A stretch of 64,000 nucleotides of DNA, taken from Candidatus Latescibacterota bacterium. Lineage in GTDB: Bacteria > Latescibacterota > UBA2968. Every line of letters starts with the position of its first letter. Positions within the stretch are counted from its first letter, which is position 1. Position numbers and translations under genes: made by a program. The notes beneath the pieces were generated by a model. It was not told the DNA's origin and did no database searches. It worked only from the letters and a program-made list of their open reading frames with translations. Location of the stretch: the NCBI GenBank assembly GCA_965116885.1, contig OZ220741.1:3008001-3072000 (forward strand), given 5' to 3'. Shown one piece after another: positions 1 through 64,000 of the stretch.

Positions 1-2
1 AT

Positions 3-1709
3 GTTGATCCTGCGGCATTGCGTGGCGTGTCGGGCATGGTTTTTTCGGGTGGTCCATCCAGTGTGTATGATCCCGATCCACCCGCGTTTAATCCCGGATT
101 GCTGGATACGGATTTGCCCGTGCTCGGGCTGTGTTATGGACATCAGTTGTTGTGCATGCATTTGGGGGGTGAGGTGGTTGCTGGTGAGGTGCGAGAATAC
201 GGTTCTGCCAGGTTGAATATTGCAGGTGGGTCAGATTTGTTTGCCGGGCTTGGCGATTCTCAGGCGGTGTGGATGAGCCACGGCGATGTGGTCGAAACAT
301 TGCCCAGAGGTTTTGAAATTTTGGGGACGACTGAGGATTGTCCTTCGGCAGCGGTTGGCGATGCCAAGCGCAAGATTTATGGCTTGCAATTTCATCCCGA
401 GGTGGCACATACGCCGCGTGGATTGGATATTTTTGATAATTTTTTGACGATATGCGATGCGCCTCGAACCTGGACTATGGGCAATTATGCCGAGGTGGTT
501 ATGGAGGAGATGCGAGAGAAGGTGGGGGATCGCAATGTGTTTTTGCTGGTGTCGGGTGGGGTTGATTCTTCGGTGGCTTTTGTGCTGTTTAACAGGGCAC
601 TGGGGGCAGACCGGGTGTTGGGGTTGCATATTGACAATGGTTTTATGCGAAAGGGCGAGACGGCTGCGGTGGAGGTTTTTCTGAAGGAAGAGGGGTTTGA
701 CAATCTGATGGTCGTGGATGCCAGTGACGATTTTTTGTTGGGTGTGGAGGGGCTGGTCGATCCGGAAGCAAAGCGCGAGGCGATTGGACACACATTTTTG
801 GAGGTGAAGGACGAGGTGATGGCGCACTTGCATTTGGATGCAGATCAATGGGTGTTGGGGCAAGGTACGCTTTATCCCGATACCATAGAATCGGGAGGGA
901 CAGAGCACGCGGCACTGATTAAGACGCACCACAATCGCATTGATTTGATCGATGAGTTGATTGCACAGGGCAAGGTTGTCGAGCCTTTGGCACAGTTGTA
1001 CAAGGATGAGGTGCGCGAGTTGGGGAGCGAGTTGGGGTTGCCCGATCATCTGGTGTGGCGACATCCGTTTCCCGGTCCGGGTCTGGCTGTGCGCTGTTTG
1101 TGCTCAGATGGCGCGGTGGATGGGGTTGATATTGCAGCATCAGAGCGTGCTGCTGAGATCGCTTCTGAGGCGGGTTTGCAATTGCAGGTTTTGCCCGTTA
1201 GAAGTGTGGGGGTTCAGGGGGATTTTCGCACGTATTCGCATCCCGCGATTGTTTCGGGTTTCACAGCCGATAACAATGGCGATTGGCGCGTGCTCGAAGA
1301 TCTGTCAACGCGGATTACCAATAGCGTGCCGGGTATTAATCGCGTGGTTTGTCTTATTGCGCCAGATGTTTTGCCCGGGTTGCGTCTCAAGCGCGCATTT
1401 TTGACCTATCAGAGGCTCGATGTTTTGCGGGAGGCAGATGCTATTGCGATGCGGGCACTCGACCGCGCGGGTCTTATGTCTGCTGTGTCTCAGATGCCGA
1501 CTGTTCTGGCGCCGTTGACGACAGATGGACAAGATGAAATTGTAATTCTGCGCCCGATTACAACGCCGGATTTTATGACTGCGCGATTTGCCGAATTGCC
1601 CCACAATCTGGTGCGCGATATGGCAGATGAGATACTGGATCTTCCCGGTGTCGCTGCCGTGGGTTACGATATCACCCATAAACCGCCGGGGACTGTGGAA
1701 TGGGAGTGA
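3..1709 (+). CDS. guaA: GMP synthase (glutamine-hydrolysing), 5'-truncated by the window edge; long C-terminal form
   Basis: SGGPSSV, GLCYGHQ (catalytic Cys), QFHPEV, SGGVDS PP-loop, IKTHHN, HPFPGPGL and terminal KPPGTVEWE; frame is open back to position 3. Confidence 0.97.
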   Translation, partial: VDPAALRGVSGMVFSGGPSSVYDPDPPAFNPGLLDTDLPVLGLCYGHQLLCMHLGGEVVAGEVREYGSARLNIAGGSDLFAGLGDSQAVWMSHGDVVETLPRGFEILGTTEDCPSAAVGDAKRKIYGLQFHPEVAHTPRGLDIFDNFLTICDAPRTWTMGNYAEVVMEEMREKVGDRNVFLLVSGGVDSSVAFVLFNRALGADRVLGLHIDNGFMRKGETAAVEVFLKEEGFDNLMVVDASDDFLLGVEGLVDPEAKREAIGHTFLEVKDEVMAHLHLDADQWVLGQGTLYPDTIESGGTEHAALIKTHHNRIDLIDELIAQGKVVEPLAQLYKDEVRELGSELGLPDHLVWRHPFPGPGLAVRCLCSDGAVDGVDIAASERAAEIASEAGLQLQVLPVRSVGVQGDFRTYSHPAIVSGFTADNNGDWRVLEDLSTRITNSVPGINRVVCLIAPDVLPGLRLKRAFLTYQRLDVLREADAIAMRALDRAGLMSAVSQMPTVLAPLTTDGQDEIVILRPITTPDFMTARFAELPHNLVRDMADEILDLPGVAAVGYDITHKPPGTVEWE

Positions 1710-1722
1710 AAGATAAAAGCGG

Positions 1723-1764
1723 AGGTTCTGATCCGAGACCTCAAAGGGAATCCAATCAGAACCT
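1723..1764 (+). terminator. 10-bp inverted repeat just after the guaA stop (hairpin, no U-tract)
   Basis: AGGTTCTGAT (1723-1732) and ATCAGAACCT (1755-1764). Confidence 0.4.
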
Positions 1765-1938
1765 GGTTTCTATATCCTGTCAGACGCTATCGCTGCATCC
1801 TCTGAAGAACACCAAAGATAGCTCAGATAGGGTTGTTTTTTTCACTTTTAAAAATTGAAATGGAAAAAAATGAACACCTTTTTTTAAATAGTTAGCAAGC
1901 GTGGGTCTGCTAACGAAAATTATATATCCTTGTTTTTT

Positions 1939-1971
1939 AGTGCCTTAGAATATTCTGAGGCACTTTTTTTT
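1939..1971 (+). terminator. Intrinsic terminator-like hairpin upstream of the glycosyltransferase operon
   Basis: Near-perfect palindrome AGTGCCTTAGAATATTCTGAGGCACT running into a T8 tract. Confidence 0.7.
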
Positions 1972-2075
1972 GTTTTTTTCGAAAATGGGCACGGCATTTG
2001 CAGATATGCTGTGCGCAAATCGCGTGAATAGGATTGAGGCGGACGGGATGTCCGCGATGATAGAGGGGTGAAGTT

Positions 2076-3329
2076 TTGAAAAATACTACGGTTGCATTTT
2101 ATAGCCAGCACCTCATTGGCGTGGGGCACCATTTTCGCAATCGACAGATTGTCAATGAACTGGTGAAGACATGCGATGTGTTTTTTATCGATGGCGGACG
2201 TCCTGTTCCCGAGGCTGATCTCGATGAGCGGGTGACGCGTATTTCTCTGCCGCCGCTTCGCACGGGCGCACAGGGCATTGAGCCTGTTGATACGGAGAGA
2301 GATTTGCAGGCTGTGATGCGCGAGCGTCAGAGCAGGCTTTCCGAAGCGATGGAACAGATTTGCCCCGATGTGTTTGGTGTTGAGTTTTTCCCCTTTTCCC
2401 GGTGGTCGCTCAAGAGCGAGATTCTCAATACTATTGTCAGGCTCAATGAGATCAATCCCGGCGCGAAGGTGTTGTGTTCGCTGCGCGATATTCCCACGAG
2501 GGCAAAAAGCGATGTGTTGCAACCGACTGTTGCGCTTGCACAGAGACGCGATGGAGACGCGATGCGGTTTTATTCGGTGCCTTTTGGCGGGATACATCAC
2601 GAGTATTTGGCTTTTAATCAGCGGTATTACGAGGAGGTTGTGCCCGTGTTGAATCAGTATTTCGATGCGGTACTGGTGCATGGCGATTCTCAACTGTCCC
2701 GGTTGGAAGATCACTTTCCCTGGGTTGCTGATATCGGTATTCCCATCATTTATACGGGGTTTGTTTCTGAGAAACTCGAGAACGCATCTCGACCTGATGG
2801 TGCGCCGAATAGGTATGTGCTGGTCAGTGCTGGCGGTGGGGCTGAGGGGCTTGCGCTTGTTGCACCGTGTATTGAAGCGTGGAAGCAATTGGCACAGGAC
2901 AATGCGCTCAACGGACGTGAGATGGTGATTTTTGCCGGTGCGTTTATCGAAGAGAAGCATTTTGAAGCTTTGCGCGCGTTGTGCGGTGATGGTCCGTTTC
3001 ACATTGAGCGCTTTACGTCCAATTTTTTGGCGTGGATGAAATACGCAGATTTGTCGATTAGTCGCGCGGGCTACAATACGTGTATGAATGTGCTTGAGAC
3101 ACAAGTGCCATCGATTCTGGTGCCGAGTATTGCGATGGATGATCAGGAGTTTCGCGCACAGAAGTTGATGGGGTTGGGTATTGCAGGGGTGATACATCCC
3201 GATCAAATAGGTGCGGGAAAGATGGCAAAAGCTATTGGCGAAATGCTCGAACGTTCTGTGCCTGAACACCATCTATCCCTGGATGGTGCCGAGCAAACGC
3301 GAGAATTTATAGACAGCGGTACAAGATAA
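2076..3329 (+). CDS. GT-B glycosyltransferase (COG4671-like, GT28 C-terminal-like domain)
   Basis: N-terminal YSQHLIGVGH, VEFFPF, SLRDI, VLVHGD, LVSAGGG, SISRAGYNT, DQEFRA; TTG start after GAGGGG. Confidence 0.85.
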   Translation: MKNTTVAFYSQHLIGVGHHFRNRQIVNELVKTCDVFFIDGGRPVPEADLDERVTRISLPPLRTGAQGIEPVDTERDLQAVMRERQSRLSEAMEQICPDVFGVEFFPFSRWSLKSEILNTIVRLNEINPGAKVLCSLRDIPTRAKSDVLQPTVALAQRRDGDAMRFYSVPFGGIHHEYLAFNQRYYEEVVPVLNQYFDAVLVHGDSQLSRLEDHFPWVADIGIPIIYTGFVSEKLENASRPDGAPNRYVLVSAGGGAEGLALVAPCIEAWKQLAQDNALNGREMVIFAGAFIEEKHFEALRALCGDGPFHIERFTSNFLAWMKYADLSISRAGYNTCMNVLETQVPSILVPSIAMDDQEFRAQKLMGLGIAGVIHPDQIGAGKMAKAIGEMLERSVPEHHLSLDGAEQTREFIDSGTR

Positions 3330-3344
3330 AAAATGAGGTGAAAG

Positions 3345-4748
3345 ATGAAAATTTATGTGTCACATCAGTATCACTACCGCGAGAAAGTAATGGCGTCGAA
3401 TAGCGGGGCAGTTCTTTCGGGGTTTAACCATGTGCAGGCGTTATCGAAGTATTGCGAGGTGTATATGCCAGCGTCTGAAGCGGTGGATTATGGTCCGAAT
3501 TTGCACGGTATTCGGTTCGCATTTGAGACGATTGATTCGTCTCGTCAGTGGTTTGCACGACAGGATTTTGATGGTGTGTTGATGTTTGAACCCAAAGCCG
3601 ATGACGTAGCGTTTTTCCGCCATGTGTGTCCCGCACCCATTGTGATTCGGCTGTCGTGTTCTTTTGGAAATAATCGGGATTTTGTCGATAAGGTGCTTCA
3701 ATGTTATTCACTGTTGCGGCCTTGTGATGCCCTGTCGCCCAAGTCGGCGTATGTCGCGGACGAAATCGGCAAGCTGGTGTTTGACAAGTCGTATTTGCAT
3801 CCGATTACCAATGGGATAGATGCCGAGGTGTTTGTGCCGATGGATAAGTTGCAAGCGCGCAAAGAGGTCGCGGATAAGACGGGTGATCAACGTTTTTTGG
3901 AGATGCCTGTGGTGGGTTTTTGTGGGCGGTTTGAGCCGGGCAAGGGTGCGTATCCGTTTTTGCGAATGGCGGACCTGAATCCCAATGTGTTGTTTGCCGT
4001 GATTGGCAAGCAGTTCGCACCCGTGACACATGCGCCCAATGTGATCTTTTTGGGCGCGCAACCCTATACGGATATGCCGCTGTATTACAATATGCTGGAT
4101 GTGTTGTGCGCGCTGTCGGTGTATTCGTATGAGTCGTGTCCTTCAACTGTAATAGAGGGCATGGCGTGTGGTCTTCCGGTTGTGGCGACAAATTTTGCGG
4201 GTGCGCCAGAGTTGTTGGGCAGTTGTGGGCGGTTGATTGAGATTGAGCGGTTTGAAGACGAGCCATTGAATGTGACGGGTTATATCGCTCCAGAGGTGAT
4301 TTCAGATGCTGTGCGCGATTTGTTGAATAGTAAGACAGAGCGCGTGGAAATGGGAGAGGGTGCTCGCAAACGCGCACTCGAATTTTCCTGGGATTGTATG
4401 GCGCAGCAGCACATGGCGCTGTTTGAAAATCTGCGGACCAAACGCGATGTATCCGCATATCCGATTCCAATAACCGTGAGTTTTACACAGGGTTGTGATG
4501 TCTCGGGTGTGCCGAAAAGTATGTCTAAGGGGTTTAACTATTTGGGCAGCGCGCAAGGCCCATTGCCGCGCATTTCGTTTTTGGGACAAGATATGTCCCT
4601 TATTGAGGGTGTGGGCCTTCACTTGACGCAACATTTACATCCAAACGAAGTCGAAGCTGCTCTGCTGGGCTTATGCAGTGATCGCGACACAGCATACAAA
4701 ATGCTTCGCAAAATTCGACACTTAAGCAATATGCTCACGGCTTTCTGA
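3345..4748 (+). CDS. GT4-family glycosyltransferase with ~100-aa C-terminal extension
   Basis: ITNGID, FCGRFEPGKG, ESCPSTVIEGMACGLPVV (E-x7-E), FSWD; RBS GAGGTG. Confidence 0.88.
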   Translation: MKIYVSHQYHYREKVMASNSGAVLSGFNHVQALSKYCEVYMPASEAVDYGPNLHGIRFAFETIDSSRQWFARQDFDGVLMFEPKADDVAFFRHVCPAPIVIRLSCSFGNNRDFVDKVLQCYSLLRPCDALSPKSAYVADEIGKLVFDKSYLHPITNGIDAEVFVPMDKLQARKEVADKTGDQRFLEMPVVGFCGRFEPGKGAYPFLRMADLNPNVLFAVIGKQFAPVTHAPNVIFLGAQPYTDMPLYYNMLDVLCALSVYSYESCPSTVIEGMACGLPVVATNFAGAPELLGSCGRLIEIERFEDEPLNVTGYIAPEVISDAVRDLLNSKTERVEMGEGARKRALEFSWDCMAQQHMALFENLRTKRDVSAYPIPITVSFTQGCDVSGVPKSMSKGFNYLGSAQGPLPRISFLGQDMSLIEGVGLHLTQHLHPNEVEAALLGLCSDRDTAYKMLRKIRHLSNMLTAF

Positions 4749-4803
4749 TTGGTGTCGAAGAAGAGCTGTTTGCGCTAAATCTAAGAGAAAGGAGGTGAAA
4801 GAA

Positions 4804-5034
4804 ATGACTGAGCGCATTACATCAATGCCAGCACAAGTTTCTGTGACCTGTGCTCCACTCCCTGGTCAAGAACTCGAACTGGCACATGGTGAGATGGCGA
4901 ATGCATCAGGAGGATGCCTGCTTCCAGGAGAAGATTTGTTTGAGCACGATCCATTTGAGCCTCTTGAAGATATGATCGAAGATGCGGTGGATTATATCGG
5001 AGATACGGTGAGTGAATGGTGGGCTTCCTGGTAG
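4804..5034 (+). CDS. Putative RiPP precursor A (37-aa double-glycine leader plus 39-aa acidic core)
   Basis: RBS AAGGAGGTG before ATG 4804; leader ends ELAHGEMANASGG; lies upstream of a C39 peptidase exporter. Confidence 0.8.
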   Translation: MTERITSMPAQVSVTCAPLPGQELELAHGEMANASGGCLLPGEDLFEHDPFEPLEDMIEDAVDYIGDTVSEWWASW

Positions 5035-5136
5035 CAATCGCGCTACACGCCATAAGACGCTGTTTCTGTTATTCAGGTACTGGACGAAAACCATCTTTTT
5101 TGCTGAATCTTACAATTCATTTATCCGGAGGATATT

Positions 5137-5520
5137 ATGTATAATCGCGTAACTTCAGATTCAGGCGCCGCTTTTGCTTCTTGCACGACACTGCCTATTC
5201 ATCAAACAATGCTCAATGTTAAAGAAATGGCAGATATTGATGGTCTGGGAAGTTTGGCAGATACTATTGATGCAGCGGTAGATTATATTTCGGATGTTGT
5301 TGATGGAATAGGAGATAGTGTTTCTGATTTTGTTGATTCGTTATATTTTTACCCCCAGGATGCTGAGCCTATACACGTGTCTCATCCACATATTTTCCCA
5401 GTACCCCCCCCTGATACAATGAAGATTATTACTTATGAAAGACATACCTGCGACGAGCCGGTCGTGCATTCATCTTGTGGGACTTGTATGTGCTGGGAGG
5501 TGGTAAGGCAGTGTTTTTAG
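5137..5520 (+). CDS. Putative RiPP precursor B (paralogous leader, acidic repeats, Pro/His-rich linker, Cys-rich tail)
   Basis: RBS GGAGG; first 36 aa align without gaps to precursor A; core shares AVDYI(S/G)D. Confidence 0.72.
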   Translation: MYNRVTSDSGAAFASCTTLPIHQTMLNVKEMADIDGLGSLADTIDAAVDYISDVVDGIGDSVSDFVDSLYFYPQDAEPIHVSHPHIFPVPPPDTMKIITYERHTCDEPVVHSSCGTCMCWEVVRQCF

Positions 5521-5610
5521 GTGCGCTGTGCATCAATCCGTCATTCCTGCATATGCTCCACGACGTGTGCAGGAGTGGCGGCGTTATATGAGGCAGGACG
5601 GTTGGAGAAA

Positions 5611-8600
5611 ATGAATCTTTCGCTTTTTTTCGCCAAAAACTCAGTTCGGTCACAATCTGTTCGTTTTCCCTTTGGGCGTGTTGTTTTTCAACAGGGTCAG
5701 GCGGGTGAGGCGTTTTACATTGTGCAGTCTGGACGGTTGCGGGTGATGAAGCAGGATGCAAATGGCGATTCGGACACTGTGGGCTATTTGTATGCAGGTG
5801 ATCATTTTGGCGAAGGGGCACTGTTGACCAGGCAGGGGCACCGAGCGACGGTGCGAGCGGTTGAGGATGCGGAGGTGTTGCAGGTGCCGAAGGATGAGTT
5901 TTTTAAGGCTGTGAGAAAAAGTTCTGATGTACGAGCTTACCTCGAAGAACAGATCTCCTGTATTGCGTATCGGGATTTTACGCGTTTTTTGAAAGGGGAT
6001 GTTCCAAACGAGGCGATGCGGGTGTTGTTCGCGCGGTTGAAGCGCGAGGCAGTTGAGGAGGGTGTGACCGTTGTTGAGCGAGGTCAGTTGGGGCAGCGAT
6101 TTTATTTGCTTGGCAGCGGTCAGTTGGAGACTGTGTTTGAAAATGGGGATACGGTGGTTTTGCGCGCGGGTGATTATTTTGGCGATGGTAGAGATGATGA
6201 AGCGGTCATTCGCAGTCGGCGTGATAGCGTGCTCTTTTATATAGATAAAAACGATTTTAATAAGTTAAAAGCTATGATGCCGGGATTCGAGAAGGCGTTG
6301 GGGAGAGGCCGCATATCGCGTGGAGAACAGCGAACGAATGGAGCAGGGTTTAGACAGGCACGGGATGATCGGCAAGCCCTGTCCCCATCGGGGGGGCGAG
6401 AGGCTACACCGGTTGAGCAATCTGTTATCCAAGAAGACACAGACGCCAATACGGCATCCAATTTGGTCAATATCAGAATAGACGGTGAAAAACCACAAGT
6501 GCCCACCTGGTTTCGCTTCCCGTTTTTGAAGCAACACGATCAATCGGATTGTGGCGCGGCGTGTTTGGGCATGATTTGTAAGTATTACAAGATGCCTATT
6601 GGATTGAACAGGCTGCGCGATATGTCCAATGTGTCGCGGTATGGCACGTCGATGGCGGCGTTGGCCGAGGCTGCGGAAACCATAGGTTTTGTTACCCGCG
6701 GCGTGCGAACGGGATATGAAGCTCTGATGCGAACAGAATTGCCAGCCATTCTCCACTGGGAGGGCAATCATTTTGTGGTCTTGTATCAGATAAATAAAAA
6801 GGAGGTGAAGATAGCAGATCCCGGCGTGGGCATTCGCAAGTTGTCGCGGTCAGAGTTTGAGAAGGGCTGGACAAACAGGGCACTGTTGTTGGAATACACG
6901 GATCAGGTGGCAGAAAATGAACCGTCTCAGTCTTCTTTTAAGCGGTTTTTTCCATTGATCCGGCCCTATAGGGGCATATTGATTGAGGTGCTATTAGCGT
7001 CTTTGGTGCTCAGTTTATTTGGTCTGGCATCGCCTATTTTTATGCAGACGATTGTCGATCAGGTCTTAGTGCATCACGATAAGGATTTGTTGAATTTGAT
7101 GCTGGTGGGTATGGTCGTTGTCGCGTTGTTCCAGATGGGCACATCGACGTTGCGCACCTACTTAATCGGGTATATGAGTGCGCGGTTGAGCATTGCGATG
7201 TTGTCGCGTTTTTATCGGCATTTGTTGGCGCTGTCCATGCAGTTTTTTGCTCTGAGGCGCACGGGCGATTTGACCACGCGATTTCGGGAGAATGCAACGA
7301 TTCAGCGTTTGTTGACGGGTGCGACGGTTTCTGCGGTTCTGGATTTTATCATGCTTTTTGTCTATCTGGGTCTGATGTTTTATTACAATGCCGAACTGAC
7401 GCTGGTGATGCTGATTTTTGTGCCGCTTTCTATAGGTCTCACGCTGATTTACACACCCATTTTGAAGGCTTTCAGCCAGCGCGCTTTTCTGGCGCGTGCC
7501 GAACAATCATCGGTTTTGATTGATTCGCTACACGGCATTGATGTGGTCAAAGCCGAGGCGGTTGAGCGCGCGACACGGTGGCATTGGGAAGGTAAGTTCA
7601 CAAAGGAAATGCAGATTGGCTTTCAACGGTTAAAAATGCAGATGCTGTTTGGAGGAATAGGAAGGGTGATCAATTTGCTGAGCGGTACAGTGATTTTGTG
7701 GTATGGCGCCTCATTGGTGATTGCGGGGGACCTGTCGGTTGGGCAGTTGATGGCGTTTAATGCGCTGATTGGCAATGTGATGGGACCGATTATGGGGTTG
7801 ATTGGAATATGGCCGCAGGTGCAAGAAGCGCGTATTGCACTGGATCGGTTAAATGATGTGTATGATACGCAGATGGAGGATGCGCGGCAACAGGGTCAGG
7901 GTTTGATCTTAAAGCATTTGGAAGGGCGCGTGGTTTTTGAGGGGGTATTTTTCAGATATGGTGTCGGTTCTGATGAACCTTATGTGTTGAATAATATAGA
8001 CCTGACGCTTGAGCCGGGTCAAAAAGTTGCGATTGTGGGACGTAGCGGTGCGGGCAAAACGACGCTGGTGAAACTGGTGTCTCGTTTGTTTGATCCGTCA
8101 GAAGGGCGGGTGACCTTAGATGGTATGGATGTGCGGGATGTGGATCCCCATTGGTTGCGGCGGCAGGTGGGTATGGTGATGCAGGAGCCGTTTTTGTTTT
8201 CTGGGACGATTGCTGAGAATATCGCCATTGGTCAGACAGACGCGGACATGGATCGCATTTTGGAAGTGGCAAATCTATCTTGTGTACACGATTTCGTGAG
8301 CGATATGCCTTTGGGCTATGAGACAAAGGTGGGTGAGCAGGGTGTGGGGCTGTCTGGTGGACAACGGCAGCGGATTGCGATTGCACGGGCACTGTATTGT
8401 GATCCGAAAATTTTGATTTTTGATGAGGCGACCAATGCGTTGGATACGGATTCGGAACAGGCGATTCAGGCGAATTTAGATCTGTTTTTGGATGCTCGCA
8501 CGGCGTTGATTATCGCGCATCGGTTGAGTACGGTGCGGGATGCGGATGCGATTGTGGTCTTAGATAAGGGTCATATTGTGGAGATGGGCACACACGATGA

Positions 8601-8661
8601 GTTGATGGTGCAAGAGGGGTTGTATTATCACATGTGCAGTCAACAGTTGCAGGTGGTGTGA
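5611..8661 (+). CDS. Peptidase-containing ABC transporter (two cNMP-binding-like domains, C39 peptidase, ABC membrane and ATPase domains)
   Basis: VFQQGQAGEAFYIVQSG/GDHFGE cNMP-type motifs; QHDQSDCGAAC, HWEGNHFVV, IADP (Cys-His-Asp); GRSGAGKT, LSGGQRQ, DEAT; ATG 5611 follows GGAGA. Confidence 0.95.
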   Translation: MNLSLFFAKNSVRSQSVRFPFGRVVFQQGQAGEAFYIVQSGRLRVMKQDANGDSDTVGYLYAGDHFGEGALLTRQGHRATVRAVEDAEVLQVPKDEFFKAVRKSSDVRAYLEEQISCIAYRDFTRFLKGDVPNEAMRVLFARLKREAVEEGVTVVERGQLGQRFYLLGSGQLETVFENGDTVVLRAGDYFGDGRDDEAVIRSRRDSVLFYIDKNDFNKLKAMMPGFEKALGRGRISRGEQRTNGAGFRQARDDRQALSPSGGREATPVEQSVIQEDTDANTASNLVNIRIDGEKPQVPTWFRFPFLKQHDQSDCGAACLGMICKYYKMPIGLNRLRDMSNVSRYGTSMAALAEAAETIGFVTRGVRTGYEALMRTELPAILHWEGNHFVVLYQINKKEVKIADPGVGIRKLSRSEFEKGWTNRALLLEYTDQVAENEPSQSSFKRFFPLIRPYRGILIEVLLASLVLSLFGLASPIFMQTIVDQVLVHHDKDLLNLMLVGMVVVALFQMGTSTLRTYLIGYMSARLSIAMLSRFYRHLLALSMQFFALRRTGDLTTRFRENATIQRLLTGATVSAVLDFIMLFVYLGLMFYYNAELTLVMLIFVPLSIGLTLIYTPILKAFSQRAFLARAEQSSVLIDSLHGIDVVKAEAVERATRWHWEGKFTKEMQIGFQRLKMQMLFGGIGRVINLLSGTVILWYGASLVIAGDLSVGQLMAFNALIGNVMGPIMGLIGIWPQVQEARIALDRLNDVYDTQMEDARQQGQGLILKHLEGRVVFEGVFFRYGVGSDEPYVLNNIDLTLEPGQKVAIVGRSGAGKTTLVKLVSRLFDPSEGRVTLDGMDVRDVDPHWLRRQVGMVMQEPFLFSGTIAENIAIGQTDADMDRILEVANLSCVHDFVSDMPLGYETKVGEQGVGLSGGQRQRIAIARALYCDPKILIFDEATNALDTDSEQAIQANLDLFLDARTALIIAHRLSTVRDADAIVVLDKGHIVEMGTHDELMVQEGLYYHMCSQQLQVV

Positions 8662-10044
8662 ATGGCAGAACCGCTTTTGGAGACATCTCCCGAGACAATG
8701 TCTCCACAAATTATCCAGGAACAAGATGACGCAGCAGAAGAAGTGTATGCGTTTATGGGATCTTTGCGGCCCTTTTGGGCGCGCGCATTGCTCTATATTG
8801 TGCTGCTGTTTGTGATTGTTGCCACTATCTGGGCGTGGTGGAGTAAGGTGGATGTGGTGGCATCAGCGCCTTTTCGGCTTGTGCCCCTCGGACAGGTGAA
8901 GACGATGCAGGCACAGCGAGGTGGTGAGATCGAGTTGATTGGTGTGAAAGAGGGAGATCATGTCGAGAAGGGGCAGGTGTTGTTCAAGCTGAAATCGTGG
9001 GAGACGTGGGGAGAGTTGCGGGAATGGGAGCAGGCAAAGATGGCTTTTCAAAAGGCAGAGTATGATTTCAAGACGGTGTTGCCACAAAGGGCAAGGTTAA
9101 ATCGAGAGACGATAGGAGCACTGGAGCAACGTCTCTCTGTTTTGCAGCAGTTTATGGTGGCACACCAGAATGCATTGGAAGATTATCAAAGCGATGTGGG
9201 GGATGTTGTGGGATCGAAAACCACAACATCTGACGCGGGGTTGCAAGCGCAGATTGGATTTCGACAGGCTGAGATTGATCATTTGAAAGGGGAGTTTTTG
9301 CAGCAAAAGACGCTGTTTGAGCGCGAGTTGATCAGTCGGGCGGATATGAATCGCGCACGCGTGCAGTATTTGAGTGCTCTGTCCGCACTTCCGGGACGTA
9401 TGTCAGAGATATACAAGAATGAAATGGCTGTGGCTGATCTCAAGCGGCAAATCACAGAAGCGCGTATTGCACACGGGCGCGAGGCATCGCAGATGCGACA
9501 CGCTTATGAGACTGCACAATTGCGATTAGAACAGGCGCGCAAACGCATTGATCGCACCCTGGAGGCCGAGTCGGATTTGATCTTAGCACCTGAAACGGGG
9601 ATTGTCACACAGGTGATGGTGAATGCGATGGGACAGGTGATCAGCAAGGGGCAGGCTTTGGTTGCACTGGCACCTGCTGCTGCGCCGATGGTTGCAGAAG
9701 TAATGGTGTTGAATAAAGATGTGGGCTTGCTTAAAGTTGGGCAGTTGGTCAAGCTGAAATACGATGCGTATGCCTTTCAGGATTTTGGTATCAAACGCGG
9801 ATGGCTTACACACATCTCACCCGATGCAGTGATTGATGGACATATTGGACCGATATTTAAGTGCGTTGTTGAACTGGAAGAACATACGATGCATGTGAAA
9901 GGGTATGACAAACCTCTGATGTTCGGCATGAAGGGTACGGCAGAGATGATGACAGACCGGCAATCGGTTTTGCTGATGTTGCTTTCTCCTTTGCGACAGC
10001 TTTACGAGTCGGCGAAGTACGATGTTCAGGAGGGTGCGTTGTGA
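8662..10044 (+). CDS. HlyD-family type I secretion membrane fusion protein
   Basis: Single N-terminal TM helix, VKEGDHVEKGQVL, long coiled coil, APETG, FGMKGTAE; starts immediately after the exporter stop. Confidence 0.93.
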   Translation: MAEPLLETSPETMSPQIIQEQDDAAEEVYAFMGSLRPFWARALLYIVLLFVIVATIWAWWSKVDVVASAPFRLVPLGQVKTMQAQRGGEIELIGVKEGDHVEKGQVLFKLKSWETWGELREWEQAKMAFQKAEYDFKTVLPQRARLNRETIGALEQRLSVLQQFMVAHQNALEDYQSDVGDVVGSKTTTSDAGLQAQIGFRQAEIDHLKGEFLQQKTLFERELISRADMNRARVQYLSALSALPGRMSEIYKNEMAVADLKRQITEARIAHGREASQMRHAYETAQLRLEQARKRIDRTLEAESDLILAPETGIVTQVMVNAMGQVISKGQALVALAPAAAPMVAEVMVLNKDVGLLKVGQLVKLKYDAYAFQDFGIKRGWLTHISPDAVIDGHIGPIFKCVVELEEHTMHVKGYDKPLMFGMKGTAEMMTDRQSVLLMLLSPLRQLYESAKYDVQEGAL

Positions 10045-10826
10045 TGGCAGAGGATGCTACGTTGATTCAGGTTAATGGTACCGAGGTGTCGTTGCGCCAG
10101 GTCGTGCGGCAGATGGGTGTTGCTGATAATCTGCGTTTTTTTAATGAATTTGCGCGTAGAGAATTGATCCGGCAACTTGCCCGACGTGAGGGCGTTTGTG
10201 CAGCACAGGAAGATATTCAGCGCAAGGTGAATGAATGGCGGTATAAGCATCGCCTCGAACGGGTGGAAGATACAGAGGCCTATCTTACCAAGCGGGGTAT
10301 TACGCTTCGGAATGTGGCAGAAGATGCCGAGGTGAGGCGGCTGGAGTTTTTGCTGTCTGAGAAGATCGCCGAGGGACAGGTCGAACCGTATTTCGCGCAA
10401 CACACACTTGAATTTGATGAGGCGGAGATTTGCTGGATTTTTCACGCGGATGAGGGTGTGATCGAGGAGGTTGATTTGCAGATACGAGAAGATGGTGCAG
10501 ATTTTTACGCGATGGCGCGTCGGTTTTCTCAAGATGTACGCACGCGATCAGGTAGTGGCTTTTTGGGTTGTGTGCGGCGCAAGCAGTTGCCAAAGGGGAT
10601 TGCTGCGCGCGTTTTTGCTGCTTCATCAGGTGAAATTTTGGGACCGGAAAAAGTATCGAAAGGATTTGCGCTATATTTATTGCAGAAACGCTACCCAGCA
10701 ACACTAAATGAACGGACAAAAAAGGAGATCCGCAAGCACCTGTTTAATCAATGGTTGCAACGAGAAGTACAGCGGGCAGATATACGGTATCCGATTTGGG
10801 GATCGCGAAAGCAGACGTTAAAATAG
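10041..10826 (+). CDS. PpiC/parvulin-like peptidyl-prolyl isomerase-type chaperone associated with type I secretion
   Basis: DFYAMARRFSQD...GSGFLG...GEILGP parvulin-like segment; overlaps the HlyD stop. Confidence 0.8.
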   Translation: MMAEDATLIQVNGTEVSLRQVVRQMGVADNLRFFNEFARRELIRQLARREGVCAAQEDIQRKVNEWRYKHRLERVEDTEAYLTKRGITLRNVAEDAEVRRLEFLLSEKIAEGQVEPYFAQHTLEFDEAEICWIFHADEGVIEEVDLQIREDGADFYAMARRFSQDVRTRSGSGFLGCVRRKQLPKGIAARVFAASSGEILGPEKVSKGFALYLLQKRYPATLNERTKKEIRKHLFNQWLQREVQRADIRYPIWGSRKQTLK

Positions 10827-10868
10827 AGGTATTGTTCTCGTTTTCTGGAAATGGCAATGATTATTCGT

Positions 10869-10897
10869 TTGACAATACTACCATAATATGATAGTTT
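10869..10897 (+). promoter_or_regulatory. Sigma70-type promoter of the methyltransferase gene
   Basis: TTGACA (10869-10874), 17 nt spacer, TGn extended -10 TAGTTT (10892-10897); GGAGG RBS downstream. Confidence 0.65.
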
Positions 10898-10925
10898 ATA
10901 CATACATATTTGGAGGATAAAATTT

Positions 10926-13604
10926 ATGAGTCAAAAATACAAAGCTGTTTACTTTCCAGATCTCCCGGCTCCTACATCTCAACAAAAATCGTTGACCTTA
11001 GCGTTTGGCAAGAAAACACATGGATTATATGAGCATGTTAAAGATCTTTCCAGTGCTGAACTGCGCCAGTTGTTGGGTAATGATTATCGAACCCTTGTGG
11101 CTAATGCTGAAGCGCAGGACTTGCCATTAAATACCTATTGTCTTCGACAGTTAAAGCAATCAATAACTCTCATTCAGGAACAAGCACCTCAGCTTTCACT
11201 GCCAAGCATTGGTGTCGAAACAAAATTATTCGACCCAGTAAGTGTGACTTTCAAGGGCGGACGAAAAGAACCTTATGTGCGATGGTATCCTTACTTAGAG
11301 GGATATTCGACTCAATTTGTAGAATCTATCTTGGAAAATTACGCCCCAAATGCACGGGTGATTCTTGATCCCTTTGCTGGAACGGGCACCACAGCCTTCA
11401 CTGCGTCGCAACTTAACAAAACAGCATATTTTTGTGAGATAAATCCTGTATTACAATTTATTTCTACAACAAAAATACGAGTCCGACGATTAAAATTATC
11501 TCAGCGCTGCACGTTAGCTCAAGATCTCATTCAATCAAAAGAGACGCTAAAGAAACTGAAAAAATTCTCGCGAAATTACATCTTACACCAGGCATATACG
11601 CAAACCTTTGGTGATAGTCTATTTTTTGATGAGCCTGTTTATGACCTGGTTTTGCGAACGAGATCATGGATTGATGAAGTTGCTCGTGAGAATCCAATGT
11701 TAGCTGACTTAATTGTGGTTGCTACCTTATCGGCCCTCGTTCCGGCATCTCGGATGAAGCGAGCAGGTGATTTGAGATACAAAACACCTGAAGAGCTTGA
11801 ACGGCAAACAATTCCCTTAGTTGAAGGTATCTACCAGAATATTGATCTGATAGCTCATGATATTCGAAATGATGTAAATGGTTTGGAAACGGAGCCGCTG
11901 TTGATATGTGAAAATGCTCGCCTATTAGATAACCTATCACCTCTAAGTGTTGATACTGTCATAACCAGCCCGCCTTATGTAAATGGAACAAACTATTTTC
12001 GCAACACAAAGATAGAATTATGGTTCTTGAATTGCCTGAAGGAAAAGGAAGATTTGACAAAATTTCGTGCGGCATCTGTAACGGCAGGCATCAACGATGT
12101 TACCGTTGCAAAAGTGCCTGTTTCGTCTCATCCAGATGTTCAAAAGATCGTTTCAATTCTCGAAAAGGAAGCTTATGACTCCCGCATTCCCCGCATGATT
12201 ACCAGCTATTTTAGCGAGATAACAGACATATTTCGGGCAATTCGCTCTCACTTGACGCCTGAAGCGACAGTGGCGATTGATATTGGTGACTCATGCTATG
12301 CAGGTATCCACGTTCCGGTTGATCAGTTGTTATCAACGTGTTTGCAAGATCTGGGGTTTGTTCAAGAAGATTATGTGACGCTACGACAACGCAAATCCAG
12401 AGGTGGGATGTTGCTTAAACAATCACTGCTTGTTTTCAAGTATAGTCAAAAAAAGAAATACAAAAAAAAGGAGAGAATTCCTTACTGGAGTGCCGAATGG
12501 GACAGTTTCAAGGAAAACCTGCCTCATCAAAAAACGCCATTTACAAAACGCAACTGGGGGAATGCCCGGCACTCTCTATGCTCATACCCGGGAAAACTAA
12601 AGCCTGCTATCGCACATCACCTGGTGCAGACATTTGTCCCGAAAGGTGGGCGGATTTTAGATCCTTTTGCGGGGGTTGGAACAATCCCATTTGAAGCGGC
12701 ATTGGCTGATAAACTCGCCTACGGTTTTGAGATCAGTCCTGCTGCTTTTGCTATTGCCAGCGCAAAGGTTCAATGCCCCACGAAGGAAGGCTGTGAGGTA
12801 GTTATTCAAACAGTAAAAAATTTTATTAAATGTAATTCAACTACTGATCAGGAAATCACTGAAGTTAAGCATCTGGGTTTCAATGGTAAAATTGCCGAGT
12901 ATTACGAACCCCAAACCATGAGCGAAGTTATCTTGTCTCGCCGCTACTTCCAGGTTCATCCACCGGAGACTCCAGAAGATCGATTTGTGTTTGCCTCACT
13001 GCTGCATATTTTACATGGCAATCGCCCATACGCCCTCAGTCGTCGCTCTCATCCGCTTACACCTTACAAACCGACAGGAGCTTATGAATACCGCCCGCTA
13101 ATAGATCGGCTACGCGCAAAGGTTCAAAGAAGTCTGGCCGAAAATTTGCCTGTAGATTTTCGATCCGGCAAGATGTTCTTCCAAAGCGCAACAAATTGGT
13201 GGCCTCAAGAAGTTGATCAACTGGATGCCGTTATTACGTCCCCTCCCTTCTTTGACAGTACTCGATTTTATCTCGCGAACTGGTTGCGTTTGTGGTTTGC
13301 CGGTTGGTCTGCACTCGATTTTGATACCTGTCCATCTGTTTTTATTGATGAACAACAAAAGAAGAGTTTTGATGTCTATATCCCGATTTTGCGTCAGGCA
13401 AGGGAGCGACTTAAATCTGATGGCGTTGTTGTTTTGCATTTGGGGAAAAGTGCAAAATGCGATATGGCTGCTAACTTACAGAAACTTAGTAAAAGGTGGT
13501 TTCGTTCAGCCGATCTTTTCGATGAAAGTGTCGCCCACTGTGAATCCCATGGTATTCGTGATAAGGGAACGGTTACATCCCATCAGTATTTGGTCTTGTA
13601 TTAG
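10926..13604 (+). CDS. Fused double DNA amino-methyltransferase (probably N4-cytosine)
   Basis: Two motif sets: LDPFAGTGTT...ITSPPY and LDPFAGVGT...ITSPPF, joined by a Lys-rich linker. Confidence 0.88.
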   Translation: MSQKYKAVYFPDLPAPTSQQKSLTLAFGKKTHGLYEHVKDLSSAELRQLLGNDYRTLVANAEAQDLPLNTYCLRQLKQSITLIQEQAPQLSLPSIGVETKLFDPVSVTFKGGRKEPYVRWYPYLEGYSTQFVESILENYAPNARVILDPFAGTGTTAFTASQLNKTAYFCEINPVLQFISTTKIRVRRLKLSQRCTLAQDLIQSKETLKKLKKFSRNYILHQAYTQTFGDSLFFDEPVYDLVLRTRSWIDEVARENPMLADLIVVATLSALVPASRMKRAGDLRYKTPEELERQTIPLVEGIYQNIDLIAHDIRNDVNGLETEPLLICENARLLDNLSPLSVDTVITSPPYVNGTNYFRNTKIELWFLNCLKEKEDLTKFRAASVTAGINDVTVAKVPVSSHPDVQKIVSILEKEAYDSRIPRMITSYFSEITDIFRAIRSHLTPEATVAIDIGDSCYAGIHVPVDQLLSTCLQDLGFVQEDYVTLRQRKSRGGMLLKQSLLVFKYSQKKKYKKKERIPYWSAEWDSFKENLPHQKTPFTKRNWGNARHSLCSYPGKLKPAIAHHLVQTFVPKGGRILDPFAGVGTIPFEAALADKLAYGFEISPAAFAIASAKVQCPTKEGCEVVIQTVKNFIKCNSTTDQEITEVKHLGFNGKIAEYYEPQTMSEVILSRRYFQVHPPETPEDRFVFASLLHILHGNRPYALSRRSHPLTPYKPTGAYEYRPLIDRLRAKVQRSLAENLPVDFRSGKMFFQSATNWWPQEVDQLDAVITSPPFFDSTRFYLANWLRLWFAGWSALDFDTCPSVFIDEQQKKSFDVYIPILRQARERLKSDGVVVLHLGKSAKCDMAANLQKLSKRWFRSADLFDESVAHCESHGIRDKGTVTSHQYLVLY

Positions 13605-13608
13605 CGCC

Positions 13609-14628
13609 CTACTTCTGATGTAGTACTCGCTGATACTCTTGATCGGCTCGCTGAATCCATGCGGGTGAAATAGTCGTTGAATACTTAAAAAAGTCAAAAT
13701 TTTCATTCTTTAAAATCTGATTGCGTAGCTTGATAATTTCTCTCATATAGGCTGCATATTTTGTCAAAAGATGATCAACCTGTTCAGCGGTCTTGAGGCG
13801 TTCAATGGCTTCGGGGTTATAGTAAGCTGATCCAGCGAGTCTCTCGTATTGAATACCTGTCAGAATTGAGAGTTCTCTTAACTCGTTATCCGAGTAGTAC
13901 TCTGAAGGCCATTTGTCCGATTTCTCTCCATTATGTTCTCGACATAGCAGCGTCGCATTTTCAGTTGTCAGAGGCCATAAAAAAACAGCGGGAAGTGTGT
14001 GATCAAGCGGACGTTCTTTGGCATCAGCTACTTTTCGCAGGTCTTTTCGGCACTTAAAACAACGATAGCCAAAATGCTTATAGACGGCTTCGCTGTCAAT
14101 TTTTTTAGTTGCAGATAGATCGAGATACATCCGTCGCTTTTGCGCTGCTTCGCGATGTTGATCCGGCAACCGGGTTTGATTTTTTATAGCATTGTAAAAT
14201 TTTTTGCACAGACTACACTCGCCCTGGCGACCTGACTTTCGAGCGCTGTGTCGATCAAACATATGAAGTGGTTTAATCGTATTGCAGAGAATACAAAACT
14301 TATACTCTTGCGCTTCCTCAATATAGTCATCGTGCGGAATTGTAAACCGGCCTTCTTCAATAATGGATTTTGTTCTCCCATCTAACAGTTTGTGCAGTTC
14401 GTACTCAAAAAATAGAGTCTCGTCACCTGATCGAATGGCTGTCTCACAAATTGGACAGGTGAGTTCGAAATCATCGCCAATCTCATCTTTACGGATAAAG
14501 ATAAATTCCCTACACTCACTATTCAAACACTGGAAGCCTTTGAAGACAACATCTCCCATTCCCCGGACGTGATCTGCACGAATCTGATTAATTTTAGCGA
14601 CTCTTGTGTACGGCTTGCGTCTCGCCAT
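13609..14628 (-). CDS. HNH endonuclease with several Zn-binding Cys pairs; probable restriction endonuclease
   Basis: CLNSEC, CPIC, CILC, CSLC, CFKC, then LDHTLP...ENATLLCREHNGEK; convergent with the methyltransferase. Confidence 0.8.
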   Translation of the reverse strand: MARRKPYTRVAKINQIRADHVRGMGDVVFKGFQCLNSECREFIFIRKDEIGDDFELTCPICETAIRSGDETLFFEYELHKLLDGRTKSIIEEGRFTIPHDDYIEEAQEYKFCILCNTIKPLHMFDRHSARKSGRQGECSLCKKFYNAIKNQTRLPDQHREAAQKRRMYLDLSATKKIDSEAVYKHFGYRCFKCRKDLRKVADAKERPLDHTLPAVFLWPLTTENATLLCREHNGEKSDKWPSEYYSDNELRELSILTGIQYERLAGSAYYNPEAIERLKTAEQVDHLLTKYAAYMREIIKLRNQILKNENFDFFKYSTTISPAWIQRADQEYQRVLHQK

Positions 14629-14890
14629 TTTAATTTCCTTATCTTAGTGATGGCCCTATATCTGAGTATAAATCCAAATCGTAAGCATTCTTCAATCGCT
14701 ACGCCGATGGCTAACGCAAAACTCCATAATCGGATAACTCTAAACGAGGGCGCAAGGACACGCTCGTAAAAGAATATGCCGCATTCGAAGTCGAAAGCAT
14801 CGCCAAACTACACAGGCCTAGAATCTCTAAGATGTCTTAGGTGCAGGTAAGCTAAGACATGCACCATTCTATACGGTATGTTGAGAATAG

Positions 14891-16231
14891 TTAGTCTGTA
14901 GAGTGAGGAATCTCGGGCTGGAAATCTTTTCCAAATAGCTTTTTATATCCGCGTGTAAATTCCTCTGTTTCTCTGAAATCCCGAAAAGCAGGCCAAGTTT
15001 GAAAACCTTCATCTGTTACTTCATCTTTTCCCATTCCACCCATGATTTGTTCTGCTACATCAAAATTTTCTAATAATACCTCACGTACAAGAAGAAATCG
15101 CGCACTTGCCGCACTCCAATCAACACTTGTGAGAAGGGCCTCCATTTTTTCCTTCTTACCACTCCATTTATAGGCCATTGCCCTATTCATAATAAAAACA
15201 CGCCTACTCAAGTCATTGGATATATGTTTATCAGGTAAGTCCATTCCATATTGGAATACAATGGCTGCGAATTCCCATCTTTCCTCTTTGAGATGATCGA
15301 ATCCCCAATCTAACAAGTGCCCATCGATAATCTCTAGTTTCTTTGGAAAGAGTCTTCGAGTGATACTTTGTGCAATGTATAATCCAAGTTCGTATACTAT
15401 TTCTACTGATCTATCAAAATATTCTTCTGATACATGTAGCTCTTCTCCCAATTTCTGATCTCCACTTAACGTGTATCCTGATTTTTTGCACGCTTCAAGA
15501 TAATGTCTATTGATAACACCACCTGAGTGTACGAATAAGTTCCGTCGTTGGACGAGTTCTGAAAGATCAGCCAATGAGGAAAATTTTTCTATTATTCCAA
15601 TTTTAAAGTGTTTGTCTAAGTAATCTAATTGTTCTAAGTGAGAATCACGAAGTAGGACGTCAATTTCCCTTTCAATAAATCGGTCTCGAATCTCATCAAT
15701 TGAGCGAGCATCTATGAATTCATCATATCTGAGCGTTTTATCACGATTTTTAAGTCTTTTCGGAAAAGTCCGATATGAAATCCTCAAAATTTCTGCCACA
15801 TGCTCATCAAGACACGATATTAGAAGAACAACAGACTGGCGACGGAACATATTTTGAGTGCGTACAATACGATTGACGATGCCGCTGAGGCGCTTTATTT
15901 TATTAATAAGTTGCCATACTTCATTGGATATTAAAATAGGAGAATTATCTGCACGTCGAAATTTAGACTCTATGACAGAAGCATTATCTGCTAATTCTTG
16001 TGAGAATTCTGCAGATTGTTGATTAAGCACTGGTACTACTGTATCAAACATTTCCCTTGCAGAATCGACATCTGTTAAAAATTTTCTTGTTGCATCGAGA
16101 AGCTCTTCATATGGTTTTTGTTGGCTCTCTTTTTCGTTTGGATCCGACTGAACTGGAGATTTCTTAGCCCGTGCTTTTTTTATGGGTGCTTTAGTCTTTG
16201 AGGTGTGCTTTGGTGCTCTGTTTTTAGCCAT
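14891..16231 (-). CDS. Hypothetical protein with HEPN-like RxxxxH motif
   Basis: AT-rich, helical-looking ORF containing ELVQRRNLFVHSGG; upstream helix VLLISCLDEHV. Confidence 0.6.
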   Translation of the reverse strand: MAKNRAPKHTSKTKAPIKKARAKKSPVQSDPNEKESQQKPYEELLDATRKFLTDVDSAREMFDTVVPVLNQQSAEFSQELADNASVIESKFRRADNSPILISNEVWQLINKIKRLSGIVNRIVRTQNMFRRQSVVLLISCLDEHVAEILRISYRTFPKRLKNRDKTLRYDEFIDARSIDEIRDRFIEREIDVLLRDSHLEQLDYLDKHFKIGIIEKFSSLADLSELVQRRNLFVHSGGVINRHYLEACKKSGYTLSGDQKLGEELHVSEEYFDRSVEIVYELGLYIAQSITRRLFPKKLEIIDGHLLDWGFDHLKEERWEFAAIVFQYGMDLPDKHISNDLSRRVFIMNRAMAYKWSGKKEKMEALLTSVDWSAASARFLLVREVLLENFDVAEQIMGGMGKDEVTDEGFQTWPAFRDFRETEEFTRGYKKLFGKDFQPEIPHSTD

Positions 16232-16325
16232 TTAATACCCTTATTGAAGAATATTTAAAAGTTGTGGTGGACCTGATCTGTTTTGGTGGGTACCTTATCA
16301 GTAGTTAGAAAGGCACCCTACTATG

Positions 16326-16464
16326 CTAGGTAGTGTCTGAAAAGCCTGATTTTTCCTCTAAATACCGATTTGGGCTATTCACCAAATCCTATAAAATAAG
16401 CTGTCTGATAAAATCGCTTACAGGTCATTTTAAGCTCAAAAGTGACTTTTCAGATAGAACCTAG
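16326..16464. mobile_element. MITE-like or internally deleted IS remnant, 139 bp
   Basis: Left end CTAGGTAGTGTCTGAAAAG versus reverse complement of right end CTAGGTTCTATCTGAAAAG (16/19 identical); CTAG at both ends; no transposase inside. Confidence 0.6.
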
Positions 16465-16487
16465 TATGCTTTGGATTTGGGAGTACG

Positions 16488-17339
16488 TCAAGGCATCACA
16501 GCTTCTTTCCCCTGGTATTCTCGGATCCAGCCTTTTAATGGCACGTCCTCTTCTGTTGGCGATGTATAGCCGTGAATGCCAGAAGGGGAATGCCGGCACA
16601 TTTGCTTTCGGATTGGACTCAGTTCATCCCAGAAATTTTTCACATTGCATTCGCCACGGGCTTGAAGCCAGCGATAAGCGTAGCCGTAGAAGAGCACCTT
16701 GCGGGGTTGCGTCCAATAATTTGCACTCGCCGAATGCCACAACCGACGGTCAAAGATAACGGCAGAACCCCGCGGTGCGAGGATGGGTACGGCGCTTTTT
16801 ACCATCTGATTGCGATTTCCATTCGGCCACTTCATCTTATTTTTTAACTGGCTTCCCGGTATGACGTGAAAATTGCCGCGCCCGGGTTCGCTTGTATCCG
16901 ATAGGAAGTAGGCCACTTTGACAGATAAGCGCGGCCTGGGGTTTGTCTCCATCTCCTGATTCACGCGCCCGGTATCTTGATGCCAGCCGATTCCCAAACC
17001 GCGTTTGCTATCTGGTGGTTCGGGAGGTGTCACGTTCAGGTGTGCCAGATAGATTTGAATATTCCAGCCCAAAATTCCCCAAACTTTTGGGAATGTGGTG
17101 TAGTGATCTATCAGGTCAATAAATGCACGATCCCGCCCCAGAAAGTCGCGTTCGTGAACCCGTTTATGTGGTTCAATTTTTTGCTTTTCGCGTTCTTCGG
17201 CATTGACGCGATCAACCGCTTTGGTCAGTTGCCTTCTTTTGACATCGCTGAGTGCGTTTTCAATGATGAGATAACCCCGATCTTCAAATTCGAGCCTTTC
17301 GTCTTCGGTCAGGCAATGGTTTAGCCAGCGTCTGTTCAT
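16488..17339 (-). CDS. Phytanoyl-CoA dioxygenase (PhyH) family Fe(II)/2OG enzyme
   Basis: FEDRGYLIIENAL, WHQD, VIPGSQ, FDRRLWH, distal Arg. Confidence 0.9.
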   Translation of the reverse strand: MNRRWLNHCLTEDERLEFEDRGYLIIENALSDVKRRQLTKAVDRVNAEEREKQKIEPHKRVHERDFLGRDRAFIDLIDHYTTFPKVWGILGWNIQIYLAHLNVTPPEPPDSKRGLGIGWHQDTGRVNQEMETNPRPRLSVKVAYFLSDTSEPGRGNFHVIPGSQLKNKMKWPNGNRNQMVKSAVPILAPRGSAVIFDRRLWHSASANYWTQPRKVLFYGYAYRWLQARGECNVKNFWDELSPIRKQMCRHSPSGIHGYTSPTEEDVPLKGWIREYQGKEAVMP

Positions 17340-17353
17340 GGCGTATCTCCTGT

Positions 17354-17821
17354 TTAAGAAAAGAGGTTGGCCTTTCTTTTTTTTCGATCCAGAATATAGA
17401 ATTTGATAAGTCCTATCCCGCCGATTAGACCACAGGGTATTACAATGAAGCGGTACATTGATACTTCGTCATATCGAAGCGATGCACCGGTCGCGCCTAT
17501 TGTCGCAACGACAAATGACAGGTGAATGAGTTTTTGAGATAGGTTTTTATTGACAAAGGTTGAGATCAGAATCAACGCGAGTGCGGTGTGGAAAATGACA
17601 AATCCCGCATAACCGTTTCGCACGGCGAGATCGAATTGCCAATCATAGCGATAAATCCATACCATGAGCACATGTGCCAGAATGATGAGTGCTATAGCGC
17701 GCCACAGCGCGATGGGGTGTTGTTCTCGCAGGGTGAGCACGACCATGATGGTTAATCCCACATATCCTGTGATAGCCAATAAAAATGTGATGAATATTTC
17801 CGTTGTTCCCGTTTCTACCAT
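17354..17821 (-). CDS. Hypothetical membrane protein
   Basis: About five hydrophobic segments; ATG 17821 follows AGGGAG. Confidence 0.65.
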   Translation of the reverse strand: MVETGTTEIFITFLLAITGYVGLTIMVVLTLREQHPIALWRAIALIILAHVLMVWIYRYDWQFDLAVRNGYAGFVIFHTALALILISTFVNKNLSQKLIHLSFVVATIGATGASLRYDEVSMYRFIVIPCGLIGGIGLIKFYILDRKKRKANLFS

Positions 17822-17926
17822 CGAAACTATTCTCCCTTTTTTGATATGCAATATATGGCATGATATTCTGAGGACAAGAGCGTTTCACAGGGCAACGCCT
17901 GTGTATGTTTGAGACATATCATGCAA

Positions 17927-17957
17927 AACGGGTTACGACGTATTGTCATAACCCGTT
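17927..17957 (-). terminator. Hairpin downstream of the tRNA-Thr 3' end
   Basis: AACGGGTTAcGAC-gtatt-GTCaTAACCCGTT. Confidence 0.6.
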
Positions 17958-17965
17958 GTTTTTTG

Positions 17966-18041
17966 TGGAGCCGCCCAGCGGACTTGAACCGCTGACCGCC
18001 TGATTACAAATCAGGTGCTCTACCAGCTGAGCTAGGGCGGC
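17966..18041 (-). tRNA. tRNA-Thr(UGU), CCA encoded
   Basis: Reverse complement GCCGCCCTAGCTCAGCTGGTAGAGCACCTGATTTGTAATCAGGCGGTCAGCGGTTCAAGTCCGCTGGGCGGCTCCA folds as a cloverleaf with anticodon TGT. Confidence 0.97.
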
Positions 18042-18111
18042 TTGTCGGTCAAAGATATACAAGCGGGTAATTTTTGGCAACCTCAAACCTGCTGAGAGAG
18101 GATAGCTATGG

Positions 18112-19194
18112 CTAAAAAAACGATGTTTTGTGTTTTTGTTCGCGTTCGTAGCGTTCAATGCCCAGTTGAATGAGACGATCAATTAATTCAGTATAAGAAA
18201 TGCCACTGGCTTCCCACAGCTTGGGATACATGCTGATCCGCGTAAAGCCGGGAATTGTATTGATTTCATTTACCACAAAGGTGCCGTCATTTTTGAGAAA
18301 GAAATCCGCGCGTGCCATGCCCTCACAGCACAGGACTTGAAATGTGTGAATGGCAAGGGCCTGTACCTGCTTTACAGCTTCTTCGGATAAATTAGCGGGG
18401 ATGTGTAAGATCGCGCCTTTTTCATCCAGGTATTTTGCTTCGTAGGAATAAAACTCGTGCTGTGGCAAGATTTCGCCGGGGATTGAAACAATGGGTGTTT
18501 CGTTGCCCAATACTGAACATTCGATTTCTCGACCTTTGACAAAAGCCTCGATCAGTACCTTCTTGTCGTATCGAAATGCTTCTTGCAACGCGGGGATTAG
18601 CGCGCTTTTGTCGTGTACTTTACTCACGCCAACCGATGAACCCAAATTTGCTGGCTTTACAAATAGAGGCAATCCCAGTTCTGAAATCACATCATTCACG
18701 TCCAGATTGTCCAACTGGAATTGATGTACTGTTCGCCAGGCGGCAACGGGAATATTGGCATCGCGCAACAGGCGTTTCATGACATCCTTATCCATCCCAA
18801 CAGCCGAGCCGAGTACATCGGCACCTACATAGGGGACATCGGCCAATCTCAAAAATCCCTGTACTGTACCGTCTTCTCCCAGGGGGCCGTGCAAGACGGG
18901 AAAGACCACATCGACTGAGTCGGATGCAGACTGCCCCACGAGTTCACCGCGCCCTTCTGGCCTCAATGTAATCAGTGCGTTTTGATCTGCATCGGAAAGC
19001 CCTTCTGTATTCGCTTCTGGCAATAGTTGTTCGGCTTCGTTTAAGAACCATTGACCCGATTTGTCGATTCCTATTGGGACGACTTCGTATTTGGTCTTGT
19101 CAATGGCGTCAATGATGTTGCGCGCAGATTGCAGTGATACTTCGTGCTCTGCCGATTTTCCACCAAATAATATGCCGACGCGGATCTTTTTCAT
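18112..19194 (-). CDS. ddl: D-alanine--D-alanine ligase
   Basis: GGKSAEHEVS, HGPLGEDG, KPANLGSSVG, NEINTIPG, SMYP; ATG overlaps the DedA stop. Confidence 0.96.
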   Translation of the reverse strand: MKKIRVGILFGGKSAEHEVSLQSARNIIDAIDKTKYEVVPIGIDKSGQWFLNEAEQLLPEANTEGLSDADQNALITLRPEGRGELVGQSASDSVDVVFPVLHGPLGEDGTVQGFLRLADVPYVGADVLGSAVGMDKDVMKRLLRDANIPVAAWRTVHQFQLDNLDVNDVISELGLPLFVKPANLGSSVGVSKVHDKSALIPALQEAFRYDKKVLIEAFVKGREIECSVLGNETPIVSIPGEILPQHEFYSYEAKYLDEKGAILHIPANLSEEAVKQVQALAIHTFQVLCCEGMARADFFLKNDGTFVVNEINTIPGFTRISMYPKLWEASGISYTELIDRLIQLGIERYEREQKHKTSFF

Positions 19195-19880
19195 GTTTCT
19201 CTCTGCTTTTTTTTTCGCCACCACCAGAATCCGAGTATGCCCACAACGATCAGGCATGCCACGATGCGGTTATACGTTTTTAGTACAGTGACTACGAGTT
19301 GCCAGTTTTCGCCGACGGTAAAGCCAAAGTAGATCAGCAGACTATTCCACAATAATGTGCCAAATAACACGTAAAGCGTCATGCGCAGGGGGTGCATCTG
19401 GCTGATGCCGGCCACAATGCCGACAAATATCCGCACGGCGGGCAAAAAGCGGTTGAATATGACGATTTTGTCGCCATAGCGATTGAACCAGGTTTCGGTG
19501 CGGTGCAGGTTTTCTTCGTTCAAGAACTTTATATTCAACCGCAAGAAGAACGATCGACCCTTTACAAATGCGATGGCGTAAAGGAGCAAACAGCCCACTG
19601 CGCTGCCTATCCACATGGCAAAATACGCAGGCCAAACAGCGATTATCCCAATGCCAGCCAAATAAGCGCCGAATACAATCAGGGTATCACCGGGAATGAT
19701 AGGTACTATGTTCTCTAAAAAAGCACCCAGAAACAAAAAAAAGTAAATCCACCCTGGCGGTTGATTTCTCAAATAGGGGAGAAAAGAATCCCAGAGTTCA
19801 GTAAAATAGGGGAGAAAAGAATCCCAGAGTTCAGTAAAATAGGTGAGGAAAGAACCCCAGAGTTCAGTAAAGTACTCCAA
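19191..19880 (-). CDS. DedA family membrane protein with N-terminal 11-aa tandem repeats
   Basis: ENIVPIIPGD, WFNRYG, RFLPAVR, AG motifs; TTG 19880 follows AAGGA. Confidence 0.9.
   Translation of the reverse strand: MEYFTELWGSFLTYFTELWDSFLPYFTELWDSFLPYLRNQPPGWIYFFLFLGAFLENIVPIIPGDTLIVFGAYLAGIGIIAVWPAYFAMWIGSAVGCLLLYAIAFVKGRSFFLRLNIKFLNEENLHRTETWFNRYGDKIVIFNRFLPAVRIFVGIVAGISQMHPLRMTLYVLFGTLLWNSLLIYFGFTVGENWQLVVTVLKTYNRIVACLIVVGILGFWWWRKKKQRET
19771..19869. repeat. Three 33-bp in-frame tandem repeats
   Basis: AAATAGGGGAGAAAAGAATCCCAGAGTTCAGTA twice, plus one variant copy; encodes YFTELW(D/G)SFL(P/T). Confidence 0.95.
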
Positions 19881-19941
19881 TTTGTATCCTTTAGATGTGA
19901 TACAGGAAGCAGTTATATTTTTGAATAAACTACACAATAAG

Positions 19942-21108
19942 TCAATAACTGTTTATTAACGCTACCGCCTGTGCTGCTATGCCTTCTTCGCGTCCGACAA
20001 AACCCATGTATTCGGTTGTGGTTGCTTTTACCGATATAAGATCAACCGACACTTCCAATGCGCGTGCTATGTTTTTGCGCATTTGTTCAATATACGGCGA
20101 TAGCTTTGGGCGTTGCGCCATCACGGTTGCATCCACGTTGAGCACCTGTGCGTGCGATTCTTTCAGAATGTGGGCCACGCGCGCCAGCAATGTGAGACTT
20201 GATATATCTTTGTACGCGGCGTCTGTATCGGGAAAGAGCTGACCAATGTCGCCGGCACCCAGCGCGCCCAATAGGGCATCGATGACGACATGGATTAATA
20301 CATCTGCATCTGAGTGGCCCAGGAGTCCTTTTTCGTGGGGAATATGTACGCCGCCTAAGATCAGCGCACGGTCTTCTACGAGTTGATGCGCGTCATAGCC
20401 CTGACCAATCCGCAATGTCGGTGTCACTTCGCCTCGTTTTTCTAAAATGTACAATCCCATGTCGAGGTCTTCTGGCGATGTAATTTTGATATTGTCAGCG
20501 CGCCCGGGCACAATGATTACAGCCTCGCCCAAACGCTCTACCAGAGCCGTGTCATCTGTGCCCAGATATCCCGTTTCGCGCGCGGCACTATGGGCGCGGG
20601 AGATTACTTCTCGGCGAAATGCCTGGGGCGTTTGCACGGCTCGCAATGTCGATCTGTCCAGGGTTTTTACGACCTGGTCGCTCTGTACGCGTTTTATCGT
20701 ATCTGTCACTGGTGTGCCCAAAACAGCGGCGCCGTGTTCAGTCGCTGCCAGGACTACGGCATTGATATCTTCGGGTGTTACATAAGCTCGTGCGCCGTCA
20801 TGGACGGCAACTACGTCGGCATCTTGTGGTATTGCTTGTAGCCCACAGACCACGGAGTCCTGTCGTTCTGCACCGCCAGCGACCACATCGACTACTTTGG
20901 GAAATTTTTTCTTTCCGAATCGTTCTCGACAAGTAGCGATGTCTTCACGTCCTACGACCAGTACAACGCGGTCAATGCGGTCTGCGCGTTCAAATGCGGT
21001 CAATGTCCAGGCCAATACAGGACGTCCGGCAAGGTCGAGAAATTGCTTTGGGATATGTGTCCCCATTCGCTTTCCCGATCCAGCAGCGAGAATGATGGCG
21101 TAGTTCAT
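19942..21108 (-). CDS. ispDF: Bifunctional IspD/IspF (MEP pathway)
   Basis: LAAGSGKRM, PKQF, VHDGAR, QTPQAF, NIKIT; then RIGQGYDAH, GHSDAD, KATTTE. Confidence 0.96.
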   Translation of the reverse strand: MNYAIILAAGSGKRMGTHIPKQFLDLAGRPVLAWTLTAFERADRIDRVVLVVGREDIATCRERFGKKKFPKVVDVVAGGAERQDSVVCGLQAIPQDADVVAVHDGARAYVTPEDINAVVLAATEHGAAVLGTPVTDTIKRVQSDQVVKTLDRSTLRAVQTPQAFRREVISRAHSAARETGYLGTDDTALVERLGEAVIIVPGRADNIKITSPEDLDMGLYILEKRGEVTPTLRIGQGYDAHQLVEDRALILGGVHIPHEKGLLGHSDADVLIHVVIDALLGALGAGDIGQLFPDTDAAYKDISSLTLLARVAHILKESHAQVLNVDATVMAQRPKLSPYIEQMRKNIARALEVSVDLISVKATTTEYMGFVGREEGIAAQAVALINSY

Positions 21109-21131
21109 GGTAAGCTTTCAGCTTTTTGCTC

Positions 21132-22313
21132 TTATGCGTTATACTGATCCTGTTCCCGTTTGGCCCAGTCGGCGTTGACAAACATGTTCAGGCCCGGATC
21201 GGCGTATATGCCGTCTATTTTGTCGCCGTCGTGCTGTCGCAAGAAGTCGATGTCGATCTCTACACCCCAGCCCGGACCACCGGGCAATTCAAAATGACCA
21301 TCTACGACTTCGGGGTACGGGGTTCCCGCGCGTTTGACGTGCTCATCTGCAAAATCATTAAAATGTTCGAGCACTTTGCCATTGCGGAGGGTTGCCATCA
21401 GGTGAAGGGTCGCAACGGTGGTGATAATTCCGCCGACATTGTGCGGCGCGACCATCACGTTGTAGGTTTCAGCCGTTGAGGCGATTTTTTTGGTTTCCAA
21501 TAGGCCGCCACACTGGTTTAAGTCTGGCTGGATAATATCCACGACCCGCATGGGAAATAGGTCTCTAAATTCTGCGGCTTTGTAAAGCCGTTCTCCGGTT
21601 GCAATTGGAATGGACGTGTGTTGCGCTACTTTGGTCAATGCACCCAAATCTTCCGGACGCGTCGGTTCTTCAATCCATCCCGGGCGCAGGTGTTCAATTG
21701 CTTTGGCGATTTCGATGGCCTGATGCGCTGCAAACCGACCGTGCATTTCCACAAAAATTTGTACGCGATCACCCACCACGGAATGCACGGCTTCGATCAA
21801 TTCAACAGATTTAAAAAATTCGTCGCGCGTCAGTTCCAGGTTGCCATTGCCAAATGGATCGAATTTTAGACCGATATATCCGCGGTCGATCACTTTTTGA
21901 GCCGCTTTGGCAAATTCTTCTGGCGAACGCTCCACTGTGTACCAGCCATTTGCATAAGCGGGCACGCGATCAATGGTTTTGCCGCCGATGAGATTGTACA
22001 CGGGCTGATTGGTCAATTTGCCAATACAATCCCAACACGCCATTTCTACGAGTGCCAGTCCGGTCATCACAACTTCACCCGGCACACCGAAATCGTGGAG
22101 TGTAAATCGGCAATACAGGTCCTCTATATCGTACACACTGTGTCCGATGAAATGACGCCTGGTGTCTTTCAGAAATTCCAGCACAGTGTGCGTTTTGCCC
22201 AGGACGCGCGCTTCGCCAACCCCACGTGTGCCGTCTTCCAATTCGATGAATACATACGTCAAATTGCGCCAGGGCGTTCCCAGCACATAAGTTTCGTAAT
22301 TTTTGATTTTCAA
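21132..22313 (-). CDS. Mandelate racemase/enolase superfamily protein (galactonate dehydratase-like)
   Basis: AYANGWY, KFDPFG, EMHGR, WIEEP, ATGER, QPD, APHN; TTG 22313 follows AAGGAG. Confidence 0.88.
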   Translation of the reverse strand: MKIKNYETYVLGTPWRNLTYVFIELEDGTRGVGEARVLGKTHTVLEFLKDTRRHFIGHSVYDIEDLYCRFTLHDFGVPGEVVMTGLALVEMACWDCIGKLTNQPVYNLIGGKTIDRVPAYANGWYTVERSPEEFAKAAQKVIDRGYIGLKFDPFGNGNLELTRDEFFKSVELIEAVHSVVGDRVQIFVEMHGRFAAHQAIEIAKAIEHLRPGWIEEPTRPEDLGALTKVAQHTSIPIATGERLYKAAEFRDLFPMRVVDIIQPDLNQCGGLLETKKIASTAETYNVMVAPHNVGGIITTVATLHLMATLRNGKVLEHFNDFADEHVKRAGTPYPEVVDGHFELPGGPGWGVEIDIDFLRQHDGDKIDGIYADPGLNMFVNADWAKREQDQYNA

Positions 22314-22330
22314 GGGGTGCTCCTTTTTCG

Positions 22331-23368
22331 CTATAATATCATCATTGCATCGCCGTAGCTGTAAAACCGATAGGCTTCGCGCACGGCTTCGCGGTATGCT
22401 CGCATCGCAAAATCGCGCCCCATGAATGCGGCGATGAGCATGAGCAAAGTGGATTCTGGCAGATGGAAATTTGTGATTAGACCATCTACCAATCGAAAAT
22501 TGTAGGGCGGATAGATAAAGATGTGCGTCCAGTCCGAGCCTGATTTTAGTTGCCAATTTGATCCGATTTTCACTGCTGCGGACTCAAGTGTGCGCACCGA
22601 GGTCGTTCCCACTGCTATGACGCGCCCGCCATTTGCCCGGCATCGGTTGACGGTTTCTGCCGCGCTTTCATCAATTTTCCAAAATTCCGCACCCATTTTG
22701 TGGTCGCGCACATCGTCTGCTTTCACGGGTTTGAATGTGCCGGGTCCTACATGTAGCAGGATTCGCGCTAAGCTCACGCCCAATGCTTCAATTTTTGCCA
22801 ATAGATCGGGGGTAAAATGAAGCCCTGCGGTAGGAGCGGCGACAGATCCGCGCACGCGCGCATAGACCGTCTGATACCGATCTTTGTCAGAGGCGCGATC
22901 TTCTCGACGAATATAGGGCGGCAATGGTACATGACCATGCGTTTTTAGGAGTTCGTCAAGTGATCCTTTGCCCTCAAACCGCACGCGGCGGTTGCCCGAA
23001 TCGAGTACATCTTCGACAGTGGCAATCAGGTCAGATCCTTCAAAAGCAATTTCAGCCCCAATGCGCAATCGCCGCCCGGGTCGCGCCATTACTTCCCAGC
23101 TATCGCCATTGGGATGCAGCAGCAAAAGTTCTACCGCGCCTCGAGTGATTGGCCGGTATCCTTTTAATCGCGCGGGAAATACCCGCGTTTCGTTCAATAC
23201 CAGACAATCGCCCGCGCGCAAGAAGTTGGGCAATTCCCGAAATGTTCGATGTTCAATCTCGCGGTGCGTGCGATTTGCCACCATCAAACGGGACTCATCG
23301 CGCTCAGCCGTTGGGTATTGTGCGATCAGGTAGTTGGGTAATTCGTAATAAAAATCAGAACGCTTCAC
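22331..23368 (-). CDS. queA: S-adenosylmethionine:tRNA ribosyltransferase-isomerase
   Basis: DFYYELP, PLPPYI, YQTVYA, AAPTAGLHF, HVGPGTF, TNFHLP, YRFYSYGDAM. Confidence 0.97.
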   Translation of the reverse strand: MKRSDFYYELPNYLIAQYPTAERDESRLMVANRTHREIEHRTFRELPNFLRAGDCLVLNETRVFPARLKGYRPITRGAVELLLLHPNGDSWEVMARPGRRLRIGAEIAFEGSDLIATVEDVLDSGNRRVRFEGKGSLDELLKTHGHVPLPPYIRREDRASDKDRYQTVYARVRGSVAAPTAGLHFTPDLLAKIEALGVSLARILLHVGPGTFKPVKADDVRDHKMGAEFWKIDESAAETVNRCRANGGRVIAVGTTSVRTLESAAVKIGSNWQLKSGSDWTHIFIYPPYNFRLVDGLITNFHLPESTLLMLIAAFMGRDFAMRAYREAVREAYRFYSYGDAMMIL

Positions 23369-23399
23369 TGGACGAGTTTTTGAAAAAGTGAGAAGTATC

Positions 23400-23427
23400 C
23401 GCAGATGGACGCAGATGGACACAGATA
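23400..23427. repeat. Short GCAGATGGAC repeat, with a second copy at 47994-48010
   Basis: CGCAGATGGACGCAGATGGACACAGATA here; GCAGATGGACACAGATA after the Omp85 gene. Confidence 0.7.
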
Positions 23428-23446
23428 CCGGCAGTACTGTATCGTA

Positions 23447-24226
23447 TCATTCAAAGAGCGATGGAAAGTGACGGTGGGGTTCTGCTGGCTCTCTGAAGAG
23501 AATTTGCTGGCGCAGTGTCAGTTCTGTGTTGGTTGGCGGTTGTACGCGATTGGGTCTCCAGGCGGTGTGCGCTACGCAGTATTTATAGAGGAGAGAGCGG
23601 CGTTCGTGCTTGCCGTACCAGGCCGATGTTCCGTGCGTTAGAGCTTCGGTAAATAAAATGGCAGAGCCAGCGGGTGCATGCGGAATGATTATAAGGGGCG
23701 ATTTTTCGGGGGTATCGAATATCTTTTTGGGCAATCGGTAGTTGCTTTTGTGGCTACCGGGAATGCAGCAGAATCCCCCGTGGTCCGGTCCCGCGTCTGT
23801 GAGGCTCCACGCGACAACCATGAATCCGTCGGTGATCTCGTGTTTTGGAAAATTATAGTATTTGCCCGGCACTGATCCAGAAATGGGCGACATGGCACCG
23901 TAGTCGGCGTGCAGGCGTCCTCTACCCATACCCGCTTTCATATACATGCCATAGAGGCGATCAAGGCGAAAGCAGTCGCCCAATCGGAAGCGCAATATGG
24001 GCATAATTTGAGGGTGATCGAGGAGGTCGCAAAAGGGCTTGCCCCATTGCAGAAAGCCCGGGCCGTCCGGTGCGCTGCCAAATCGCTGCGTTTTGCCCGG
24101 TGAGGGCAGTTTTTGTTGGTCAAATAGCGCATTGAGTGTTGCCACTTCATCTGCGTTTAAGACATTTTTAACGACGAGGTAGCCTTGCAAGTCGAGCAGG
24201 TACTGTTGTGTTTCAAGGTCTTCCAT
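23447..24226 (-). CDS. Phytanoyl-CoA dioxygenase (PhyH) family protein
   Basis: DLQGYLVVKNVL, LHAD, CIPGSHK, FTEALTHG. Confidence 0.9.
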   Translation of the reverse strand: MEDLETQQYLLDLQGYLVVKNVLNADEVATLNALFDQQKLPSPGKTQRFGSAPDGPGFLQWGKPFCDLLDHPQIMPILRFRLGDCFRLDRLYGMYMKAGMGRGRLHADYGAMSPISGSVPGKYYNFPKHEITDGFMVVAWSLTDAGPDHGGFCCIPGSHKSNYRLPKKIFDTPEKSPLIIIPHAPAGSAILFTEALTHGTSAWYGKHERRSLLYKYCVAHTAWRPNRVQPPTNTELTLRQQILFREPAEPHRHFPSLFE

Positions 24227-24449
24227 AATGCCCTCCTGTTGTTTTTAGATGATGTGGTGTAGTGTCCTGGAGTATCATCTTGGTTGGACTATATTAGATT
24301 TCGACTTTGGACGCAAGGAGAAAGACCAGCAAACGGTTGGTTGCAAAATCAGGTGGGACGCATTATATTTCTCCGGGCTTTATTATTTTATGCGAAAGAA
24401 ACGGTGTATATCGCACCGTTTCTTTTTTTCCGAATAACAGGAGTGTGCT

Positions 24450-25490
24450 ATGGCAGTTAAAACATGTCTTATGGTGGGCGGCGGTGGTATGGCAGGGGGC
24501 TGGATCAATCGCATGACGCAAAAATTTGGAGATCGCATCAAAATTATCGGTCTCGTCGATGTCAATCGGGATGTGCTGGACCGTCAGGCGCAGGCACTTG
24601 GCCTGTCTGAAGATCAACTTTTTACCTCATACGAAGATGCTGTGTCCGCTGTCAAAGCCGATTTTTGTGGTGTGGCAACACCGCCGCCGTTTCACGCGCC
24701 GGCAACGGTTGCCGCGCTTGAGGCGGGCATGCCTGTGATATCTGAGAAGCCGATTGCAGATACGCTCAATGCGGCCAAAGACATGGTTCGCGCTGCCCAA
24801 AAGACGGGCTTGCCCTGCGCCATTATTCAAAATTATCGCTATGCTCGAAACAAACAGGAACTCGTTCGCATTCGCAATGAGGGGCGTCTTGGTCGGCTCC
24901 AGCATATTGTTGGGCGCTATGCCTGCGATTACCGGGAATTTGAGTCGTGGGGCAAAGCCTGGCGGCATACGATGGAATTTGGTCTTCTCTTTGAAGGCTC
25001 GGTGCATCATTTTGACATGCTGCGGTTTCTTTCGGGTGGCGATCCCGATACGCTTATGGGATTTGGCTGGAATCCCGAATGGTCGAGTTTTGATCACCAT
25101 TCAAGCGGGATGTATCTCGTGAATATGGACAATGGCACGCATGCATTTTACGAGGGGAACAGCTCGGCGGCGGGTATTACCAACTGCTGGCACCGGGAAC
25201 ACTATCGCGCTGAATTTGAAGAAGGTACGGTCGAAATTGCCGAAGGTGATACCGTGACTATTCACCGCGTTGGGCAAGAGCCAGAAGTTTATGAAGCACC
25301 TGAAATTGAATGGGAAGGTCACGATCATCTCTTTGATGAGTTTCTCAATTGGCTCGACGGGGGACCGCCTTCCGAGACGCGCATTGAAAAGAATATTATT
25401 TCGTATGCTATGGTTATCGCCGCAATGGAGACGACGCTGGATGGACAGCCGAAGAAAATCGCAGATTATGTTGCGGATCTTGGATTGTAG
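24450..25490 (+). CDS. Gfo/Idh/MocA family oxidoreductase
   Basis: VGGGGMA Rossmann motif, ATPP..H, SEKP, QNYRY, VHHFD. Confidence 0.9.
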   Translation: MAVKTCLMVGGGGMAGGWINRMTQKFGDRIKIIGLVDVNRDVLDRQAQALGLSEDQLFTSYEDAVSAVKADFCGVATPPPFHAPATVAALEAGMPVISEKPIADTLNAAKDMVRAAQKTGLPCAIIQNYRYARNKQELVRIRNEGRLGRLQHIVGRYACDYREFESWGKAWRHTMEFGLLFEGSVHHFDMLRFLSGGDPDTLMGFGWNPEWSSFDHHSSGMYLVNMDNGTHAFYEGNSSAAGITNCWHREHYRAEFEEGTVEIAEGDTVTIHRVGQEPEVYEAPEIEWEGHDHLFDEFLNWLDGGPPSETRIEKNIISYAMVIAAMETTLDGQPKKIADYVADLGL

Positions 25491-25516
25491 TCATAGATCA
25501 ACTTGCCAAATCGCAA

Positions 25517-25549
25517 AAAGCCCCCCGTAGTACTATTTCGGGGGGCTTT
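25517..25549. terminator. Probable bidirectional intrinsic terminator
   Basis: AAAGCCCCCCG...CGGGGGGCTTT between convergent genes. Confidence 0.8.
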
Positions 25550-25563
25550 GAATAGTAAATAGA

Positions 25564-26376
25564 TTAGCAACATCCTATGCTCGACAAGATTCCCCTGATA
25601 TATCCCAGCGTGAATGCGAGGTCACGGTCGATACCCTCAGGCGTTTTAGAGCCGACGCATTCTACGTAGAGGGGACCTGTGAATCCTCCGCCGGTTAGTC
25701 CGGATAAGATGCGGTGAAAATCGACTTCACCATCTCCCGCTGTGGTCTGCACATTGGGGTTGTTCTCAGAGTCCAATGCACAATCTTTTACAATCGCTGT
25801 TGAGGTGTATTTTGCAATATCATCCACTTCCTGCTCTGGGCGCACTTCGCCGCGCGTGTAGTGAATGATGTTGCCCGGGTCGTAGCTTACTGCAAATGCG
25901 GGGTGATTGATCTGGTGATACAGATCGATCAATTCTTTTGCTGTCAGGCTGATGCCCCCGTGTGGCTTGAGGGAAATTCCCAGGTCTAAGGTTTCCGCGT
26001 GTTCGGCTGCACGGCGCATGACTTCGGGATAGATGCCGTAGTATTCTTTTTTGCCCGTTCCCAATTCCAGTATCCACTTTGCGCCGAGTTCGGCGGCGTT
26101 ATCCAATAATTGTTTATACGCATCTACTGCACCATCCACGCCGAGGTCCAACAGTGCTCTGCCGAGCAACATGGATGGGTTGACGCCTGCCTGGGCAGCG
26201 GCTTTTTTGGTGGCTGCGATTTGCGCGGCACTGCTTTCTGTACTTACGGGTATAACCCCATCGTGTGCAAATACGGCTACGTCCGTATATCCCGCGCTTG
26301 CGATGTGTTCACAGGCCTCTGCAAATGACAGGGCGTTGAGAGGCCGCGTTGTGCTGCCAATGACCAGTTCCATCAT
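25564..26376 (-). CDS. Sugar phosphate isomerase/epimerase (AP endonuclease 2 TIM barrel)
   Basis: LKPHGG, YDPGN, VKD, GDGEVDF, FTGPLYVE. Confidence 0.8.
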   Translation of the reverse strand: MMELVIGSTTRPLNALSFAEACEHIASAGYTDVAVFAHDGVIPVSTESSAAQIAATKKAAAQAGVNPSMLLGRALLDLGVDGAVDAYKQLLDNAAELGAKWILELGTGKKEYYGIYPEVMRRAAEHAETLDLGISLKPHGGISLTAKELIDLYHQINHPAFAVSYDPGNIIHYTRGEVRPEQEVDDIAKYTSTAIVKDCALDSENNPNVQTTAGDGEVDFHRILSGLTGGGFTGPLYVECVGSKTPEGIDRDLAFTLGYIRGILSSIGCC

Positions 26377-26397
26377 TTACTCCTTTGCGAATTGTGT

Positions 26398-27219
26398 TCA
26401 TCCGTGGGTACTAATGTCTTTTCCACAATGTGGGCATTTATCGCCGCGATGAGATTCCTGCATGGCTTCGACAAATCCGGAACTCAAAATGCCAGCGGGC
26501 AAGGCAAACATCCCAACGCCGAGTACGGCAATTAATGCCCCGAAGAATTTGCCCAATGGCGTTATGGGAAAGACATCGCCGTAGCCCACGGTTGTCAGCG
26601 TTACTATTCCCCACCACATGGTTGTTGGAATGCTCGAAAATGCCTCGGGTTGTGCATGGTGTTCGACAAAATACATCAAGCTGGATACAATGACCAATAA
26701 AAGTGTTAGTGCAAATGCCACGATATAGAGTTCTCGGCGTTTTTGCCATATTACCTGGCCAAACATTTGCATTGAATGCGAATAGCGGCCCACTTTGAGC
26801 AGGCGAAATAATCGCAACAAGCGCAGGGGGAGCGTGTAATCAGGCGGTATTACAACCAGCAAGAAGACGTAATAGGGAAATATGGCGATGAAATCAATCA
26901 GCGCCAGAGGCGTCAGCATAAATGCCAACCGCCCAGTCAGGGGACGCGCGAATTTTGTATCTGCCGTGCAACACCAGATACGCAGCAGGTATTCAACGGT
27001 GAAGATCAGCACGCATACAGTTTCAAAAAGCTCGATAAATTTGCCATAAGCCTCATTAATTCCCTCGACGGTTTCGAGTATGACCATTGTCACATTCAGG
27101 ACGATGAGGGTGATAATAAAAAGATCAACTGTGCGGCTTAGCAGATCCCCTTCTTCGGCTTTTTCCAGGATTGCGTACAAGTGTGCTTTTGCGGTCATTG
27201 CGTTTACCTCCCGCTCCAA
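26398..27219 (-). CDS. Voltage-gated potassium channel-like ion transporter
   Basis: S4-like LRLLRLFRLLK, selectivity filter TTVGYGD, terminal CPHC; start may be ATG ~27198. Confidence 0.92.
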   Translation of the reverse strand: MEREVNAMTAKAHLYAILEKAEEGDLLSRTVDLFIITLIVLNVTMVILETVEGINEAYGKFIELFETVCVLIFTVEYLLRIWCCTADTKFARPLTGRLAFMLTPLALIDFIAIFPYYVFLLVVIPPDYTLPLRLLRLFRLLKVGRYSHSMQMFGQVIWQKRRELYIVAFALTLLLVIVSSLMYFVEHHAQPEAFSSIPTTMWWGIVTLTTVGYGDVFPITPLGKFFGALIAVLGVGMFALPAGILSSGFVEAMQESHRGDKCPHCGKDISTHG

Positions 27220-27342
27220 AATAGAATTGTTTTGTGCTCTTTACAAGTGAATATTAAGCGGTGAGATGTAAGAGGCGGGAGTCCGCAGTCTCCAGTCCCC
27301 TGTAATGGGTTGCGGGACGGAGTTTATCAAAGGAGATTTTAT

Positions 27343-29310
27343 TTGTCCGATCTTTCAAAAAATCCAATTGTCCGAGTTATTTTTGCGATTATTCTTGCGG
27401 TGGTTCTGGTAAGCGTTTTGCCGGGGAACCGGGAGCGCGTTTTACACGAGCAACTGTTGACTGCGATTCCAAAATTGGCGGAGCAGTTCGGGGATTATCC
27501 GTGGATGCTGTCGCCAGATGCGGATTATATGTTGCAGAAGGCTTTTGCCGAAGCACAAGGACGTCGGCCTGATGCGGCTTCTGAGGGGGAAGGGATTGTA
27601 TTTCGCGGCGTGGCAATTTCCGAGGGTTATCACCTCGTTGCTGTGCGCGGTTCTGATGAACGGGGAGAAGTTTTGTCGCCTGTTACGGCGTGGAGTCTTT
27701 TTCCTCCGGTTGCTGCGATTCTGGTGGCTATTATCAGCGGGCGTCTTATTCTGGGGCTTTCGCTTTCTATTTTCGCGGGGGGCTTTCTCGCATCGCTGGG
27801 TGAACCCCTTTATTATTTGCCGGTTGTTGCGCTGCAAAAATCCCTGATTGGCTATGTTTGGACGCCTTTGGAAAGTTCGTTTCAGCTCTATATTCTCGCG
27901 TTTACTGCAGGGCTTATCGGTATGGTGCGCGTTACCACGCTTTCGGGTGGCAATCGCGGCATTGCCAATGTGCTCGCCCGGCGAGCCGAGGGCGCGCGTT
28001 CAACGCGGTTGGCGGCATTTTTTATGGGGCTTGCCATTTTTTTTGATGACTATGCCAATTCTATTGTGGTTGGCTCTACGTTGCGCCCGATAGCGGATCG
28101 ATTCAGGGTGTCGCGCGAAAAACTCGCGTATATTGTCGATTCGACCGCCGCCCCTATTGCGGGTATTGCGATTATCAGTACGTGGATTGGATACGAAGTT
28201 AGCCTTTTTCAGGATTTGATGACGGATCTCAAGACCGGGCTGTCGGGGTATCAGCTTTTTTTTAATGCTCTCCCTTTGCGTTTCTATTGTTTGCTCACGC
28301 TCACTTTTGTTCTGCTTTCGGCTTATCTTCGCCGCGATTACGGGCCTATGCTCGCCGCCGAACGCCGCGCACAAACAACGGGTCAGGTGATGCGCCCTGG
28401 CGCGACGCCAATGACCGGGCGCGCACAGGATGAAATTGGTCCTGTTGAGGGCGTCCGTCCCGTGTGGTGGGCGGCTGTTTTGCCCGTGCTTCTCGTTATT
28501 GTGTGCGTTATTGGGGGGATGGCTTTTGATACCTGGAATCACGAGAGGGTGCTGGCTGCACGGCGGGATTATGGTTTGATGAGTAGCGCGTTTTGGAGTG
28601 CGTGTTTTTCAAATGCCAATACTGCTCAGGTTCTTTTTATGGCGGCAATGCTGGGTTCCGCACTCGCGATTGCAATAGCTATTACGCGCAGGCATGGTGA
28701 AACAGGTGCGCGGATTATTTCTGTGGGGGATGCTGTCTCGACATGGGCGCGCGGTATTGTCGGTGTGTGGTATGCGATTGTTATTCTGATTCTCGCGTGG
28801 GCGATCAAAGAGGTCTGCGCGGATGCGGGTACGTCAACTTATCTCACCGCAGCACTTTCTCCGCTTATATCCCCGGGACTGCTGCCTTTGTTGATTTTTC
28901 TTCTCGCTGCACTTGTCGCCTTTTCTATTGGCACGTCCTGGACGACTATGGCGATTCTCATTCCTACAGTTGTTCCGCTGGCACATGCGTTGGGGGGGCT
29001 GCCACTAACTATCCTGGCAGCCGCGGCTGTGCTCGATGGGGCGATTTTTGGCGATCATTGCTCGCCTATTAGTGATACTACGGTGATGGCGAGTATCGCA
29101 TCGTCTTGTGACCACCTGGATCACGTTAAAACACAACTCCCCTACGCGCTAACGACGATGAGTGTCGCGGGCATTTTTGGCTATCTGGGGACGGCACTGA
29201 TTTATCCGGGTTGGGTTGGGCTTATTTTGGGACTGATCACTATTCCAATAATTCTTCTCGCTATAGGTAAAAATCCGGATGAGCCCGTCCCGTCTCCCAA
29301 TCGGCTTTAG
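27343..29310 (+). CDS. Na+/H+ antiporter NhaC-family transporter
   Basis: IFFDDY, REKLAYIVDSTAAP, GTSW, GAIFGDHCSPISDTT, DHVKTQLPYA; TTG 27343 follows AAGGAG. Confidence 0.9.
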   Translation: MSDLSKNPIVRVIFAIILAVVLVSVLPGNRERVLHEQLLTAIPKLAEQFGDYPWMLSPDADYMLQKAFAEAQGRRPDAASEGEGIVFRGVAISEGYHLVAVRGSDERGEVLSPVTAWSLFPPVAAILVAIISGRLILGLSLSIFAGGFLASLGEPLYYLPVVALQKSLIGYVWTPLESSFQLYILAFTAGLIGMVRVTTLSGGNRGIANVLARRAEGARSTRLAAFFMGLAIFFDDYANSIVVGSTLRPIADRFRVSREKLAYIVDSTAAPIAGIAIISTWIGYEVSLFQDLMTDLKTGLSGYQLFFNALPLRFYCLLTLTFVLLSAYLRRDYGPMLAAERRAQTTGQVMRPGATPMTGRAQDEIGPVEGVRPVWWAAVLPVLLVIVCVIGGMAFDTWNHERVLAARRDYGLMSSAFWSACFSNANTAQVLFMAAMLGSALAIAIAITRRHGETGARIISVGDAVSTWARGIVGVWYAIVILILAWAIKEVCADAGTSTYLTAALSPLISPGLLPLLIFLLAALVAFSIGTSWTTMAILIPTVVPLAHALGGLPLTILAAAAVLDGAIFGDHCSPISDTTVMASIASSCDHLDHVKTQLPYALTTMSVAGIFGYLGTALIYPGWVGLILGLITIPIILLAIGKNPDEPVPSPNRL

Positions 29311-29407
29311 CGTCTGCACTCTATTGTTTTCTTGACTTCTGTTTCTAAGTGATTCATGCATGCCCCTGTCGTATATTTTTTTGTTTGAGATTTCAACGGA
29401 GGTCGCT

Positions 29408-30358
29408 ATGACCATTCAGGAGCAGTTGCACTACGAGCAGGTGAATGATGAGTCGCTGAGTTTTTTCAAAGCGATTGGTGTTGACTATCTGACGATTAAT
29501 CCGTCGATGGATATGCGCGATGGCAAAGACCGCCGCGCGTACTGGGAAGAGACGCGGGATAGAGCTGCTGATCACGGCCTGATTTTGCGGAATGCCGCCA
29601 GCTATGGTTGGGATGAGTTTACTCTGGGTCTGGAAGATCGAGATGAAAAAATAGATGCCTGGTGTATGTTTATCCGCAATTTGGGAGAAGCGGGCATACC
29701 TACTTTGGGATACAATTTCAAGCCGATTGGCAATTTTCGCACAGAGTCGGCGACGGGGCGCGGCGGCGTCAAATACAGCACGTTTGATTACGACGAATGG
29801 GCGCGCGAGCGCGTGTATGTGCCCGACAAAGTAATTTCAGAAGCTGGCATGTGGGAAAATATCGAATACTTTTTGAAGCGCGTGATACCCGTGGCCGAAG
29901 AATACGGTGTGAGGATGGCATTGCATCCGGATGATCCACCCATTCCCGAACCGATGGGCGGGGCTGCTCGTATTGTATCGACGTTGGAGCAATATCACCG
30001 CATCTTTGACCTTGCTCCCAGCCCGTGCAATGCCATGCTATTTTGTCAGGGCTGCGTGGCTGAAATGGGCGAAGATGTTTGCGAAGCGATACGCGATATT
30101 GGCGGTCGGGACAAAATTGTGTACGTGCATTTTCGAGATATTCAGGGTTCGCCGAGAAGTTTTCGAGAGGTGTTTATCGATGAGGGACAAAACGATATGC
30201 ACAAGGCGATGCAAACCTATAAGGATGTGGGGTTTAATGGCCCGTTTATGATGGATCATACCCCCAGGTTCTGGCAATCGGGTACTGAGTGGGCAGGGCG
30301 CGCGTTTGCCGTGGGGTACATGCGTGCGTTGATTCAGGCGGTTTATCAGGAAAGGTGA
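29408..30358 (+). CDS. uxuA: Mannonate dehydratase-like protein
   Basis: YNF, PVAEEYGVRMALHPDDPP, VHFRD, MMDHTP, FAVGY. Confidence 0.8.
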   Translation: MTIQEQLHYEQVNDESLSFFKAIGVDYLTINPSMDMRDGKDRRAYWEETRDRAADHGLILRNAASYGWDEFTLGLEDRDEKIDAWCMFIRNLGEAGIPTLGYNFKPIGNFRTESATGRGGVKYSTFDYDEWARERVYVPDKVISEAGMWENIEYFLKRVIPVAEEYGVRMALHPDDPPIPEPMGGAARIVSTLEQYHRIFDLAPSPCNAMLFCQGCVAEMGEDVCEAIRDIGGRDKIVYVHFRDIQGSPRSFREVFIDEGQNDMHKAMQTYKDVGFNGPFMMDHTPRFWQSGTEWAGRAFAVGYMRALIQAVYQER

Positions 30359-30370
30359 AAGGAGAGCAAT

Positions 30371-31363
30371 ATGGGTAAGAAGCCGGCAAGTTCTCAGAAG
30401 GTCGTCAAGGTTGCCATGATCGGTGCGGGGGGGCGGTCGCGCAGTGTACACTATCCCTCGCTGAACGATATGGACGATGTCAAAATGGTGGCCGTGTGTG
30501 AGTTGAATGAAGTGCGTATGATCGAGGTGGCGGGGGAATACGATATTCCAGCGCGGTACACCAATTATGTGACGATGGTCGAACGGGAGAAACCCGATGT
30601 GGTTTATGCGATTATGCCACCGCATCACATATACGATTTGGCAGCAAATATTATGGAGATGGGTGTTAACATCATCATTGAAAAACCACCTTCAGTAACG
30701 ACTGAACAGGCCAAACAGATGGCGTTGTTGGCGAAAAAGAACAATGTGATTACAGGCGTGACATTCCAGAGGCGGTTTGCGCCAGTGATCCGCACGGGAA
30801 AAGAAATATGTGAAAAAAATGGGCCGGTGCACAGTGCGGCGTCGTATTTTTATAAAAACGAAGTGGGCGGGCAACCCATTTACAAGGGCGCGCTGGAAAA
30901 ACTGACTTGCGATGGTATTCACGCGGTGGATACGCTGCGATATTTGTGTGGTGGAGAGGTAGAAGCCGTGGCGAGCGATGTGCGGCGATTGGACGCTACG
31001 TTTAGAAATATGCACACTGCGCTGGTGAAGTTTTCGTCTGGCGCGACAGGTGTGCTACAAAATTGTTACATGATGGGACGTCGGATGTTCACGGTGGAGG
31101 TGCATTCGACGGGTATTTCGATGTTTGGCGATCCCGAAGAGGGCGGGCAGGTATTTGCCGATGGCAAAGTCGAACCCGTGCGCACGCTCGATCCCTGGAC
31201 GCTGAGCGAAAGCGAGAAGCCACATGTCGCTTTTGGGGCTTATGCCATTAATCGCCATTTTATCGATTGCGTGAAAACGGGCCAACAACCCGAAACAAAT
31301 TTTGAAGATGCGGCAAAATCTATGGAATTGGTCGATGCGATTTACGATTCGCAAATCGGATGA
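30371..31363 (+). CDS. Gfo/Idh/MocA family oxidoreductase
   Basis: IGAGG, IEKP, FQRRF, GIHAVD. Confidence 0.9.
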   Translation: MGKKPASSQKVVKVAMIGAGGRSRSVHYPSLNDMDDVKMVAVCELNEVRMIEVAGEYDIPARYTNYVTMVEREKPDVVYAIMPPHHIYDLAANIMEMGVNIIIEKPPSVTTEQAKQMALLAKKNNVITGVTFQRRFAPVIRTGKEICEKNGPVHSAASYFYKNEVGGQPIYKGALEKLTCDGIHAVDTLRYLCGGEVEAVASDVRRLDATFRNMHTALVKFSSGATGVLQNCYMMGRRMFTVEVHSTGISMFGDPEEGGQVFADGKVEPVRTLDPWTLSESEKPHVAFGAYAINRHFIDCVKTGQQPETNFEDAAKSMELVDAIYDSQIG

Positions 31364-31394
31364 GACGCGGCAGGAAGTGGTCGGCATAAATAAG

Positions 31395-31426
31395 AAAAGG
31401 CGGGATGTGATAGACCCCGCCTTTTT
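31395..31426. terminator. Probable bidirectional intrinsic terminator
   Basis: AAAAGGCGGG...CCCGCCTTTTT between convergent genes. Confidence 0.8.
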
Positions 31427-31446
31427 GTTGTGGATCCGGTTGGATT

Positions 31447-32046
31447 TTACAACAGGTGCCCATTTCCGCGCGTTCGGCGTTTTACTTCGCGCAGAGTGAC
31501 GAGTGACTTTTCGAGTGCATTGGACACGGTTTCGAGGCGTTCGTTGGGTGAGGTATTTTCCAGAAGTTCTTGCTGTTCGTCGAGGGATAAGGTGAGATTC
31601 GCTGCGAGGATGTATGAGAGTGTACCCAGTTCCATGGCGGGTATTGGGGGCGATATCCAGCCCGATGAGAGCTTCAGGGCTTCGGTATAGAGTTTTTTGG
31701 CGCGGTTCCCCAAAGCGATGTCAAAGGCTTCGTCATCGTCTTCTACGTCTTCCACAAAGCCCGATATATACGGATGGATATCGTATTGCTGGATGACGCG
31801 AAAGCGTCGCGTTCCTTCAATCATGATGTTCATTCGGCCGTCGGGAAAACGATTGAGCAGGCCGACAACACGCGCCGTGCATCCGATGTCGCTAAAATCA
31901 TCGTCCGTACCCCATACAAGACCAAATTCGGTATCGTTGTCGAGACACTCACCGATCATTTGCTTGTATCGCTCTTCGAAGATGTGCAAGGGTACACGCC
32001 GGTGTGGCAGCAGCACCAGATCGAGGGGAAAGAGGGGCAGTTCCAT
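31447..32046 (-). CDS. Stand-alone Lon N-terminal substrate-binding domain protein
   Basis: LPLFPL..VLLP, LHIFEERY, GR..I..EG.RRF, QQELLE. Confidence 0.88.
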   Translation of the reverse strand: MELPLFPLDLVLLPHRRVPLHIFEERYKQMIGECLDNDTEFGLVWGTDDDFSDIGCTARVVGLLNRFPDGRMNIMIEGTRRFRVIQQYDIHPYISGFVEDVEDDDEAFDIALGNRAKKLYTEALKLSSGWISPPIPAMELGTLSYILAANLTLSLDEQQELLENTSPNERLETVSNALEKSLVTLREVKRRTRGNGHLL

Positions 32047-32051
32047 TGGGG

Positions 32052-32951
32052 TCAGGAGGCGAGTTTTTGATCGCTGTTTAAGAGAATATCGAGCAGTTTT
32101 TGGGTGGCGATTGACAAACTGCGTCCTTTCCGAAAGAGGATGCCCAATGGACGCTCAAAATCACGATCTACAAAGTGAAGATATGTAAGGGTTTTGCGAG
32201 CGAGTTCTTGCTCAATGGAATTGAGTGGCAAAATCGAGATGCCAATATCGACTTCTACGGCGTGTTTGATAGGGGCTATGTGGTCGAGTTCCATGACGAT
32301 ATTGGGACGTATTTTGTATTTTTTTAAGAACTGATCAATGGCACGCCGAGTTGGGGTTTCGGGGGTGAAGAGGACCAGCGGAAATTTGTTGAGTTCTCGT
32401 GGCAAGAATGCGTTGCGAGAGGCCAATTCGTGATCGGGATGCATGGCCACGACCATCTTGTCCTGTGAAAAGGGTATCACATCTACATTGCGCTGGGTGC
32501 GGGGATATGGCACAATGCCCAAATCGACTTCGCCATTGGCAACATCGTCATAAATTTTATTTACCTGATCGTATTGGAGACGGAAATTAACCCGGGGATA
32601 GGCTTTGAGGTAGGTTTTGAGAAAGGGCGTGAGTTCGAGCATTCCCACGCTGTAAATAGATGCCAGACGAACAGTTCCCGAAACCACCCCTCCCAGAGCC
32701 TGGATGCGGTGTTCCATTTCTTCGTAGCGCCGGACAATGTCTCGGGCATAAGAGTAAAAAATTTCGCCTTCTGCTGTGAGTGTCAGACGTCTTTTTTCAA
32801 CGCGTTCGATGAGTTGTTTTCCCTGGCGTTTTTCAATGCTTTTGAGTTGCTGGCTTACCGCGGATTGAGTAACGGAATTGAGGACAGCTGTTTTGGAAAA
32901 ACTCTGCGTTTCAATTAAGTCACAGAAGACTTTCAGACTTGTAATCAGCAA
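32052..32951 (-). CDS. LysR-family transcriptional regulator
   Basis: SFSKTA...TQSAVSQQLKSIE HTH, LTAEG, DLGI. Confidence 0.93.
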   Translation of the reverse strand: MLITSLKVFCDLIETQSFSKTAVLNSVTQSAVSQQLKSIEKRQGKQLIERVEKRRLTLTAEGEIFYSYARDIVRRYEEMEHRIQALGGVVSGTVRLASIYSVGMLELTPFLKTYLKAYPRVNFRLQYDQVNKIYDDVANGEVDLGIVPYPRTQRNVDVIPFSQDKMVVAMHPDHELASRNAFLPRELNKFPLVLFTPETPTRRAIDQFLKKYKIRPNIVMELDHIAPIKHAVEVDIGISILPLNSIEQELARKTLTYLHFVDRDFERPLGILFRKGRSLSIATQKLLDILLNSDQKLAS

Positions 32952-33216
32952 GGGGCTTTCTCCTTTGTTAAAATTATAAGAGGATGTGAAATTATGAGGG
33001 GGTGTAAATTAGGGCGACAAATCTATAAGAAAAATGAAACTATGTCAATAGAAAAACTGGATTTGAAAAATAGTGTCCATTTTGAACAGCATAAAAAAAA
33101 ATCGGAGTACGATTTTGGTAAGGCCGATTGCCAAAACGCTAATTTTGGATTTGCCCTTGTAAAAAACTCCAGAACATCTTATACTTCAATTTGTTATCGC
33201 TATATGGAGATCACTT

Positions 33217-34086
33217 ATGAACTGGTTTAACAAGCTCAAATCTGGCATTCGGACGCTTGTGCGAAAGCGTATGCCCGAAAATATTTGGATTAAGTGCGAG
33301 CGATGTGAGCAAATAGTTTACCGAAAGAAACTCGAGCAAAATACAGGTATTTGCCCGCATTGCAAACATCACTTTCGCATATCCAGTGCCGATTATATCG
33401 CCGCTGTGCTCGATGCAGATTCGTTTGAAGAAATAGGCCGGGAAGTCAAATCGGCCGATCCCCTCGCATTTGTCGATCTACAACCCTACCCCGATCGGAT
33501 CAAGGAATATCGCAAACGTACCAATATGGATGCCGCTGTACTGGCAGGTGTGGGGAAGATCGATGGTGCGCCTGTGGGTATTGCCGTGCATGAATTTGGT
33601 TTTATGGGGGGGTCGCTCGGTTCGGCTGAAGGCGAGCGAATTTGTCGGGTGATTGATCGATGTATGCGCGATCAATTGCCGCTGATTATTGTGTGCCGGT
33701 CCGGCGGTGCGCGCATGCAAGAGAGTATTTTTTCGCTAATGCAAATGGCGAAAGTCAATGCCAGGTTGTCCCAATTTGCAGATGTGGGACTGTTGTTTAT
33801 TTCCGTTCTGATAGATCCCACAACAGCCGGTGTAAATGCCAGTTATGCGTCAATTGGCGATATCAATATCGCCGAGCCAAATGCGCTGATTGGGTTTACG
33901 GGATCGCGTATTACAGGGTCTTCTGTGAGTGCCTCCGAGATGGAAGCTCTGAGGCAAGCACAGCGCGCGGAGCAAGTGCTCGAACACGGTTTTGTCGATA
34001 TGATTGTTTCCCGAGATAAAATGAAAGCTACTCTGTCTCAGTTGATTGAGATGTTGAGTAAAAATCCCCCCGAGGTTAGTTCATGA
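33217..34086 (+). CDS. accD: Acetyl-CoA carboxylase carboxyltransferase beta subunit
   Basis: WIKC..C...CPHC Zn finger, FMGGSLG, SGGARMQE, LMQMAK, EPNALIGF. Confidence 0.95.
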   Translation: MNWFNKLKSGIRTLVRKRMPENIWIKCERCEQIVYRKKLEQNTGICPHCKHHFRISSADYIAAVLDADSFEEIGREVKSADPLAFVDLQPYPDRIKEYRKRTNMDAAVLAGVGKIDGAPVGIAVHEFGFMGGSLGSAEGERICRVIDRCMRDQLPLIIVCRSGGARMQESIFSLMQMAKVNARLSQFADVGLLFISVLIDPTTAGVNASYASIGDINIAEPNALIGFTGSRITGSSVSASEMEALRQAQRAEQVLEHGFVDMIVSRDKMKATLSQLIEMLSKNPPEVSS

Positions 34087-34535
34087 AGATTCTCGTTTTA
34101 CAAGGTCCCAATATTAACATGCTGGGACGGCGCAAAGCAGAGCATTACGGTACTGTGACAATGGACGAGATTCACAGGCATCTCGAACAAAAGGCGGATG
34201 AGTTGGCGTGCGAAATTGTGTGTTTTCAGTCGAATTACGAGGGGGCACTCGTCTCAAAAGTGCAGGAACTGCGCGATTCTGCAGATGGTATTCTTATAAA
34301 TCCCGCAGGACTGACTACAACGAGTGTATCGCTACGGGATGCGCTTGAAGACGCGGGTTTACCACTGGTCGAAATTCATCTGTCCAATATCCACGCGCGA
34401 GAAGCCTGGCGGCGGCATTCTCTGTTTTCTGAAATTGCGGTGGGCATTATTGCCGGATTCAGGTGGCGCGGCTATGTGTCGGCACTTGATATGCTGGTTG
34501 GCATGTTGCGAGATGAAGAGAGAAGTGTGAAGTGA
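34083..34535 (+). CDS. aroQ: Type II 3-dehydroquinate dehydratase
   Basis: GPNINMLGRR..HYG, FQSNYEG, INPAG, EIHLSNIHARE. Confidence 0.95.
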   Translation: MKILVLQGPNINMLGRRKAEHYGTVTMDEIHRHLEQKADELACEIVCFQSNYEGALVSKVQELRDSADGILINPAGLTTTSVSLRDALEDAGLPLVEIHLSNIHAREAWRRHSLFSEIAVGIIAGFRWRGYVSALDMLVGMLRDEERSVK

Positions 34536-34643
34536 GAAGTCCTTCCATCCTGCCCTAAAACTGGTATATCATCCTACCTTTCGATTCACCCTTCCTACTT
34601 CACCGGGAACTGGTCTGCGACCAGTTGTACCCCGTTTCCTACT

Positions 34644-35369
34644 TCATTTGTAAAGGTCAAATGTCTCTATAAATTGGGCAATAGATTCTGGCACGAGATC
34701 TGTGATGGAATCTCCTGATCGGATGCGTTTGCGTACCTCAGTAGAGGAGATATTGCCAAAGGATGGGGGTAGTTGAAGAGGGTGTACGCGGTTTGCAAAA
34801 GGCGCGCATTCGGGACGAGCCATAAATCTGTGAAAGACTTCCCGAGAAGAATTTTCGCGATTGGCAGATACAATATGGCAAAGTGAAAACAGTACTTTGA
34901 GTTCAGCGGACATGTCGGTGTAATATCGCGGATCAAAGATGCGTATCAAGGTGTCGTGCCCGACGAGAAAGTAGATTTGGGTATCGGGTGGAATATGTGC
35001 TCTGAGTGCGTGCGCTTTGTCAATAAAGCGGGCATGGCTACATGCTGCAATTGACAGGCAGGTGCCCAGTTGGGTGTCACAATTTGCGTAATTGACCATC
35101 ATGGCGAGACGTTGGCCTAAATCTGCACCAAAGAGGGCTTTATCGACATTGGTTTTGGCGAGGAGGAGGACGATTTCGTCAAAGTTAAAAGCATTTTGTG
35201 CATGGTGTACAAGTGCTTCGTGGGCGAGGGTGAGCGGGTTGAAGGATGCGTCGAGTACCCCGATATGTTTGGGTTGTGGAGGTGCGGCTCGATGTACAAA
35301 TTGCACCACAGGGGTATTTTGGGGATCGAGGCTATCCATGAGGATGCGGTAGTTTTCAAGGGTGTTCAT
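34644..35369 (-). CDS. Nicotinate/nicotinamide-nucleotide adenylyltransferase-like (HxGH-type) nucleotidyltransferase
   Basis: DASFNPLTLAH, FLVGHDT..RIFDPRYY, ISSTEVR. Confidence 0.8.
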   Translation of the reverse strand: MNTLENYRILMDSLDPQNTPVVQFVHRAAPPQPKHIGVLDASFNPLTLAHEALVHHAQNAFNFDEIVLLLAKTNVDKALFGADLGQRLAMMVNYANCDTQLGTCLSIAACSHARFIDKAHALRAHIPPDTQIYFLVGHDTLIRIFDPRYYTDMSAELKVLFSLCHIVSANRENSSREVFHRFMARPECAPFANRVHPLQLPPSFGNISSTEVRKRIRSGDSITDLVPESIAQFIETFDLYK

Positions 35370-35461
35370 GATGGGAAAAATTTATGTTAGAGACTGGTGT
35401 GGAGCAAGGAAAAATAACGATTAGCCCAGCCACCTCTATCGAAGTGCGTGAGGATATTAAA

Positions 35462-36214
35462 ATGATTTACCGATTGTTTTTAATGGCATTTGTCATCCTG
35501 TTTGCCTATCCCGTTGTGCCGTTGGCATCTGAGCAGGATGTGGAAACTATTGTAAAAAAAATTGACGCGCTCTATCGCAGCAATACCAGCGTGGCTGATA
35601 TGGAGATGCAAATTGTTACGCCGCACTGGGAACGCACACTGTCGTTGAGGGTGTGGACAAAGGGGATGGATAAGACTTTCATACGCATTGACGCGCCCAA
35701 AAAGGAAAAGGGCGTTACAACGCTGCGCATCGGCAACGAGATGTGGAATTATCTTCCAAAGACCAACAAGGTGATAAAAGTGCCGCCATCGATGATGATG
35801 GGGTCGTGGATGGGGTCGGATTTTACAAATGATGACCTCGTCAAAGAGTCGTCAATGCTCAACGATTATATCTACGATTTGATTGTGCCAGATGACGCAC
35901 AACCGGGGCATCTTTACATCCAGTTCATTCCAAAGGAAGATTCTCCAATTGTTTGGGGCAAGCTCATTACGGCTGTGCGGGCAGATGGTCTGATTCCGGT
36001 GTGGCAACATTTCTACGATGAGAAGGGCAAGTTGATGCGGGTTTTGAATTTCAAGGAGATTGTGTCATTCGGCGGCAAGACGATTCCATCCGTGATGGAG
36101 ATGGTGCCGCAGAACAAGGACAGGCACAAAACGGTTATGCGTTATCTCAGGGCCGAGTTTGATGTGCAGATAGATGACGATGTATTCACGCGGCGCAATC
36201 TTCAGAGGAAATGA
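35462..36214 (+). CDS. Outer-membrane lipoprotein-sorting (LolA-like) protein
   Basis: Signal peptide; APKKEKG, MWNYLP, WMGSDFTNDD, FTRRNL; first gene of an ABC operon. Confidence 0.8.
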   Translation: MIYRLFLMAFVILFAYPVVPLASEQDVETIVKKIDALYRSNTSVADMEMQIVTPHWERTLSLRVWTKGMDKTFIRIDAPKKEKGVTTLRIGNEMWNYLPKTNKVIKVPPSMMMGSWMGSDFTNDDLVKESSMLNDYIYDLIVPDDAQPGHLYIQFIPKEDSPIVWGKLITAVRADGLIPVWQHFYDEKGKLMRVLNFKEIVSFGGKTIPSVMEMVPQNKDRHKTVMRYLRAEFDVQIDDDVFTRRNLQRK

Positions 36215-37428
36215 CGATGCTCAAAATAGCATTTCGCAATATCTTTCGTCAAAGACGGCGCACTGTGTTGACTGCGCTTGCAATGATCGTGGGGTTCACG
36301 CTTTCGTCGGTTTTTATTGGCTGGTCAGATGGCGCGTATTCAGATATTATTTCAATGTTCACGCGGAATCGCATCGGGCATATTCAAGTGCATCGCCTGG
36401 GCTATCTCGACAAGCCGTCACTTTACGATGTGATCGACAGTTATGAATCCATTGGCGAGAAGATTGCCGGTGTTGAGGGTGTTGAGGCGTGGACGCCGCG
36501 CATCTATTCAGCGGGACTCGGTTCGGTGGGCGATAAGACAATGGGGGTGCAAATCATCGGCGTCGATGTGGGGCGTGAGGTGAAAGCCACGCGGTTTGAT
36601 CAGAAGATCACCAGTGGGGCGATGTTTTCAAATACCGCCGCGCGCGAAGCGATTCTCGGCGTTGGGTTGGCGCGCATCCTGAAGGCGGATGTTGGCCGCG
36701 AAATTGTGCTCGTCACACAGGGCACGGACGGTGCTATCGCCAATGATTTGTACACGATTATCGGCATTGCAGAAAGCGGCGACAAAGCGACTGATCGGAT
36801 GGCATGCTATCTCCATATCGATGACGCGCAGGACTTGCTCGTGCTCGACGGGCGCGTTCATGAAATCGCCGTGATCGCCGAAGCATTGGATCACGTCCCC
36901 AAAATCACCGCTGCGATTGAGGCGCAGATCAATGATACAACGCTTCAGGTGTCGCCGTGGCAGGTCGTCGCAAAATCATTTTATCGCGCGATGCAGGCCG
37001 ATAGACAGGGCGATCTTATCGGACGCATGATTATTATGCTGATTGTCGCCATTGGCGTGCTGAATACGGTGCTGATGTCGGTGCTGGAGCGCACGCGAGA
37101 ATACGGCGTGTTGAAAGCGATGGGAACAAAGCCGAGTCAGATCTTCGGAGTGGTGGTGGCTGAGGTGACGTTCATCGCGCTTGGCAGCATTTTTATTGGT
37201 GCATTGTTCGGTGCGAGTCTTAACTATTTGCTGTCGATCTACGGCATTTCACTGCCGCAAGAGTTCTCCTATGGCGGTATTGTGTTTCAGACGATGTACG
37301 CCGCAGTTACGGTGCGAAGCCTTGCAATTCCCGCAGTTACGGTCCTTGTCTCGGCAATTTTTGTCAGCCTGTTTCCCGCGCTGAGAGCAGCGCGAATTGC
37401 CCCAGCCAGCGCAATGAGAACGCATTAG
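36211..37428 (+). CDS. ABC transporter permease (LolE/FtsX-like)
   Basis: AFRNIFRQRRR, NTVLMSVLERTREYGVLKAMG, PALRAA. Confidence 0.92.
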   Translation: MTMLKIAFRNIFRQRRRTVLTALAMIVGFTLSSVFIGWSDGAYSDIISMFTRNRIGHIQVHRLGYLDKPSLYDVIDSYESIGEKIAGVEGVEAWTPRIYSAGLGSVGDKTMGVQIIGVDVGREVKATRFDQKITSGAMFSNTAAREAILGVGLARILKADVGREIVLVTQGTDGAIANDLYTIIGIAESGDKATDRMACYLHIDDAQDLLVLDGRVHEIAVIAEALDHVPKITAAIEAQINDTTLQVSPWQVVAKSFYRAMQADRQGDLIGRMIIMLIVAIGVLNTVLMSVLERTREYGVLKAMGTKPSQIFGVVVAEVTFIALGSIFIGALFGASLNYLLSIYGISLPQEFSYGGIVFQTMYAAVTVRSLAIPAVTVLVSAIFVSLFPALRAARIAPASAMRTH

Positions 37429-37433
37429 GAACT

Positions 37434-38663
37434 ATGTCCTGGATACTGATAAAGCTCGCGTGGAAGAATCTCTTTCGGCATAAACGCCGCTCCATTATTG
37501 CTGCAACAGCTATGGGAATTGGACTTGCGGCCCTTATCTTTGCCGATGCCCTCTGGTTGGGGATGGAGCGGAACATGGTCAAAACGGCGACGGCGTCATT
37601 TCTGGGAGATGCACAGATTCATCGGGAGGGGTTTTCCGACGAGCAAGCAGTTGAGTTGACGGTTAACCAACTCGATGCGGTGGTCGCCAATCTTCGACGG
37701 GAAGGTATCGTGGCGCACTTCACTTTGCGGACGTTCGCCTTTGGTATGATAACTTCACCGGCAACTGTTGCGGCGGTCAATCTCGTGGGTGTGGAACCAT
37801 CTACTGAGCAGTATCTGTCCCAAATTGACGATGCGATTGTTGAAGGCGCGTATTTTGAGGGATTAAATTCGCGGGATATTGTCATGGGCGAGGAACTCGC
37901 GGAACGCCTCGAGGTGGGATTAAATGACAGGATTGTCGTGACGATGGCGCAAGCCGGGAGCGGCGATCTCTCGCAGGAGATGTTTCGCGTTTCTGGAATT
38001 TATCGTTTTGCCGACGAGGGGATGAACAGCGGCATGGCGTTTATTCGATTGGGGAAGGCGCAGCAGATGCTCGCTCTCGGCGCGGGGGCGCATGAGATTG
38101 CGCTGAAGTTTATCGATTCGACATCAGCGGAGGATCAGAGCCTGCTGTTTTGGAAAACTTATTCGCAAGGGGGAAACAAAGCGCGCAGTTGGACAGAGGT
38201 TTTGCCAGAGGTGCAAGCGATGTTCGAGATGTCGAAGTTCAGCAAGTACATTATGGGCTTTGTGCTGTTTGGCGTGGTTGTTTTTGGCATTGTCAATACG
38301 CTGTTTATGTCGCTTTACGAACGGATGTTTGAATTTGGCGTGTTGCGCGCAATTGGCACGCGTCCGTTTGGCATGGCGCGGTTGATTCTGTTTGAGGCGG
38401 GGGCATTGGCAGTTCTGGGTATTATTTTGGGTACGATTTTTGGGTTCTGTGTCACTTTAATTTTTTCAACGATTGGCATTGACTATACGGGGATCGAGAT
38501 GATGGGCATCACTATGCAGGAGTTGATCTATCCGGATCTGCGTATCCAACCGTTTATTTTTTATTCGATCTGGATTTTTGTTTTTACAATTATCGCAGGG
38601 CTGTATCCGGCGCGGTCTGCGGCGAAGATGTCTGCGGCGACGGCGATGCGAAGAAGTTTTTGA
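37434..38663 (+). CDS. ABC transporter permease (LolE/FtsX-like)
   Basis: AWKNLFRHKRR, NTLFMSLYERMFEFGVLRAIG, YPARSA. Confidence 0.92.
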   Translation: MSWILIKLAWKNLFRHKRRSIIAATAMGIGLAALIFADALWLGMERNMVKTATASFLGDAQIHREGFSDEQAVELTVNQLDAVVANLRREGIVAHFTLRTFAFGMITSPATVAAVNLVGVEPSTEQYLSQIDDAIVEGAYFEGLNSRDIVMGEELAERLEVGLNDRIVVTMAQAGSGDLSQEMFRVSGIYRFADEGMNSGMAFIRLGKAQQMLALGAGAHEIALKFIDSTSAEDQSLLFWKTYSQGGNKARSWTEVLPEVQAMFEMSKFSKYIMGFVLFGVVVFGIVNTLFMSLYERMFEFGVLRAIGTRPFGMARLILFEAGALAVLGIILGTIFGFCVTLIFSTIGIDYTGIEMMGITMQELIYPDLRIQPFIFYSIWIFVFTIIAGLYPARSAAKMSAATAMRRSF

Positions 38664-38676
38664 AGAGGATATCGCG

Positions 38677-39366
38677 GTGTCTGTAATTGTGACAGAAGGG
38701 GTGACCAGAGTTTATTCGGACGATGGCGTGCCCGTTCACGCCTTGCGCGGGATTGATCTGTCCATTGAACGCGGCGAATTTGCGGCATTGGTTGGGCCGT
38801 CTGGGTCGGGGAAGACGACTTTTCTCAATATCATCTCTGGGCTGGATACACCAACAGATGGAAAGGTATGGCTCAATGGCAAACTTTTGTCGCGTATGAG
38901 TGGTAATGCGCTTTCGGATTTTCGGCGAGATAATATCGGTTTTGTCTTTCAAGCGTACAATTTGATTCCGGTGCTGACTGTCGAGGAGAATATCGAGTAT
39001 ATTATGCTCCTGCAAAAGGTGCCCAAATCCGTGCGGCACGAGCGCGTGCTGGCGATACTGGATGAGGTGGGATTAGGTGGGATGGCGAGTCGCAAGCCAC
39101 CGCAACTTTCGGGTGGGCAACAACAACGGGTTGCGATTGCGCGGGCTATGGTGTCTCAGCCAGCGATTATTCTGGCGGATGAACCGACGGCGAATCTCGA
39201 TTCAAAGATCGGCGCTGAGTTGCTCGATATGATGTATCGGCTCAATACGCAGACTGGAATGACATTTATTTTTTCTACGCACGATCCGATGGTGATGGCG
39301 CGCGCGAGGCGGCTGATTGCGCTGAAAGACGGAGAGATTGAGCGCGATGAGGTGAGGTCGCCATGA
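38677..39366 (+). CDS. ABC transporter ATP-binding protein (LolD-like)
   Basis: GPSGSGKT, LSGGQQQRVAIARA, ADEPTANLD; GTG 38677 follows GAGGA. Confidence 0.94.
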   Translation: MSVIVTEGVTRVYSDDGVPVHALRGIDLSIERGEFAALVGPSGSGKTTFLNIISGLDTPTDGKVWLNGKLLSRMSGNALSDFRRDNIGFVFQAYNLIPVLTVEENIEYIMLLQKVPKSVRHERVLAILDEVGLGGMASRKPPQLSGGQQQRVAIARAMVSQPAIILADEPTANLDSKIGAELLDMMYRLNTQTGMTFIFSTHDPMVMARARRLIALKDGEIERDEVRSP

Positions 39367-40532
39367 GATGGCTTGTTGGGGCAATGATTGTGTTTTTGCC
39401 ACAGGCTGTCACGGCTGTACAACTGAGTGGTTTTTACAAGAGTTTCTCCGTTGCCTTTGATCCGCCGCAGGTGGGCGATCCCGTGACTGGTATGGTGAGT
39501 AATCGGCTGCGGTTCAATCTCGCCAATTCGTTCAGTGAGCACCTGTCGTTTGATCTCTCCTACGACTTTATCCTGCGTATTCAGAATGAGAACCAGGCGG
39601 AGATTCTTACTATTGATCCGCACGATTATCGCGTTGCCGATCTGGATTCGCCTATTTATCCCGGCGATAATGATCCCATCGGTAGCGTTGGCGTGTTTCA
39701 AAACCTCGACCGCGCCAGTGTGACAGCGCGTTTGCCTTTTGCAGATGTGATTGTCGGGCGTCAGGCGATTGCGTGGGGAAGTGCGCGGGTCGTCAATCCG
39801 ACGGATGTGATCGCGCCGTTTACCTATAGCGAGTTGGATACGGAAGACCGACCTGGTGTCGATGCCGTGCGCGTACGCGTCCCGGTTGGAGCACTGAGCG
39901 AAGTCGATGTGGGGTATGTGTTTGGACGGGACTTCGCGGTTGATCGGAGTGCGTTTTTTGTTCGCGGTCAATTCAATGCGGTGGAGACCGATGTGTCGCC
40001 TCTGGTCATTCGTTTCCGCGAGCAGTTGCTCCTGGGTCTTGATGTTGCGCGTGGGATTGGAAGTGTTGGGGCGTGGATAGAGGGTGCCCGCGTTTTTACG
40101 ATGGGACGAGATGCGAGCGACTATTTTCGCGTATCTACGGGCATGGATTACAGTTTCGGTGGCGAGACTTATGGATTCATCGAATACCACTTCAACGGAG
40201 CGGGGGTGCGCGATCGTGAAGATTATCTCGTCAACTTAGATCGCCCGGCATATCGCGATGCTGCTGTCTATCTTATGGGCACCCACTACCTCGCGCTCGG
40301 TATCACCCATCAACTCACGCCGCTGGTCGCGTTGAGTGGGCAGTTTCTCGCCAATGTCACTGATTCGTCGTTCTTTTTTTCACCTGCGATTGAATACAAT
40401 ATCGCGCAGGATTTCTATCTTTCTGCAGGTGCGTTTATAGGTATTGGTGATCGCCCGAAATCCGAGCATTTTCAATCTGAGTTTGGCGGGTATTCCAATA
40501 TCCTGTTTTTTTCGTTCCGGATTTACTACTGA
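39363..40532 (+). CDS. Putative outer-membrane beta-barrel protein
   Basis: Signal peptide, GRQAIAWG...NPTD, alternating beta-strand pattern, aromatic C-terminus (FRIYY). Confidence 0.65.
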   Translation: MRWLVGAMIVFLPQAVTAVQLSGFYKSFSVAFDPPQVGDPVTGMVSNRLRFNLANSFSEHLSFDLSYDFILRIQNENQAEILTIDPHDYRVADLDSPIYPGDNDPIGSVGVFQNLDRASVTARLPFADVIVGRQAIAWGSARVVNPTDVIAPFTYSELDTEDRPGVDAVRVRVPVGALSEVDVGYVFGRDFAVDRSAFFVRGQFNAVETDVSPLVIRFREQLLLGLDVARGIGSVGAWIEGARVFTMGRDASDYFRVSTGMDYSFGGETYGFIEYHFNGAGVRDREDYLVNLDRPAYRDAAVYLMGTHYLALGITHQLTPLVALSGQFLANVTDSSFFFSPAIEYNIAQDFYLSAGAFIGIGDRPKSEHFQSEFGGYSNILFFSFRIYY

Positions 40533-40639
40533 TTGCAATTCAGACTTTTATCATTTTTCTTGACTTCACCATCACAAGGCGTTTTCATATCAGCGCAGAT
40601 GAGATAACTGACAACAGTTTTTTATCAGGAGGTAATACA

Positions 40640-41503
40640 ATGCATGTGGGTATGCGAATCCCGCCGATGGGGCGGGAAATGGGGTTGGAGGGCATTATTC
40701 AGTGGGCAGCAGAAAATGGTTTGGGATCAATTGATTTGCCCGAAGTAGATGCTGAAATTCGCAAGCTGTGTGATAGTGCTGAGATTGGGATTGGCACTGT
40801 GGATTGGGGGGCAGGTGGTGGGTTGTTGAGCAAAGATGATGGTGCGCGAGAAGAAGCTGTGGCCGCGATGAAAGCGCGCATTCAGGCGGTTGGCGCATAC
40901 GGTTCAGGGGTGATTTTTTTGTGTTTGGCTCCAGACGACCGATTGCAGGCTCGGGCTGAGACGTTTGAGGTGTTTAAGCAGGTTTATCCAGAGATTGTGA
41001 AAGAGGCAGAAGCACACGAGGTTTTTCTGGCGATTGAACCCTGGCCTGGACCGGCTCCTGCGTATCCGAATTTGGGTTGTACGCCCGAGACCTTGCGGGC
41101 GGTGTTTGAGGTTGTTCCGTCGCCCAATCTGGGGATTTGTTACGATCCGTCGCATTTTGCACGCATCGGCGTCGATTACAAGCGGTTGCTGATGGAGTTT
41201 GGCAGCCGGGTGCGGCATGTGCATGCAAAGGATACCGAGTTGTTGGCGGATGGGCTGTACGAGTTTGGCTGTCTGGGTCAATCGTTTGGTCAGCGCTACG
41301 GTTATGGCGAGGGATGGTGGCGTTATTGCATTCCCGGGTGGGGCGTGGTGGATTGGAAATGGGTGATTGCGCGTCTGGAAGAATTGGGCTATGACGGGCC
41401 GCTGGCCATTGAATTGGAAGATCATCGCTACAGCGGCAGTGCCGAAAAGAATGCAGCGGGTATTTTGGCTGCGAAAAGCTATCTCGAAGATATTTTGGGA
41501 TGA
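40640..41503 (+). CDS. Sugar phosphate isomerase/epimerase (AP endonuclease 2 TIM barrel)
   Basis: AIEPW, YDPSH, HVHAKD, PGWGVVDW, YDGPLAIELED. Confidence 0.88.
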   Translation: MHVGMRIPPMGREMGLEGIIQWAAENGLGSIDLPEVDAEIRKLCDSAEIGIGTVDWGAGGGLLSKDDGAREEAVAAMKARIQAVGAYGSGVIFLCLAPDDRLQARAETFEVFKQVYPEIVKEAEAHEVFLAIEPWPGPAPAYPNLGCTPETLRAVFEVVPSPNLGICYDPSHFARIGVDYKRLLMEFGSRVRHVHAKDTELLADGLYEFGCLGQSFGQRYGYGEGWWRYCIPGWGVVDWKWVIARLEELGYDGPLAIELEDHRYSGSAEKNAAGILAAKSYLEDILG

Positions 41504-41518
41504 AGTGCTCGATAAGGC

Positions 41519-41556
41519 AAAGCCCCCACAAGCGATGTGCTGTGGGGGCTTTTTGT
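41519..41556. terminator. Probable bidirectional intrinsic terminator
   Basis: AAAGCCCCCACA...TGTGGGGGCTTTT between convergent genes. Confidence 0.8.
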
Positions 41557-41570
41557 TTTTTAAGCAGTGC

Positions 41571-42458
41571 TTAACCCGATAGGGCGCGTTTCATTGTTGC
41601 GCCCATTTCGGCGGGGCTTTCGCACACGTGAATGCCGGCTTCACGAAGCGCGGCCATTTTGTCGGCGGCGGTGCCCTGTCCGCCAGAGATAATCGCGCCC
41701 GCATGTCCCATGCGTCGCCCCGGGGGCGCTGTTTGACCCGCGATAAAACTGACCACGGGTTTGTCAAAGTGCGCTTTGACATAAGCGGCGGCTTCTTCTT
41801 CGGCGGTGCCGCCAATTTCACCGATCATGATGACGGCGTCTGTGTCGGGGTCGTCCTTGAAGAGCGCGAGGCAGTCTGTAAAGGTTGTGCCAATGATGGG
41901 GTCTCCGCCAATGCCCACACACGACGATTGACCAAAGCCACTATCGGTGAGTTGGGAGACCGCTTCATAGGTGAGTGTGCCGCTGCGCGAAATGACGCCA
42001 ATGCGACCTTCTCTGTGAATCGCGCCGGGCATAATGCCGATTTTGCACTTGCCCGGAGAAATCAGGCCCGGACAATTGGGGCCGATCAAGCGCGTGTTTT
42101 TATCTGCCAGATAGTGTTTGGCTTTTAGCATGTCGAGTACGGGTATGTTCTCGGAGATGCAAACGACCAGAGGTAGGCCTGCATCGGCTGCTTCCATGAT
42201 GGTGTCTGCTGCAAAGGGCGCGGGAACAAAATTGGCCGATGCCGTGGCACCTGTTTGTTCTGCGGCATCGGATACCGTGTCAAAAACGGGTATGCCATCC
42301 ACGCTCTCGCCGCCTTTGCCCGCGTTGACCACGCCGACGATTTGCGTGCCGTAATCTACCATTTGCTCCAGATGAAATCGCGCTTCGCCACCCATTGCTC
42401 TGCTGCTGGAAAAGCTCTGGATGATTACGCGGGTGTTGTTGTCAATGAGGATGCTCAT
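41571..42458 (-). CDS. sucD: Succinyl-CoA synthetase alpha subunit
   Basis: [34 protein letters not shown]. Confidence 0.96.
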
Positions 42459-42476
42459 AAAATCTCCAGTATTCGT

Positions 42477-43157
42477 TTATTCAAGGATTCTTTCTTCGAT
42501 TGTGCCATCTGTTTTGCCGATGATGATGCGGTCAGTCAGGCCAATGAAAAGACCGCATTCGACCACGCCGCACAAGGCGTTGATTTTTTTTTCGAGTGTG
42601 GGAGGATCGTCAATGCGACCAAAGTCGCAATCAATGATATAATTGCCGTTGTCTGTGACAAAAGGCATGTTGTCCTGTGCGTTGCGAAGTGTGGGTTGAC
42701 AGCCCAGGTCTGCGAGTTGGCGTTGTATGGCTTGCCAGCCAAATGGGATGACCTCAACGGGTAGGGGAAAAGCTCCCAGGTGTACTACTGTTTTGGATTC
42801 GTCGGCGACAATGATTTCCCTGTCGGATAGAGATGCGACGATTTTTTCTCGCAAAAGCGCGCCGCCGCCACCTTTTATGAGGTTAAAGTCCGGGTCAAAT
42901 TCATCCGCGCCGTCAATGGTCAGATCAATGCGGGTAACTTTGCCGAAGTCGGTGAGTGGGATATTTTCAGATTCAGCCTGAATGCGCGATTGCTCTGAGG
43001 TGGGTATGCCGCATATATCGAGTCCTTCAGCGATGCGCTGGCCGAGTTTTTGAATTGCAAAAAAAGCCGTTGATCCCGTGCCCAGACCGACGACCATGCC
43101 ATCTTCGACATATTCGGCAGCCCGTTCTCCTGCCAATTGTTTTGGGTGAATTGTCAT
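42477..43157 (-). CDS. rpiA: Ribose-5-phosphate isomerase A
   Basis: GLGTGST, DGADE, KGGGGALLREK, TDNGN, GVVECGLF. Confidence 0.96.
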   Translation of the reverse strand: MTIHPKQLAGERAAEYVEDGMVVGLGTGSTAFFAIQKLGQRIAEGLDICGIPTSEQSRIQAESENIPLTDFGKVTRIDLTIDGADEFDPDFNLIKGGGGALLREKIVASLSDREIIVADESKTVVHLGAFPLPVEVIPFGWQAIQRQLADLGCQPTLRNAQDNMPFVTDNGNYIIDCDFGRIDDPPTLEKKINALCGVVECGLFIGLTDRIIIGKTDGTIEERILE

Positions 43158-43321
43158 GGCTCTCCCATTTCGAAATGTGAAAAGATAAACGCAATATAAT
43201 AATTTGGCAATAATTTTGACCCACACGGGCGCGATATTTTTCTATTTATTTTTTTTAAAAATTGTCATACTCTATCAAATAGGCAGGACAAAGTTGAATA
43301 TGATTAAATTCGGAGAAAAAT

Positions 43322-44158
43322 ATGGCTTATCGCACATTGGAAGACTTTTTTGGTGATATTGTGGGGAAAGCGCGTCGGGGACAGGGGATTTCGGAATCGG
43401 AACTGGCGCAACAGGTGGGGCTTAGTGTTCGAGAAATCGGGCAAATAGAATCGTACGAGTTGACACCTGACGATCAGACCATTTGCCGACTTGCAGACAC
43501 GCTTCATCTCAATGGCGAAAAACTGGTGGAAGTGGCGCGTGGATGGGTGCCAGCGCAGGGCAATGCGGCGTTTGAAGATGAGAATATGCGGGTTGACCGA
43601 TTGATTCTCGATGCGGGCATGACGGTGAATTGTTATGTGCTAATATGCAAGACATCGAGTAAAGGGGCCGTGATTGATCCCGGTGGGCAGGCGCAGTTGA
43701 TTTTGGATGCGATAGCCGATGTACAGGTGACGCACATTTTGCTCACACACGGGCATGGTGATCACGTTGGGGCACTCGAAGCAGTTGCCGATGCGACACA
43801 GGCGCAGGTATGTGGTTGCGATCGCGATTTTGCGTTGATGGGCGGGCGCAGCCAGCGGGTGACTGAACGCGTGGATGAGGGCTGGCAAACAGCGGTTGGC
43901 GAACTCGGTATTGATACAGTGAGTTTGCCCGGGCATACAGGCGGTGGCATTGGTTATTATACTGCGCCCGTATTTTTTTCGGGCGATGCGCTATTTGCGG
44001 GCTCTCTGGGAGGGGCGAGGGGAGATGCCTACCGAGGGCAAATTCAGGCTGTGCGTGCAAAGGTACTCTCTCTGCCAGAGGAAACGACTATTTTCCCCGG
44101 TCATGGTCCGATTACGTCTGTAGTGCAAGAACTGGCGCACAATCCCTATTTTGTTTGA
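43322..44158 (+). CDS. MBL-fold metallo-hydrolase (glyoxalase II-like) with N-terminal XRE-type HTH
   Basis: KARRGQGISESELAQQVGLS..IGQIE; THGHGDH, PGHT, GDALF, PGHGP. Confidence 0.88.
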   Translation: MAYRTLEDFFGDIVGKARRGQGISESELAQQVGLSVREIGQIESYELTPDDQTICRLADTLHLNGEKLVEVARGWVPAQGNAAFEDENMRVDRLILDAGMTVNCYVLICKTSSKGAVIDPGGQAQLILDAIADVQVTHILLTHGHGDHVGALEAVADATQAQVCGCDRDFALMGGRSQRVTERVDEGWQTAVGELGIDTVSLPGHTGGGIGYYTAPVFFSGDALFAGSLGGARGDAYRGQIQAVRAKVLSLPEETTIFPGHGPITSVVQELAHNPYFV

Positions 44159-44178
44159 AAAGAATCCGGGAACCTTTT

Positions 44179-44376
44179 TTATTCTTTTTCGGATGCCTGG
44201 GTTTCAACCCATTGTCCAATGGCCTGGCGAATGGATTCGACAGCGGCTTTTTTGCGCTCAAGGCGGTCAATATGCACGCGTAGCTGATCAATTTGTGCGT
44301 CGAGATCTCGAAGTTCACCATTTGCGGCTTCAAGTGCTTGTTGGTACAGGGGTTCGCTATGGGTCGGTTCTGCCAT
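44179..44376 (-). CDS. Small coiled-coil hypothetical protein
   Basis: RBS AAGGAG; heptad pattern LRDLDAQIDQLRVHIDRLE. Confidence 0.65.
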   Translation of the reverse strand: MAEPTHSEPLYQQALEAANGELRDLDAQIDQLRVHIDRLERKKAAVESIRQAIGQWVETQASEKE

Positions 44377-44720
44377 GAATTAAGCTCCTTGTAATAAAAA
44401 AATAGAATACGCGATTCAGCTAAACATAACTTGTGTGGCCTTGTGTCGAAAAAGTCCGCTCGTTGTTGGTTTGGGAAAACGGTGTATTTTTTTGTCTTTA
44501 CAACCCGTTACAATTTATTACAATTTTCATGGGAACGAAGTGGTTTAGATGGTTGTTTAATGCTGTAAATTACAGATTCTTAGAGATATGCAACTTTCTT
44601 TTGATTCACGCATTTAAAAAAAAAGTAGTAAATTCCAATATATAGTGGGCGTTGAGAGTATGTCAACGCTGTCTCACAAGGATATTTCTCACAGTTGATT
44701 CCGTCGCAAAGGAGCTAAAC

Positions 44721-47700
44721 ATGGCTCGGTGGTATCGTCTTTTCGCGCGAAACGCAATATTCGTCCTCATTTTGGGGGTTTCAACCTCTGCTTTCGGACA
44801 GGAATATTTTGGCAAAAACAAGGTGAATTACAGCCAGTATGCATGGCATTATATCGACAGTGAACACTTCACGGTTTATTTTGACAAGGGTTCACTGGGG
44901 CTGGCCGAGTTTGTTGCCAAAGAAGCCGAAAGATCACTGGTACACATTGAGAAAACGCTGAAATATACGATGAAGGATCGCTATCCCATTGTTATTTACA
45001 ATTCTCACAATGGATTTTCAGTGTCGAATATTATTAGCGGGGAACAGTCTGAGTTTACGGGCGGATATACCGAATTTGCACAGGGGCGCGTGGTGATTCC
45101 CTTTACGGGGTCTTATGGAGATTTGCAGCACGTTATCCATCACGAACTCGTTCACGCTGTTACAATTGAGTTGTGGACCGGTGGGGGCTGGTTGGGATCT
45201 CTGGTTTCGCAGACATCGACATTGCCTCCGCTGTGGATTGCCGAGGGTATTGCCGAGTACGTATCTCGATATGGCTGGCATAAGGAGCACGATAATTTTA
45301 TGCGCGATGCAACCATTACCGGATATGTGCCGACTATCGAAATGATGTCCCTGAGTTATTTTGCCTATCCCGGTGGCAATTCAGTTTTTTACATGATAGA
45401 ACAGGAATATGGGAAGGATAAGGTAGCGTCCTTTATTTCTTCTTTCCGCACGGCCAAAACCCCCGATAAAGCACTCAAAGCATCTCTGGGGTTTGGGATG
45501 AAGGAATTGGAGGAAAAATATCAATTGTGGCTCAAGCGGCAATACTGGAATGAGATCAATTTGCGCCATACGCCCAAAGAGATGGCAACAAATTTGACAG
45601 AGCGCGAAGATAGGCGTTCGTCGTATAATTTATCTGCTGCGTTATCTCCACAAGGCGACAAGGTTGCGTATTTGACCGACCGAAATGGCACGTTTGATAT
45701 TTATTTGATGTCGGCGATTGACGGCAAAGACCTGGGGCGTTTGGTCGAAGGGCAAAAGTCGTCTGCTTTTGAGTCGATGTTTGTTTTGCGGCCCGGATTT
45801 ACCTGGTCTCCGGATGGTCGGCATATTGCATTCGCTGCCAAATCGAATAATAAAAATACCCTGTATATCCTCGAAGTAAAAAATAAACAAATTCGCAAGC
45901 GATTTAAGTTTGATCTCGATGGCTTGTTTGAACCTACCTGGTCGCCCGATGGAGAAAAAATTGCCGTCGCGGGTATTAAAGATGGCTGGTCTGATATCTA
46001 TGTGGTCGATTTGAACGACGAGTCGCTTACGCGGCTTACAAATGATCCCTATGACGAGCGGCATTTGGATTGGTCGCCCGATGGCACATGGATCGCCATG
46101 AGTTCAGATCGTCCCGATACCCATTTGACGTTCAGCGGGGGGAAGGATTTTGCTTTCGGTCAGTACGACATTTTTTTGATGCGTACAGATGGCTCTGAAA
46201 TGCGCCGCATTGTCGCGTCTGAAGACGCCGAAGATTCACACCCCGTGTGGGGTGCCGATAGCAAACACATTGCCTTTGTTTCCGACCGCACGGGTGTAGG
46301 CAATATCTATATTGCAAATGTTGACAGTACGCAGAAGATATATCCCATTACCAATCTGCTATCGGGGGCGCAATATATCGATTGGTCAGCCGATGGCAAA
46401 AAGATCGTGTTCAATGCGTTTCACAAGGGTGCCCTGGATATATTTGTGATGCGCGACCCGCTCGCACAGCGAAAAGAAATGGCTGATTTGCCGCGTACCC
46501 GGTTTGTCAAGCGCCTTGCCGGCGAAGATGAAAAGATGTTTGTCGAGTTGCAAAAAGAAAAATACGAGAGCCGCAAGATAGCCAAAGTAGAAGCCGATAG
46601 TACCGCGGTTGATTCGACAGCAGAAAAAACAGAGAAGAAAGTGGCGCAGTGGATTTCCGATCAGGAAGCGCTTGCAGCGGCAGAGAGCGCACCTGCAGAT
46701 AGTACGGCTGAGATCGATACCACGCATCCGGTCGCAGGCAGTCCAGAAATGGCCGATACTGGCAAACAAGGGGTTAAAAACTGGGGCGAAAAGGAATTTC
46801 AGGTTAAGAAGTACAAGCTAAAATTCAAGCCTGAACTGTTTGGTGCACAGGCGGGATTTGATACGTTCTACGGCGTGAGCAGCTCTATTGTATTGTCCAT
46901 GAGTGATGTGATGGGCGATCACCGCGCCACGTTGGTGACGAGTTTGAATTTTTCGCTCAAAGACAGCGACTTTCTGCTTGCTTATGCCTATTTGAAGAAT
47001 CGCACAAATTACGGTGCGCAGCTTTTTCACACGCGGTTCTTCTTCTTTGATAATACAGGTCGTCTGACTGCGGATCGATATTATGGGCTTTCTGGGATGC
47101 TCGAGCGGCCATTTAATCGGTTTGCCCGTTTGGAACTCAGTACGCGTTTTGTATCTGTTGATCGCGAAGAGGTGTTTACGGATATCAACAATTATTTGTA
47201 TCAGCCGGGCTTTCGCGGCGTTGGGCGGTTTTCGAGCCAATTGATCGAACGTCGTCGGGCGGCTATCGGCGAAGTGGCTCTGGTGGGCGATAGCGCGCTG
47301 TACAGTTTGTTTGGCGCGGTAGATGGGCATCGCTATCGGTTGAATTTTGAAGGTTCCGGCGTGGGCATGGAATTTGCCACATTTACGCTGGATTATCGTA
47401 AATATATGCGGTTGTTGAACGAATATACCTTTGCCATCCGGATGTCGGGTGGGACGAGTTATGGCCCCAACAGCACTATGTTTTTCTTGGGCGGTGTGAA
47501 CAATCCGGTCAATCCGACATTTTCAACCATTGCCAGTGTTGATCAGAGTCGCGTATTTTTCTCTTCTTACGTTTGGCCCCTGCGCGGCGCGAGATTGCTC
47601 GAAATGGCGGGCGATTCTTATGTGCTGGCCAATGTCGCATTCCGGTTCCCGCTCATCCGGCAATTGGCTATGGGCTGGCCTTTGCCGTTTTTCTTCCAGA

Positions 47701-47990
47701 ATGTGCAGGGTGAATTGTTCTTCGACATCGGGGGAGCATTTAACCGCGTCAATTGGAGAGACGGATGGGTCTCCAGGGATGGGGGGTTTGAGCTCAATGT
47801 CCCGCAGCACTTTCGCAGCGGATCGAGACATGGACTACCAAAACCTCAAATGGCTGCCGGATACGGGTTTGGCGTGCGGGTAAATTTGGGTTATTTCCTG
47901 TTCAGATACGATCTGGCCTGGCCTACGGATCTCGCCGAAACATACCATCCACACCAGTATTTCTCAATTGATTTCACGGGTTTGTTCTAA
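44721..47990 (+). CDS. Omp85/BamA-family protein with N-terminal zincin-like domain and PD40 (TolB-like) repeats
   Basis: Signal peptide; HHELVH...WIAEGIAEY; repeated WSPDG; DYRKY, PLRG, YGFGVR, terminal Phe; ATG follows AAGGAG. Confidence 0.85.
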   Translation: MARWYRLFARNAIFVLILGVSTSAFGQEYFGKNKVNYSQYAWHYIDSEHFTVYFDKGSLGLAEFVAKEAERSLVHIEKTLKYTMKDRYPIVIYNSHNGFSVSNIISGEQSEFTGGYTEFAQGRVVIPFTGSYGDLQHVIHHELVHAVTIELWTGGGWLGSLVSQTSTLPPLWIAEGIAEYVSRYGWHKEHDNFMRDATITGYVPTIEMMSLSYFAYPGGNSVFYMIEQEYGKDKVASFISSFRTAKTPDKALKASLGFGMKELEEKYQLWLKRQYWNEINLRHTPKEMATNLTEREDRRSSYNLSAALSPQGDKVAYLTDRNGTFDIYLMSAIDGKDLGRLVEGQKSSAFESMFVLRPGFTWSPDGRHIAFAAKSNNKNTLYILEVKNKQIRKRFKFDLDGLFEPTWSPDGEKIAVAGIKDGWSDIYVVDLNDESLTRLTNDPYDERHLDWSPDGTWIAMSSDRPDTHLTFSGGKDFAFGQYDIFLMRTDGSEMRRIVASEDAEDSHPVWGADSKHIAFVSDRTGVGNIYIANVDSTQKIYPITNLLSGAQYIDWSADGKKIVFNAFHKGALDIFVMRDPLAQRKEMADLPRTRFVKRLAGEDEKMFVELQKEKYESRKIAKVEADSTAVDSTAEKTEKKVAQWISDQEALAAAESAPADSTAEIDTTHPVAGSPEMADTGKQGVKNWGEKEFQVKKYKLKFKPELFGAQAGFDTFYGVSSSIVLSMSDVMGDHRATLVTSLNFSLKDSDFLLAYAYLKNRTNYGAQLFHTRFFFFDNTGRLTADRYYGLSGMLERPFNRFARLELSTRFVSVDREEVFTDINNYLYQPGFRGVGRFSSQLIERRRAAIGEVALVGDSALYSLFGAVDGHRYRLNFEGSGVGMEFATFTLDYRKYMRLLNEYTFAIRMSGGTSYGPNSTMFFLGGVNNPVNPTFSTIASVDQSRVFFSSYVWPLRGARLLEMAGDSYVLANVAFRFPLIRQLAMGWPLPFFFQNVQGELFFDIGGAFNRVNWRDGWVSRDGGFELNVPQHFRSGSRHGLPKPQMAAGYGFGVRVNLGYFLFRYDLAWPTDLAETYHPHQYFSIDFTGLF

Positions 47991-48050
47991 TCTGCAGATG
48001 GACACAGATAAAAGGCGAGATTGAGTTTAGGGTTGGATAGAAAACCGATG

Positions 48051-48083
48051 AGGAGAGGCGTGCTGTACGTCTCTCCTTTTTTT
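48051..48083 (+). terminator. Intrinsic terminator
   Basis: AGGAGAGGCGT...ACGTCTCTCCT followed by a T tract. Confidence 0.7.
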
Positions 48084-48167
48084 GTCAGGTTGATGGATGG
48101 TGATTTTTTTTGTATTATTTGAAGTGGTCAAAATACACGTTAAACCACGAATAAAATGAGGTTCTTC

Positions 48168-48482
48168 ATGGCAACCAAAGAGTATTATATGGCGGGGTTG
48201 AGTAAGTTGGGAACTGGAGATCTGGAAGGCGCGATTGTCGAATTTGAGAAGGCTGTTGCAGACGATGCCTCGTTTTACATAGCGCATCTGGGATGGGCGC
48301 AGGCACTGGATCGGCAGGGGAAGATTGACGAGGCGATTGAACAGGTCAAATGTGCTTTGCAAATAGTTCCCGATGAGGCACTGGCCCATACGAGTCTGTC
48401 GCGCTTGTATCAGCAGAAAGGGATGATTGAAGAGGCCGAAGAGGAAATGGCTATTTCTCACAAACTCTCTCAAAATATTTGA
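48168..48482 (+). CDS. Small TPR protein
   Basis: TPR-like A/G/L periodicity (AIVEFEKAV, AHLGWAQAL, AHTSLSRLY). Confidence 0.8.
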   Translation: MATKEYYMAGLSKLGTGDLEGAIVEFEKAVADDASFYIAHLGWAQALDRQGKIDEAIEQVKCALQIVPDEALAHTSLSRLYQQKGMIEEAEEEMAISHKLSQNI

Positions 48483-50521
48483 AAATGGCTCGTGTATTGA
48501 AAATGGGGACGTCCTGTTTGGGCGTCCTCTCTGTTTTTGTGTTAATCGCGTGTGTAACAGCAAGTGCAGATTCAGTTGATTCGCTGCTGGCACGCGCGCA
48601 GAGCGATACGTTGAAACCACTTGATTACCGCATTGGGTTGCTCCGAAAAGCGCTCAATGTGGATGGGGATCGCGCTGATGTCTGTGCGGCATTGGGCGCG
48701 TTGTTTATGCAAAAGAATACGCCGGCGAGCAGGGTGCGTGCAGATCGCTATATTTATCGCGCGATTGTATTGGACCCTGAGAATATAGACTATCATCTGT
48801 CTTACGCGACTCTGCAGCGCAAGAAGGGTTTTCGGTACAATGCCAGGCGATATTTTGAAAAGGTGCTCACCATAGATTCAACACAGGTTGAAGCAGCCTG
48901 TGAAGTGGGCGATTATTATTTGCAGGATATGTTAAAATACGTCGATGCACGACGTTTTGACGGAGGTGGGAGTATGCGGTCTTTTGCAATGGAGAGTGTG
49001 CAAAAGGCCGCGGATTATTACCACTACGCACTTGCATATGATCCCTATTGTAGGCGCGCGTATTACGGGTTGGGTATGCTGAGTATAGAGGGTGGGTATA
49101 ACGAGGATTTGATTGTTATTGCACGGGCACTTTTAGACCGATGGCCACAGGATCGGGACGGTCTTTTGTTTTTGGGATTGGGGTATTATGTGGCCGAAAA
49201 GTTTGAGGCAGCAGGCAAAGCATTTGGTCGCGCATACGCGCAGATGGATTCTGTTGGGCAGGCGGCGATGACTTCAATAGAATTGTTGGGTGGTGGGGAT
49301 GAGGCACACGCGCTTTTTTGGCAAAAACGCGATCCTTTATTTCTCACGCCTGTGAACGAAAGAAAGTTGGCACATCGCGGGCGGGTTGCTTATGCAAATT
49401 TGAGATTTGGTCTGCCCGATGAGGGAATTGCGGGTTGGGAAACGGATATGGGCAAGGTGTGGATTCGCTATGGTCGCTATGTCAATCGCGTGAGAACGCT
49501 TATTCCGCACCGGGAGATCTGGACTTATGAAGATTTTTCAATGGCCTTTTTTTCTTACGATTCTGTGCATTGGAAATTGGAATCGATGAAGGATGAGCGC
49601 TGGGCGCTCGTTCCGGGTGGATGGGGCAGAAGTCAGATTCTGTCGTCTGATTTTTATTTGCCCGAGCGCTATGTCGATCCATACGGAGACCAGAAATACG
49701 GATTGCCCGTACAGGTGGGATTTTTTGAGACAGGAGAAGGACAAGTCAAAGTGGCACTATCATGGGGTATTCCCAAGCATCAGTTGCAGTATCTCAAGCT
49801 CTATGAGACCTATCAAGTCGATTTAGATGCCGGTATTTTTGTACACAGAAGCAATGGGCAAGAGGTAACCCGGGTCAGATGGCAACCAGAGACATTTCGG
49901 GATGTTTGGACCGATTCATTAAAGGCGCAGTATTTATTGGGTCAACGCGATCTGATTTTGGCAGCAGATCAAATTGCTTCACGGTTGGACGCCGATTCAC
50001 TTGCATTGTCTTTAGAAATTAGAGATGTGGGAAAGAAAACAGTGGGCATATTCCGCGATACGGTTTTTGTACAGACATTTCCCGATGATGTGGTTTCGAT
50101 GAGTTCTGTATTGCTGGCTTCACATGCAGGGGAGGGCAAAGAGGGAGTTGAAGTGATACCCAATCCGTTGAGAACTTTTGGCGCGGACGAGTTGTTGTAT
50201 ATCTATTTTGAGATCTACAATCTGGTACGCGATGAGTTTGGGCAGACGGATTTCTCTGTATCGTACAGAGTAGGACCACCAGATTTGCGGCGTTTTTCTG
50301 ACAAAAGAGATCGAGAGGCAATTGCGCAATTGGGTATGAGTGATGACAGGTGGCGTATTTCCGTTAGTACAGATTATCGAGGAAGGGAGGTGCAGGAGCC
50401 GGTTTATTTATCCGTTGATTTAAGTGAGTTGGGGCCTGGCGTGCATCTGCTATCTATAGTTGTCACTGACCGTCAGACGGGTTTACAGACATGGCGAGAA
50501 ACTCTGTTTCGCATTTTGTGA
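48479..50521 (+). CDS. GWxTD domain protein with N-terminal TPRs
   Basis: FWQKRDP..LTPVNER..H..RVAYAN, GWETDMGKVWIRYG; signal peptide; start uncertain. Confidence 0.85.
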   Translation: MKMARVLKMGTSCLGVLSVFVLIACVTASADSVDSLLARAQSDTLKPLDYRIGLLRKALNVDGDRADVCAALGALFMQKNTPASRVRADRYIYRAIVLDPENIDYHLSYATLQRKKGFRYNARRYFEKVLTIDSTQVEAACEVGDYYLQDMLKYVDARRFDGGGSMRSFAMESVQKAADYYHYALAYDPYCRRAYYGLGMLSIEGGYNEDLIVIARALLDRWPQDRDGLLFLGLGYYVAEKFEAAGKAFGRAYAQMDSVGQAAMTSIELLGGGDEAHALFWQKRDPLFLTPVNERKLAHRGRVAYANLRFGLPDEGIAGWETDMGKVWIRYGRYVNRVRTLIPHREIWTYEDFSMAFFSYDSVHWKLESMKDERWALVPGGWGRSQILSSDFYLPERYVDPYGDQKYGLPVQVGFFETGEGQVKVALSWGIPKHQLQYLKLYETYQVDLDAGIFVHRSNGQEVTRVRWQPETFRDVWTDSLKAQYLLGQRDLILAADQIASRLDADSLALSLEIRDVGKKTVGIFRDTVFVQTFPDDVVSMSSVLLASHAGEGKEGVEVIPNPLRTFGADELLYIYFEIYNLVRDEFGQTDFSVSYRVGPPDLRRFSDKRDREAIAQLGMSDDRWRISVSTDYRGREVQEPVYLSVDLSELGPGVHLLSIVVTDRQTGLQTWRETLFRIL

Positions 50522-50531
50522 CGTCAGGGAC

Positions 50532-51530
50532 CTATTTTTTTTCTTTTTTGTGCCAGAGGAGGTTAATCAGTGGTGGGCCGCCAAATAAAAGAAAGCCGAG
50601 GAGCGCGACTGCGTGTACCGACGTGGCAAATGCCAATGCGGTTTCTGGTGGCACATGGTAGAAGTGGTGGAGGGTTCCGGCGCAAAAGAAATGGTATGAG
50701 CCTATACCACCCGGCGCAGGAACGACAAATCCGATCGTGGCGATGGTCATCACAACCATAGCTTCAAACAAGCCAAGGTTGTAGTTATGTGATAGGTCAA
50801 AACTGTAGAAGGGCAAGTACATGGCGAACAAATAAAGGCTATTGAGAATCAGGGTTGATACCAATATCCCCGCGTAGCCTTCTACAGTGTGAATGGCTCT
50901 CATGCCCTGTAAAAAAGAACGCAAAATATGGGTTGCACCATCGGCCATCCTGGGAGAGAGGCGCGCCAGCAGGCGGTGAAAAATGGACAGGCCGCGTTCT
51001 CCTCGGGCGGAGAGCAGTCCCAAAAATACGAAAGCCAACAGAATTACAGGCAATGTCAGCAAGGCAACTTGTTCAAGTTTAAATTGGGGAAATGCCGCGC
51101 CGATCTGCTCTCTGGCAAAGAATAAGACCACGCCAAAGATGATCAAGAGGGTGAGTATATCGAGCAAGCGTTCTACAATCACTGTCGCCAGGATTGCACT
51201 GATGCCGGTAGGGTGATCCCTTTCGAGGGCGAGAGCACGCGCAACTTCGCCAGCGCGTGGGAATACGACATTGCCCGCATAGGCGACCATGACAGCCCAA
51301 AATGCCGAGCGAATGGAAATATTTGAGGCAACGGGCAATAGCAAAATGCGCCAACGCCAGGCTCGGGGCAAGCCCGAAACGATTACTGCGATAGCCGATA
51401 AGAGCAACCACAGGGGATTGGCCGTTTGCAGGGCTTCCACAAGGAGCGTCCCATTGACATCTCTAAACGCTGCCCAGAGAAACCCCCCCATTAACACAAG
51501 ACTGGCTGCGAGTTTGAGAAAGGTTTTCAT
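50532..51530 (-). CDS. Lysylphosphatidylglycerol synthase TM-domain (flippase-like) protein
   Basis: RAWRW, PRAGEVAR, VERLLD, PAPGGIG. Confidence 0.88.
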   Translation of the reverse strand: MKTFLKLAASLVLMGGFLWAAFRDVNGTLLVEALQTANPLWLLLSAIAVIVSGLPRAWRWRILLLPVASNISIRSAFWAVMVAYAGNVVFPRAGEVARALALERDHPTGISAILATVIVERLLDILTLLIIFGVVLFFAREQIGAAFPQFKLEQVALLTLPVILLAFVFLGLLSARGERGLSIFHRLLARLSPRMADGATHILRSFLQGMRAIHTVEGYAGILVSTLILNSLYLFAMYLPFYSFDLSHNYNLGLFEAMVVMTIATIGFVVPAPGGIGSYHFFCAGTLHHFYHVPPETALAFATSVHAVALLGFLLFGGPPLINLLWHKKEKK

Positions 51531-52414
51531 GACAGGCCATATCCCAGACTGCGAAGGGCGGTGTCTTTTTTGCGCCAGTTCTCATAGACTTTGACGTGCA
51601 GGTCGAGGTAAATTGGGTGTTCCAAAAAGGCCTCTATTTTTTTTCGTGCCTGATGTCCAATGGTTTTGAGGGTTTTTCCTCCCCGTCCTATGACAATGCC
51701 TTTTTGTGAATTGCGTTCGACAATGATATTGGCCTGAATATAGACTTTGGGGCGATTTTCTTCAAATGCCTCAATGTCGATTGCCGTTGCATAAGGCAAT
51801 TCCTGGCGGAGATGGTGGAATACTTCCTCTCGAATGAGTTCCGCAACAAAAAATCTTTCGGGCTGTTCGGTGAGCATATCTTCCGGGTAGTATTGTGGGC
51901 CTTCTGGCAGTGCATGGCGCAAAGCGGTGTGAAGGGCTTGTATGCCCTGTCCGTTGATGGCCGCTACGGATAAGACGGTCTGTGTAGCGAGTGAAGCGCG
52001 AATCTGTTGTTCGCAGCGTTTTGCTCGCGCATGTGAGATGAGGTCGGTTTTATTTATAGCGATGATTTTGGGAATATCCCATTGTCCGAAGATTTGTCGT
52101 ATTTCGGCGTCATAAGAGGTGTCAAATTCTGAACCATCGACAATGCCCAAAAGCACATCGGCACTTTGATATGCACGCCCAATTTGCCGATTCATAAATT
52201 CGTGAAGGCGATAGCGCGCAGACAAGATACCAGGGGTGTCGAGAAATATCATTTGAGTCTGTTTATCTGTGACAATACCCAGGATATTATTGCGAGTTGT
52301 CTGGGGTTTGGGCGAAATAATGGATAGACGCTCCCCCACGAGTGCATTAAAAAGCGTGGATTTGCCGACATTAGTGCGTCCAGCGATTATGACATATCCA
52401 GATTTGAAAGCCAT
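51527..52414 (-). CDS. era: GTPase Era
   Basis: GRTNVGKST, PQTTR, DTPG, NKTD, ELIRE, QELPY, KH domain IVIGRGG. Confidence 0.96.
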   Translation of the reverse strand: MAFKSGYVIIAGRTNVGKSTLFNALVGERLSIISPKPQTTRNNILGIVTDKQTQMIFLDTPGILSARYRLHEFMNRQIGRAYQSADVLLGIVDGSEFDTSYDAEIRQIFGQWDIPKIIAINKTDLISHARAKRCEQQIRASLATQTVLSVAAINGQGIQALHTALRHALPEGPQYYPEDMLTEQPERFFVAELIREEVFHHLRQELPYATAIDIEAFEENRPKVYIQANIIVERNSQKGIVIGRGGKTLKTIGHQARKKIEAFLEHPIYLDLHVKVYENWRKKDTALRSLGYGLS

Positions 52415-52424
52415 TACTGTCCAA

Positions 52425-53396
52425 TCAAAAAAATAAAATGGCCGAAATTCGGTACGTATTGTCGAGTTGGTCGTGTTCCATGAAGGCGAGATCTACGCCG
52501 AACCGACGAAGTTGCAATCCAGTGCCTGCTGTAAAGTGCCCGTCTTTGTGTCCGAGGCGAAAAGCAAGGCGGTGTTGCAGGCGGTATTCTATGCCGAGTT
52601 GTATGCTGCGTGTTTTTTCCAGTGTCGATTTTTTGTCATTCAGGTGCGTGCTAAAACCGACTTTCATATCGCCGCCGGGCACCCTGCGTTGGAGAGCAGT
52701 ACCAATGAGAAGAGATGGCGAAATGCTATCTGCAATGCCATCGGGAAATGCAATGCGCGTTTTTGTGAGATCGCGTATTATCGCGCCAATGTGAAACGTC
52801 GATGTGGGTAGATAGAGCAGACCGATGTCCAGGCCAAAACCACTTCCGATGCCCACGCTGAGATCGCGTCTGATCATTTTTATACCTGCCCCAAGACGCA
52901 ATTTATCTGTGATCTGCCGGCCATAAGCAATTCGAAAGACGTAATCTGCCGTGCCGATTTTATCGATTATTACGGGACGATTATCTGGACCAATTGGACG
53001 GTCTGGATCTTCCAGACCCGTCAGAGCAATCCCATCAACGCCAGCGCGAACAATGCCCAGACCAACGCCACCTTTTCTTATGGGCAAGCGCAATGCGAAA
53101 ATATCTTGATTCACACTGCCGCCAAATTGCTCTGCATGTTGTAAGTGAATCTCACGTTTTGGCAGCGATGAGTTGCCATTCAGTCCAGGGTTGTACACCT
53201 CTGGAGCCAGTCCTGCGGGGTTCCAATAGATCGCTGTTGCATCAAAACTGAGCGCGACATAAGCACTTCCCATGCCCAGAGCGCGGGCACCGGCACCCAA
53301 TAAGAGTGGATCTCCTGCATAATGGGATGTCTGCGCATGGGTTGGGCTTGTAAGCGCGCATGTGCAATATAATGCCAGGGTCGCAAAGCGTTTCAA
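52425..53396 (-). CDS. PorV/PorQ-family outer-membrane protein
   Basis: GARALGMG.AYVA...A.YWNPAGL, GFGLDIG, GIEY, RIS. Confidence 0.8.
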   Translation of the reverse strand: MKRFATLALYCTCALTSPTHAQTSHYAGDPLLLGAGARALGMGSAYVALSFDATAIYWNPAGLAPEVYNPGLNGNSSLPKREIHLQHAEQFGGSVNQDIFALRLPIRKGGVGLGIVRAGVDGIALTGLEDPDRPIGPDNRPVIIDKIGTADYVFRIAYGRQITDKLRLGAGIKMIRRDLSVGIGSGFGLDIGLLYLPTSTFHIGAIIRDLTKTRIAFPDGIADSISPSLLIGTALQRRVPGGDMKVGFSTHLNDKKSTLEKTRSIQLGIEYRLQHRLAFRLGHKDGHFTAGTGLQLRRFGVDLAFMEHDQLDNTYRISAILFF

Positions 53397-53896
53397 GGAT
53401 TGGCCTCTGCATGGGGAATGAAGATGGCGATATTGCCGGGATGCAATGCCGACCCCAGGGCTTTGATATCGAGAGGAGATAAAGTGAGATACGGAGTGGC
53501 ACCTGTTAGAATTCCATCCGCTCGAATGACGAGATTTGGCGTAAAGTAGAGGCGGGAACGGTGGCGAGGTCCTTCTATCAGGCGCCCGGAGAAGTCGAGG
53601 GGAAAAAGCCGTTCGCGAAGTCGCAGATTTGCATTTCCGGGTTCAACAGAGATGGGATCAATTCTGTTTACAAAGTGATAGGTCTGAGTGAGACGTGCTT
53701 CTGTGGGCGACAAGTTGAGAATGGGGCAGGTTCTCAGGACATTGCCCTTTGATTTGAGGTGAATTTGTTTGGACTGGAGATCAATAATAAGGTAGAAACC
53801 ATCCGGTGATGTTTTGATTTGATCAAGTTCGCGAACAAGGGCTTCGCGGTAGTTTTGAAGAACGATTTTGTCCTGACCAAATACAGGCGTTTCCAT
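53393..53896 (-). CDS. Degenerate L,D-transpeptidase-like (YkuD-fold) protein; start uncertain
   Basis: YLIIDL..KQIHL...VLRTC and a C-terminus co-linear with the neighbouring YkuD protein, lacking its His and Cys. Confidence 0.55.
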   Translation of the reverse strand: METPVFGQDKIVLQNYREALVRELDQIKTSPDGFYLIIDLQSKQIHLKSKGNVLRTCPILNLSPTEARLTQTYHFVNRIDPISVEPGNANLRLRERLFPLDFSGRLIEGPRHRSRLYFTPNLVIRADGILTGATPYLTLSPLDIKALGSALHPGNIAIFIPHAEANP

Positions 53897-53910
53897 CAGA
53901 AGGAAGCAAA

Positions 53911-54495
53911 TTAGTAGATATAGACCCGGTCGCCAACTTGAAGTGAGCGATACACAAAAGCCAGGTCTTCGTCGTTGAGGCGAATACATCCGTGTGTGAT
54001 ATGCCGTCCGAGCAATGTGGGATAAAGAGTACCGTGAATTTCGTACCCATCGCCCAATTCGAGGGCGTAGGCACCGAGGGTTGTCCGGTCGAGACGCCGA
54101 AATTCCCAGGGCAATACAGTGGGTTCTTCTCCAGTCTCGATAAAGGCCCACAGGGGCTTGGCCCAGATGGGGTCTGTCACTTTGTGCAAAATAGTTCTGA
54201 CACCCAATGGGGTGTGAAATTGCCAGCGTGCCGAAGCACCTGGATGGAGCAGTACTTTGCCGCTGCCTGTCGCACACGTCGCTTCTCGTATTATCTGGTT
54301 GTTGTGCCAAACTTGAAGACGGTTATGTACGGTATCGATAACGATGTAGGTTTCTGCTGAGTGTCGTTTCAACACTTCCTGAAGTGATGCGATGTCAGCT
54401 TTGAGTTGTTCGATCTCTGTTTCTCGCGCGGGTATATGAAGGGAAAAACTGAAGAACAAATAGAGAGCGAGCAATATGGTGTGAAAGCTGTGCAT
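53911..54495 (-). CDS. L,D-transpeptidase (YkuD family)
   Basis: YIVIDT, ATGSG, TPLG, IHGT...THGCIRL. Confidence 0.92.
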   Translation of the reverse strand: MHSFHTILLALYLFFSFSLHIPARETEIEQLKADIASLQEVLKRHSAETYIVIDTVHNRLQVWHNNQIIREATCATGSGKVLLHPGASARWQFHTPLGVRTILHKVTDPIWAKPLWAFIETGEEPTVLPWEFRRLDRTTLGAYALELGDGYEIHGTLYPTLLGRHITHGCIRLNDEDLAFVYRSLQVGDRVYIY

Positions 54496-54580
54496 GTATG
54501 GCTCAGAAATTGTAAAACCGAGGCGCGCAAAAAGCACCTCGGTTTTGTCTTTAAGAAGATATTTGGATGGTGCTGCCTAC

Positions 54581-55207
54581 CTACAGGCGGAAGTACCAGG
54601 GTTTGTGTCGCTCTTTCCAATCTTCGATTTTCTGGAGCGCGACCGAAACAGCACCCTGAACCTCGGCAAGTTTGTTTTCTGCACCCTGAGCTTGACCAAG
54701 AGCATCTCTGTATTGCCCGTTGTCGAGGCTGCTGCGTGCATCGCTTATACTGGTCTCGGCCTGATTCAGGTCGGCATTGAGCTGATCGAGATCATCGTCT
54801 GCGCCTTTTCCACGAGGTGCCTCACCCAAACTGACTCTGGTATCTGAAATACCGGGCATTACGCGTTCGATAATTGCCTGGGTATCGGCCTCCAGTTGCC
54901 TATTGGTGTCAGCTTCTGATTTGGCGCTATTGGCTAACTCCTGAGCTTCTACATAAAGAGGCTCGGCCTCGTCAAATTTATTAAAGAAGAAGAACTTTTT
55001 TTCTTCAAATTTCTTGGCAGCACTGTCTATGGCAGCAGTTGCTAAACTATATGCGGCGGGCGCATAAGCTTCAGCCTGAGCCGCCTGAGCTGCGGCATAA
55101 GCTGCCTCAGTATCTGCTTTCAATTTTACCAATTCTTCGGAAGGCCCACAACCCGTTATGGCAAATGCCATAACCAGAACAGTGCAAAGGCTTAAAATGG
55201 ATCGCAT
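54581..55207 (-). CDS. Alanine-rich helical lipoprotein
   Basis: Lipobox AITGC; AEAYAP; coiled-coil pattern; AGGAG-like RBS. Confidence 0.75.
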   Translation of the reverse strand: MRSILSLCTVLVMAFAITGCGPSEELVKLKADTEAAYAAAQAAQAEAYAPAAYSLATAAIDSAAKKFEEKKFFFFNKFDEAEPLYVEAQELANSAKSEADTNRQLEADTQAIIERVMPGISDTRVSLGEAPRGKGADDDLDQLNADLNQAETSISDARSSLDNGQYRDALGQAQGAENKLAEVQGAVSVALQKIEDWKERHKPWYFRL

Positions 55208-55264
55208 CCTTAAACTCCTTGAGTTTGTTGTCAATAAAGGCTTTACGCATTGTTTCCTTTGCGG

Positions 55265-55293
55265 AAGATAAAACACAAATTTCCGCTTGTCAA
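55265..55293 (-). promoter_or_regulatory. Sigma70-type promoter of the lipoprotein/L,D-transpeptidase operon
   Basis: Minus strand TTGACA, 17 nt spacer, TATCTT. Confidence 0.6.
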
Positions 55294-55349
55294 CACCAAT
55301 TTTGGTATATGAGAAATGGCGTTGAGCAGTCATTGGGGATGTATTTTAT

Positions 55350-56201
55350 TTATCGACGTTCACTTTTTTTATAAAAAAGTTTGTTCAGCGGGCTTTTGGG
55401 AGCTGTAAGGTATTTGGCTTCATCGGGCGTCAAGGCTTTGCCAAAAACAGCGATTTCATCGATTTCTCCAGGATATTTGAAATGATTAAATCGCATCACA
55501 AGAGTTTCTATATCCCAGGTCATATTCTGCTGAAGCGGACCTTTGCGCCCTGCTTCTGTGCCATCTATATACAACGCCCATTCTGCATCGGCCTTGCCAC
55601 TGTTAAAGTTGGACCATGTAATCGCGATGTGGTGCCAGTCATTTGCACGCCAATTGACTGGCACAGAAATCACACGAGCAGCGACCACATCGTCGGTAAC
55701 TGGCTGCTCTTTGTTGGGATAACATCCAAACCGAAGTGTGCCATCGGCTTTTTTGAAATCGACAAATACGACTGCATCGTCCCAGGGATATTTTTCACCG
55801 TCTTTTTTCCCAACATGAAAAGGTTCTGGATAATTGTCTTCAAAGCTGGCGATGTCGGCTTTGAGCCAGAATGCAATGCTGCCAGACCACGCGCTGTTTG
55901 CACTGTAGGCGAGGTTGTTTTTTCCGCTGTAATTGAGTGCGCCTGCATTTGGGCTAAAAGCCAAATACCCGTCGGGATTGCCGCCCTGCTTAATGTGGTT
56001 GGTGTTGGCTGTGTCAAAGGTCGCCAACGGATCGCCGAGGCTATCGAGGGCATCCACGCCTTTTTCAAAGTTGGCAAAAAAAAGTATGTGTGCTCGCAAG
56101 CTCTCTTCAATGGCCTTTTCGGGACCACCACAAGCTGTTGCGATCGCCAAAAATATAACGATTAGAGTGCCACGGGATAAATGGGGAAGATGGAACGACA
56201 T
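55350..56201 (-). CDS. LamG-like jellyroll lipoprotein
   Basis: Lipobox ATAC; GSIAFW, WHHIAITW, LYIDG, GEIDEIAVF..ALT. Confidence 0.82.
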   Translation of the reverse strand: MSFHLPHLSRGTLIVIFLAIATACGGPEKAIEESLRAHILFFANFEKGVDALDSLGDPLATFDTANTNHIKQGGNPDGYLAFSPNAGALNYSGKNNLAYSANSAWSGSIAFWLKADIASFEDNYPEPFHVGKKDGEKYPWDDAVVFVDFKKADGTLRFGCYPNKEQPVTDDVVAARVISVPVNWRANDWHHIAITWSNFNSGKADAEWALYIDGTEAGRKGPLQQNMTWDIETLVMRFNHFKYPGEIDEIAVFGKALTPDEAKYLTAPKSPLNKLFYKKSERR

Positions 56202-56358
56202 GTGTAAGGTCTCCTTAAAAAGAAATTTGGCGCATTGTTAAGTTAAATGCATAAATTGATATACTCCCAAAATGCGGGTATGTCAATACTAAAATTACGA
56301 GATTGCAAAGATAGCTTAATTACTCGAAAAACCAACTGTGTGTGTCTCTGAAATTGTC

Positions 56359-56387
56359 TTGACATCTCAAAAGTTATTTATTAGCAT
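56359..56387 (+). promoter_or_regulatory. Sigma70-type promoter of the giant FtsX-fusion operon
   Basis: TTGACA (56359-56364), 17 nt spacer, TAGCAT (56382-56387). Confidence 0.65.
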
Positions 56388-56437
56388 AAAAATCCAATTT
56401 TCTCAAAACGTTCGGCATTTTAACAGGAGCCTCCTCG

Positions 56438-59400
56438 ATGCGTAAAATCGGCACAGGTATTCTCTGGATTATCACGATTTTGATGTTGTCTTCAGTGACC
56501 ATTTTTAATCCGGGACAGGTGACGGATTTTTTTGTAACGCTTTTTAATATTAAACCGAGTATTCCCGAACTCAAACCCATTGAAATTTCAGAACGCGATC
56601 GCGAAATTCGATCCATTGCAGAGTCCATTACACAAGAAGATGTGCATCAAATCATTGCCGACCTGTCGGGAATGGGGTCCCGGGTCCCTGGCTATTCGGG
56701 GCATAGGCAGGCTTTTGAATATGTCAAACAGCATTTTGAGCAATTTGGCCTTGAAGATATCGCGGTCGAAGAGCACACGGTAACGGTTCCTATTGACAAA
56801 GGAGCTTCACTCACTTTGACGGATACCGGCGAAGAAATTGCGATCTACGGTTTTTGGCCCAACCATGTACAAACGCCCTCTGTGCCCAGCGCAGGGATTT
56901 CGGGGGCGCTTATTTATGGGGGCAAGGGGGCGTTTGCAGAACTGAATGGCAAAAAGGTCGAAGGTAGCGTTGTCCTGATGGACTTCGATTGTGACCAGGG
57001 CTATTTAAGTCCGCGTATGCTGGGGGCAAAGGCCATTTTATTTTATGACAATGGGCGGGTTACACAGGGTCAGGCTATGGATAAGTTTTTGCCCGTGCCC
57101 GTTGATGTGCCCCGGTTCTGGGTCAAAAAAGACGATGCTTTGCGTTTGCTCGAACTGGCCCAAACGCAATCTCCCGAAGTGCGTTTGACTTCGAAGATGG
57201 ATTGGGAAGAGGTGCCGACCTGGAATATTTTTGCAACTCTTCCAGGGTCCGAAGACTATATCACGGAGCGCGAAGAACGCAAGTGGAAAGACCAGCAGAT
57301 TGTGCTGAGTGCTTTTTACGATGCCATATCCGTTGTGCCGGCTCTCGCGCCGGGTGCTGAAAATGCGTCGGGATTGGCCGCGCTTTTACACACTGCCCGC
57401 GTTTTGAGACAGAATCCGCCCAAATATTCGGTGACCTTTTTGGCAACTGGCTCTCATTTTCAAGGGCTGGCAGGCATCAATGATTTTGTGTATAGGCATT
57501 CGCGCGAAAGCGATCATTTCCGCGATAAGATTCCCGATAGTGTATCGGTGGCCGGTGCTTATCTCGATGGCGAACTTATTCCACGCGACAGCGAAGAGTT
57601 TGAAGAACTCATTCCCGATAGCTATAAAATTGATTTTCGGTTATTTATCGGGTTGGACCTGTCGAGTGAATCCGATCAGTTGGCGAGCTTTTCGCACGGC
57701 ACCTTTAACAACCCAAATTGGCAGACAGACAATTATCTAAATAATCTGCTGGCGCCTTATGCAGACAAATTCGATAAATATATGGCCAAAGTATTTCCGG
57801 GTGAAGAAGTGCGCCATGTCGATGCGATTGCACCGCCAAAACGCACGTGGAAAAATTTTATGCCCATTCGCCTGGGATTTGACAGTGAGGCCGTTACTTT
57901 TGTTGGGAAAGAAGGCATTACTCTGGCGACGCCATCAACTGTGAGGCGTTTTGTCGATACGCCCATTGATCGCGTTGAGAATGTCAATATGGACAATTTG
58001 ACGCGCCAGGTCCAAACGGCGATAGCTGCCATGATGAAAGCGGGTGAAGATCCCGAATTTTTCAGGGTATCCAAGCTCAAACTGCAAGATCGCGGACACA
58101 GTTTGAAAGGGCGCGTATTGTGGTTTGATCGCAATGTCGATTTCGCGTTGCCTCGCGTGCCCGTGCCCGGTGGGGTTGCGACGTACCGGCAGCCGGGCAA
58201 TGTTCACAGTTGTGCGGGAGTGCGGACGCTGATTATTGACAAGACGACAGAAGGTCCCATTTACGATGTTAAATTGGCAAAAAATAGAACTGATGTAGAT
58301 CTAAACTTGTATGGCGACCCGGACAAAGTTAAACAAACCGGAGAGTTTTTCTTTAATATTATGCGAAATCGGTTTACCAATCGCATTTTGGCTTATGATA
58401 TTGACGAAGAGGGGAATATTACGTCGGCACCCGACATGGGTTCTGAGGGCGATAAGAAATTTCCACTGACACAGCGGTATGGCTGGTGGGAAAATGAAAT
58501 GATGACGGTTCTGTTCAAGAGCCGTTCCATCAGTGTTTTTGAAATTATCGATTCGAGCTATTTGTCCGCACTTGATTTTATGACGGTGCTCAATGAAAAC
58601 GATACACAGCCCCTGGAATTTGGTTATACGTATTTGCCTGGGCAAAGCACCAAAGAGGGCGATGTGACGCGCGCTGCTGTGACGTTTGCGCGTGTGGATG
58701 AACACACGGGGGAAGCCGAGCGGTTGAAAGTTTTGATGAGCACGGGCTTGTTTGGTGTTAAGTATTTGTTGATTAATGCGCCCCAGAAATTTTTGGACAA
58801 TCCGATTGATAAACGCGAGGTGAATCCCGATATTCTGGAAGAGGCACGAGGTGAAGGATATGAACCCGGCGTCATTTTCACGCCCTCGTATCAGGCCGCT
58901 AAGGATATGTGGGTGATTGACGATGTGCGAATGAAACAGTTGGCGCAATTTGGTATTGAAAACAATCGTCTCACCCTGTTGCACAACAGCGCGCGCGAGG
59001 CATTGATCGAAGCGCGCCAGCATCTTGAAAATTTGGATTACGAAGGGTTTATGGCCGCATCTCGGCGGGCATGGGGGCTGGAGGCTCGGGGGTATCCCGA
59101 AGTGATGGCGACGGCCAATGATACTGTGCGGGGTATTATTTTTTATTTTATTTTGTTATTGCCGTTTTCATTTTTCTGTGAGCGGTTGTTGATCGGCGCG
59201 TCGAGTATTACTGCGCGATTGAGTTGGTTTGCCGCATTTTTTGTGTTTTTCTTTATCGTTTTGCGCTTTGTCCATCCGGCTTTTCAGTTGAGCAATTCCC
59301 CCTATATTATTTTTCTCGCATTTGTGATTATGGCCCTCGGCGGCGTGGCGATGGTTATTGTGGTGTCTAAGTTTGGCGATGAAGTTCGCAAGATGAAGCA

Positions 59401-61285
59401 GGCGTCTGCAGGAACTTATGAAGCCGATGTTGGACGCATTAGCGCGACGTCGGCCGCGGTTGTACTGGGTATTTCAAATCTGCGAAAGCGCCCCATGCGC
59501 ACGGGATTGACGGCGATTACGCTGACCTTATTGACGTTTACGACATTGTCTTTTACATCGGTGCAGACTTCGTTGAAGTTTTACAAATTGCCCCGCGATA
59601 ACGAGCCGTCGTATCAGGGGGCACTCGTGCGCGACCGATCCTGGCGCGGGATGCAAGAATCCGTGCTCAATTATCTCAATAGTGCCTTTGAAGGTCGCGC
59701 CGATATTGTGCCGCGATCGTGGTATTTGTCACAGGTGCGTGGTGAGCGTGCTTATGTGAATTTTTCTCGTATGACAGAGGCCACTGCCGATATGGGCCCC
59801 AAGGAGATTTACGTCGATTTCGATGTGGGCATTACCACGGGGAAAGACAGTTTTGTCAATGCGCTGTTGGGGCTTACACCAGACGAACCCAAAATTACCG
59901 GGGCTGATCGCTATTTGATGAGTGGGCGATGGTTCGAACCCGGGGAAGAGTTCGTTTGCCTGTTGCCAAATGATCTGGCCGAGCTTGTCGGTATTTTCCC
60001 CGAGGATGCAGGAACGGCTAAGATTGAAATGCAGGGACAAGTTTTTACGGTGATTGGCATTCTCGATTCTGAAATGTTTAACAAGTTCAAAGATTTGGAT
60101 GATGAAAAACTGACTCCTGTTGATACGGTTAAAGAGAAAGACGATTTGGCAGATGCACAGGATCAGGATCCGAGGGTTGTCGCGGCTGCGCCGATTGAAA
60201 CCTTTACTCATTTGGAATCGACCAATGTGCTTGTCGTGCCCTATGAGTATATTCGGGATATCGGGGGTGTATTGGCCTCGGTGGCGATTGCGAATTTTAA
60301 GGATGAGAGCGGGCAGCCTAAGTTGAATTTTGTTCCCGACATCGAAGAGTTTATGGCGCGCGTGTCTTTGACGATGTTTGTGGGCAAGGATGATGGTGTA
60401 ACCGTCTATAGTTCGATTGGTTCAACGTCGCTTTCTGGATTGGGCAATTTGTTTATTCCGATCTTGATTGCGGCACTTATTGTACTCAATACTATGATGG
60501 GTGCTGTGTATGAGCGTTTCCGAGAGATCAGTATTTATTCCTCGGTGGGATTGGCTCCCAATCATATTGCCGCACTTTTCCTCGCGGAGGCTGGCGTATT
60601 TGCCACACTCGGCGCGGTTATGGGATATTTGATTGGACAAGTCCTGGTGCTCGTACTTTACAATGAGGGATTGCTGGGAGGCCTGGAATTAAATTATTCG
60701 TCGCTGTCTGCAATTTCCGCCACGTTGATTGTGATGGCAACGGTATTTCTCTCCGCGCTTTATCCAGCAAAGAAAGCCGCGGATATGGCAGTGCCCGATG
60801 TGACTCGCAAATGGGAATTTCCCGATCCTGATGGCGATCGGTGGGTATTTGATTTTCCCTTTACTGTAGGCGGTGCCGAGGTATTGGGCATGTACTCCTA
60901 TTTGACCCGGGTTTTTGAATCTTATGGCGAGGGATCGGTGGGTGATTTTGTTGCAGATCATGTGAAGTTCTGGTCTGAGGATCACGAGGGAGAACCGCAA
61001 TACAATATTGACCTGACGGCATGGTTGGCGCCTTATGATCTGGGAATTAGCCAGGAAGTGCAGTTAAAAGCCATTCCAACGGGTGAGCACAATATTTATA
61101 AAATTGAAGTGGTGATTAATCGCTTGAGTGGCGATGTGGCGTCCTGGAAACGGATCAATCGCGGGTTTTTGAATGTGTTGAGAAAGCGATTCCTGGTCTG
61201 GCGCACAATTCCGGGCGATATGAAGTTCAATTATGCAGAAGACGGACGCCGGGTTTTGTCTGGCGAAGTCGCGGCAATAGCATAA
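56438..61285 (+). CDS. Large membrane protein: M28-peptidase-like/PA extracytoplasmic region fused to an FtsX/MacB-like permease
   Basis: SRVPGYSG, G.LIYGGKG (PA-like), NIFATLPG, IVLSAFYD..APGAENASG; SNLRKRPMRT, NTMMGAVYERFREISIYSSVG, YPAKKAA. Confidence 0.8.
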   Translation: MRKIGTGILWIITILMLSSVTIFNPGQVTDFFVTLFNIKPSIPELKPIEISERDREIRSIAESITQEDVHQIIADLSGMGSRVPGYSGHRQAFEYVKQHFEQFGLEDIAVEEHTVTVPIDKGASLTLTDTGEEIAIYGFWPNHVQTPSVPSAGISGALIYGGKGAFAELNGKKVEGSVVLMDFDCDQGYLSPRMLGAKAILFYDNGRVTQGQAMDKFLPVPVDVPRFWVKKDDALRLLELAQTQSPEVRLTSKMDWEEVPTWNIFATLPGSEDYITEREERKWKDQQIVLSAFYDAISVVPALAPGAENASGLAALLHTARVLRQNPPKYSVTFLATGSHFQGLAGINDFVYRHSRESDHFRDKIPDSVSVAGAYLDGELIPRDSEEFEELIPDSYKIDFRLFIGLDLSSESDQLASFSHGTFNNPNWQTDNYLNNLLAPYADKFDKYMAKVFPGEEVRHVDAIAPPKRTWKNFMPIRLGFDSEAVTFVGKEGITLATPSTVRRFVDTPIDRVENVNMDNLTRQVQTAIAAMMKAGEDPEFFRVSKLKLQDRGHSLKGRVLWFDRNVDFALPRVPVPGGVATYRQPGNVHSCAGVRTLIIDKTTEGPIYDVKLAKNRTDVDLNLYGDPDKVKQTGEFFFNIMRNRFTNRILAYDIDEEGNITSAPDMGSEGDKKFPLTQRYGWWENEMMTVLFKSRSISVFEIIDSSYLSALDFMTVLNENDTQPLEFGYTYLPGQSTKEGDVTRAAVTFARVDEHTGEAERLKVLMSTGLFGVKYLLINAPQKFLDNPIDKREVNPDILEEARGEGYEPGVIFTPSYQAAKDMWVIDDVRMKQLAQFGIENNRLTLLHNSAREALIEARQHLENLDYEGFMAASRRAWGLEARGYPEVMATANDTVRGIIFYFILLLPFSFFCERLLIGASSITARLSWFAAFFVFFFIVLRFVHPAFQLSNSPYIIFLAFVIMALGGVAMVIVVSKFGDEVRKMKQASAGTYEADVGRISATSAAVVLGISNLRKRPMRTGLTAITLTLLTFTTLSFTSVQTSLKFYKLPRDNEPSYQGALVRDRSWRGMQESVLNYLNSAFEGRADIVPRSWYLSQVRGERAYVNFSRMTEATADMGPKEIYVDFDVGITTGKDSFVNALLGLTPDEPKITGADRYLMSGRWFEPGEEFVCLLPNDLAELVGIFPEDAGTAKIEMQGQVFTVIGILDSEMFNKFKDLDDEKLTPVDTVKEKDDLADAQDQDPRVVAAAPIETFTHLESTNVLVVPYEYIRDIGGVLASVAIANFKDESGQPKLNFVPDIEEFMARVSLTMFVGKDDGVTVYSSIGSTSLSGLGNLFIPILIAALIVLNTMMGAVYERFREISIYSSVGLAPNHIAALFLAEAGVFATLGAVMGYLIGQVLVLVLYNEGLLGGLELNYSSLSAISATLIVMATVFLSALYPAKKAADMAVPDVTRKWEFPDPDGDRWVFDFPFTVGGAEVLGMYSYLTRVFESYGEGSVGDFVADHVKFWSEDHEGEPQYNIDLTAWLAPYDLGISQEVQLKAIPTGEHNIYKIEVVINRLSGDVASWKRINRGFLNVLRKRFLVWRTIPGDMKFNYAEDGRRVLSGEVAAIA

Positions 61286-61322
61286 CGCGCAGATTTTGTG
61301 AATTTCCTTCTGGGAGGCAATT

Positions 61323-63380
61323 TTGGCAACCGATGAACCAAGAGATACAGAAGAAACAAAAGAGGATCTGACAGAATACGAACAGATTATGCCAGAGGAC
61401 GCGCCCTTTGAAGATGGCTTTGGCTTGAAGACGATATGGGCGACCATGTTCGTTGGGATTGTCATGTTGCCGGGGGCGATTTATTTGGGCCTGGTGACCG
61501 GGCAAAGCATGGCCGGCGCGTCTGAGTGGGTGACGATTATTCTCTTTTTAGAGATTGCCAAGCGCTCTTTTGTTCGGCTCAAGACACAGGAAATTTTGAT
61601 TATCTATTGGGTCGCTGCAGGGCTGTTGGGCATTGGGGTAAAACTCGGCTCCGGCGCGCATCTATACGGTGGACCTTTTGGAGGGTTGATCTGGGATCAG
61701 TATTTGATTCAGTCACCCGCGGCAAAAGGTTTGGATAGTTATATCCCAAATTGGGTGACGCCGCCTCTGGATTCGCCAGTATATGCCGAGCGCACGTTTG
61801 TGCATACCGACTGGATTTTGCCGGTGTTGATTCTGTTTCTGGCCATGATCATCAATCAGACTGCGCGGCTGTCCTTTGGGTATGTGATGTTTCGCATTAC
61901 CAGCGATATCGAACAATTGCCTTTTCCGCTGGAACCCGTTCACGCGAGAGGTGTTACGGCACTGGCTGAGACATCGGCCAAAGCCGAGGGTTGGCGGTGG
62001 CGCGTGTTTAGCACGGGAACGTGTATTGGTCTGGTATGGGGATTGCTCTATGTGGTTGTGCCCACGTTGTCGGGCATTTTTCTTACGGAGACAGTTCAGG
62101 TTCTGCCGATTCCGTTTATCGATTTTACCGCCGAAGTAAAAACCATATTGCCCGCTGCTGTGTTTGGCATAGGAACGGATTTGGGGCATTTATTGATCGG
62201 TTTTGTCCTGCCGTTTTACGTGGTGGTGGGGTCGTTTATCGGTGCTGTGCTCGCCAATCTGGTGATTAATCCAGTGCTTTATCTTCACACAGATGTCTTG
62301 AGCCGATGGGCACCAGGGATGACGGCGATTCCCGCAAGTATTTCCAATCGTTTTGACTTCTGGTTGAGTTTTGGGATCGGCACGTCATTCGTGATCGCGT
62401 TCACCGGATTTTATATGGTGGGTAAAACACTGTTAGAACAGCGCAAGATTCAGAAGGAAACAGGACATCACTCGGTAAAAATTAGTATGGAGGATTTGCC
62501 CGAAGGGCGAGGGGATATACCGATGAAGTGGCCCCTTGTTTTGTGGGTCATGGCTTCTTTGGCAGCCATTGGGCTGTGCCAGTGGCTCGTACCGGAATTT
62601 CAATGGTACTGGCTGGTTTTCTTCGCGTTTATTTATACGCCTATTTCGTCTTATATCGGTGCACGAATGATCGGTCTTACGGGCAGTCCTTATGGGGCGA
62701 GCATTCCGTATATTCGGGAAGCGGCCATTTTTCTGTCGGGGTATAAAGGTGTGGCGGTGTGGTTTGCTCCCATTCCTCTGCACGACCACGGGCTGGCCGT
62801 GCGACAGTTTAAGCAACTGGAATTGACCAAAACGAAGATTGGCAGTTATATCAAAATGGTGGTGATTACGACTTTTGTGATTTTCATCTGCAGCTTTATG
62901 TTCTATGAGTTTATCTGGCGTTTGGGTCCCATTCCATCTGCGACATATCCCTACGTGCAGTTGTTCTGGCCATTTGAAGCTACGATGCAAACTATGTGGC
63001 TCAAATCGACTTTGCCACCTGGAGAAGTGCAAGGTGCTGCGGGTCTGGAACTCCTGACAGATATTATCAAGGCAGAATATATAGGTGTTGGTTTCGTTAC
63101 AGGGGGACTTCTCTATCTGGTACTGGTCGCAGCCAAGGTTCCCGTGCTGGCATTTTTCGGTTTTGTGAATGGTCTGGCGCAATGGCCGCATTTTGTCATT
63201 TTGAATTTTGCCGGGGCGATGCTGGGGCGATATCATTTTGCCAAGCGATTTGGCGAGTCCAAATGGAACGCTTACGCGCCTATTTTATTAGCGGGTTATT
63301 CCTGCGGCATGGGGCTTATTGGCATGACGTCAATTGCCGTGGCTCTGATCTCCAAAGCCGTGTCTCAAGTGGTTTTCTAA
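61323..63380 (+). CDS. OPT-like multi-pass membrane transporter
   Basis: Many TM helices, EWVTIILF, EQLPFP motif; TTG follows GGGAGG. Confidence 0.65.
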   Translation: MATDEPRDTEETKEDLTEYEQIMPEDAPFEDGFGLKTIWATMFVGIVMLPGAIYLGLVTGQSMAGASEWVTIILFLEIAKRSFVRLKTQEILIIYWVAAGLLGIGVKLGSGAHLYGGPFGGLIWDQYLIQSPAAKGLDSYIPNWVTPPLDSPVYAERTFVHTDWILPVLILFLAMIINQTARLSFGYVMFRITSDIEQLPFPLEPVHARGVTALAETSAKAEGWRWRVFSTGTCIGLVWGLLYVVVPTLSGIFLTETVQVLPIPFIDFTAEVKTILPAAVFGIGTDLGHLLIGFVLPFYVVVGSFIGAVLANLVINPVLYLHTDVLSRWAPGMTAIPASISNRFDFWLSFGIGTSFVIAFTGFYMVGKTLLEQRKIQKETGHHSVKISMEDLPEGRGDIPMKWPLVLWVMASLAAIGLCQWLVPEFQWYWLVFFAFIYTPISSYIGARMIGLTGSPYGASIPYIREAAIFLSGYKGVAVWFAPIPLHDHGLAVRQFKQLELTKTKIGSYIKMVVITTFVIFICSFMFYEFIWRLGPIPSATYPYVQLFWPFEATMQTMWLKSTLPPGEVQGAAGLELLTDIIKAEYIGVGFVTGGLLYLVLVAAKVPVLAFFGFVNGLAQWPHFVILNFAGAMLGRYHFAKRFGESKWNAYAPILLAGYSCGMGLIGMTSIAVALISKAVSQVVF

Positions 63381-63487
63381 AATAAAATGATGGGTGGAAC
63401 TTTTATCCGGGCATGTGTCGTCTAATCTGTTGCGATTTATGCCCGGATTTTTATAGGCATTTTTTAACTTTTTCAAAGGAGCAGATT

Positions 63488-63991
63488 ATGCAGAGATTTC
63501 GACTCTTCGGTTTTTTGGCAGTGGCAATGGTTATGGTTGCGTCCTGCGATTTGTGGGCACAGCCGCAAAGAGGCGGTCAAGGTCAACGCGGTCAAGGTCA
63601 ACGCGGCGGCGTTCAGGTGCAGCGTTTTTTGCCGGTTGAACAGGCGCTGACCTATCTGGCGTTTAACGAGAATGTCGCCCTGAGCGATGAGCAACTCGTC
63701 AAGGTGCGCGCATCACTCAAGGGGATTTATGCAAAACGCCAGGAGTTGCAAAGAAGCCTGCGCGGAAGCAACGACCAGCAGGCGGCCATGCAGAAAGTGC
63801 GCGCTCTGCGAATGGAAATGATGCAGGGCCTGACAGCCATTCTCAATGAGAACCAGACAAAGGTATTTCAAGAACAGATGCAGCGGATGGGGCAGCGCGG
63901 GCAACGCGGTCAGCGCGGCGGGCAAGGTGGTCGTGGTGGGCAAGGTGGTCGTGGCGGGCAAGGTGGTCGTGGCGGTGGTGGCGGTGAGTAA
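63488..63991 (+). CDS. Exported helical protein (Spy/CpxP-like core) flanked by Gly/Gln/Arg repeats
   Basis: Signal peptide; LSDEQ and ILNENQ motifs; GQR and GGQGGR repeats; RBS AAGGAG. Confidence 0.7.
   Translation: MQRFRLFGFLAVAMVMVASCDLWAQPQRGGQGQRGQGQRGGVQVQRFLPVEQALTYLAFNENVALSDEQLVKVRASLKGIYAKRQELQRSLRGSNDQQAAMQKVRALRMEMMQGLTAILNENQTKVFQEQMQRMGQRGQRGQRGGQGGRGGQGGRGGQGGRGGGGGE
63889..63985 (+). repeat. Coding low-complexity repeats: 9-bp GQR units and 18-bp GGQGGR units
   Basis: About three GGGCAAGGTGGTCGTGG(C/T) units preceded by three GG(G/T)CA(A/G)CGC units. Confidence 0.85.
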
Positions 63992-64000
63992 AGACTCTAC

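Follow-up and report, generated by a model that had tools for sequence, protein, structure and literature searches.

The gene cluster described here occupies positions 2076-10826 of the window, by which we mean the whole 64,000-nucleotide stretch of DNA that was analysed, from an uncultured Latescibacterota bacterium. It consists of seven genes, all on the + strand, and this gene content confirms the gene calls of the original prediction in number, orientation and coordinates. The features are, in order:

1939..1974, + strand: terminator-like hairpin and T-run after guaA (11-pair stem at 1939-1964, then the T-run)
2076..3329, + strand: GT1, a GT-B glycosyltransferase (GT) of the GT1/GT28 kind, 417 aa (PF04101 Glyco_tran_28_C, E 4.7e-12)
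3345..4748, + strand: GT2, a GT4-type GT-B glycosyltransferase, 467 aa (PF00534, E 1.6e-18)
4804..5034, + strand: precursor peptide A, 76 aa (leader HMM 60.8 bits; AGGAGG 9 nt upstream)
5137..5520, + strand: precursor peptide or small protein B, 127 aa (leader HMM 68.5 bits; GGAGGA upstream)
5611..8661, + strand: PCAT exporter with two N-terminal cyclic-nucleotide-binding domains (Pfam, TIGR01193)
8662..10044, + strand: HlyD-type periplasmic adaptor (PF13437, PF16576)
10041..10826, + strand: PpiC/SurA-like protein (PF00639, E 6.9e-12)

The guaA gene ends at 1709, and the hairpin behind it marks the upstream boundary of the cluster. A promoter scan was uninformative, with 6 sites against 10.9 in shuffled sequences, i.e., fewer than expected by chance. 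The exporter ORF is open from 5521, has its likely ATG start at 5611 and ends at 8661; the HlyD start directly abuts this stop and the PpiC-like gene overlaps the HlyD gene by 4 nt, just as abutting and overlapping ends had been described for these three genes. Pfam and NCBIfam searches of the seven proteins returned no LanB/C/M, YcaO, radical SAM or thiol-disulfide enzyme, in line with the original prediction. Its view of the two GTs as the only recognisable tailoring enzymes is accurate for the window cluster, but most related clusters add a third GT, of the GT4 type.

GT1 gave weak NCBIfam matches to MurG and macrolide-GT models, and the best Foldseek matches of its AF2 model (pLDDT 85.8) were a kitacinnamycin GT, OleD/OleI, CalG, YjiC and MurG, so that GT1 is likely a MurG- or natural-product-GT-like enzyme with an inverting mechanism. 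Its stretches GGG and AGYNTCMN are invariant in the alignment. GT2 matched GlgM, MshA, BshA and PimA/B in Foldseek (E 1e-16 to GlgM and MshA), and its E-x7-E stretch reads ESCPSTVIE, with both Glu residues invariant in a 17-sequence alignment. A C-terminal E-x7-E stretch is the motif of GT4 retaining glycosyltransferases, and we take it, together with the two invariant GT1 stretches, to represent catalytic or donor-binding (donor-side) motifs. GT2 is thus a predicted GT4-type retaining GT-B enzyme. At its C-terminus it has an additional orphan domain, conserved and ~100 aa long (residues ~365-467, nt ~4437-4745). The AF2 model (pLDDT 73 overall, 32-75 and hence of low confidence in this part) draws this domain as a beta-hairpin followed by a disordered loop and three helices. 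This modelled topology gives an impression of RRE-likeness, and only an impression. The domain had no Pfam match at E <= 10 except a chance zinc-finger in 2 of 17 members, its only match among PDB sequences was at E 1.4, and the Atlas yielded no usable match. With respect to protein-glycosylating families, the family-GT2 (SunS-type), GT41 and GtfA-type enzymes were unmatched in Pfam/NCBIfam; as candidate identities, GtfA/GtfB-type, GT41 (HMW1C/OGT) and EarP-type enzymes were rejected, with no match in the Pfam and NCBIfam tables or among the Foldseek matches listed.

Pfam resolves the exporter into two cNMP_binding stretches, Peptidase_C39 (PF03412, E 1.9e-39), ABC_membrane and ABC_tran, and its score of 529.8 bits lies above the cut-off (523.85) of TIGR01193 (peptide cleavage/export ABC transporter). 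Full-length alignments were obtained to PCAT1, HlyB and ComA (PCAT1 4ry2, E 2.5e-136 over residues 303-1011). The claim of an intact C39 triad proved correct, as alignment with the PCAT1 peptidase domain shows Cys (DCGAACL), His (HFVV) and Asp (ADPG) retained in their columns; in entry 7n87, the Cys position carries a mutation to Ala. We therefore regard the exporter as a predicted PCAT with intact catalytic residues, which should cleave the leader. The HlyD-type adaptor reaches 204 bits against TIGR01843, slightly below the cut-off of 208.65. The PpiC-like protein has no evident signal peptide and shows sequence matches to PrsA and SurA; against TIGR04500 ('putative peptide maturation system protein') it scores 80.6 bits, below the cut-off of 180, and covers positions 87-337 of 340, with the first ~86 positions (N-domain) missing. 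It is likely a chaperone or partner for the peptides or their enzymes.

Double-glycine leaders carry, by consensus, G-G (or G-A/G-S) at -2/-1 and acidic and hydrophobic residues around -8/-7, -12 and -4. The 37-aa leader of peptide A (4804-4914) fits this consensus with the pattern L(-12)...E(-8)M(-7)...G-G, and the core behind it starts with an invariant Cys, the only one in the core, and ends with DAVDYIGDTVSEWWASW. A hydrophobic helix is absent from peptide A, which is strongly acidic. Reading its 'SGG-C' as a lipobox was ruled out, as no hydrophobic signal segment precedes it. The leader of peptide B (~5137-5247) ends by alignment in G-L, followed by G, and its core combines AVDYISD and GDSVSDF motifs with a Cys-rich C-terminus. 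Two earlier descriptions of the peptides accordingly need qualification: double-glycine leaders apply to peptide A but not to peptide B, and acidic cores apply to peptide A and part of peptide B but not to the family as a whole, whose cores are hypervariable. Relatives of peptide A form 36 clusters at 90% identity (47-89% identical to it) and those of peptide B form 16 (55-94%), which lifts both small ORFs beyond chance.

Neither peptide matched any of the NCBIfam families at E <= 0.01 or any Pfam family, and the NHLP and Nif11 leader models were unmatched; on sequence grounds, both are members of a new family defined by a 37-residue leader. Searching with an iterated 37-position profile retrieved 62 ORFs. 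These fall in 30 of the 32 loci with a GT1 identity of 50% or more; the other 47 loci gave none, and the window gave peptides A and B alone. Among 1.84 billion representatives, 83 small proteins (54-191 aa) have this leader N-terminally. Conservation is higher in the leader segment that precedes the C39-type recognition stretch (2.45 vs 1.91 bits per column). The last two residues are GG in 86 of the 136 distinct family leaders and GL in 26, peptide B included. G-L is an unusual C39 site. Although the cores vary, [VIALFT]S[ED] occurs in 66 of 107 non-redundant cores, compared with 21 +/- 3.8 in shuffles (maximum 33 of 500), and GDx[VIA]S[ED] in 21 of 107, compared with 0.1; these enrichments come from cores of a single lineage, which are not phylogenetically independent.

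Synteny was assessed on one-genome-per-species contigs, where the best 80 of 360 GT1-related stretches yielded 79 loci. GT1 is 50-90% identical in 32 loci from 22 assemblies, 21 of them titled Latescibacteria or Latescibacterota, and all 32 keep the gene block as far as their DNA extends. GT1 is the sole GT found in 32/32 loci. GT2 is present in 29 (L011 is without it, L013 and L024 stop at the contig edge), the cNMP-C39-ABC exporter in 28 (L013, L024 and L025 are cut, L018 ends within a long peptide/immunity array), leader peptides in 30, the remaining loci stopping before the expected position, and HlyD and the PpiC-like gene in 23 and 21, respectively, the others ending sooner. Synteny of the GTs with leader peptides and a C39 exporter in other genomes, on which the original prediction had staked itself, is thus what we observed, with counts inflated by shared ancestry, as all positive loci belong to one lineage. 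The block has stayed together through duplication and divergence: in a paralogous group (L025-L032) all parts have co-diverged, with identities of 50-57% for GT1, 51-66% for GT2, 70-77% for the ABC part, 77-83% for C39, 53-62% for HlyD and 48-53% for PpiC. Up to four clusters occur per genome (L008, L010, L029 and L031 on OZ244847.1), and the flanking genes differ between copies. Sister-locus flanks, inspected for sugar-nucleotide biosynthesis genes as a clue to the donor, contained none; the genes there are unrelated and serve housekeeping or catabolism. Fusions of GT1 with a canonical GT4 into a single ORF occur as GT4-GT1 in 15 loci and as GT1-GT4 in two. Furthermore, Rce1-like CPBP membrane proteins lie between peptides and exporter in 11 loci and DUF3267 proteins in eight; such CPBP/Abi-type and DUF3267 membrane proteins in many related loci are a bacteriocin signature. 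On balance, the locus is probably one copy of a Latescibacterota-specific ribosomal-peptide cluster family.

The conserved block suggests a new kind of sugar-decorated secreted peptide, and as a candidate for a new RiPP or bacteriocin variant the system is well supported. From the genes we infer that the peptides are the acceptors of the GTs, and likewise the modified residue, the number of sugars and the biological role. The scheme we favour, with somewhat better than even confidence, has GT-B enzymes glycosylating the leader peptides and the PCAT cleaving and exporting them. Small precursors with a common 37-residue leader and very divergent cores would be made first, and the N-terminal 20 residues of the leader may recruit the cytoplasmic tailoring proteins. 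GT1, always present, and one or two GT4 enzymes would then add one or more sugars to the core, our best guess for the site being the Ser of the recurrent hydrophobic-Ser-acid motif, e.g., GDxVSE, or alternatively the Cys after G-G in peptide A. The PpiC/SurA-like protein would serve as chaperone or partner, and the cNMP-regulated PCAT would cleave behind the G-G-type site and export the product together with HlyD. The products of many sister clusters are probably bacteriocins.

A different role for the window's A/B pair would leave the same leader, GT and export machinery in place, with or without glycosylation: the two peptides may be a secreted signal, a matrix component or a host-interaction factor and not antimicrobial at all, which we regard as possible though rather unlikely. 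The window copy has no immunity-type gene, which weakens the term 'bacteriocin' for peptides A and B specifically, and, like the window, eight A+B-type sister loci (L004, L005, L006, L009, L010, L015, L022, L023) lack both CPBP and DUF3267 genes between peptides and exporter. The acidity of peptide A without a hydrophobic helix and the cNMP-sensing domains of the exporter point in the same direction. However, DUF3267, CPBP or a shared unknown gene is found directly upstream of GT1 in L004, L006, L009, L021, L005 and L010, so that immunity may sit elsewhere, and the window may have lost its immunity gene.

We consider it more doubtful still that the GTs leave the peptides alone and use a lipid or a small molecule as acceptor, making a glycolipid or short glycan that is co-regulated with the peptides, e.g., as an envelope change for self-protection, or exported separately. 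The nearest structures of both GTs act on lipids or small molecules, which speaks against peptide acceptors, and the GT4-GT1 fusions would suit stepwise glycan assembly on any acceptor. The wider GT1 family is also found with GT4 partners in polysaccharide-type loci: relatives at 27-37% identity lie beside GT4, heparinase II/III, APH-like kinases, DUF2334 and an MsbA-like ABC exporter, paralogs at 41-45% identity occur without this leader and this exporter, and among the best 80 of 360 stretches no link to leader or exporter was seen for GT1 relatives below 46% identity. Yet the clusters contain no flippase, polymerase or polyprenyl-phosphate transferase, and the GTs are their only constant enzymes, placed next to a leader that is more conserved in its N-terminal half than export would require. 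The extra domain conserved in GT2 and the separate immunity-type genes already present in many clusters argue further against this alternative. A reading in which the peptides leave the cell without modification, acting like class II bacteriocins or as signals, with the GTs as functionally unlinked neighbours by descent, would agree with the single-lineage origin of the positive loci and with double-glycine peptides often requiring no modification, but it is highly improbable given a GT-peptide-exporter block that survives duplication down to ~50% identity in several copies per genome with unrelated flanks, a constant GT order beside the peptides, and no leader peptides away from GT1 in the DNA examined.

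A bolder version of the glycosylation scheme is correspondingly tentative, and we would sooner doubt it than adopt it: a new RiPP class in which the 37-residue leader guides paired or fused inverting GT1/GT28-like and retaining GT4 enzymes in assembling a di- or oligosaccharide at the Ser of a conserved GDxVSE-like acidic core motif, giving small 'proteoglycan-like' peptides with hypervariable, prochlorosin-style cores that leave by cyclic-nucleotide-gated PCAT export, from several clusters per genome in an uncultured phylum. If confirmed, the system would have GT-B enzymes as its sole tailoring step, serving one leader and more than 100 different cores, and would provide peptide glyco-engineering with a new leader/enzyme pair, make the specialised metabolism of Latescibacterota functionally accessible for the first time and exemplify the recruitment of polysaccharide-type GT pairs to peptides.

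A literature search returned no paper that deals with this cluster or with COG4671, nor any that makes GT-B enzymes the defining step of a RiPP. Sponge-microbiome surveys treat Latescibacterota BGCs only in general terms in their main texts; their supplements could list such clusters as 'RiPP-like'. The closest described architecture is that of the cyanobacterial 'group I/II' bacteriocin clusters, with a long C39-ABC transporter, HlyD and a rotamase (SurA-like) beside double-glycine precursors (Wang, Fewer, Sivonen 2011; PMC3140520). The novelty ascribed to the architecture consequently holds for the whole, for which we found no printed description, but not for the exporter-HlyD-rotamase cassette, which is of this group I/II type (PMC3140520). 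The word 'glycosyltransferase' has 0 occurrences in the main text of that paper, its precursors are of NHLP, Nif11, HetP or other types, whereas A and B match none of the NCBIfam/Pfam families, and the phylum differs (PMC3140520).

Glycosylation is rare among RiPPs, and the glycocins, which use predicted family-GT2 enzymes, are described as the only RiPP class defined by it (PMC11912497). Sublancin, glycocin F, thurandacin and enterocin F4-9 resemble the window cluster in their double-glycine-type leader and C39-ABC cleavage and export (PMC11912497). Their SunS-type family-GT2 enzymes have a GT-A fold, in contrast to the GT-B enzymes of the window cluster, which has no gene of that family. In glycocins glycosylation is the defining modification, whereas in the window cluster it is predicted from the genes, and the window family has two or three GTs, often fused, and a 37-residue leader with a conserved N-terminal half. 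Glycocins further have thiol-disulfide oxidoreductase genes and a helix-loop-helix core with two nested disulfides; no such enzyme is among the window's seven proteins, and the two-disulfide hairpin is impossible in peptide A because of its single core Cys. Unlike in glycocins, an HlyD adaptor is present, since the host belongs to a Gram-negative-type phylum.

Prochlorosin-type systems combine one conserved leader, many cores and one promiscuous enzyme. The window family shares with them the conserved long leader, the hypervariable cores and several precursors per genome (PMC10783134), but LanM is absent, the candidate promiscuous enzymes are glycosyltransferases, and the precursors lie in the cluster and are not scattered. 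A precedent for the PpiC-like protein exists in the rosaritide (mir) graspetide cluster, where a PpiC-type TIGR04500 protein beside a PCAT is a required partner of the RiPP enzyme; there, the tailoring enzyme is an ATP-grasp ligase, whereas the window protein falls below the TIGR04500 cut-off and is without the N-domain (PMC13097080). Finally, for cacaoidin and other glycosylated RiPPs a cluster-encoded GT4 has been proposed to add the sugar; in that type glycosylation takes second place to lanthionine-type chemistry, and the remaining GTs belong to family GT2 (PMC8068269), whereas in the window cluster the GTs themselves are the only tailoring candidates.

Seven ORFs of one orientation occupy 2076-10826, and the gene layout of the original prediction, which combined two glycosyltransferases with double-glycine-leader peptides and a C39 export cassette, was thereby borne out apart from two small corrections:

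2076-3329, + strand: GT1 (first glycosyltransferase), 417 aa; sole family match the GT28 C-terminal domain (PF04101, E 4.7e-12)
3345-4748, + strand: GT2 (second glycosyltransferase), 467 aa; GT4 C-terminal domain (PF00534, E 1.6e-18)
4804-5034, + strand: peptide A, 76 aa; Shine-Dalgarno-like AGGAGG upstream
5137-5520, + strand: peptide B, 127 aa; GGAGGA upstream
5611-8661 (open from 5521), + strand: exporter; two cyclic-nucleotide-binding stretches, C39 peptidase (E 1.9e-39), six-helix ABC membrane domain, ATPase
8662-10044, + strand: HlyD; first base directly after the exporter stop
10041-10826, + strand: PpiC-like protein; four-base overlap with HlyD

Matches of GT1 to the MurG and macrolide-glycosyltransferase models of NCBIfam were weak and all far under the curated cut-offs, about 100 residues of GT2 beyond its GT4 domain gave no match, and neither peptide A nor peptide B has a family match in Pfam or NCBIfam. 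The cluster is preceded by a strong terminator-like hairpin (1939-1964) downstream of guaA and followed by a DNA methyltransferase gene in DNA of lower GC. Directly past the cluster (10926-16231) GC falls to 0.40-0.44, and three proteins are encoded there, one of 892 aa with two DNA-methylase regions (N6_N4_Mtase, D12-like), one of 445 aa that weakly matches HEPN RiboL-PSP and, on the minus strand, a Cys-rich one of 338 aa without family; the stretch looks like a restriction/defence islet. Two large multi-domain proteins are also encoded in the window, one of 1112 aa with Peptidase_MA_2, PD40 beta-propeller repeats and an Omp85 domain (44652-47987) and one of 1615 aa with Peptidase_M28 and an FtsX-like permease region (56438-61282).

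Scanning one genome per species (GTDB set) with the GT1 alignment yielded 367 pattern-matching stretches, 360 of which encode relatives, and the best 80 of these were kept as 79 loci (L-numbered), each flanked by at most 10 kb per side. Among these best 80 of 360 relatives, GT1 at 50-90% identity occurs in 32 loci from 22 assemblies, 21 titled Latescibacteria or Latescibacterota and one titled 'bacterium'; all 32 loci fall within one lineage and are thus not 32 independent observations. The predicted synteny of the glycosyltransferases with the peptide and exporter genes in other genomes was confirmed, with leader-bearing ORFs in 30 of the 32 loci and the cNMP-C39-ABC gene in 28 (L013, L024 and L025 are cut, and in L018 the fetched DNA ends within a long array). 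GT2 lies downstream of GT1 in 29/32, being truly absent in L011, while the contig ends in L013 and L024; HlyD was found in 23/32 and the PpiC-like gene in 21/32, the remaining loci ending before. L025-L032 represent a second, diverged version of the cluster in which all components drifted jointly (GT1 50-57%, GT2 51-66%, ABC part 70-77%, C39 77-83%, HlyD 53-62%, PpiC 48-53% identity). Up to four clusters occur per genome (OZ244847.1: L008, L010, L029, L031), and the flanks vary between copies, with guaA in the window and glnE, DUF362, sulfatase, PhyH, oxidoreductases or a TonB receptor in the sisters. Judged by these comparisons, the block behaves like a unit that was duplicated and moved while staying intact.

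Both small ORFs are genuine genes: relatives of peptide A form 36 sequence clusters (90%-identity level) at 47-89% identity, and those of peptide B form 16 at 55-94%. In both families conservation is highest over the N-terminal 37-40 residues, which in A and B are variants of a single leader with the consensus M-x-N/R-R-I/V-T-S/T-x-P-x-Q-x-F-x-x-C-x-x-L-P-I-x-x-x-x-L-x-x-x-E-M-A-x-x-x-G-G. The classical double-glycine export signal has Leu at -12, an acidic-hydrophobic pair at -8/-7 and G-G at -2/-1, and the final 17 leader positions fit it with Leu -12, Glu-Met -8/-7 and G-G -2/-1. The first 20 positions, which lie outside this signal, are nevertheless more conserved (2.45 vs 1.91 bits per column for the final 17), the pattern expected if a reader other than the C39 peptidase exists.

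An iterated leader profile run on the loci converged at 62 ORFs, one to six precursors per cluster, the two of the 32 loci without a leader ORF being those cut directly after GT1. The other 47 of the 79 loci gave no match, and in the whole 64-kb window the profile matched only peptides A and B. Against 1.84 billion representative proteins, which are sequences without genomic context, the profile gave 92 matches (E <= 0.001), of which 83 are proteins of 54-191 residues whose fetched sequences carry the leader at or near the N-terminus, a few with an upstream extension of up to ~45 residues; the others are long proteins, and the two inspected were repetitive. In 26 of 136 distinct leaders, including that of peptide B (window 5137-5250), the aligned -2/-1 positions read G-L rather than G-G and are followed by W, C or G; on sequence grounds such an ending would be unusual for cleavage by a C39 peptidase. 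Two hybrid precursors (P0158 and P0194) join a B-type leader N-terminus to an A-type leader end and an A core, suggesting recombination between precursor genes within clusters.

Beneath this leader the cores are very diverse, including short acidic-aromatic (...VSEWWASW, ...PFPWPM, ...HPWSM), hydrophobic Gly/Ala-rich (WDWGDF...GAVGG...) and GKGG/TTGKTG-repeat cores, stretches rich in Ser/Thr/Gly, B-type cores with a Cys-rich end and transmembrane-like helices followed by a poly-Cys tail (...CCCCCCCDD). A hydrophobic-Ser-acid triplet is present in 66/107 non-redundant cores vs 21 +/- 3.8 in shuffles (maximum 33 of 500), and GDx[VIA]S[ED] in 21/107 vs 0.1 expected; given a crude redundancy filter and the common ancestry of related cores, this enrichment is a lead and not a statistic. 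The motif reads GDTVSE in peptide A, with Ser70 and Glu71 invariant in the A family, and GDSVSD in peptide B, with Ser63 invariant in the B family. In L018 (15697-16083, 17560-17922) and L019 (13167-13430) the cores combine a transmembrane-like helix with an acidic stretch and a poly-Cys tail (CCCCCCCDD, RCRCCCCDD), and after each precursor comes an Rce1-like CAAX-protease-family gene; that C-terminal Cys tails are paired with CAAX-type proteases may reflect more than immunity.

Pfam scans of the extra genes and a BLAST map of the loci show the window's copy of the cluster to be a minimal one. Fuller copies have a response regulator with an AraC DNA-binding domain upstream and a third, canonical GT4 fused in frame to GT1. 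This GT4 lies N-terminal to GT1 in 15 loci (single ORFs of 835-873 aa; split in two further loci, L007 and L020) and C-terminal to it in L029 and L032; the occurrence of both orders is good evidence for a pathway shared by GT1 and a GT4. Between precursors and exporter lie Rce1-like CPBP membrane proteases (PF02517, 11 loci), DUF3267 membrane proteins (8 loci) and, in the diverged group, also TPR proteins. CPBP/Abi proteins are classical self-immunity factors of bacteriocins, and since their genes here come after hydrophobic cores, many members of the family are probably bacteriocins. Eight sister loci of the A+B type have no CPBP, DUF3267 or TPR gene between peptides and exporter; several A+B-type sisters and L021 carry a DUF3267, CPBP or shared unknown gene directly upstream of GT1, where the window has guaA. 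In L012 (14765-15951) an IS element (HTH_Tnp_1 transposase and rve integrase ORFs) sits between the DUF3267 gene and the CPBP genes.

As for export, the exporter scores above the curated cut-off of TIGR01193 'peptide cleavage/export ABC transporter' (529.8 vs 523.85 bits) and aligns end to end with PCAT1, HlyB and ComA, and the C39 catalytic residues described as intact are so, the Cys, His and Asp columns of PCAT1 being kept in its peptidase domain. The exporter-HlyD-rotamase part is already known: bacteriocin clusters of the cyanobacterial 'group I/II' type are described as marked by just this combination of long C39-ABC transporter, HlyD and rotamase protein (PMC3140520). The PpiC-like protein falls below the TIGR04500 cut-off (80.6 vs 180 bits) and covers only profile positions 87-337 of 340. 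MirC, a true TIGR04500 member encoded beside a PCAT, is described as co-purifying with the graspetide synthetase MirB and as a partner that MirB requires (PMC13097080), and by analogy the PpiC-like protein may hold the peptide or stabilise a glycosyltransferase.

Taken together, the cluster is very probably a functional unit for exported leader peptides, and we lean towards the glycosyltransferases glycosylating them, while a specific Ser as the glycosylation site is a doubtful assignment. The N-terminal half of the leader would recruit the glycosyltransferase set, perhaps together with the PpiC-like protein; GT1 and one or two GT4 enzymes would attach a mono- to oligosaccharide to the core; and the cyclic-nucleotide-gated PCAT would cut off the leader and pass the product to HlyD and an outer-membrane channel. 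The GT2 model (moderate: pLDDT 73, pTM 0.72) resembles the GT4 enzymes GlgM, MshA, BshA, PimA/B and sucrose-phosphate synthase, and both Glu of its ESCPSTVIE stretch are invariant. In the model its conserved C-terminal extension (e.g. Q-G-P-L-P-R, P-N-E-x-E-A) folds into a beta-hairpin and three helices with a disordered loop between them; this is reminiscent of a RiPP recognition element, a likeness that Pfam, PDB-sequence and Atlas searches did not bear out. The GT1 model (pLDDT 85.8, pTM 0.84) resembles MurG and natural-product GT1-family enzymes (kitacinnamycin GT, OleD/OleI, CalG1/4, YjiC, plant UGTs).

No protein-glycosylating enzyme is among the structural neighbours of GT1 and GT2, which is the main weakness of the glycopeptide reading, and the polysaccharide-type setting of GT1 relatives at 27-37% identity (Acidobacteriota, Desulfobacterota and others, and the Latescibacterota paralog L058), beside GT4 genes, heparinase II/III-like proteins, APH-like kinases, DUF2334 and an MsbA-like exporter, likewise counts against it. 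The leading alternative, action on a lipid or small-molecule acceptor, we consider unlikely. That the glycosyltransferases are mere neighbours of peptide genes with which they recur in locus after locus is very improbable. Around the distant GT1 homologues of L048, L066 and L058 (~4000-16000 each) a conserved set recurs, in Acidobacteriota and other phyla: a second GT28-like glycosyltransferase, a GT4, a heparinase II/III-like protein, an MsbA-like ABC exporter, DUF2334 and two APH-like kinases. The set has the look of a glycan locus not yet characterised, and the peptide-linked pair may derive from it. In L040-L042 the neighbours of a GT1 paralog (43%) are an AraC response regulator, HlyD, a conserved small protein, a TPR-Peptidase_C39_2 protein and an ABC exporter; GT1-like enzymes are thus found with peptide-export genes more than once in Latescibacterota. 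The L040 arrangement (9347-16977; L041 similar), whose small protein has ~107-123 aa with an MK-K/T-LVKR... start and an acidic Trp-rich end, may be a second GT-linked peptide export system with another leader.

Returning to glycosylated leader peptides, literature searches, paper supplements aside, found nothing on this cluster architecture, and if glycosylation is shown there is a real chance of its ranking as a new class. A GT4 is described as a secondary step, beside two GT2-family enzymes, in the cacaoidin cluster (PMC8068269). Overall, the cluster shares its export cassette with the cyanobacterial group I/II clusters and its one-leader-many-cores logic with the prochlorosins, and in its working it is most like the glycocins, from which it differs in having neither their defining GT2-family enzyme nor their disulfide hairpin with oxidoreductases.

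Follow-up and report, generated by a model that had tools for sequence, protein, structure and literature searches.

A conserved two-part leader on diverse predicted precursor peptides encoded beside glycosyltransferase and exporter genes in Latescibacterota

The leaders processed by ComA and LahT share a double-glycine (GG) consensus with Leu at -12, Glu at -8, Leu at -7, a hydrophobic residue at -4 and Gly at -2 (PMC6363468, excerpted text). Three further reports concern the residue at -1, the N-terminal part of such leaders and a partner protein of a maturation enzyme: 1) the C39 domain of the peptidase-containing ABC transporter (PCAT) of a glycocin cuts, by experiment, after Gly-Lys (excerpt of PMC12457901); 2) RtgAB depends on leader residues -22 to -18, a motif that includes Pro-18, and relies less on -15, -12, -7 and -4 (PMC7018657, in the portions available); and 3) MirC, a PpiC-type protein of family TIGR04500, is the obligatory partner of a RiPP-modifying enzyme (abridged text of PMC13097080). 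In the literature searched, we found no described peptide class with GT-B glycosyltransferases and a PrsA/SurA-like protein.

Here we compare with these systems two neighbouring precursor genes, A and B, of a Candidatus Latescibacterota bacterium. They were found in a stretch of 64,000 nucleotides (contig OZ220741.1 of assembly GCA_965116885.1, positions 3,008,001 to 3,072,000 of the forward strand), referred to below as the window, in which they lie between two glycosyltransferase genes and the genes of an exporter (Table 1).

Table 1. Cassette features, with positions in the window
Feature	Position (nt)	Strand	Description
Terminator-like hairpin and T-run after guaA	1939..1974	+	11-pair stem, then TTTTTTTGTT; consensus match only
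GT-B glycosyltransferase, GT28 C-terminal-domain type (MurG/macrolide-GT-like)	2076..3329	+	417 aa; Pfam Glyco_tran_28_C 4.7e-12
GT4-family (Glycos_transf_1) glycosyltransferase	3345..4748	+	467 aa; Pfam 1.6e-18 over residues 186-343
GT4 C-terminal extension	4434..4748	+	~104 aa; matches no family
Shine-Dalgarno of precursor A	4788..4797	+	AAAGGAGGTG, 6 nt upstream of ATG
Precursor A	4804..5034	+	76 aa; leader residues 1-37 (4804-4914), then acidic 39-aa region
N-terminal box of leader A	4813..4863	+	R4-x-T6-S7 (-34..-31) to C16-x-x-L19-P20 (-22..-18); from column counts
Double-glycine helix of A	4879..4914	+	L26(-12), E30(-8), M31(-7), A34(-4), G36-G37(-2,-1)
Shared acidic motif in A	4978..5022	+	E59-W73, D-x-V-S-E-W-W
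Shine-Dalgarno of precursor B	5127..5133	+	GGAGGAT
Precursor B	5137..5520	+	127 aa; leader residues 1-37 (5137-5247), ends G36-L37
Shared acidic motif in B	5290..5334	+	S52-V66, D-x-V-S-D-F-V
PCAT	5521..8661	+	Two cNMP-binding, C39 peptidase, ABC membrane and ATPase domains
PCAT C39 peptidase domain	6517..6897	+	Residues 333-459; Peptidase_C39 1.9e-39
HlyD-family membrane-fusion protein (type I secretion adaptor)	8662..10044	+	Pfam, NCBIfam
PrsA/SurA-like PpiC-type parvulin protein	10041..10826	+	Rotamase 6.9e-12; start overlaps HlyD stop

Precursor genes A and B and their leader family

Recomputing the ungapped alignment of residues 1-37 of A and B gave exactly the 12 identities listed in the preliminary description of this DNA (M1, R4, T6, S7, C16, L19, P20, L26, E30, M31, A32 and G36). 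When B was shuffled with M1 fixed, none of 200,000 sequences reached 12 identities (mean 3.3, maximum 11), and a single BLASTP comparison of whole A with whole B gave E=4e-07. Homologues were found for both types, 36 for A and 16 for B. A family search over 1.84 billion representatives returned 41 matches, 2 of which were set aside as repeat proteins, and a family profile search matched 107 clusters. With a leader HMM matching 181 of 182 distinct sequences, the motif, which might have been confined to A and B, is carried by 181. Among these, the counts were 178 for R4, 178 for C16, 180 for L19, 149 for P20, 178 for L26, 167 for E30, 175 for M31 and 176 for G36, and they are partly circular because the sequences were gathered with profiles containing those columns. 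The most conserved columns of the family are the identical A/B positions named beforehand, and R-x-T-S and C-x-x-L-P, put forward as conserved elements additional to the GG helix, are borne out by the counts. Judged from these comparisons, the leaders of A and B are homologous and their consensus holds across the family.

No Pfam or NCBIfam model covered the leader of A or B, and neither protein matched any Pfam family, including Bacteriocin_IIc (PF10439) and ComC (PF03047) at gathering score. Searching 38 family members gave weak matches in 3 (best E=0.05). The best family member for Bacteriocin_IIc, P0103, scored 22.7 bits, below the cut-off of 27.1. The NHLP (TIGR03793) and Nif11 (TIGR03798) models matched neither A nor B at E<=0.01 and none of the 38 family members at E<=1. 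The language-model look-alikes of the family, which are a lead only, were class II bacteriocin, ComC and BlpC clusters (0.79-0.85). Organism names, given in 6 match rows, were only Latescibacterota and "Gemmatimonadetes" MAGs. A and B probably both belong to an unnamed family of ribosomally made precursors whose leader, about 37 residues long, is built of two parts, and this family is very probably of the PCAT-processed GG type.

The strong ribosome-binding sites claimed for both ORFs were confirmed, the Shine-Dalgarno sequence being kept in all 13 A genes and all 9 B genes compared, and every indel in the precursor genes is in frame. Pooled over non-independent pairs of short sequences, dN/dS was 0.36 for the leader of A and 0.31 for that of B; beyond the leader it was 0.41 in A and about 1.0-1.1 in B, the whole genes gave 0.38 and 0.85, and the cassette enzymes 0.12-0.22. 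The homologues, the conserved ribosome-binding sites and the leader dN/dS values identify A and B, at the level of sequence, as real genes. Since neither AF2 nor ESMFold gave a confident peptide fold, it may be asked whether the shared N-terminus is no leader at all, being an uncleaved structural part of small paralogues or a chance similarity between ORFs that are not genes. This is highly improbable: chance is excluded by the shuffle test; non-coding status is contradicted by conservation in frame, by the ribosome-binding sites and by a dN/dS far under 1 in the leaders; and cleaved leaders are typically marked by the features seen here, namely a GG-helix register, a directly adjoining PCAT gene whose product keeps the C39 triad, and one leader shared by unrelated cores.

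Among the six-frame ORFs of the window, no further leader copy besides A and B was found at E<2. The spacer between the two genes was also considered as a regulatory RNA or attenuator; this was rejected, as its fold had a z-score of +0.94 and 164 of 200 shuffles folded equally well. Mean column identity of the spacer is 84%.

The similarity of the two precursors had been presented as one of leaders; that part was upheld, but the similarity is not limited to it. After an indel, A residues 59-71 (EDAVDYIGDTVSE) align with B residues 52-64 (SDVVDGIGDSVSD) in BLASTP and MAFFT, bringing in the D-x-V-S-E region. The region after the leader of A has 12 D/E and no K/R over 39 aa, contains one Cys in the window and ends in SEWWASW, and that of B consists of an acidic repeat (38-72), a Pro-rich part (73-99) and a Cys-rich part (100-127, 5 Cys). 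Membrane-active bacteriocins are not usually so strongly acidic as A and the initial portion of B. Across the family, the core types found under the one leader are acidic SEWW, acidic repeat plus Cys-rich, Gly-zipper, CHYEQEEE and CLLGEV, and two chimeras (P0021 and P0054) have a B-type N-terminal box joined to an A-type GG helix and core. The Ser of D-x-V-S-E is present in 117 of 176 cores; no residue beyond the cut is kept unchanged in every core type, and therefore there is no obvious common acceptor. Gly-zipper-like cores scored 28.5-30.2 bits with DUF6861 (cut-off 28). The three cassettes whose cores are hydrophobic and rich in Gly/Ala (L006, L009 and L011) have, ahead of the PCAT gene, Rce1-like/CPBP genes, members of a family often tied to bacteriocin immunity (PMC9298176, excerpt).

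Cassette, exporter and predicted cleavage site

All 12 related loci have in common the GT28-like and GT4 genes, an A-type precursor gene, one to three further precursor genes and the cNMP-C39-ABC exporter gene, and the HlyD and PpiC-like genes are present in all 11 untruncated loci (L002 ends inside the PCAT gene). One genome has three cassettes at separate places, each with both glycosyltransferase genes. In the window, successive cassette genes are separated by 15, 55, 102 and 0 nt, and the final pair of genes overlaps; the hairpin after guaA, a consensus match only, may be the upstream limit of the transcription unit. The cassette has no lanthipeptide synthetase, cyclodehydratase or radical SAM enzyme, no ATP-grasp domain was found in it with Pfam, and no thiol-disulfide oxidoreductase gene was found between 2076 and 10826.

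Each cassette has 2-4 precursor genes, of which the A-type gene is the first in 13 of 13, the later ones varying in type and number. Such an order, together with the whole-gene dN/dS of 0.38 for A against 0.85 for B, would fit a division of labour in which the A-type peptide is a pheromone-like secreted signal and the variable B and other precursors are effectors, as in class II bacteriocin loci with an induction peptide, an arrangement compatible with either reading of the N-terminal box discussed below. AraC-type regulator ORFs upstream in L006 and L011, the latter also with a receiver domain, and the cNMP-binding domains on the PCAT point the same way. We nevertheless regard this division as improbable: the cassette has no cognate sensor kinase or receptor, and the post-leader motif of A is also present in B and in many family members, so that A resembles a shortened form of one common product type.

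The C39 domain of the PCAT matched those of PCAT1, LahT150 and ComA with E values of 4e-22 to 1e-13 and keeps the catalytic Cys, His and Asp in the motifs Q..DCGAACL, HFVV and ADPG. About 330 extra residues, including the two cNMP-binding domains, precede it. Translation may in fact start at the ATG at 5611, which is preceded by GGAG, as the tblastn matches in 8 of 12 loci cover the query from residue 9-31 onwards and not from its beginning. The PpiC-like protein scored 80.6 bits with TIGR04500 (cut-off 180), over profile positions 87-337 only, and also gave PrsA/SurA matches.

The L-x3-E-M-x4-G spacing had been likened to that of a classical GG leader, and its register indeed equals the ComA/LahT consensus (PMC6363468, as excerpted). 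Both precursors have L26, E30 and M31 at -12, -8 and -7. At -4, where 62 of 181 family members carry T or A, precursor A has A34 and precursor B has I34. At -15 (residue 23), Q (105 of 181) or E (67 of 181) is found and the hydrophobic residue of canonical leaders is absent. Of 176 sequences, 93 have Leu, 74 have Gly and 9 have some other residue at position 37 (-1). The residues at -2 and -1 are Gly-Gly in A, for which the predicted cut is just before C38, and Gly-Leu in B. In B, the sequence G36-L37-G38 had been read correctly and the site called non-canonical or shifted; the first alternative is favoured over the second. In B-type leaders on other cores, IDG-L is followed by W or C, not G; because G38 is not conserved, a Gly-Leu site is favoured and cleavage at G38 was rejected as the preferred reading. 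The hydrophobic register is compatible only with cleavage after residue 37. In the literature searched, no precedent for Leu at -1 was found, Gly-Lys being the sole non-canonical case.

From this register and the position of the exporter gene we infer that the adjacent PCAT cleaves after residue 37. Its C39 domain would bind the C-terminal, helical half of the leader and cut after Gly-Gly in A and after the non-canonical Gly-Leu in B, and the cut peptide would leave the cell through the PCAT-HlyD system.

Glycosyltransferases and the N-terminal box

The GT28-like protein scored far below the cut-offs of the NCBIfam murG and MGT models and gave only weak PDB sequence matches. In L006 its gene is fused to an extra GT4 module (Pfam), and L011 has a putatively equivalent ORF of 846 aa. 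The GT4 protein is 87-92% identical across all 12 loci. Its C-terminal extension (dN/dS 0.19) matched nothing in Pfam or among PDB profiles at E<=10. An AF2 model of the extension (pLDDT 60.8) has four strands followed by three helices and gave no Foldseek match at E<=0.001. In that search TbiB1 and CteB, both RRE proteins, appeared only at E of about 2.2, a lead and not evidence. The AF2 model of whole GT4 was unusable (mean pLDDT 32.6 with 13 near-identical alignment rows). Neither an RRE nor any other peptide-docking domain was found at significance by Pfam, PDB sequence search or the fold search of the GT4 extension. A complex prediction of GT4, GT28-like protein and precursor A (960 residues, shallow alignments, no controls) gave scores of 0.00 and 0.00, which weigh on neither side of the question of binding.

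The N-terminal half of the leader (R-34, T-32, S-31 ... C-22, L-19, P-18) may be a second, family-specific recognition box. In the reading that we prefer, the box would recruit the maturation proteins of the cassette before export; these would be the GT28-like and GT4 glycosyltransferases, possibly aided by the PrsA/SurA-like PpiC protein, and they would modify, probably glycosylate, the region past the cut. We know of no described PCAT contact that reaches R-x-T-S at -34 to -31. ProcA2.8 lacking 10-30 N-terminal residues is still a substrate of LahT150 (PMC6363468, excerpt). Reading of the box by a maturation enzyme and not by the PCAT, in line with the docking site suggested beforehand, is a tentative assignment, glycosyltransferase docking there would be one form of it, and the cassette peptides are quite possibly substrates of the glycosyltransferases.

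Alternatively, the box, above all C-22-x-x-L-19-P-18, may be read by the PCAT itself, so that the peptides are reserved for their own exporter where genomes hold several PCATs; the cargo would then be unmodified and like class II bacteriocins or microcins, and the glycosyltransferases would act elsewhere (envelope sugar, immunity) or independently of the leader. The requirement of RtgAB gives this alternative its footing, C16, L19 and P20 falling exactly at -22, -19 and -18 and -15 being E or Q here. Moreover, the extra N-terminal residues of the PCAT could provide further surface, no docking domain was found on the glycosyltransferases, and some cores resemble unmodified Gly-zipper class II peptides by their DUF6861 scores and the sub-cut-off Bacteriocin_IIc score. 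We regard it as somewhat unlikely, since it leaves unexplained i) R-x-T-S at -34 to -31, ii) the retention of two or three glycosyltransferase modules immediately upstream in all 12 cassettes, three of which belong to one genome, and iii) the PpiC-like gene, given that its relatives in TIGR04500 act together with a peptide-modifying enzyme. RtgAB was, in addition, called unique among PCATs in this respect by its authors (PMC7018657, in the text available).

The preferred reading, recruitment of maturation proteins by the box, can be extended to a new class of leader-guided glycosylated peptides, in which an RRE-like C-terminal domain of GT4 or the PrsA/SurA-like partner binds the box, two or three GT-B modules glycosylate the acidic D-x-V-S-E region or the Cys at +1, and a cyclic-nucleotide-gated PCAT cuts after Gly-Gly or Gly-Leu and exports the product. 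In this full form the proposal is doubtful. If true, GT-B glycosyltransferases would for the first time define a RiPP family, and its C39 protease would take Leu at P1.

Relation to described systems

The leader, borne by no fewer than 181 distinct precursors whose cores are very diverse and evolve fast, in cassettes hosted by an uncultivated bacterial phylum, offers a handle for mining and engineering such peptide systems. It makes three questions testable, namely whether C39 peptidases take Leu at -1, whether -22 to -18 is read by a transporter or an enzyme, and whether GT-B glycosylation can be controlled by a leader. Even if none of these holds, a clean new GG-leader family is available for annotating Latescibacterota genomes.

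Known glycocin glycosyltransferases are SunS-like GT-A/GT2 enzymes. Glycocin systems (sublancin, glycocin F and orniglycocin), too, have a glycosyltransferase gene in the cluster and, as predicted here, a GG-type leader processed by a PCAT, whereas the glycosyltransferases here are of the GT-B types Glyco_tran_28_C and Glycos_transf_1, neither of them of the known glycocin type; oxidoreductase genes are lacking and A has one or two Cys rather than nested disulfide pairs. The glycocin PCAT accepts a non-canonical residue at -1 (Gly-Lys, compared with Gly-Leu here; PMC12457901, excerpted). Rosaritide-type graspetide clusters (precursor, ATP-grasp, MirC and PCAT) likewise have a cytoplasmic PpiC/SurA-like protein beside a PCAT and GG-leader precursors (PMC13097080, in part), but the present cassette has no ATP-grasp ligase, and its PpiC-like protein lacks the part matching the N-domain of MirC (TIGR04500, graspetide group 21).

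With the GG leaders of class II bacteriocins, ComC/BlpC and class II microcins, the family shares the register of L-12, E-8, hydrophobic residues at -7 and -4, and G-2, and, as in the ComA, LahT and PCAT1 systems, a PCAT with a C39 triad is encoded next to it, with a HlyD-type adaptor as in Gram-negatives. It differs in its length of about 37-45 aa, its conserved N-terminal box, E or Q at -15, Leu at -1 in about half of the members and a PCAT with two cNMP-binding domains. The Nif11, NHLP and prochlorosin-type families similarly combine one long leader with many unrelated, fast-evolving cores, several precursors per locus and GG-type cleavage (as described in the excerpted PMC6363468); unlike them, the family here matches neither TIGR03793 nor TIGR03798, and its co-located enzymes are GT-B glycosyltransferases with a PpiC-like protein. 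Finally, the rtg GG peptides of S. pneumoniae, served by RtgAB, have a comparable leader motif at -22 to -18 with Pro-18 (PMC7018657, portions available), whereas the leader described here comes from another phylum, has other motif letters, and adds R-x-T-S at -34 to -31, glycosyltransferases and a PpiC-like protein.

A leader common to two neighbouring precursor genes

Residues 1–37 of the neighbouring precursors A and B align without gaps at 12 identical positions (M1, R4, T6, S7, C16, L19, P20, L26, E30, M31, A32, and G36), exactly those listed in the preliminary description. In 200,000 shuffles of B with M1 fixed, the count never rose to 12 identities (mean 3.3, maximum 11), and BLASTP of full-length A against B gave E=4e-07 as a single comparison. 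The ribosome-binding sites claimed for both genes are present and were conserved in the genes compared (13/13 for A, 9/9 for B). Overlooked previously, residues 59–71 of A (EDAVDYIGDTVSE) align after an indel with residues 52–64 of B (SDVVDGIGDSVSD), by BLASTP as well as MAFFT. Since the alignment runs past the leader, A looks like B minus its proline-rich and cysteine-rich C-terminal part.

Searches of a 5.8-billion-protein collection gave 36 homologues of A (E 5e-39 to 2e-10) and 16 of B (E 6e-76 to 1e-32), and all length differences among 12 related genomic loci are in frame. The dN/dS values (Nei-Gojobori), rough figures pooled over non-independent pairs of short sequences, were 0.36 for the leader of A, 0.41 for the rest of A, 0.31 for the leader of B, 1.01 for B residues 38–72, 1.09 for B residues 73 to the end, and 0.12–0.22 for the flanking enzymes. 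By these approximate values, purifying selection is acting on both leaders, and the post-leader part of B appears to evolve at about the neutral rate or above.

A leader family with diverse cores

When 1.84 billion cluster representatives were searched with a profile built from sequences of both types, 41 proteins matched at E<=0.001. Two of them, P0080 (479 aa) and P0084 (757 aa), with E-values of ~1e-4 to 3e-5, are long tandem-repeat proteins in which many short stretches were matched; they were treated as spurious and excluded from all family counts. A second family profile search gave 107 clusters, and a leader-only HMM run on six-frame ORFs from the loci as well as the window revealed additional precursors in four loci and, in the window, no leader besides A and B below E=2. 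After pooling and removal of duplicates, 181 of 182 distinct sequences matched the leader HMM at E<=0.001, so the profile search proposed earlier did recover homologues retaining the motif. The leader consensus first drawn from A and B holds family-wide: the identities are the best-conserved columns in the 181 sequences, partly by construction, since the collecting profiles already contain these columns. The counts were R4 178, T6 154, S7 126 (T in 53), C16 178, L19 180, and P20 149 for the N-box (R4-x-T6-S7 and C16-x-x-L19-P20), and L26 178, E30 167, M31 175, A32 143, and G36 176 for the C-terminal part; a smaller, earlier family set gave the same picture. The cysteine conserved in 178/181 sequences, encoded at 4849–4851 in A and 5182–5184 in B, lies in the part of the peptide predicted to be discarded.

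Five core types were found behind the common leader: i) acidic peptides ending in SEWW, ii) acidic-repeat plus Cys-rich peptides (B type), iii) Gly/Ala-zipper hydrophobic peptides, iv) CHYEQEEE...YSSYSIW, and v) CLLGEV...PLIIPNKMLF. A second, post-leader motif, [DE]-x-[VIAL]-S-[EDQ], occurs in 117/176 cores. Two chimeric precursors (P0021 and P0054) combine a B-type N-box (MSAVALKNRVTT...ASCT) with an A-type GG helix and core, the helix being partly duplicated at the joint, which suggests that neighbouring precursor genes recombine.

After the predicted cut, A has 39 residues, 12 acidic and none basic, and residues 38–72 of B include 8 acidic and no basic residues, which sets them apart from typical cationic bacteriocins. 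Other members resemble hydrophobic class II peptides, scoring just above the cut-off for DUF6861 and below that for Bacteriocin_IIc. Neither A nor B matched any model in Pfam or NCBIfam, and 38 diverse family members gave core-related or insignificant matches only. As a lead only, the language-model neighbours of A and B were class II bacteriocin, ComC, and BlpC clusters (0.79–0.85). The few family matches bearing an organism name were assigned to "Candidatus Latescibacteria bacterium" or "Gemmatimonadetes bacterium", and the record titles of all 12 genomic loci give Latescibacterota or Latescibacteria.

The cassette and its surroundings

Features in and around the cassette of the window
Feature	Position	Strand	Remark
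guaA	up to 1709		
Terminator-like hairpin	1939-1974		
GT28_C-type glycosyltransferase	2076-3329		
GT4-family glycosyltransferase	3345-4748		104-residue C-terminal extension without family match
Ribosome-binding site of A	4788-4797	+	AAAGGAGGTG
Precursor A	4804..5034	+	ORF, 76 aa
Ribosome-binding site of B	5127-5133	+	GGAGGAT
Precursor B	5137..5520	+	ORF, 127 aa
ABC transporter (PCAT)	5521-8661		Two cNMP-binding domains and C39 peptidase domain
HlyD-family adaptor	8662-10044		
PrsA/SurA-like PpiC protein	10041-10826		Overlaps HlyD stop
DNA methylase	within 10926-16231		892 aa; two methylase regions (N6_N4_Mtase, MethyltransfD12)
Cys-rich ORF	13609-14628	-	339 aa; no Pfam match
ORF with weak HEPN RiboL-PSP match	14891-16231	-	446 aa; 21.3 bits, below cut-off of 28.4

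The C39 domain of the peptidase-containing ABC transporter (PCAT) matches those of PCAT1, LahT150, and ComA (E 4e-22 to 1e-13), with the cysteine, histidine, and aspartate motifs conserved. As called, its ORF begins with a GTG directly abutting the stop codon of B; since homology starts at query residue 9–31 in 8/12 loci and GGAG precedes an ATG at 5611, the true start may be this ATG, 90 nt downstream.

The GT28-like and GT4 genes, an A-type precursor, further precursors, and the PCAT are conserved in 12/12 related loci, and HlyD and the PpiC-like gene continue the cassette in all 11 untruncated ones. Each cassette has 2 to 4 precursors, the first always A-type. Contig OZ242195.1 carries three whole cassettes (L005, L006, and L009) at separate places in one genome; their enzymes are 85–96% and the A-type precursors 70–79% identical to those of the window, and the cassettes differ in their extra precursors. 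Since each of the three carries both glycosyltransferases (GTs), the arrangement argues that these enzymes belong to the system. The fusion in L006 of the GT28-like gene to an extra N-terminal GT4 module (5978–8530, 850 aa; Pfam Glyco_trans_4_4, Glycos_transf_1, and Glyco_tran_28_C) hints that the GTs work in one pathway; an 846-aa ORF at the equivalent place in locus L011 (5969–8509) resembles it in position and size. Immediately upstream of these two cassettes lie AraC-type regulator ORFs, that of L006 (5537–5947) with HTH_18 and HTH_AraC domains only and the longer one of L011 (5111–5917) with a receiver domain and HTH_18, whereas the corresponding place in the window holds guaA and the hairpin.

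A gene for an Rce1-like/CPBP membrane protease directly precedes the PCAT in L006 (within 11200–14610), L009 (11562–12449), and L011 (12016–12933), the only three cassettes in which Gly/Ala-rich hydrophobic cores occur among the extra precursors; in the other ten there is no space for such a gene ahead of the PCAT. Such proteases are described as common in bacteriocin clusters and often, but not always, linked to immunity (PMC9298176). L006 also encodes a DUF3267 putative zincin peptidase, and its interior contains an insertion sequence (12056–13245; HTH_Tnp_1 and rve integrase) adjoining a 110-aa Rce1-like fragment. Directly 3' of the cassette, window region 10926–16231 resembles an islet of restriction-modification or defence genes. 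It is variable, since its methylase is matched in one related locus only (L010), over the first 29 residues.

Predicted cleavage site and proposed recognition of the N-box

If the cut falls after residue 37, L26 takes position -12, E30 position -8, M31 position -7, residue 34 position -4, and G36 position -2. This register equals the ComA/LahT pattern, in which the side chains at -4, -7, and -12 occupy a hydrophobic groove of the protease (PMC6363468), in agreement with the earlier view of L-x3-E-M-x4-G as classical double-glycine spacing. The leader of A ends in G-G and that of B in G-L; among 176 family members, residue 37 is a leucine 93 times and a glycine 74 times, the other 9 having a different residue, and G-L is followed by G, W or C. 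A B-type leader in protein P0144 reads IDGG-SC ahead of a core that elsewhere follows IDGL. The site of B had been called non-canonical or shifted; because the spacing is compatible with no cut other than the one after residue 37, we read B as having a predicted non-canonical Gly-Leu site in preference to a shifted one. The PCAT C39 domain of a glycocin has been demonstrated experimentally to cut after Gly-Lys (PMC12457901); no case with Leu at -1 was found in the literature consulted.

The N-terminal half of the leader is additional to this protease-recognition pattern. Since ProcA2.8 lacking its N-terminal 10–30 residues remained a LahT150 substrate (PMC6363468), N-terminal leader regions are not generally required by the protease. 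We tentatively consider that the N-box would be recognised by a maturation protein of the cassette, a reading we hold at somewhat below even chances. It is consistent with i) the length of the leader, as in modified peptides, ii) the constant presence of two or three GT modules, iii) the relation of the PpiC-like protein, below cut-off, to TIGR04500, a family that includes MirC, the partner required by a peptide-modifying ligase (PMC13097080), and iv) the location of R-x-T-S at -34 to -31, distant from the protease. Recognition by the PCAT itself is in our estimate only a little less likely. In its favour, the Streptococcus pneumoniae transporter RtgAB depends on a motif between positions -22 and -18 of the leader, Pro-18 included, and is less reliant on the canonical hydrophobic positions (PMC7018657); C16, L19, and P20 of the present family lie at -22, -19, and -18, with E or Q at -15. 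The two readings are compatible, since a maturation protein might read one part of the N-box and the transporter another. In the search for a docking partner, the C-terminal part of GT4 was examined. The predicted model of the GT4 extension (pLDDT 60.8) has four strands followed by three helices; its fold search gave no significant match, the RRE proteins TbiB1 and CteB appearing only at E ~2, as a lead only.

No published description of the leader or cassette was found in the open-access article texts searched. In membership tests, the A/B family fell outside both Bacteriocin_IIc/ComC and NHLP/Nif11, and the cassette outside the glycocins and the TIGR04500 graspetide system. In its logic of one leader for many cores, the family is comparable to those of Nif11, NHLP, and prochlorosin, and the cassette, judging from its genes, would work like the GG-leader/PCAT systems.
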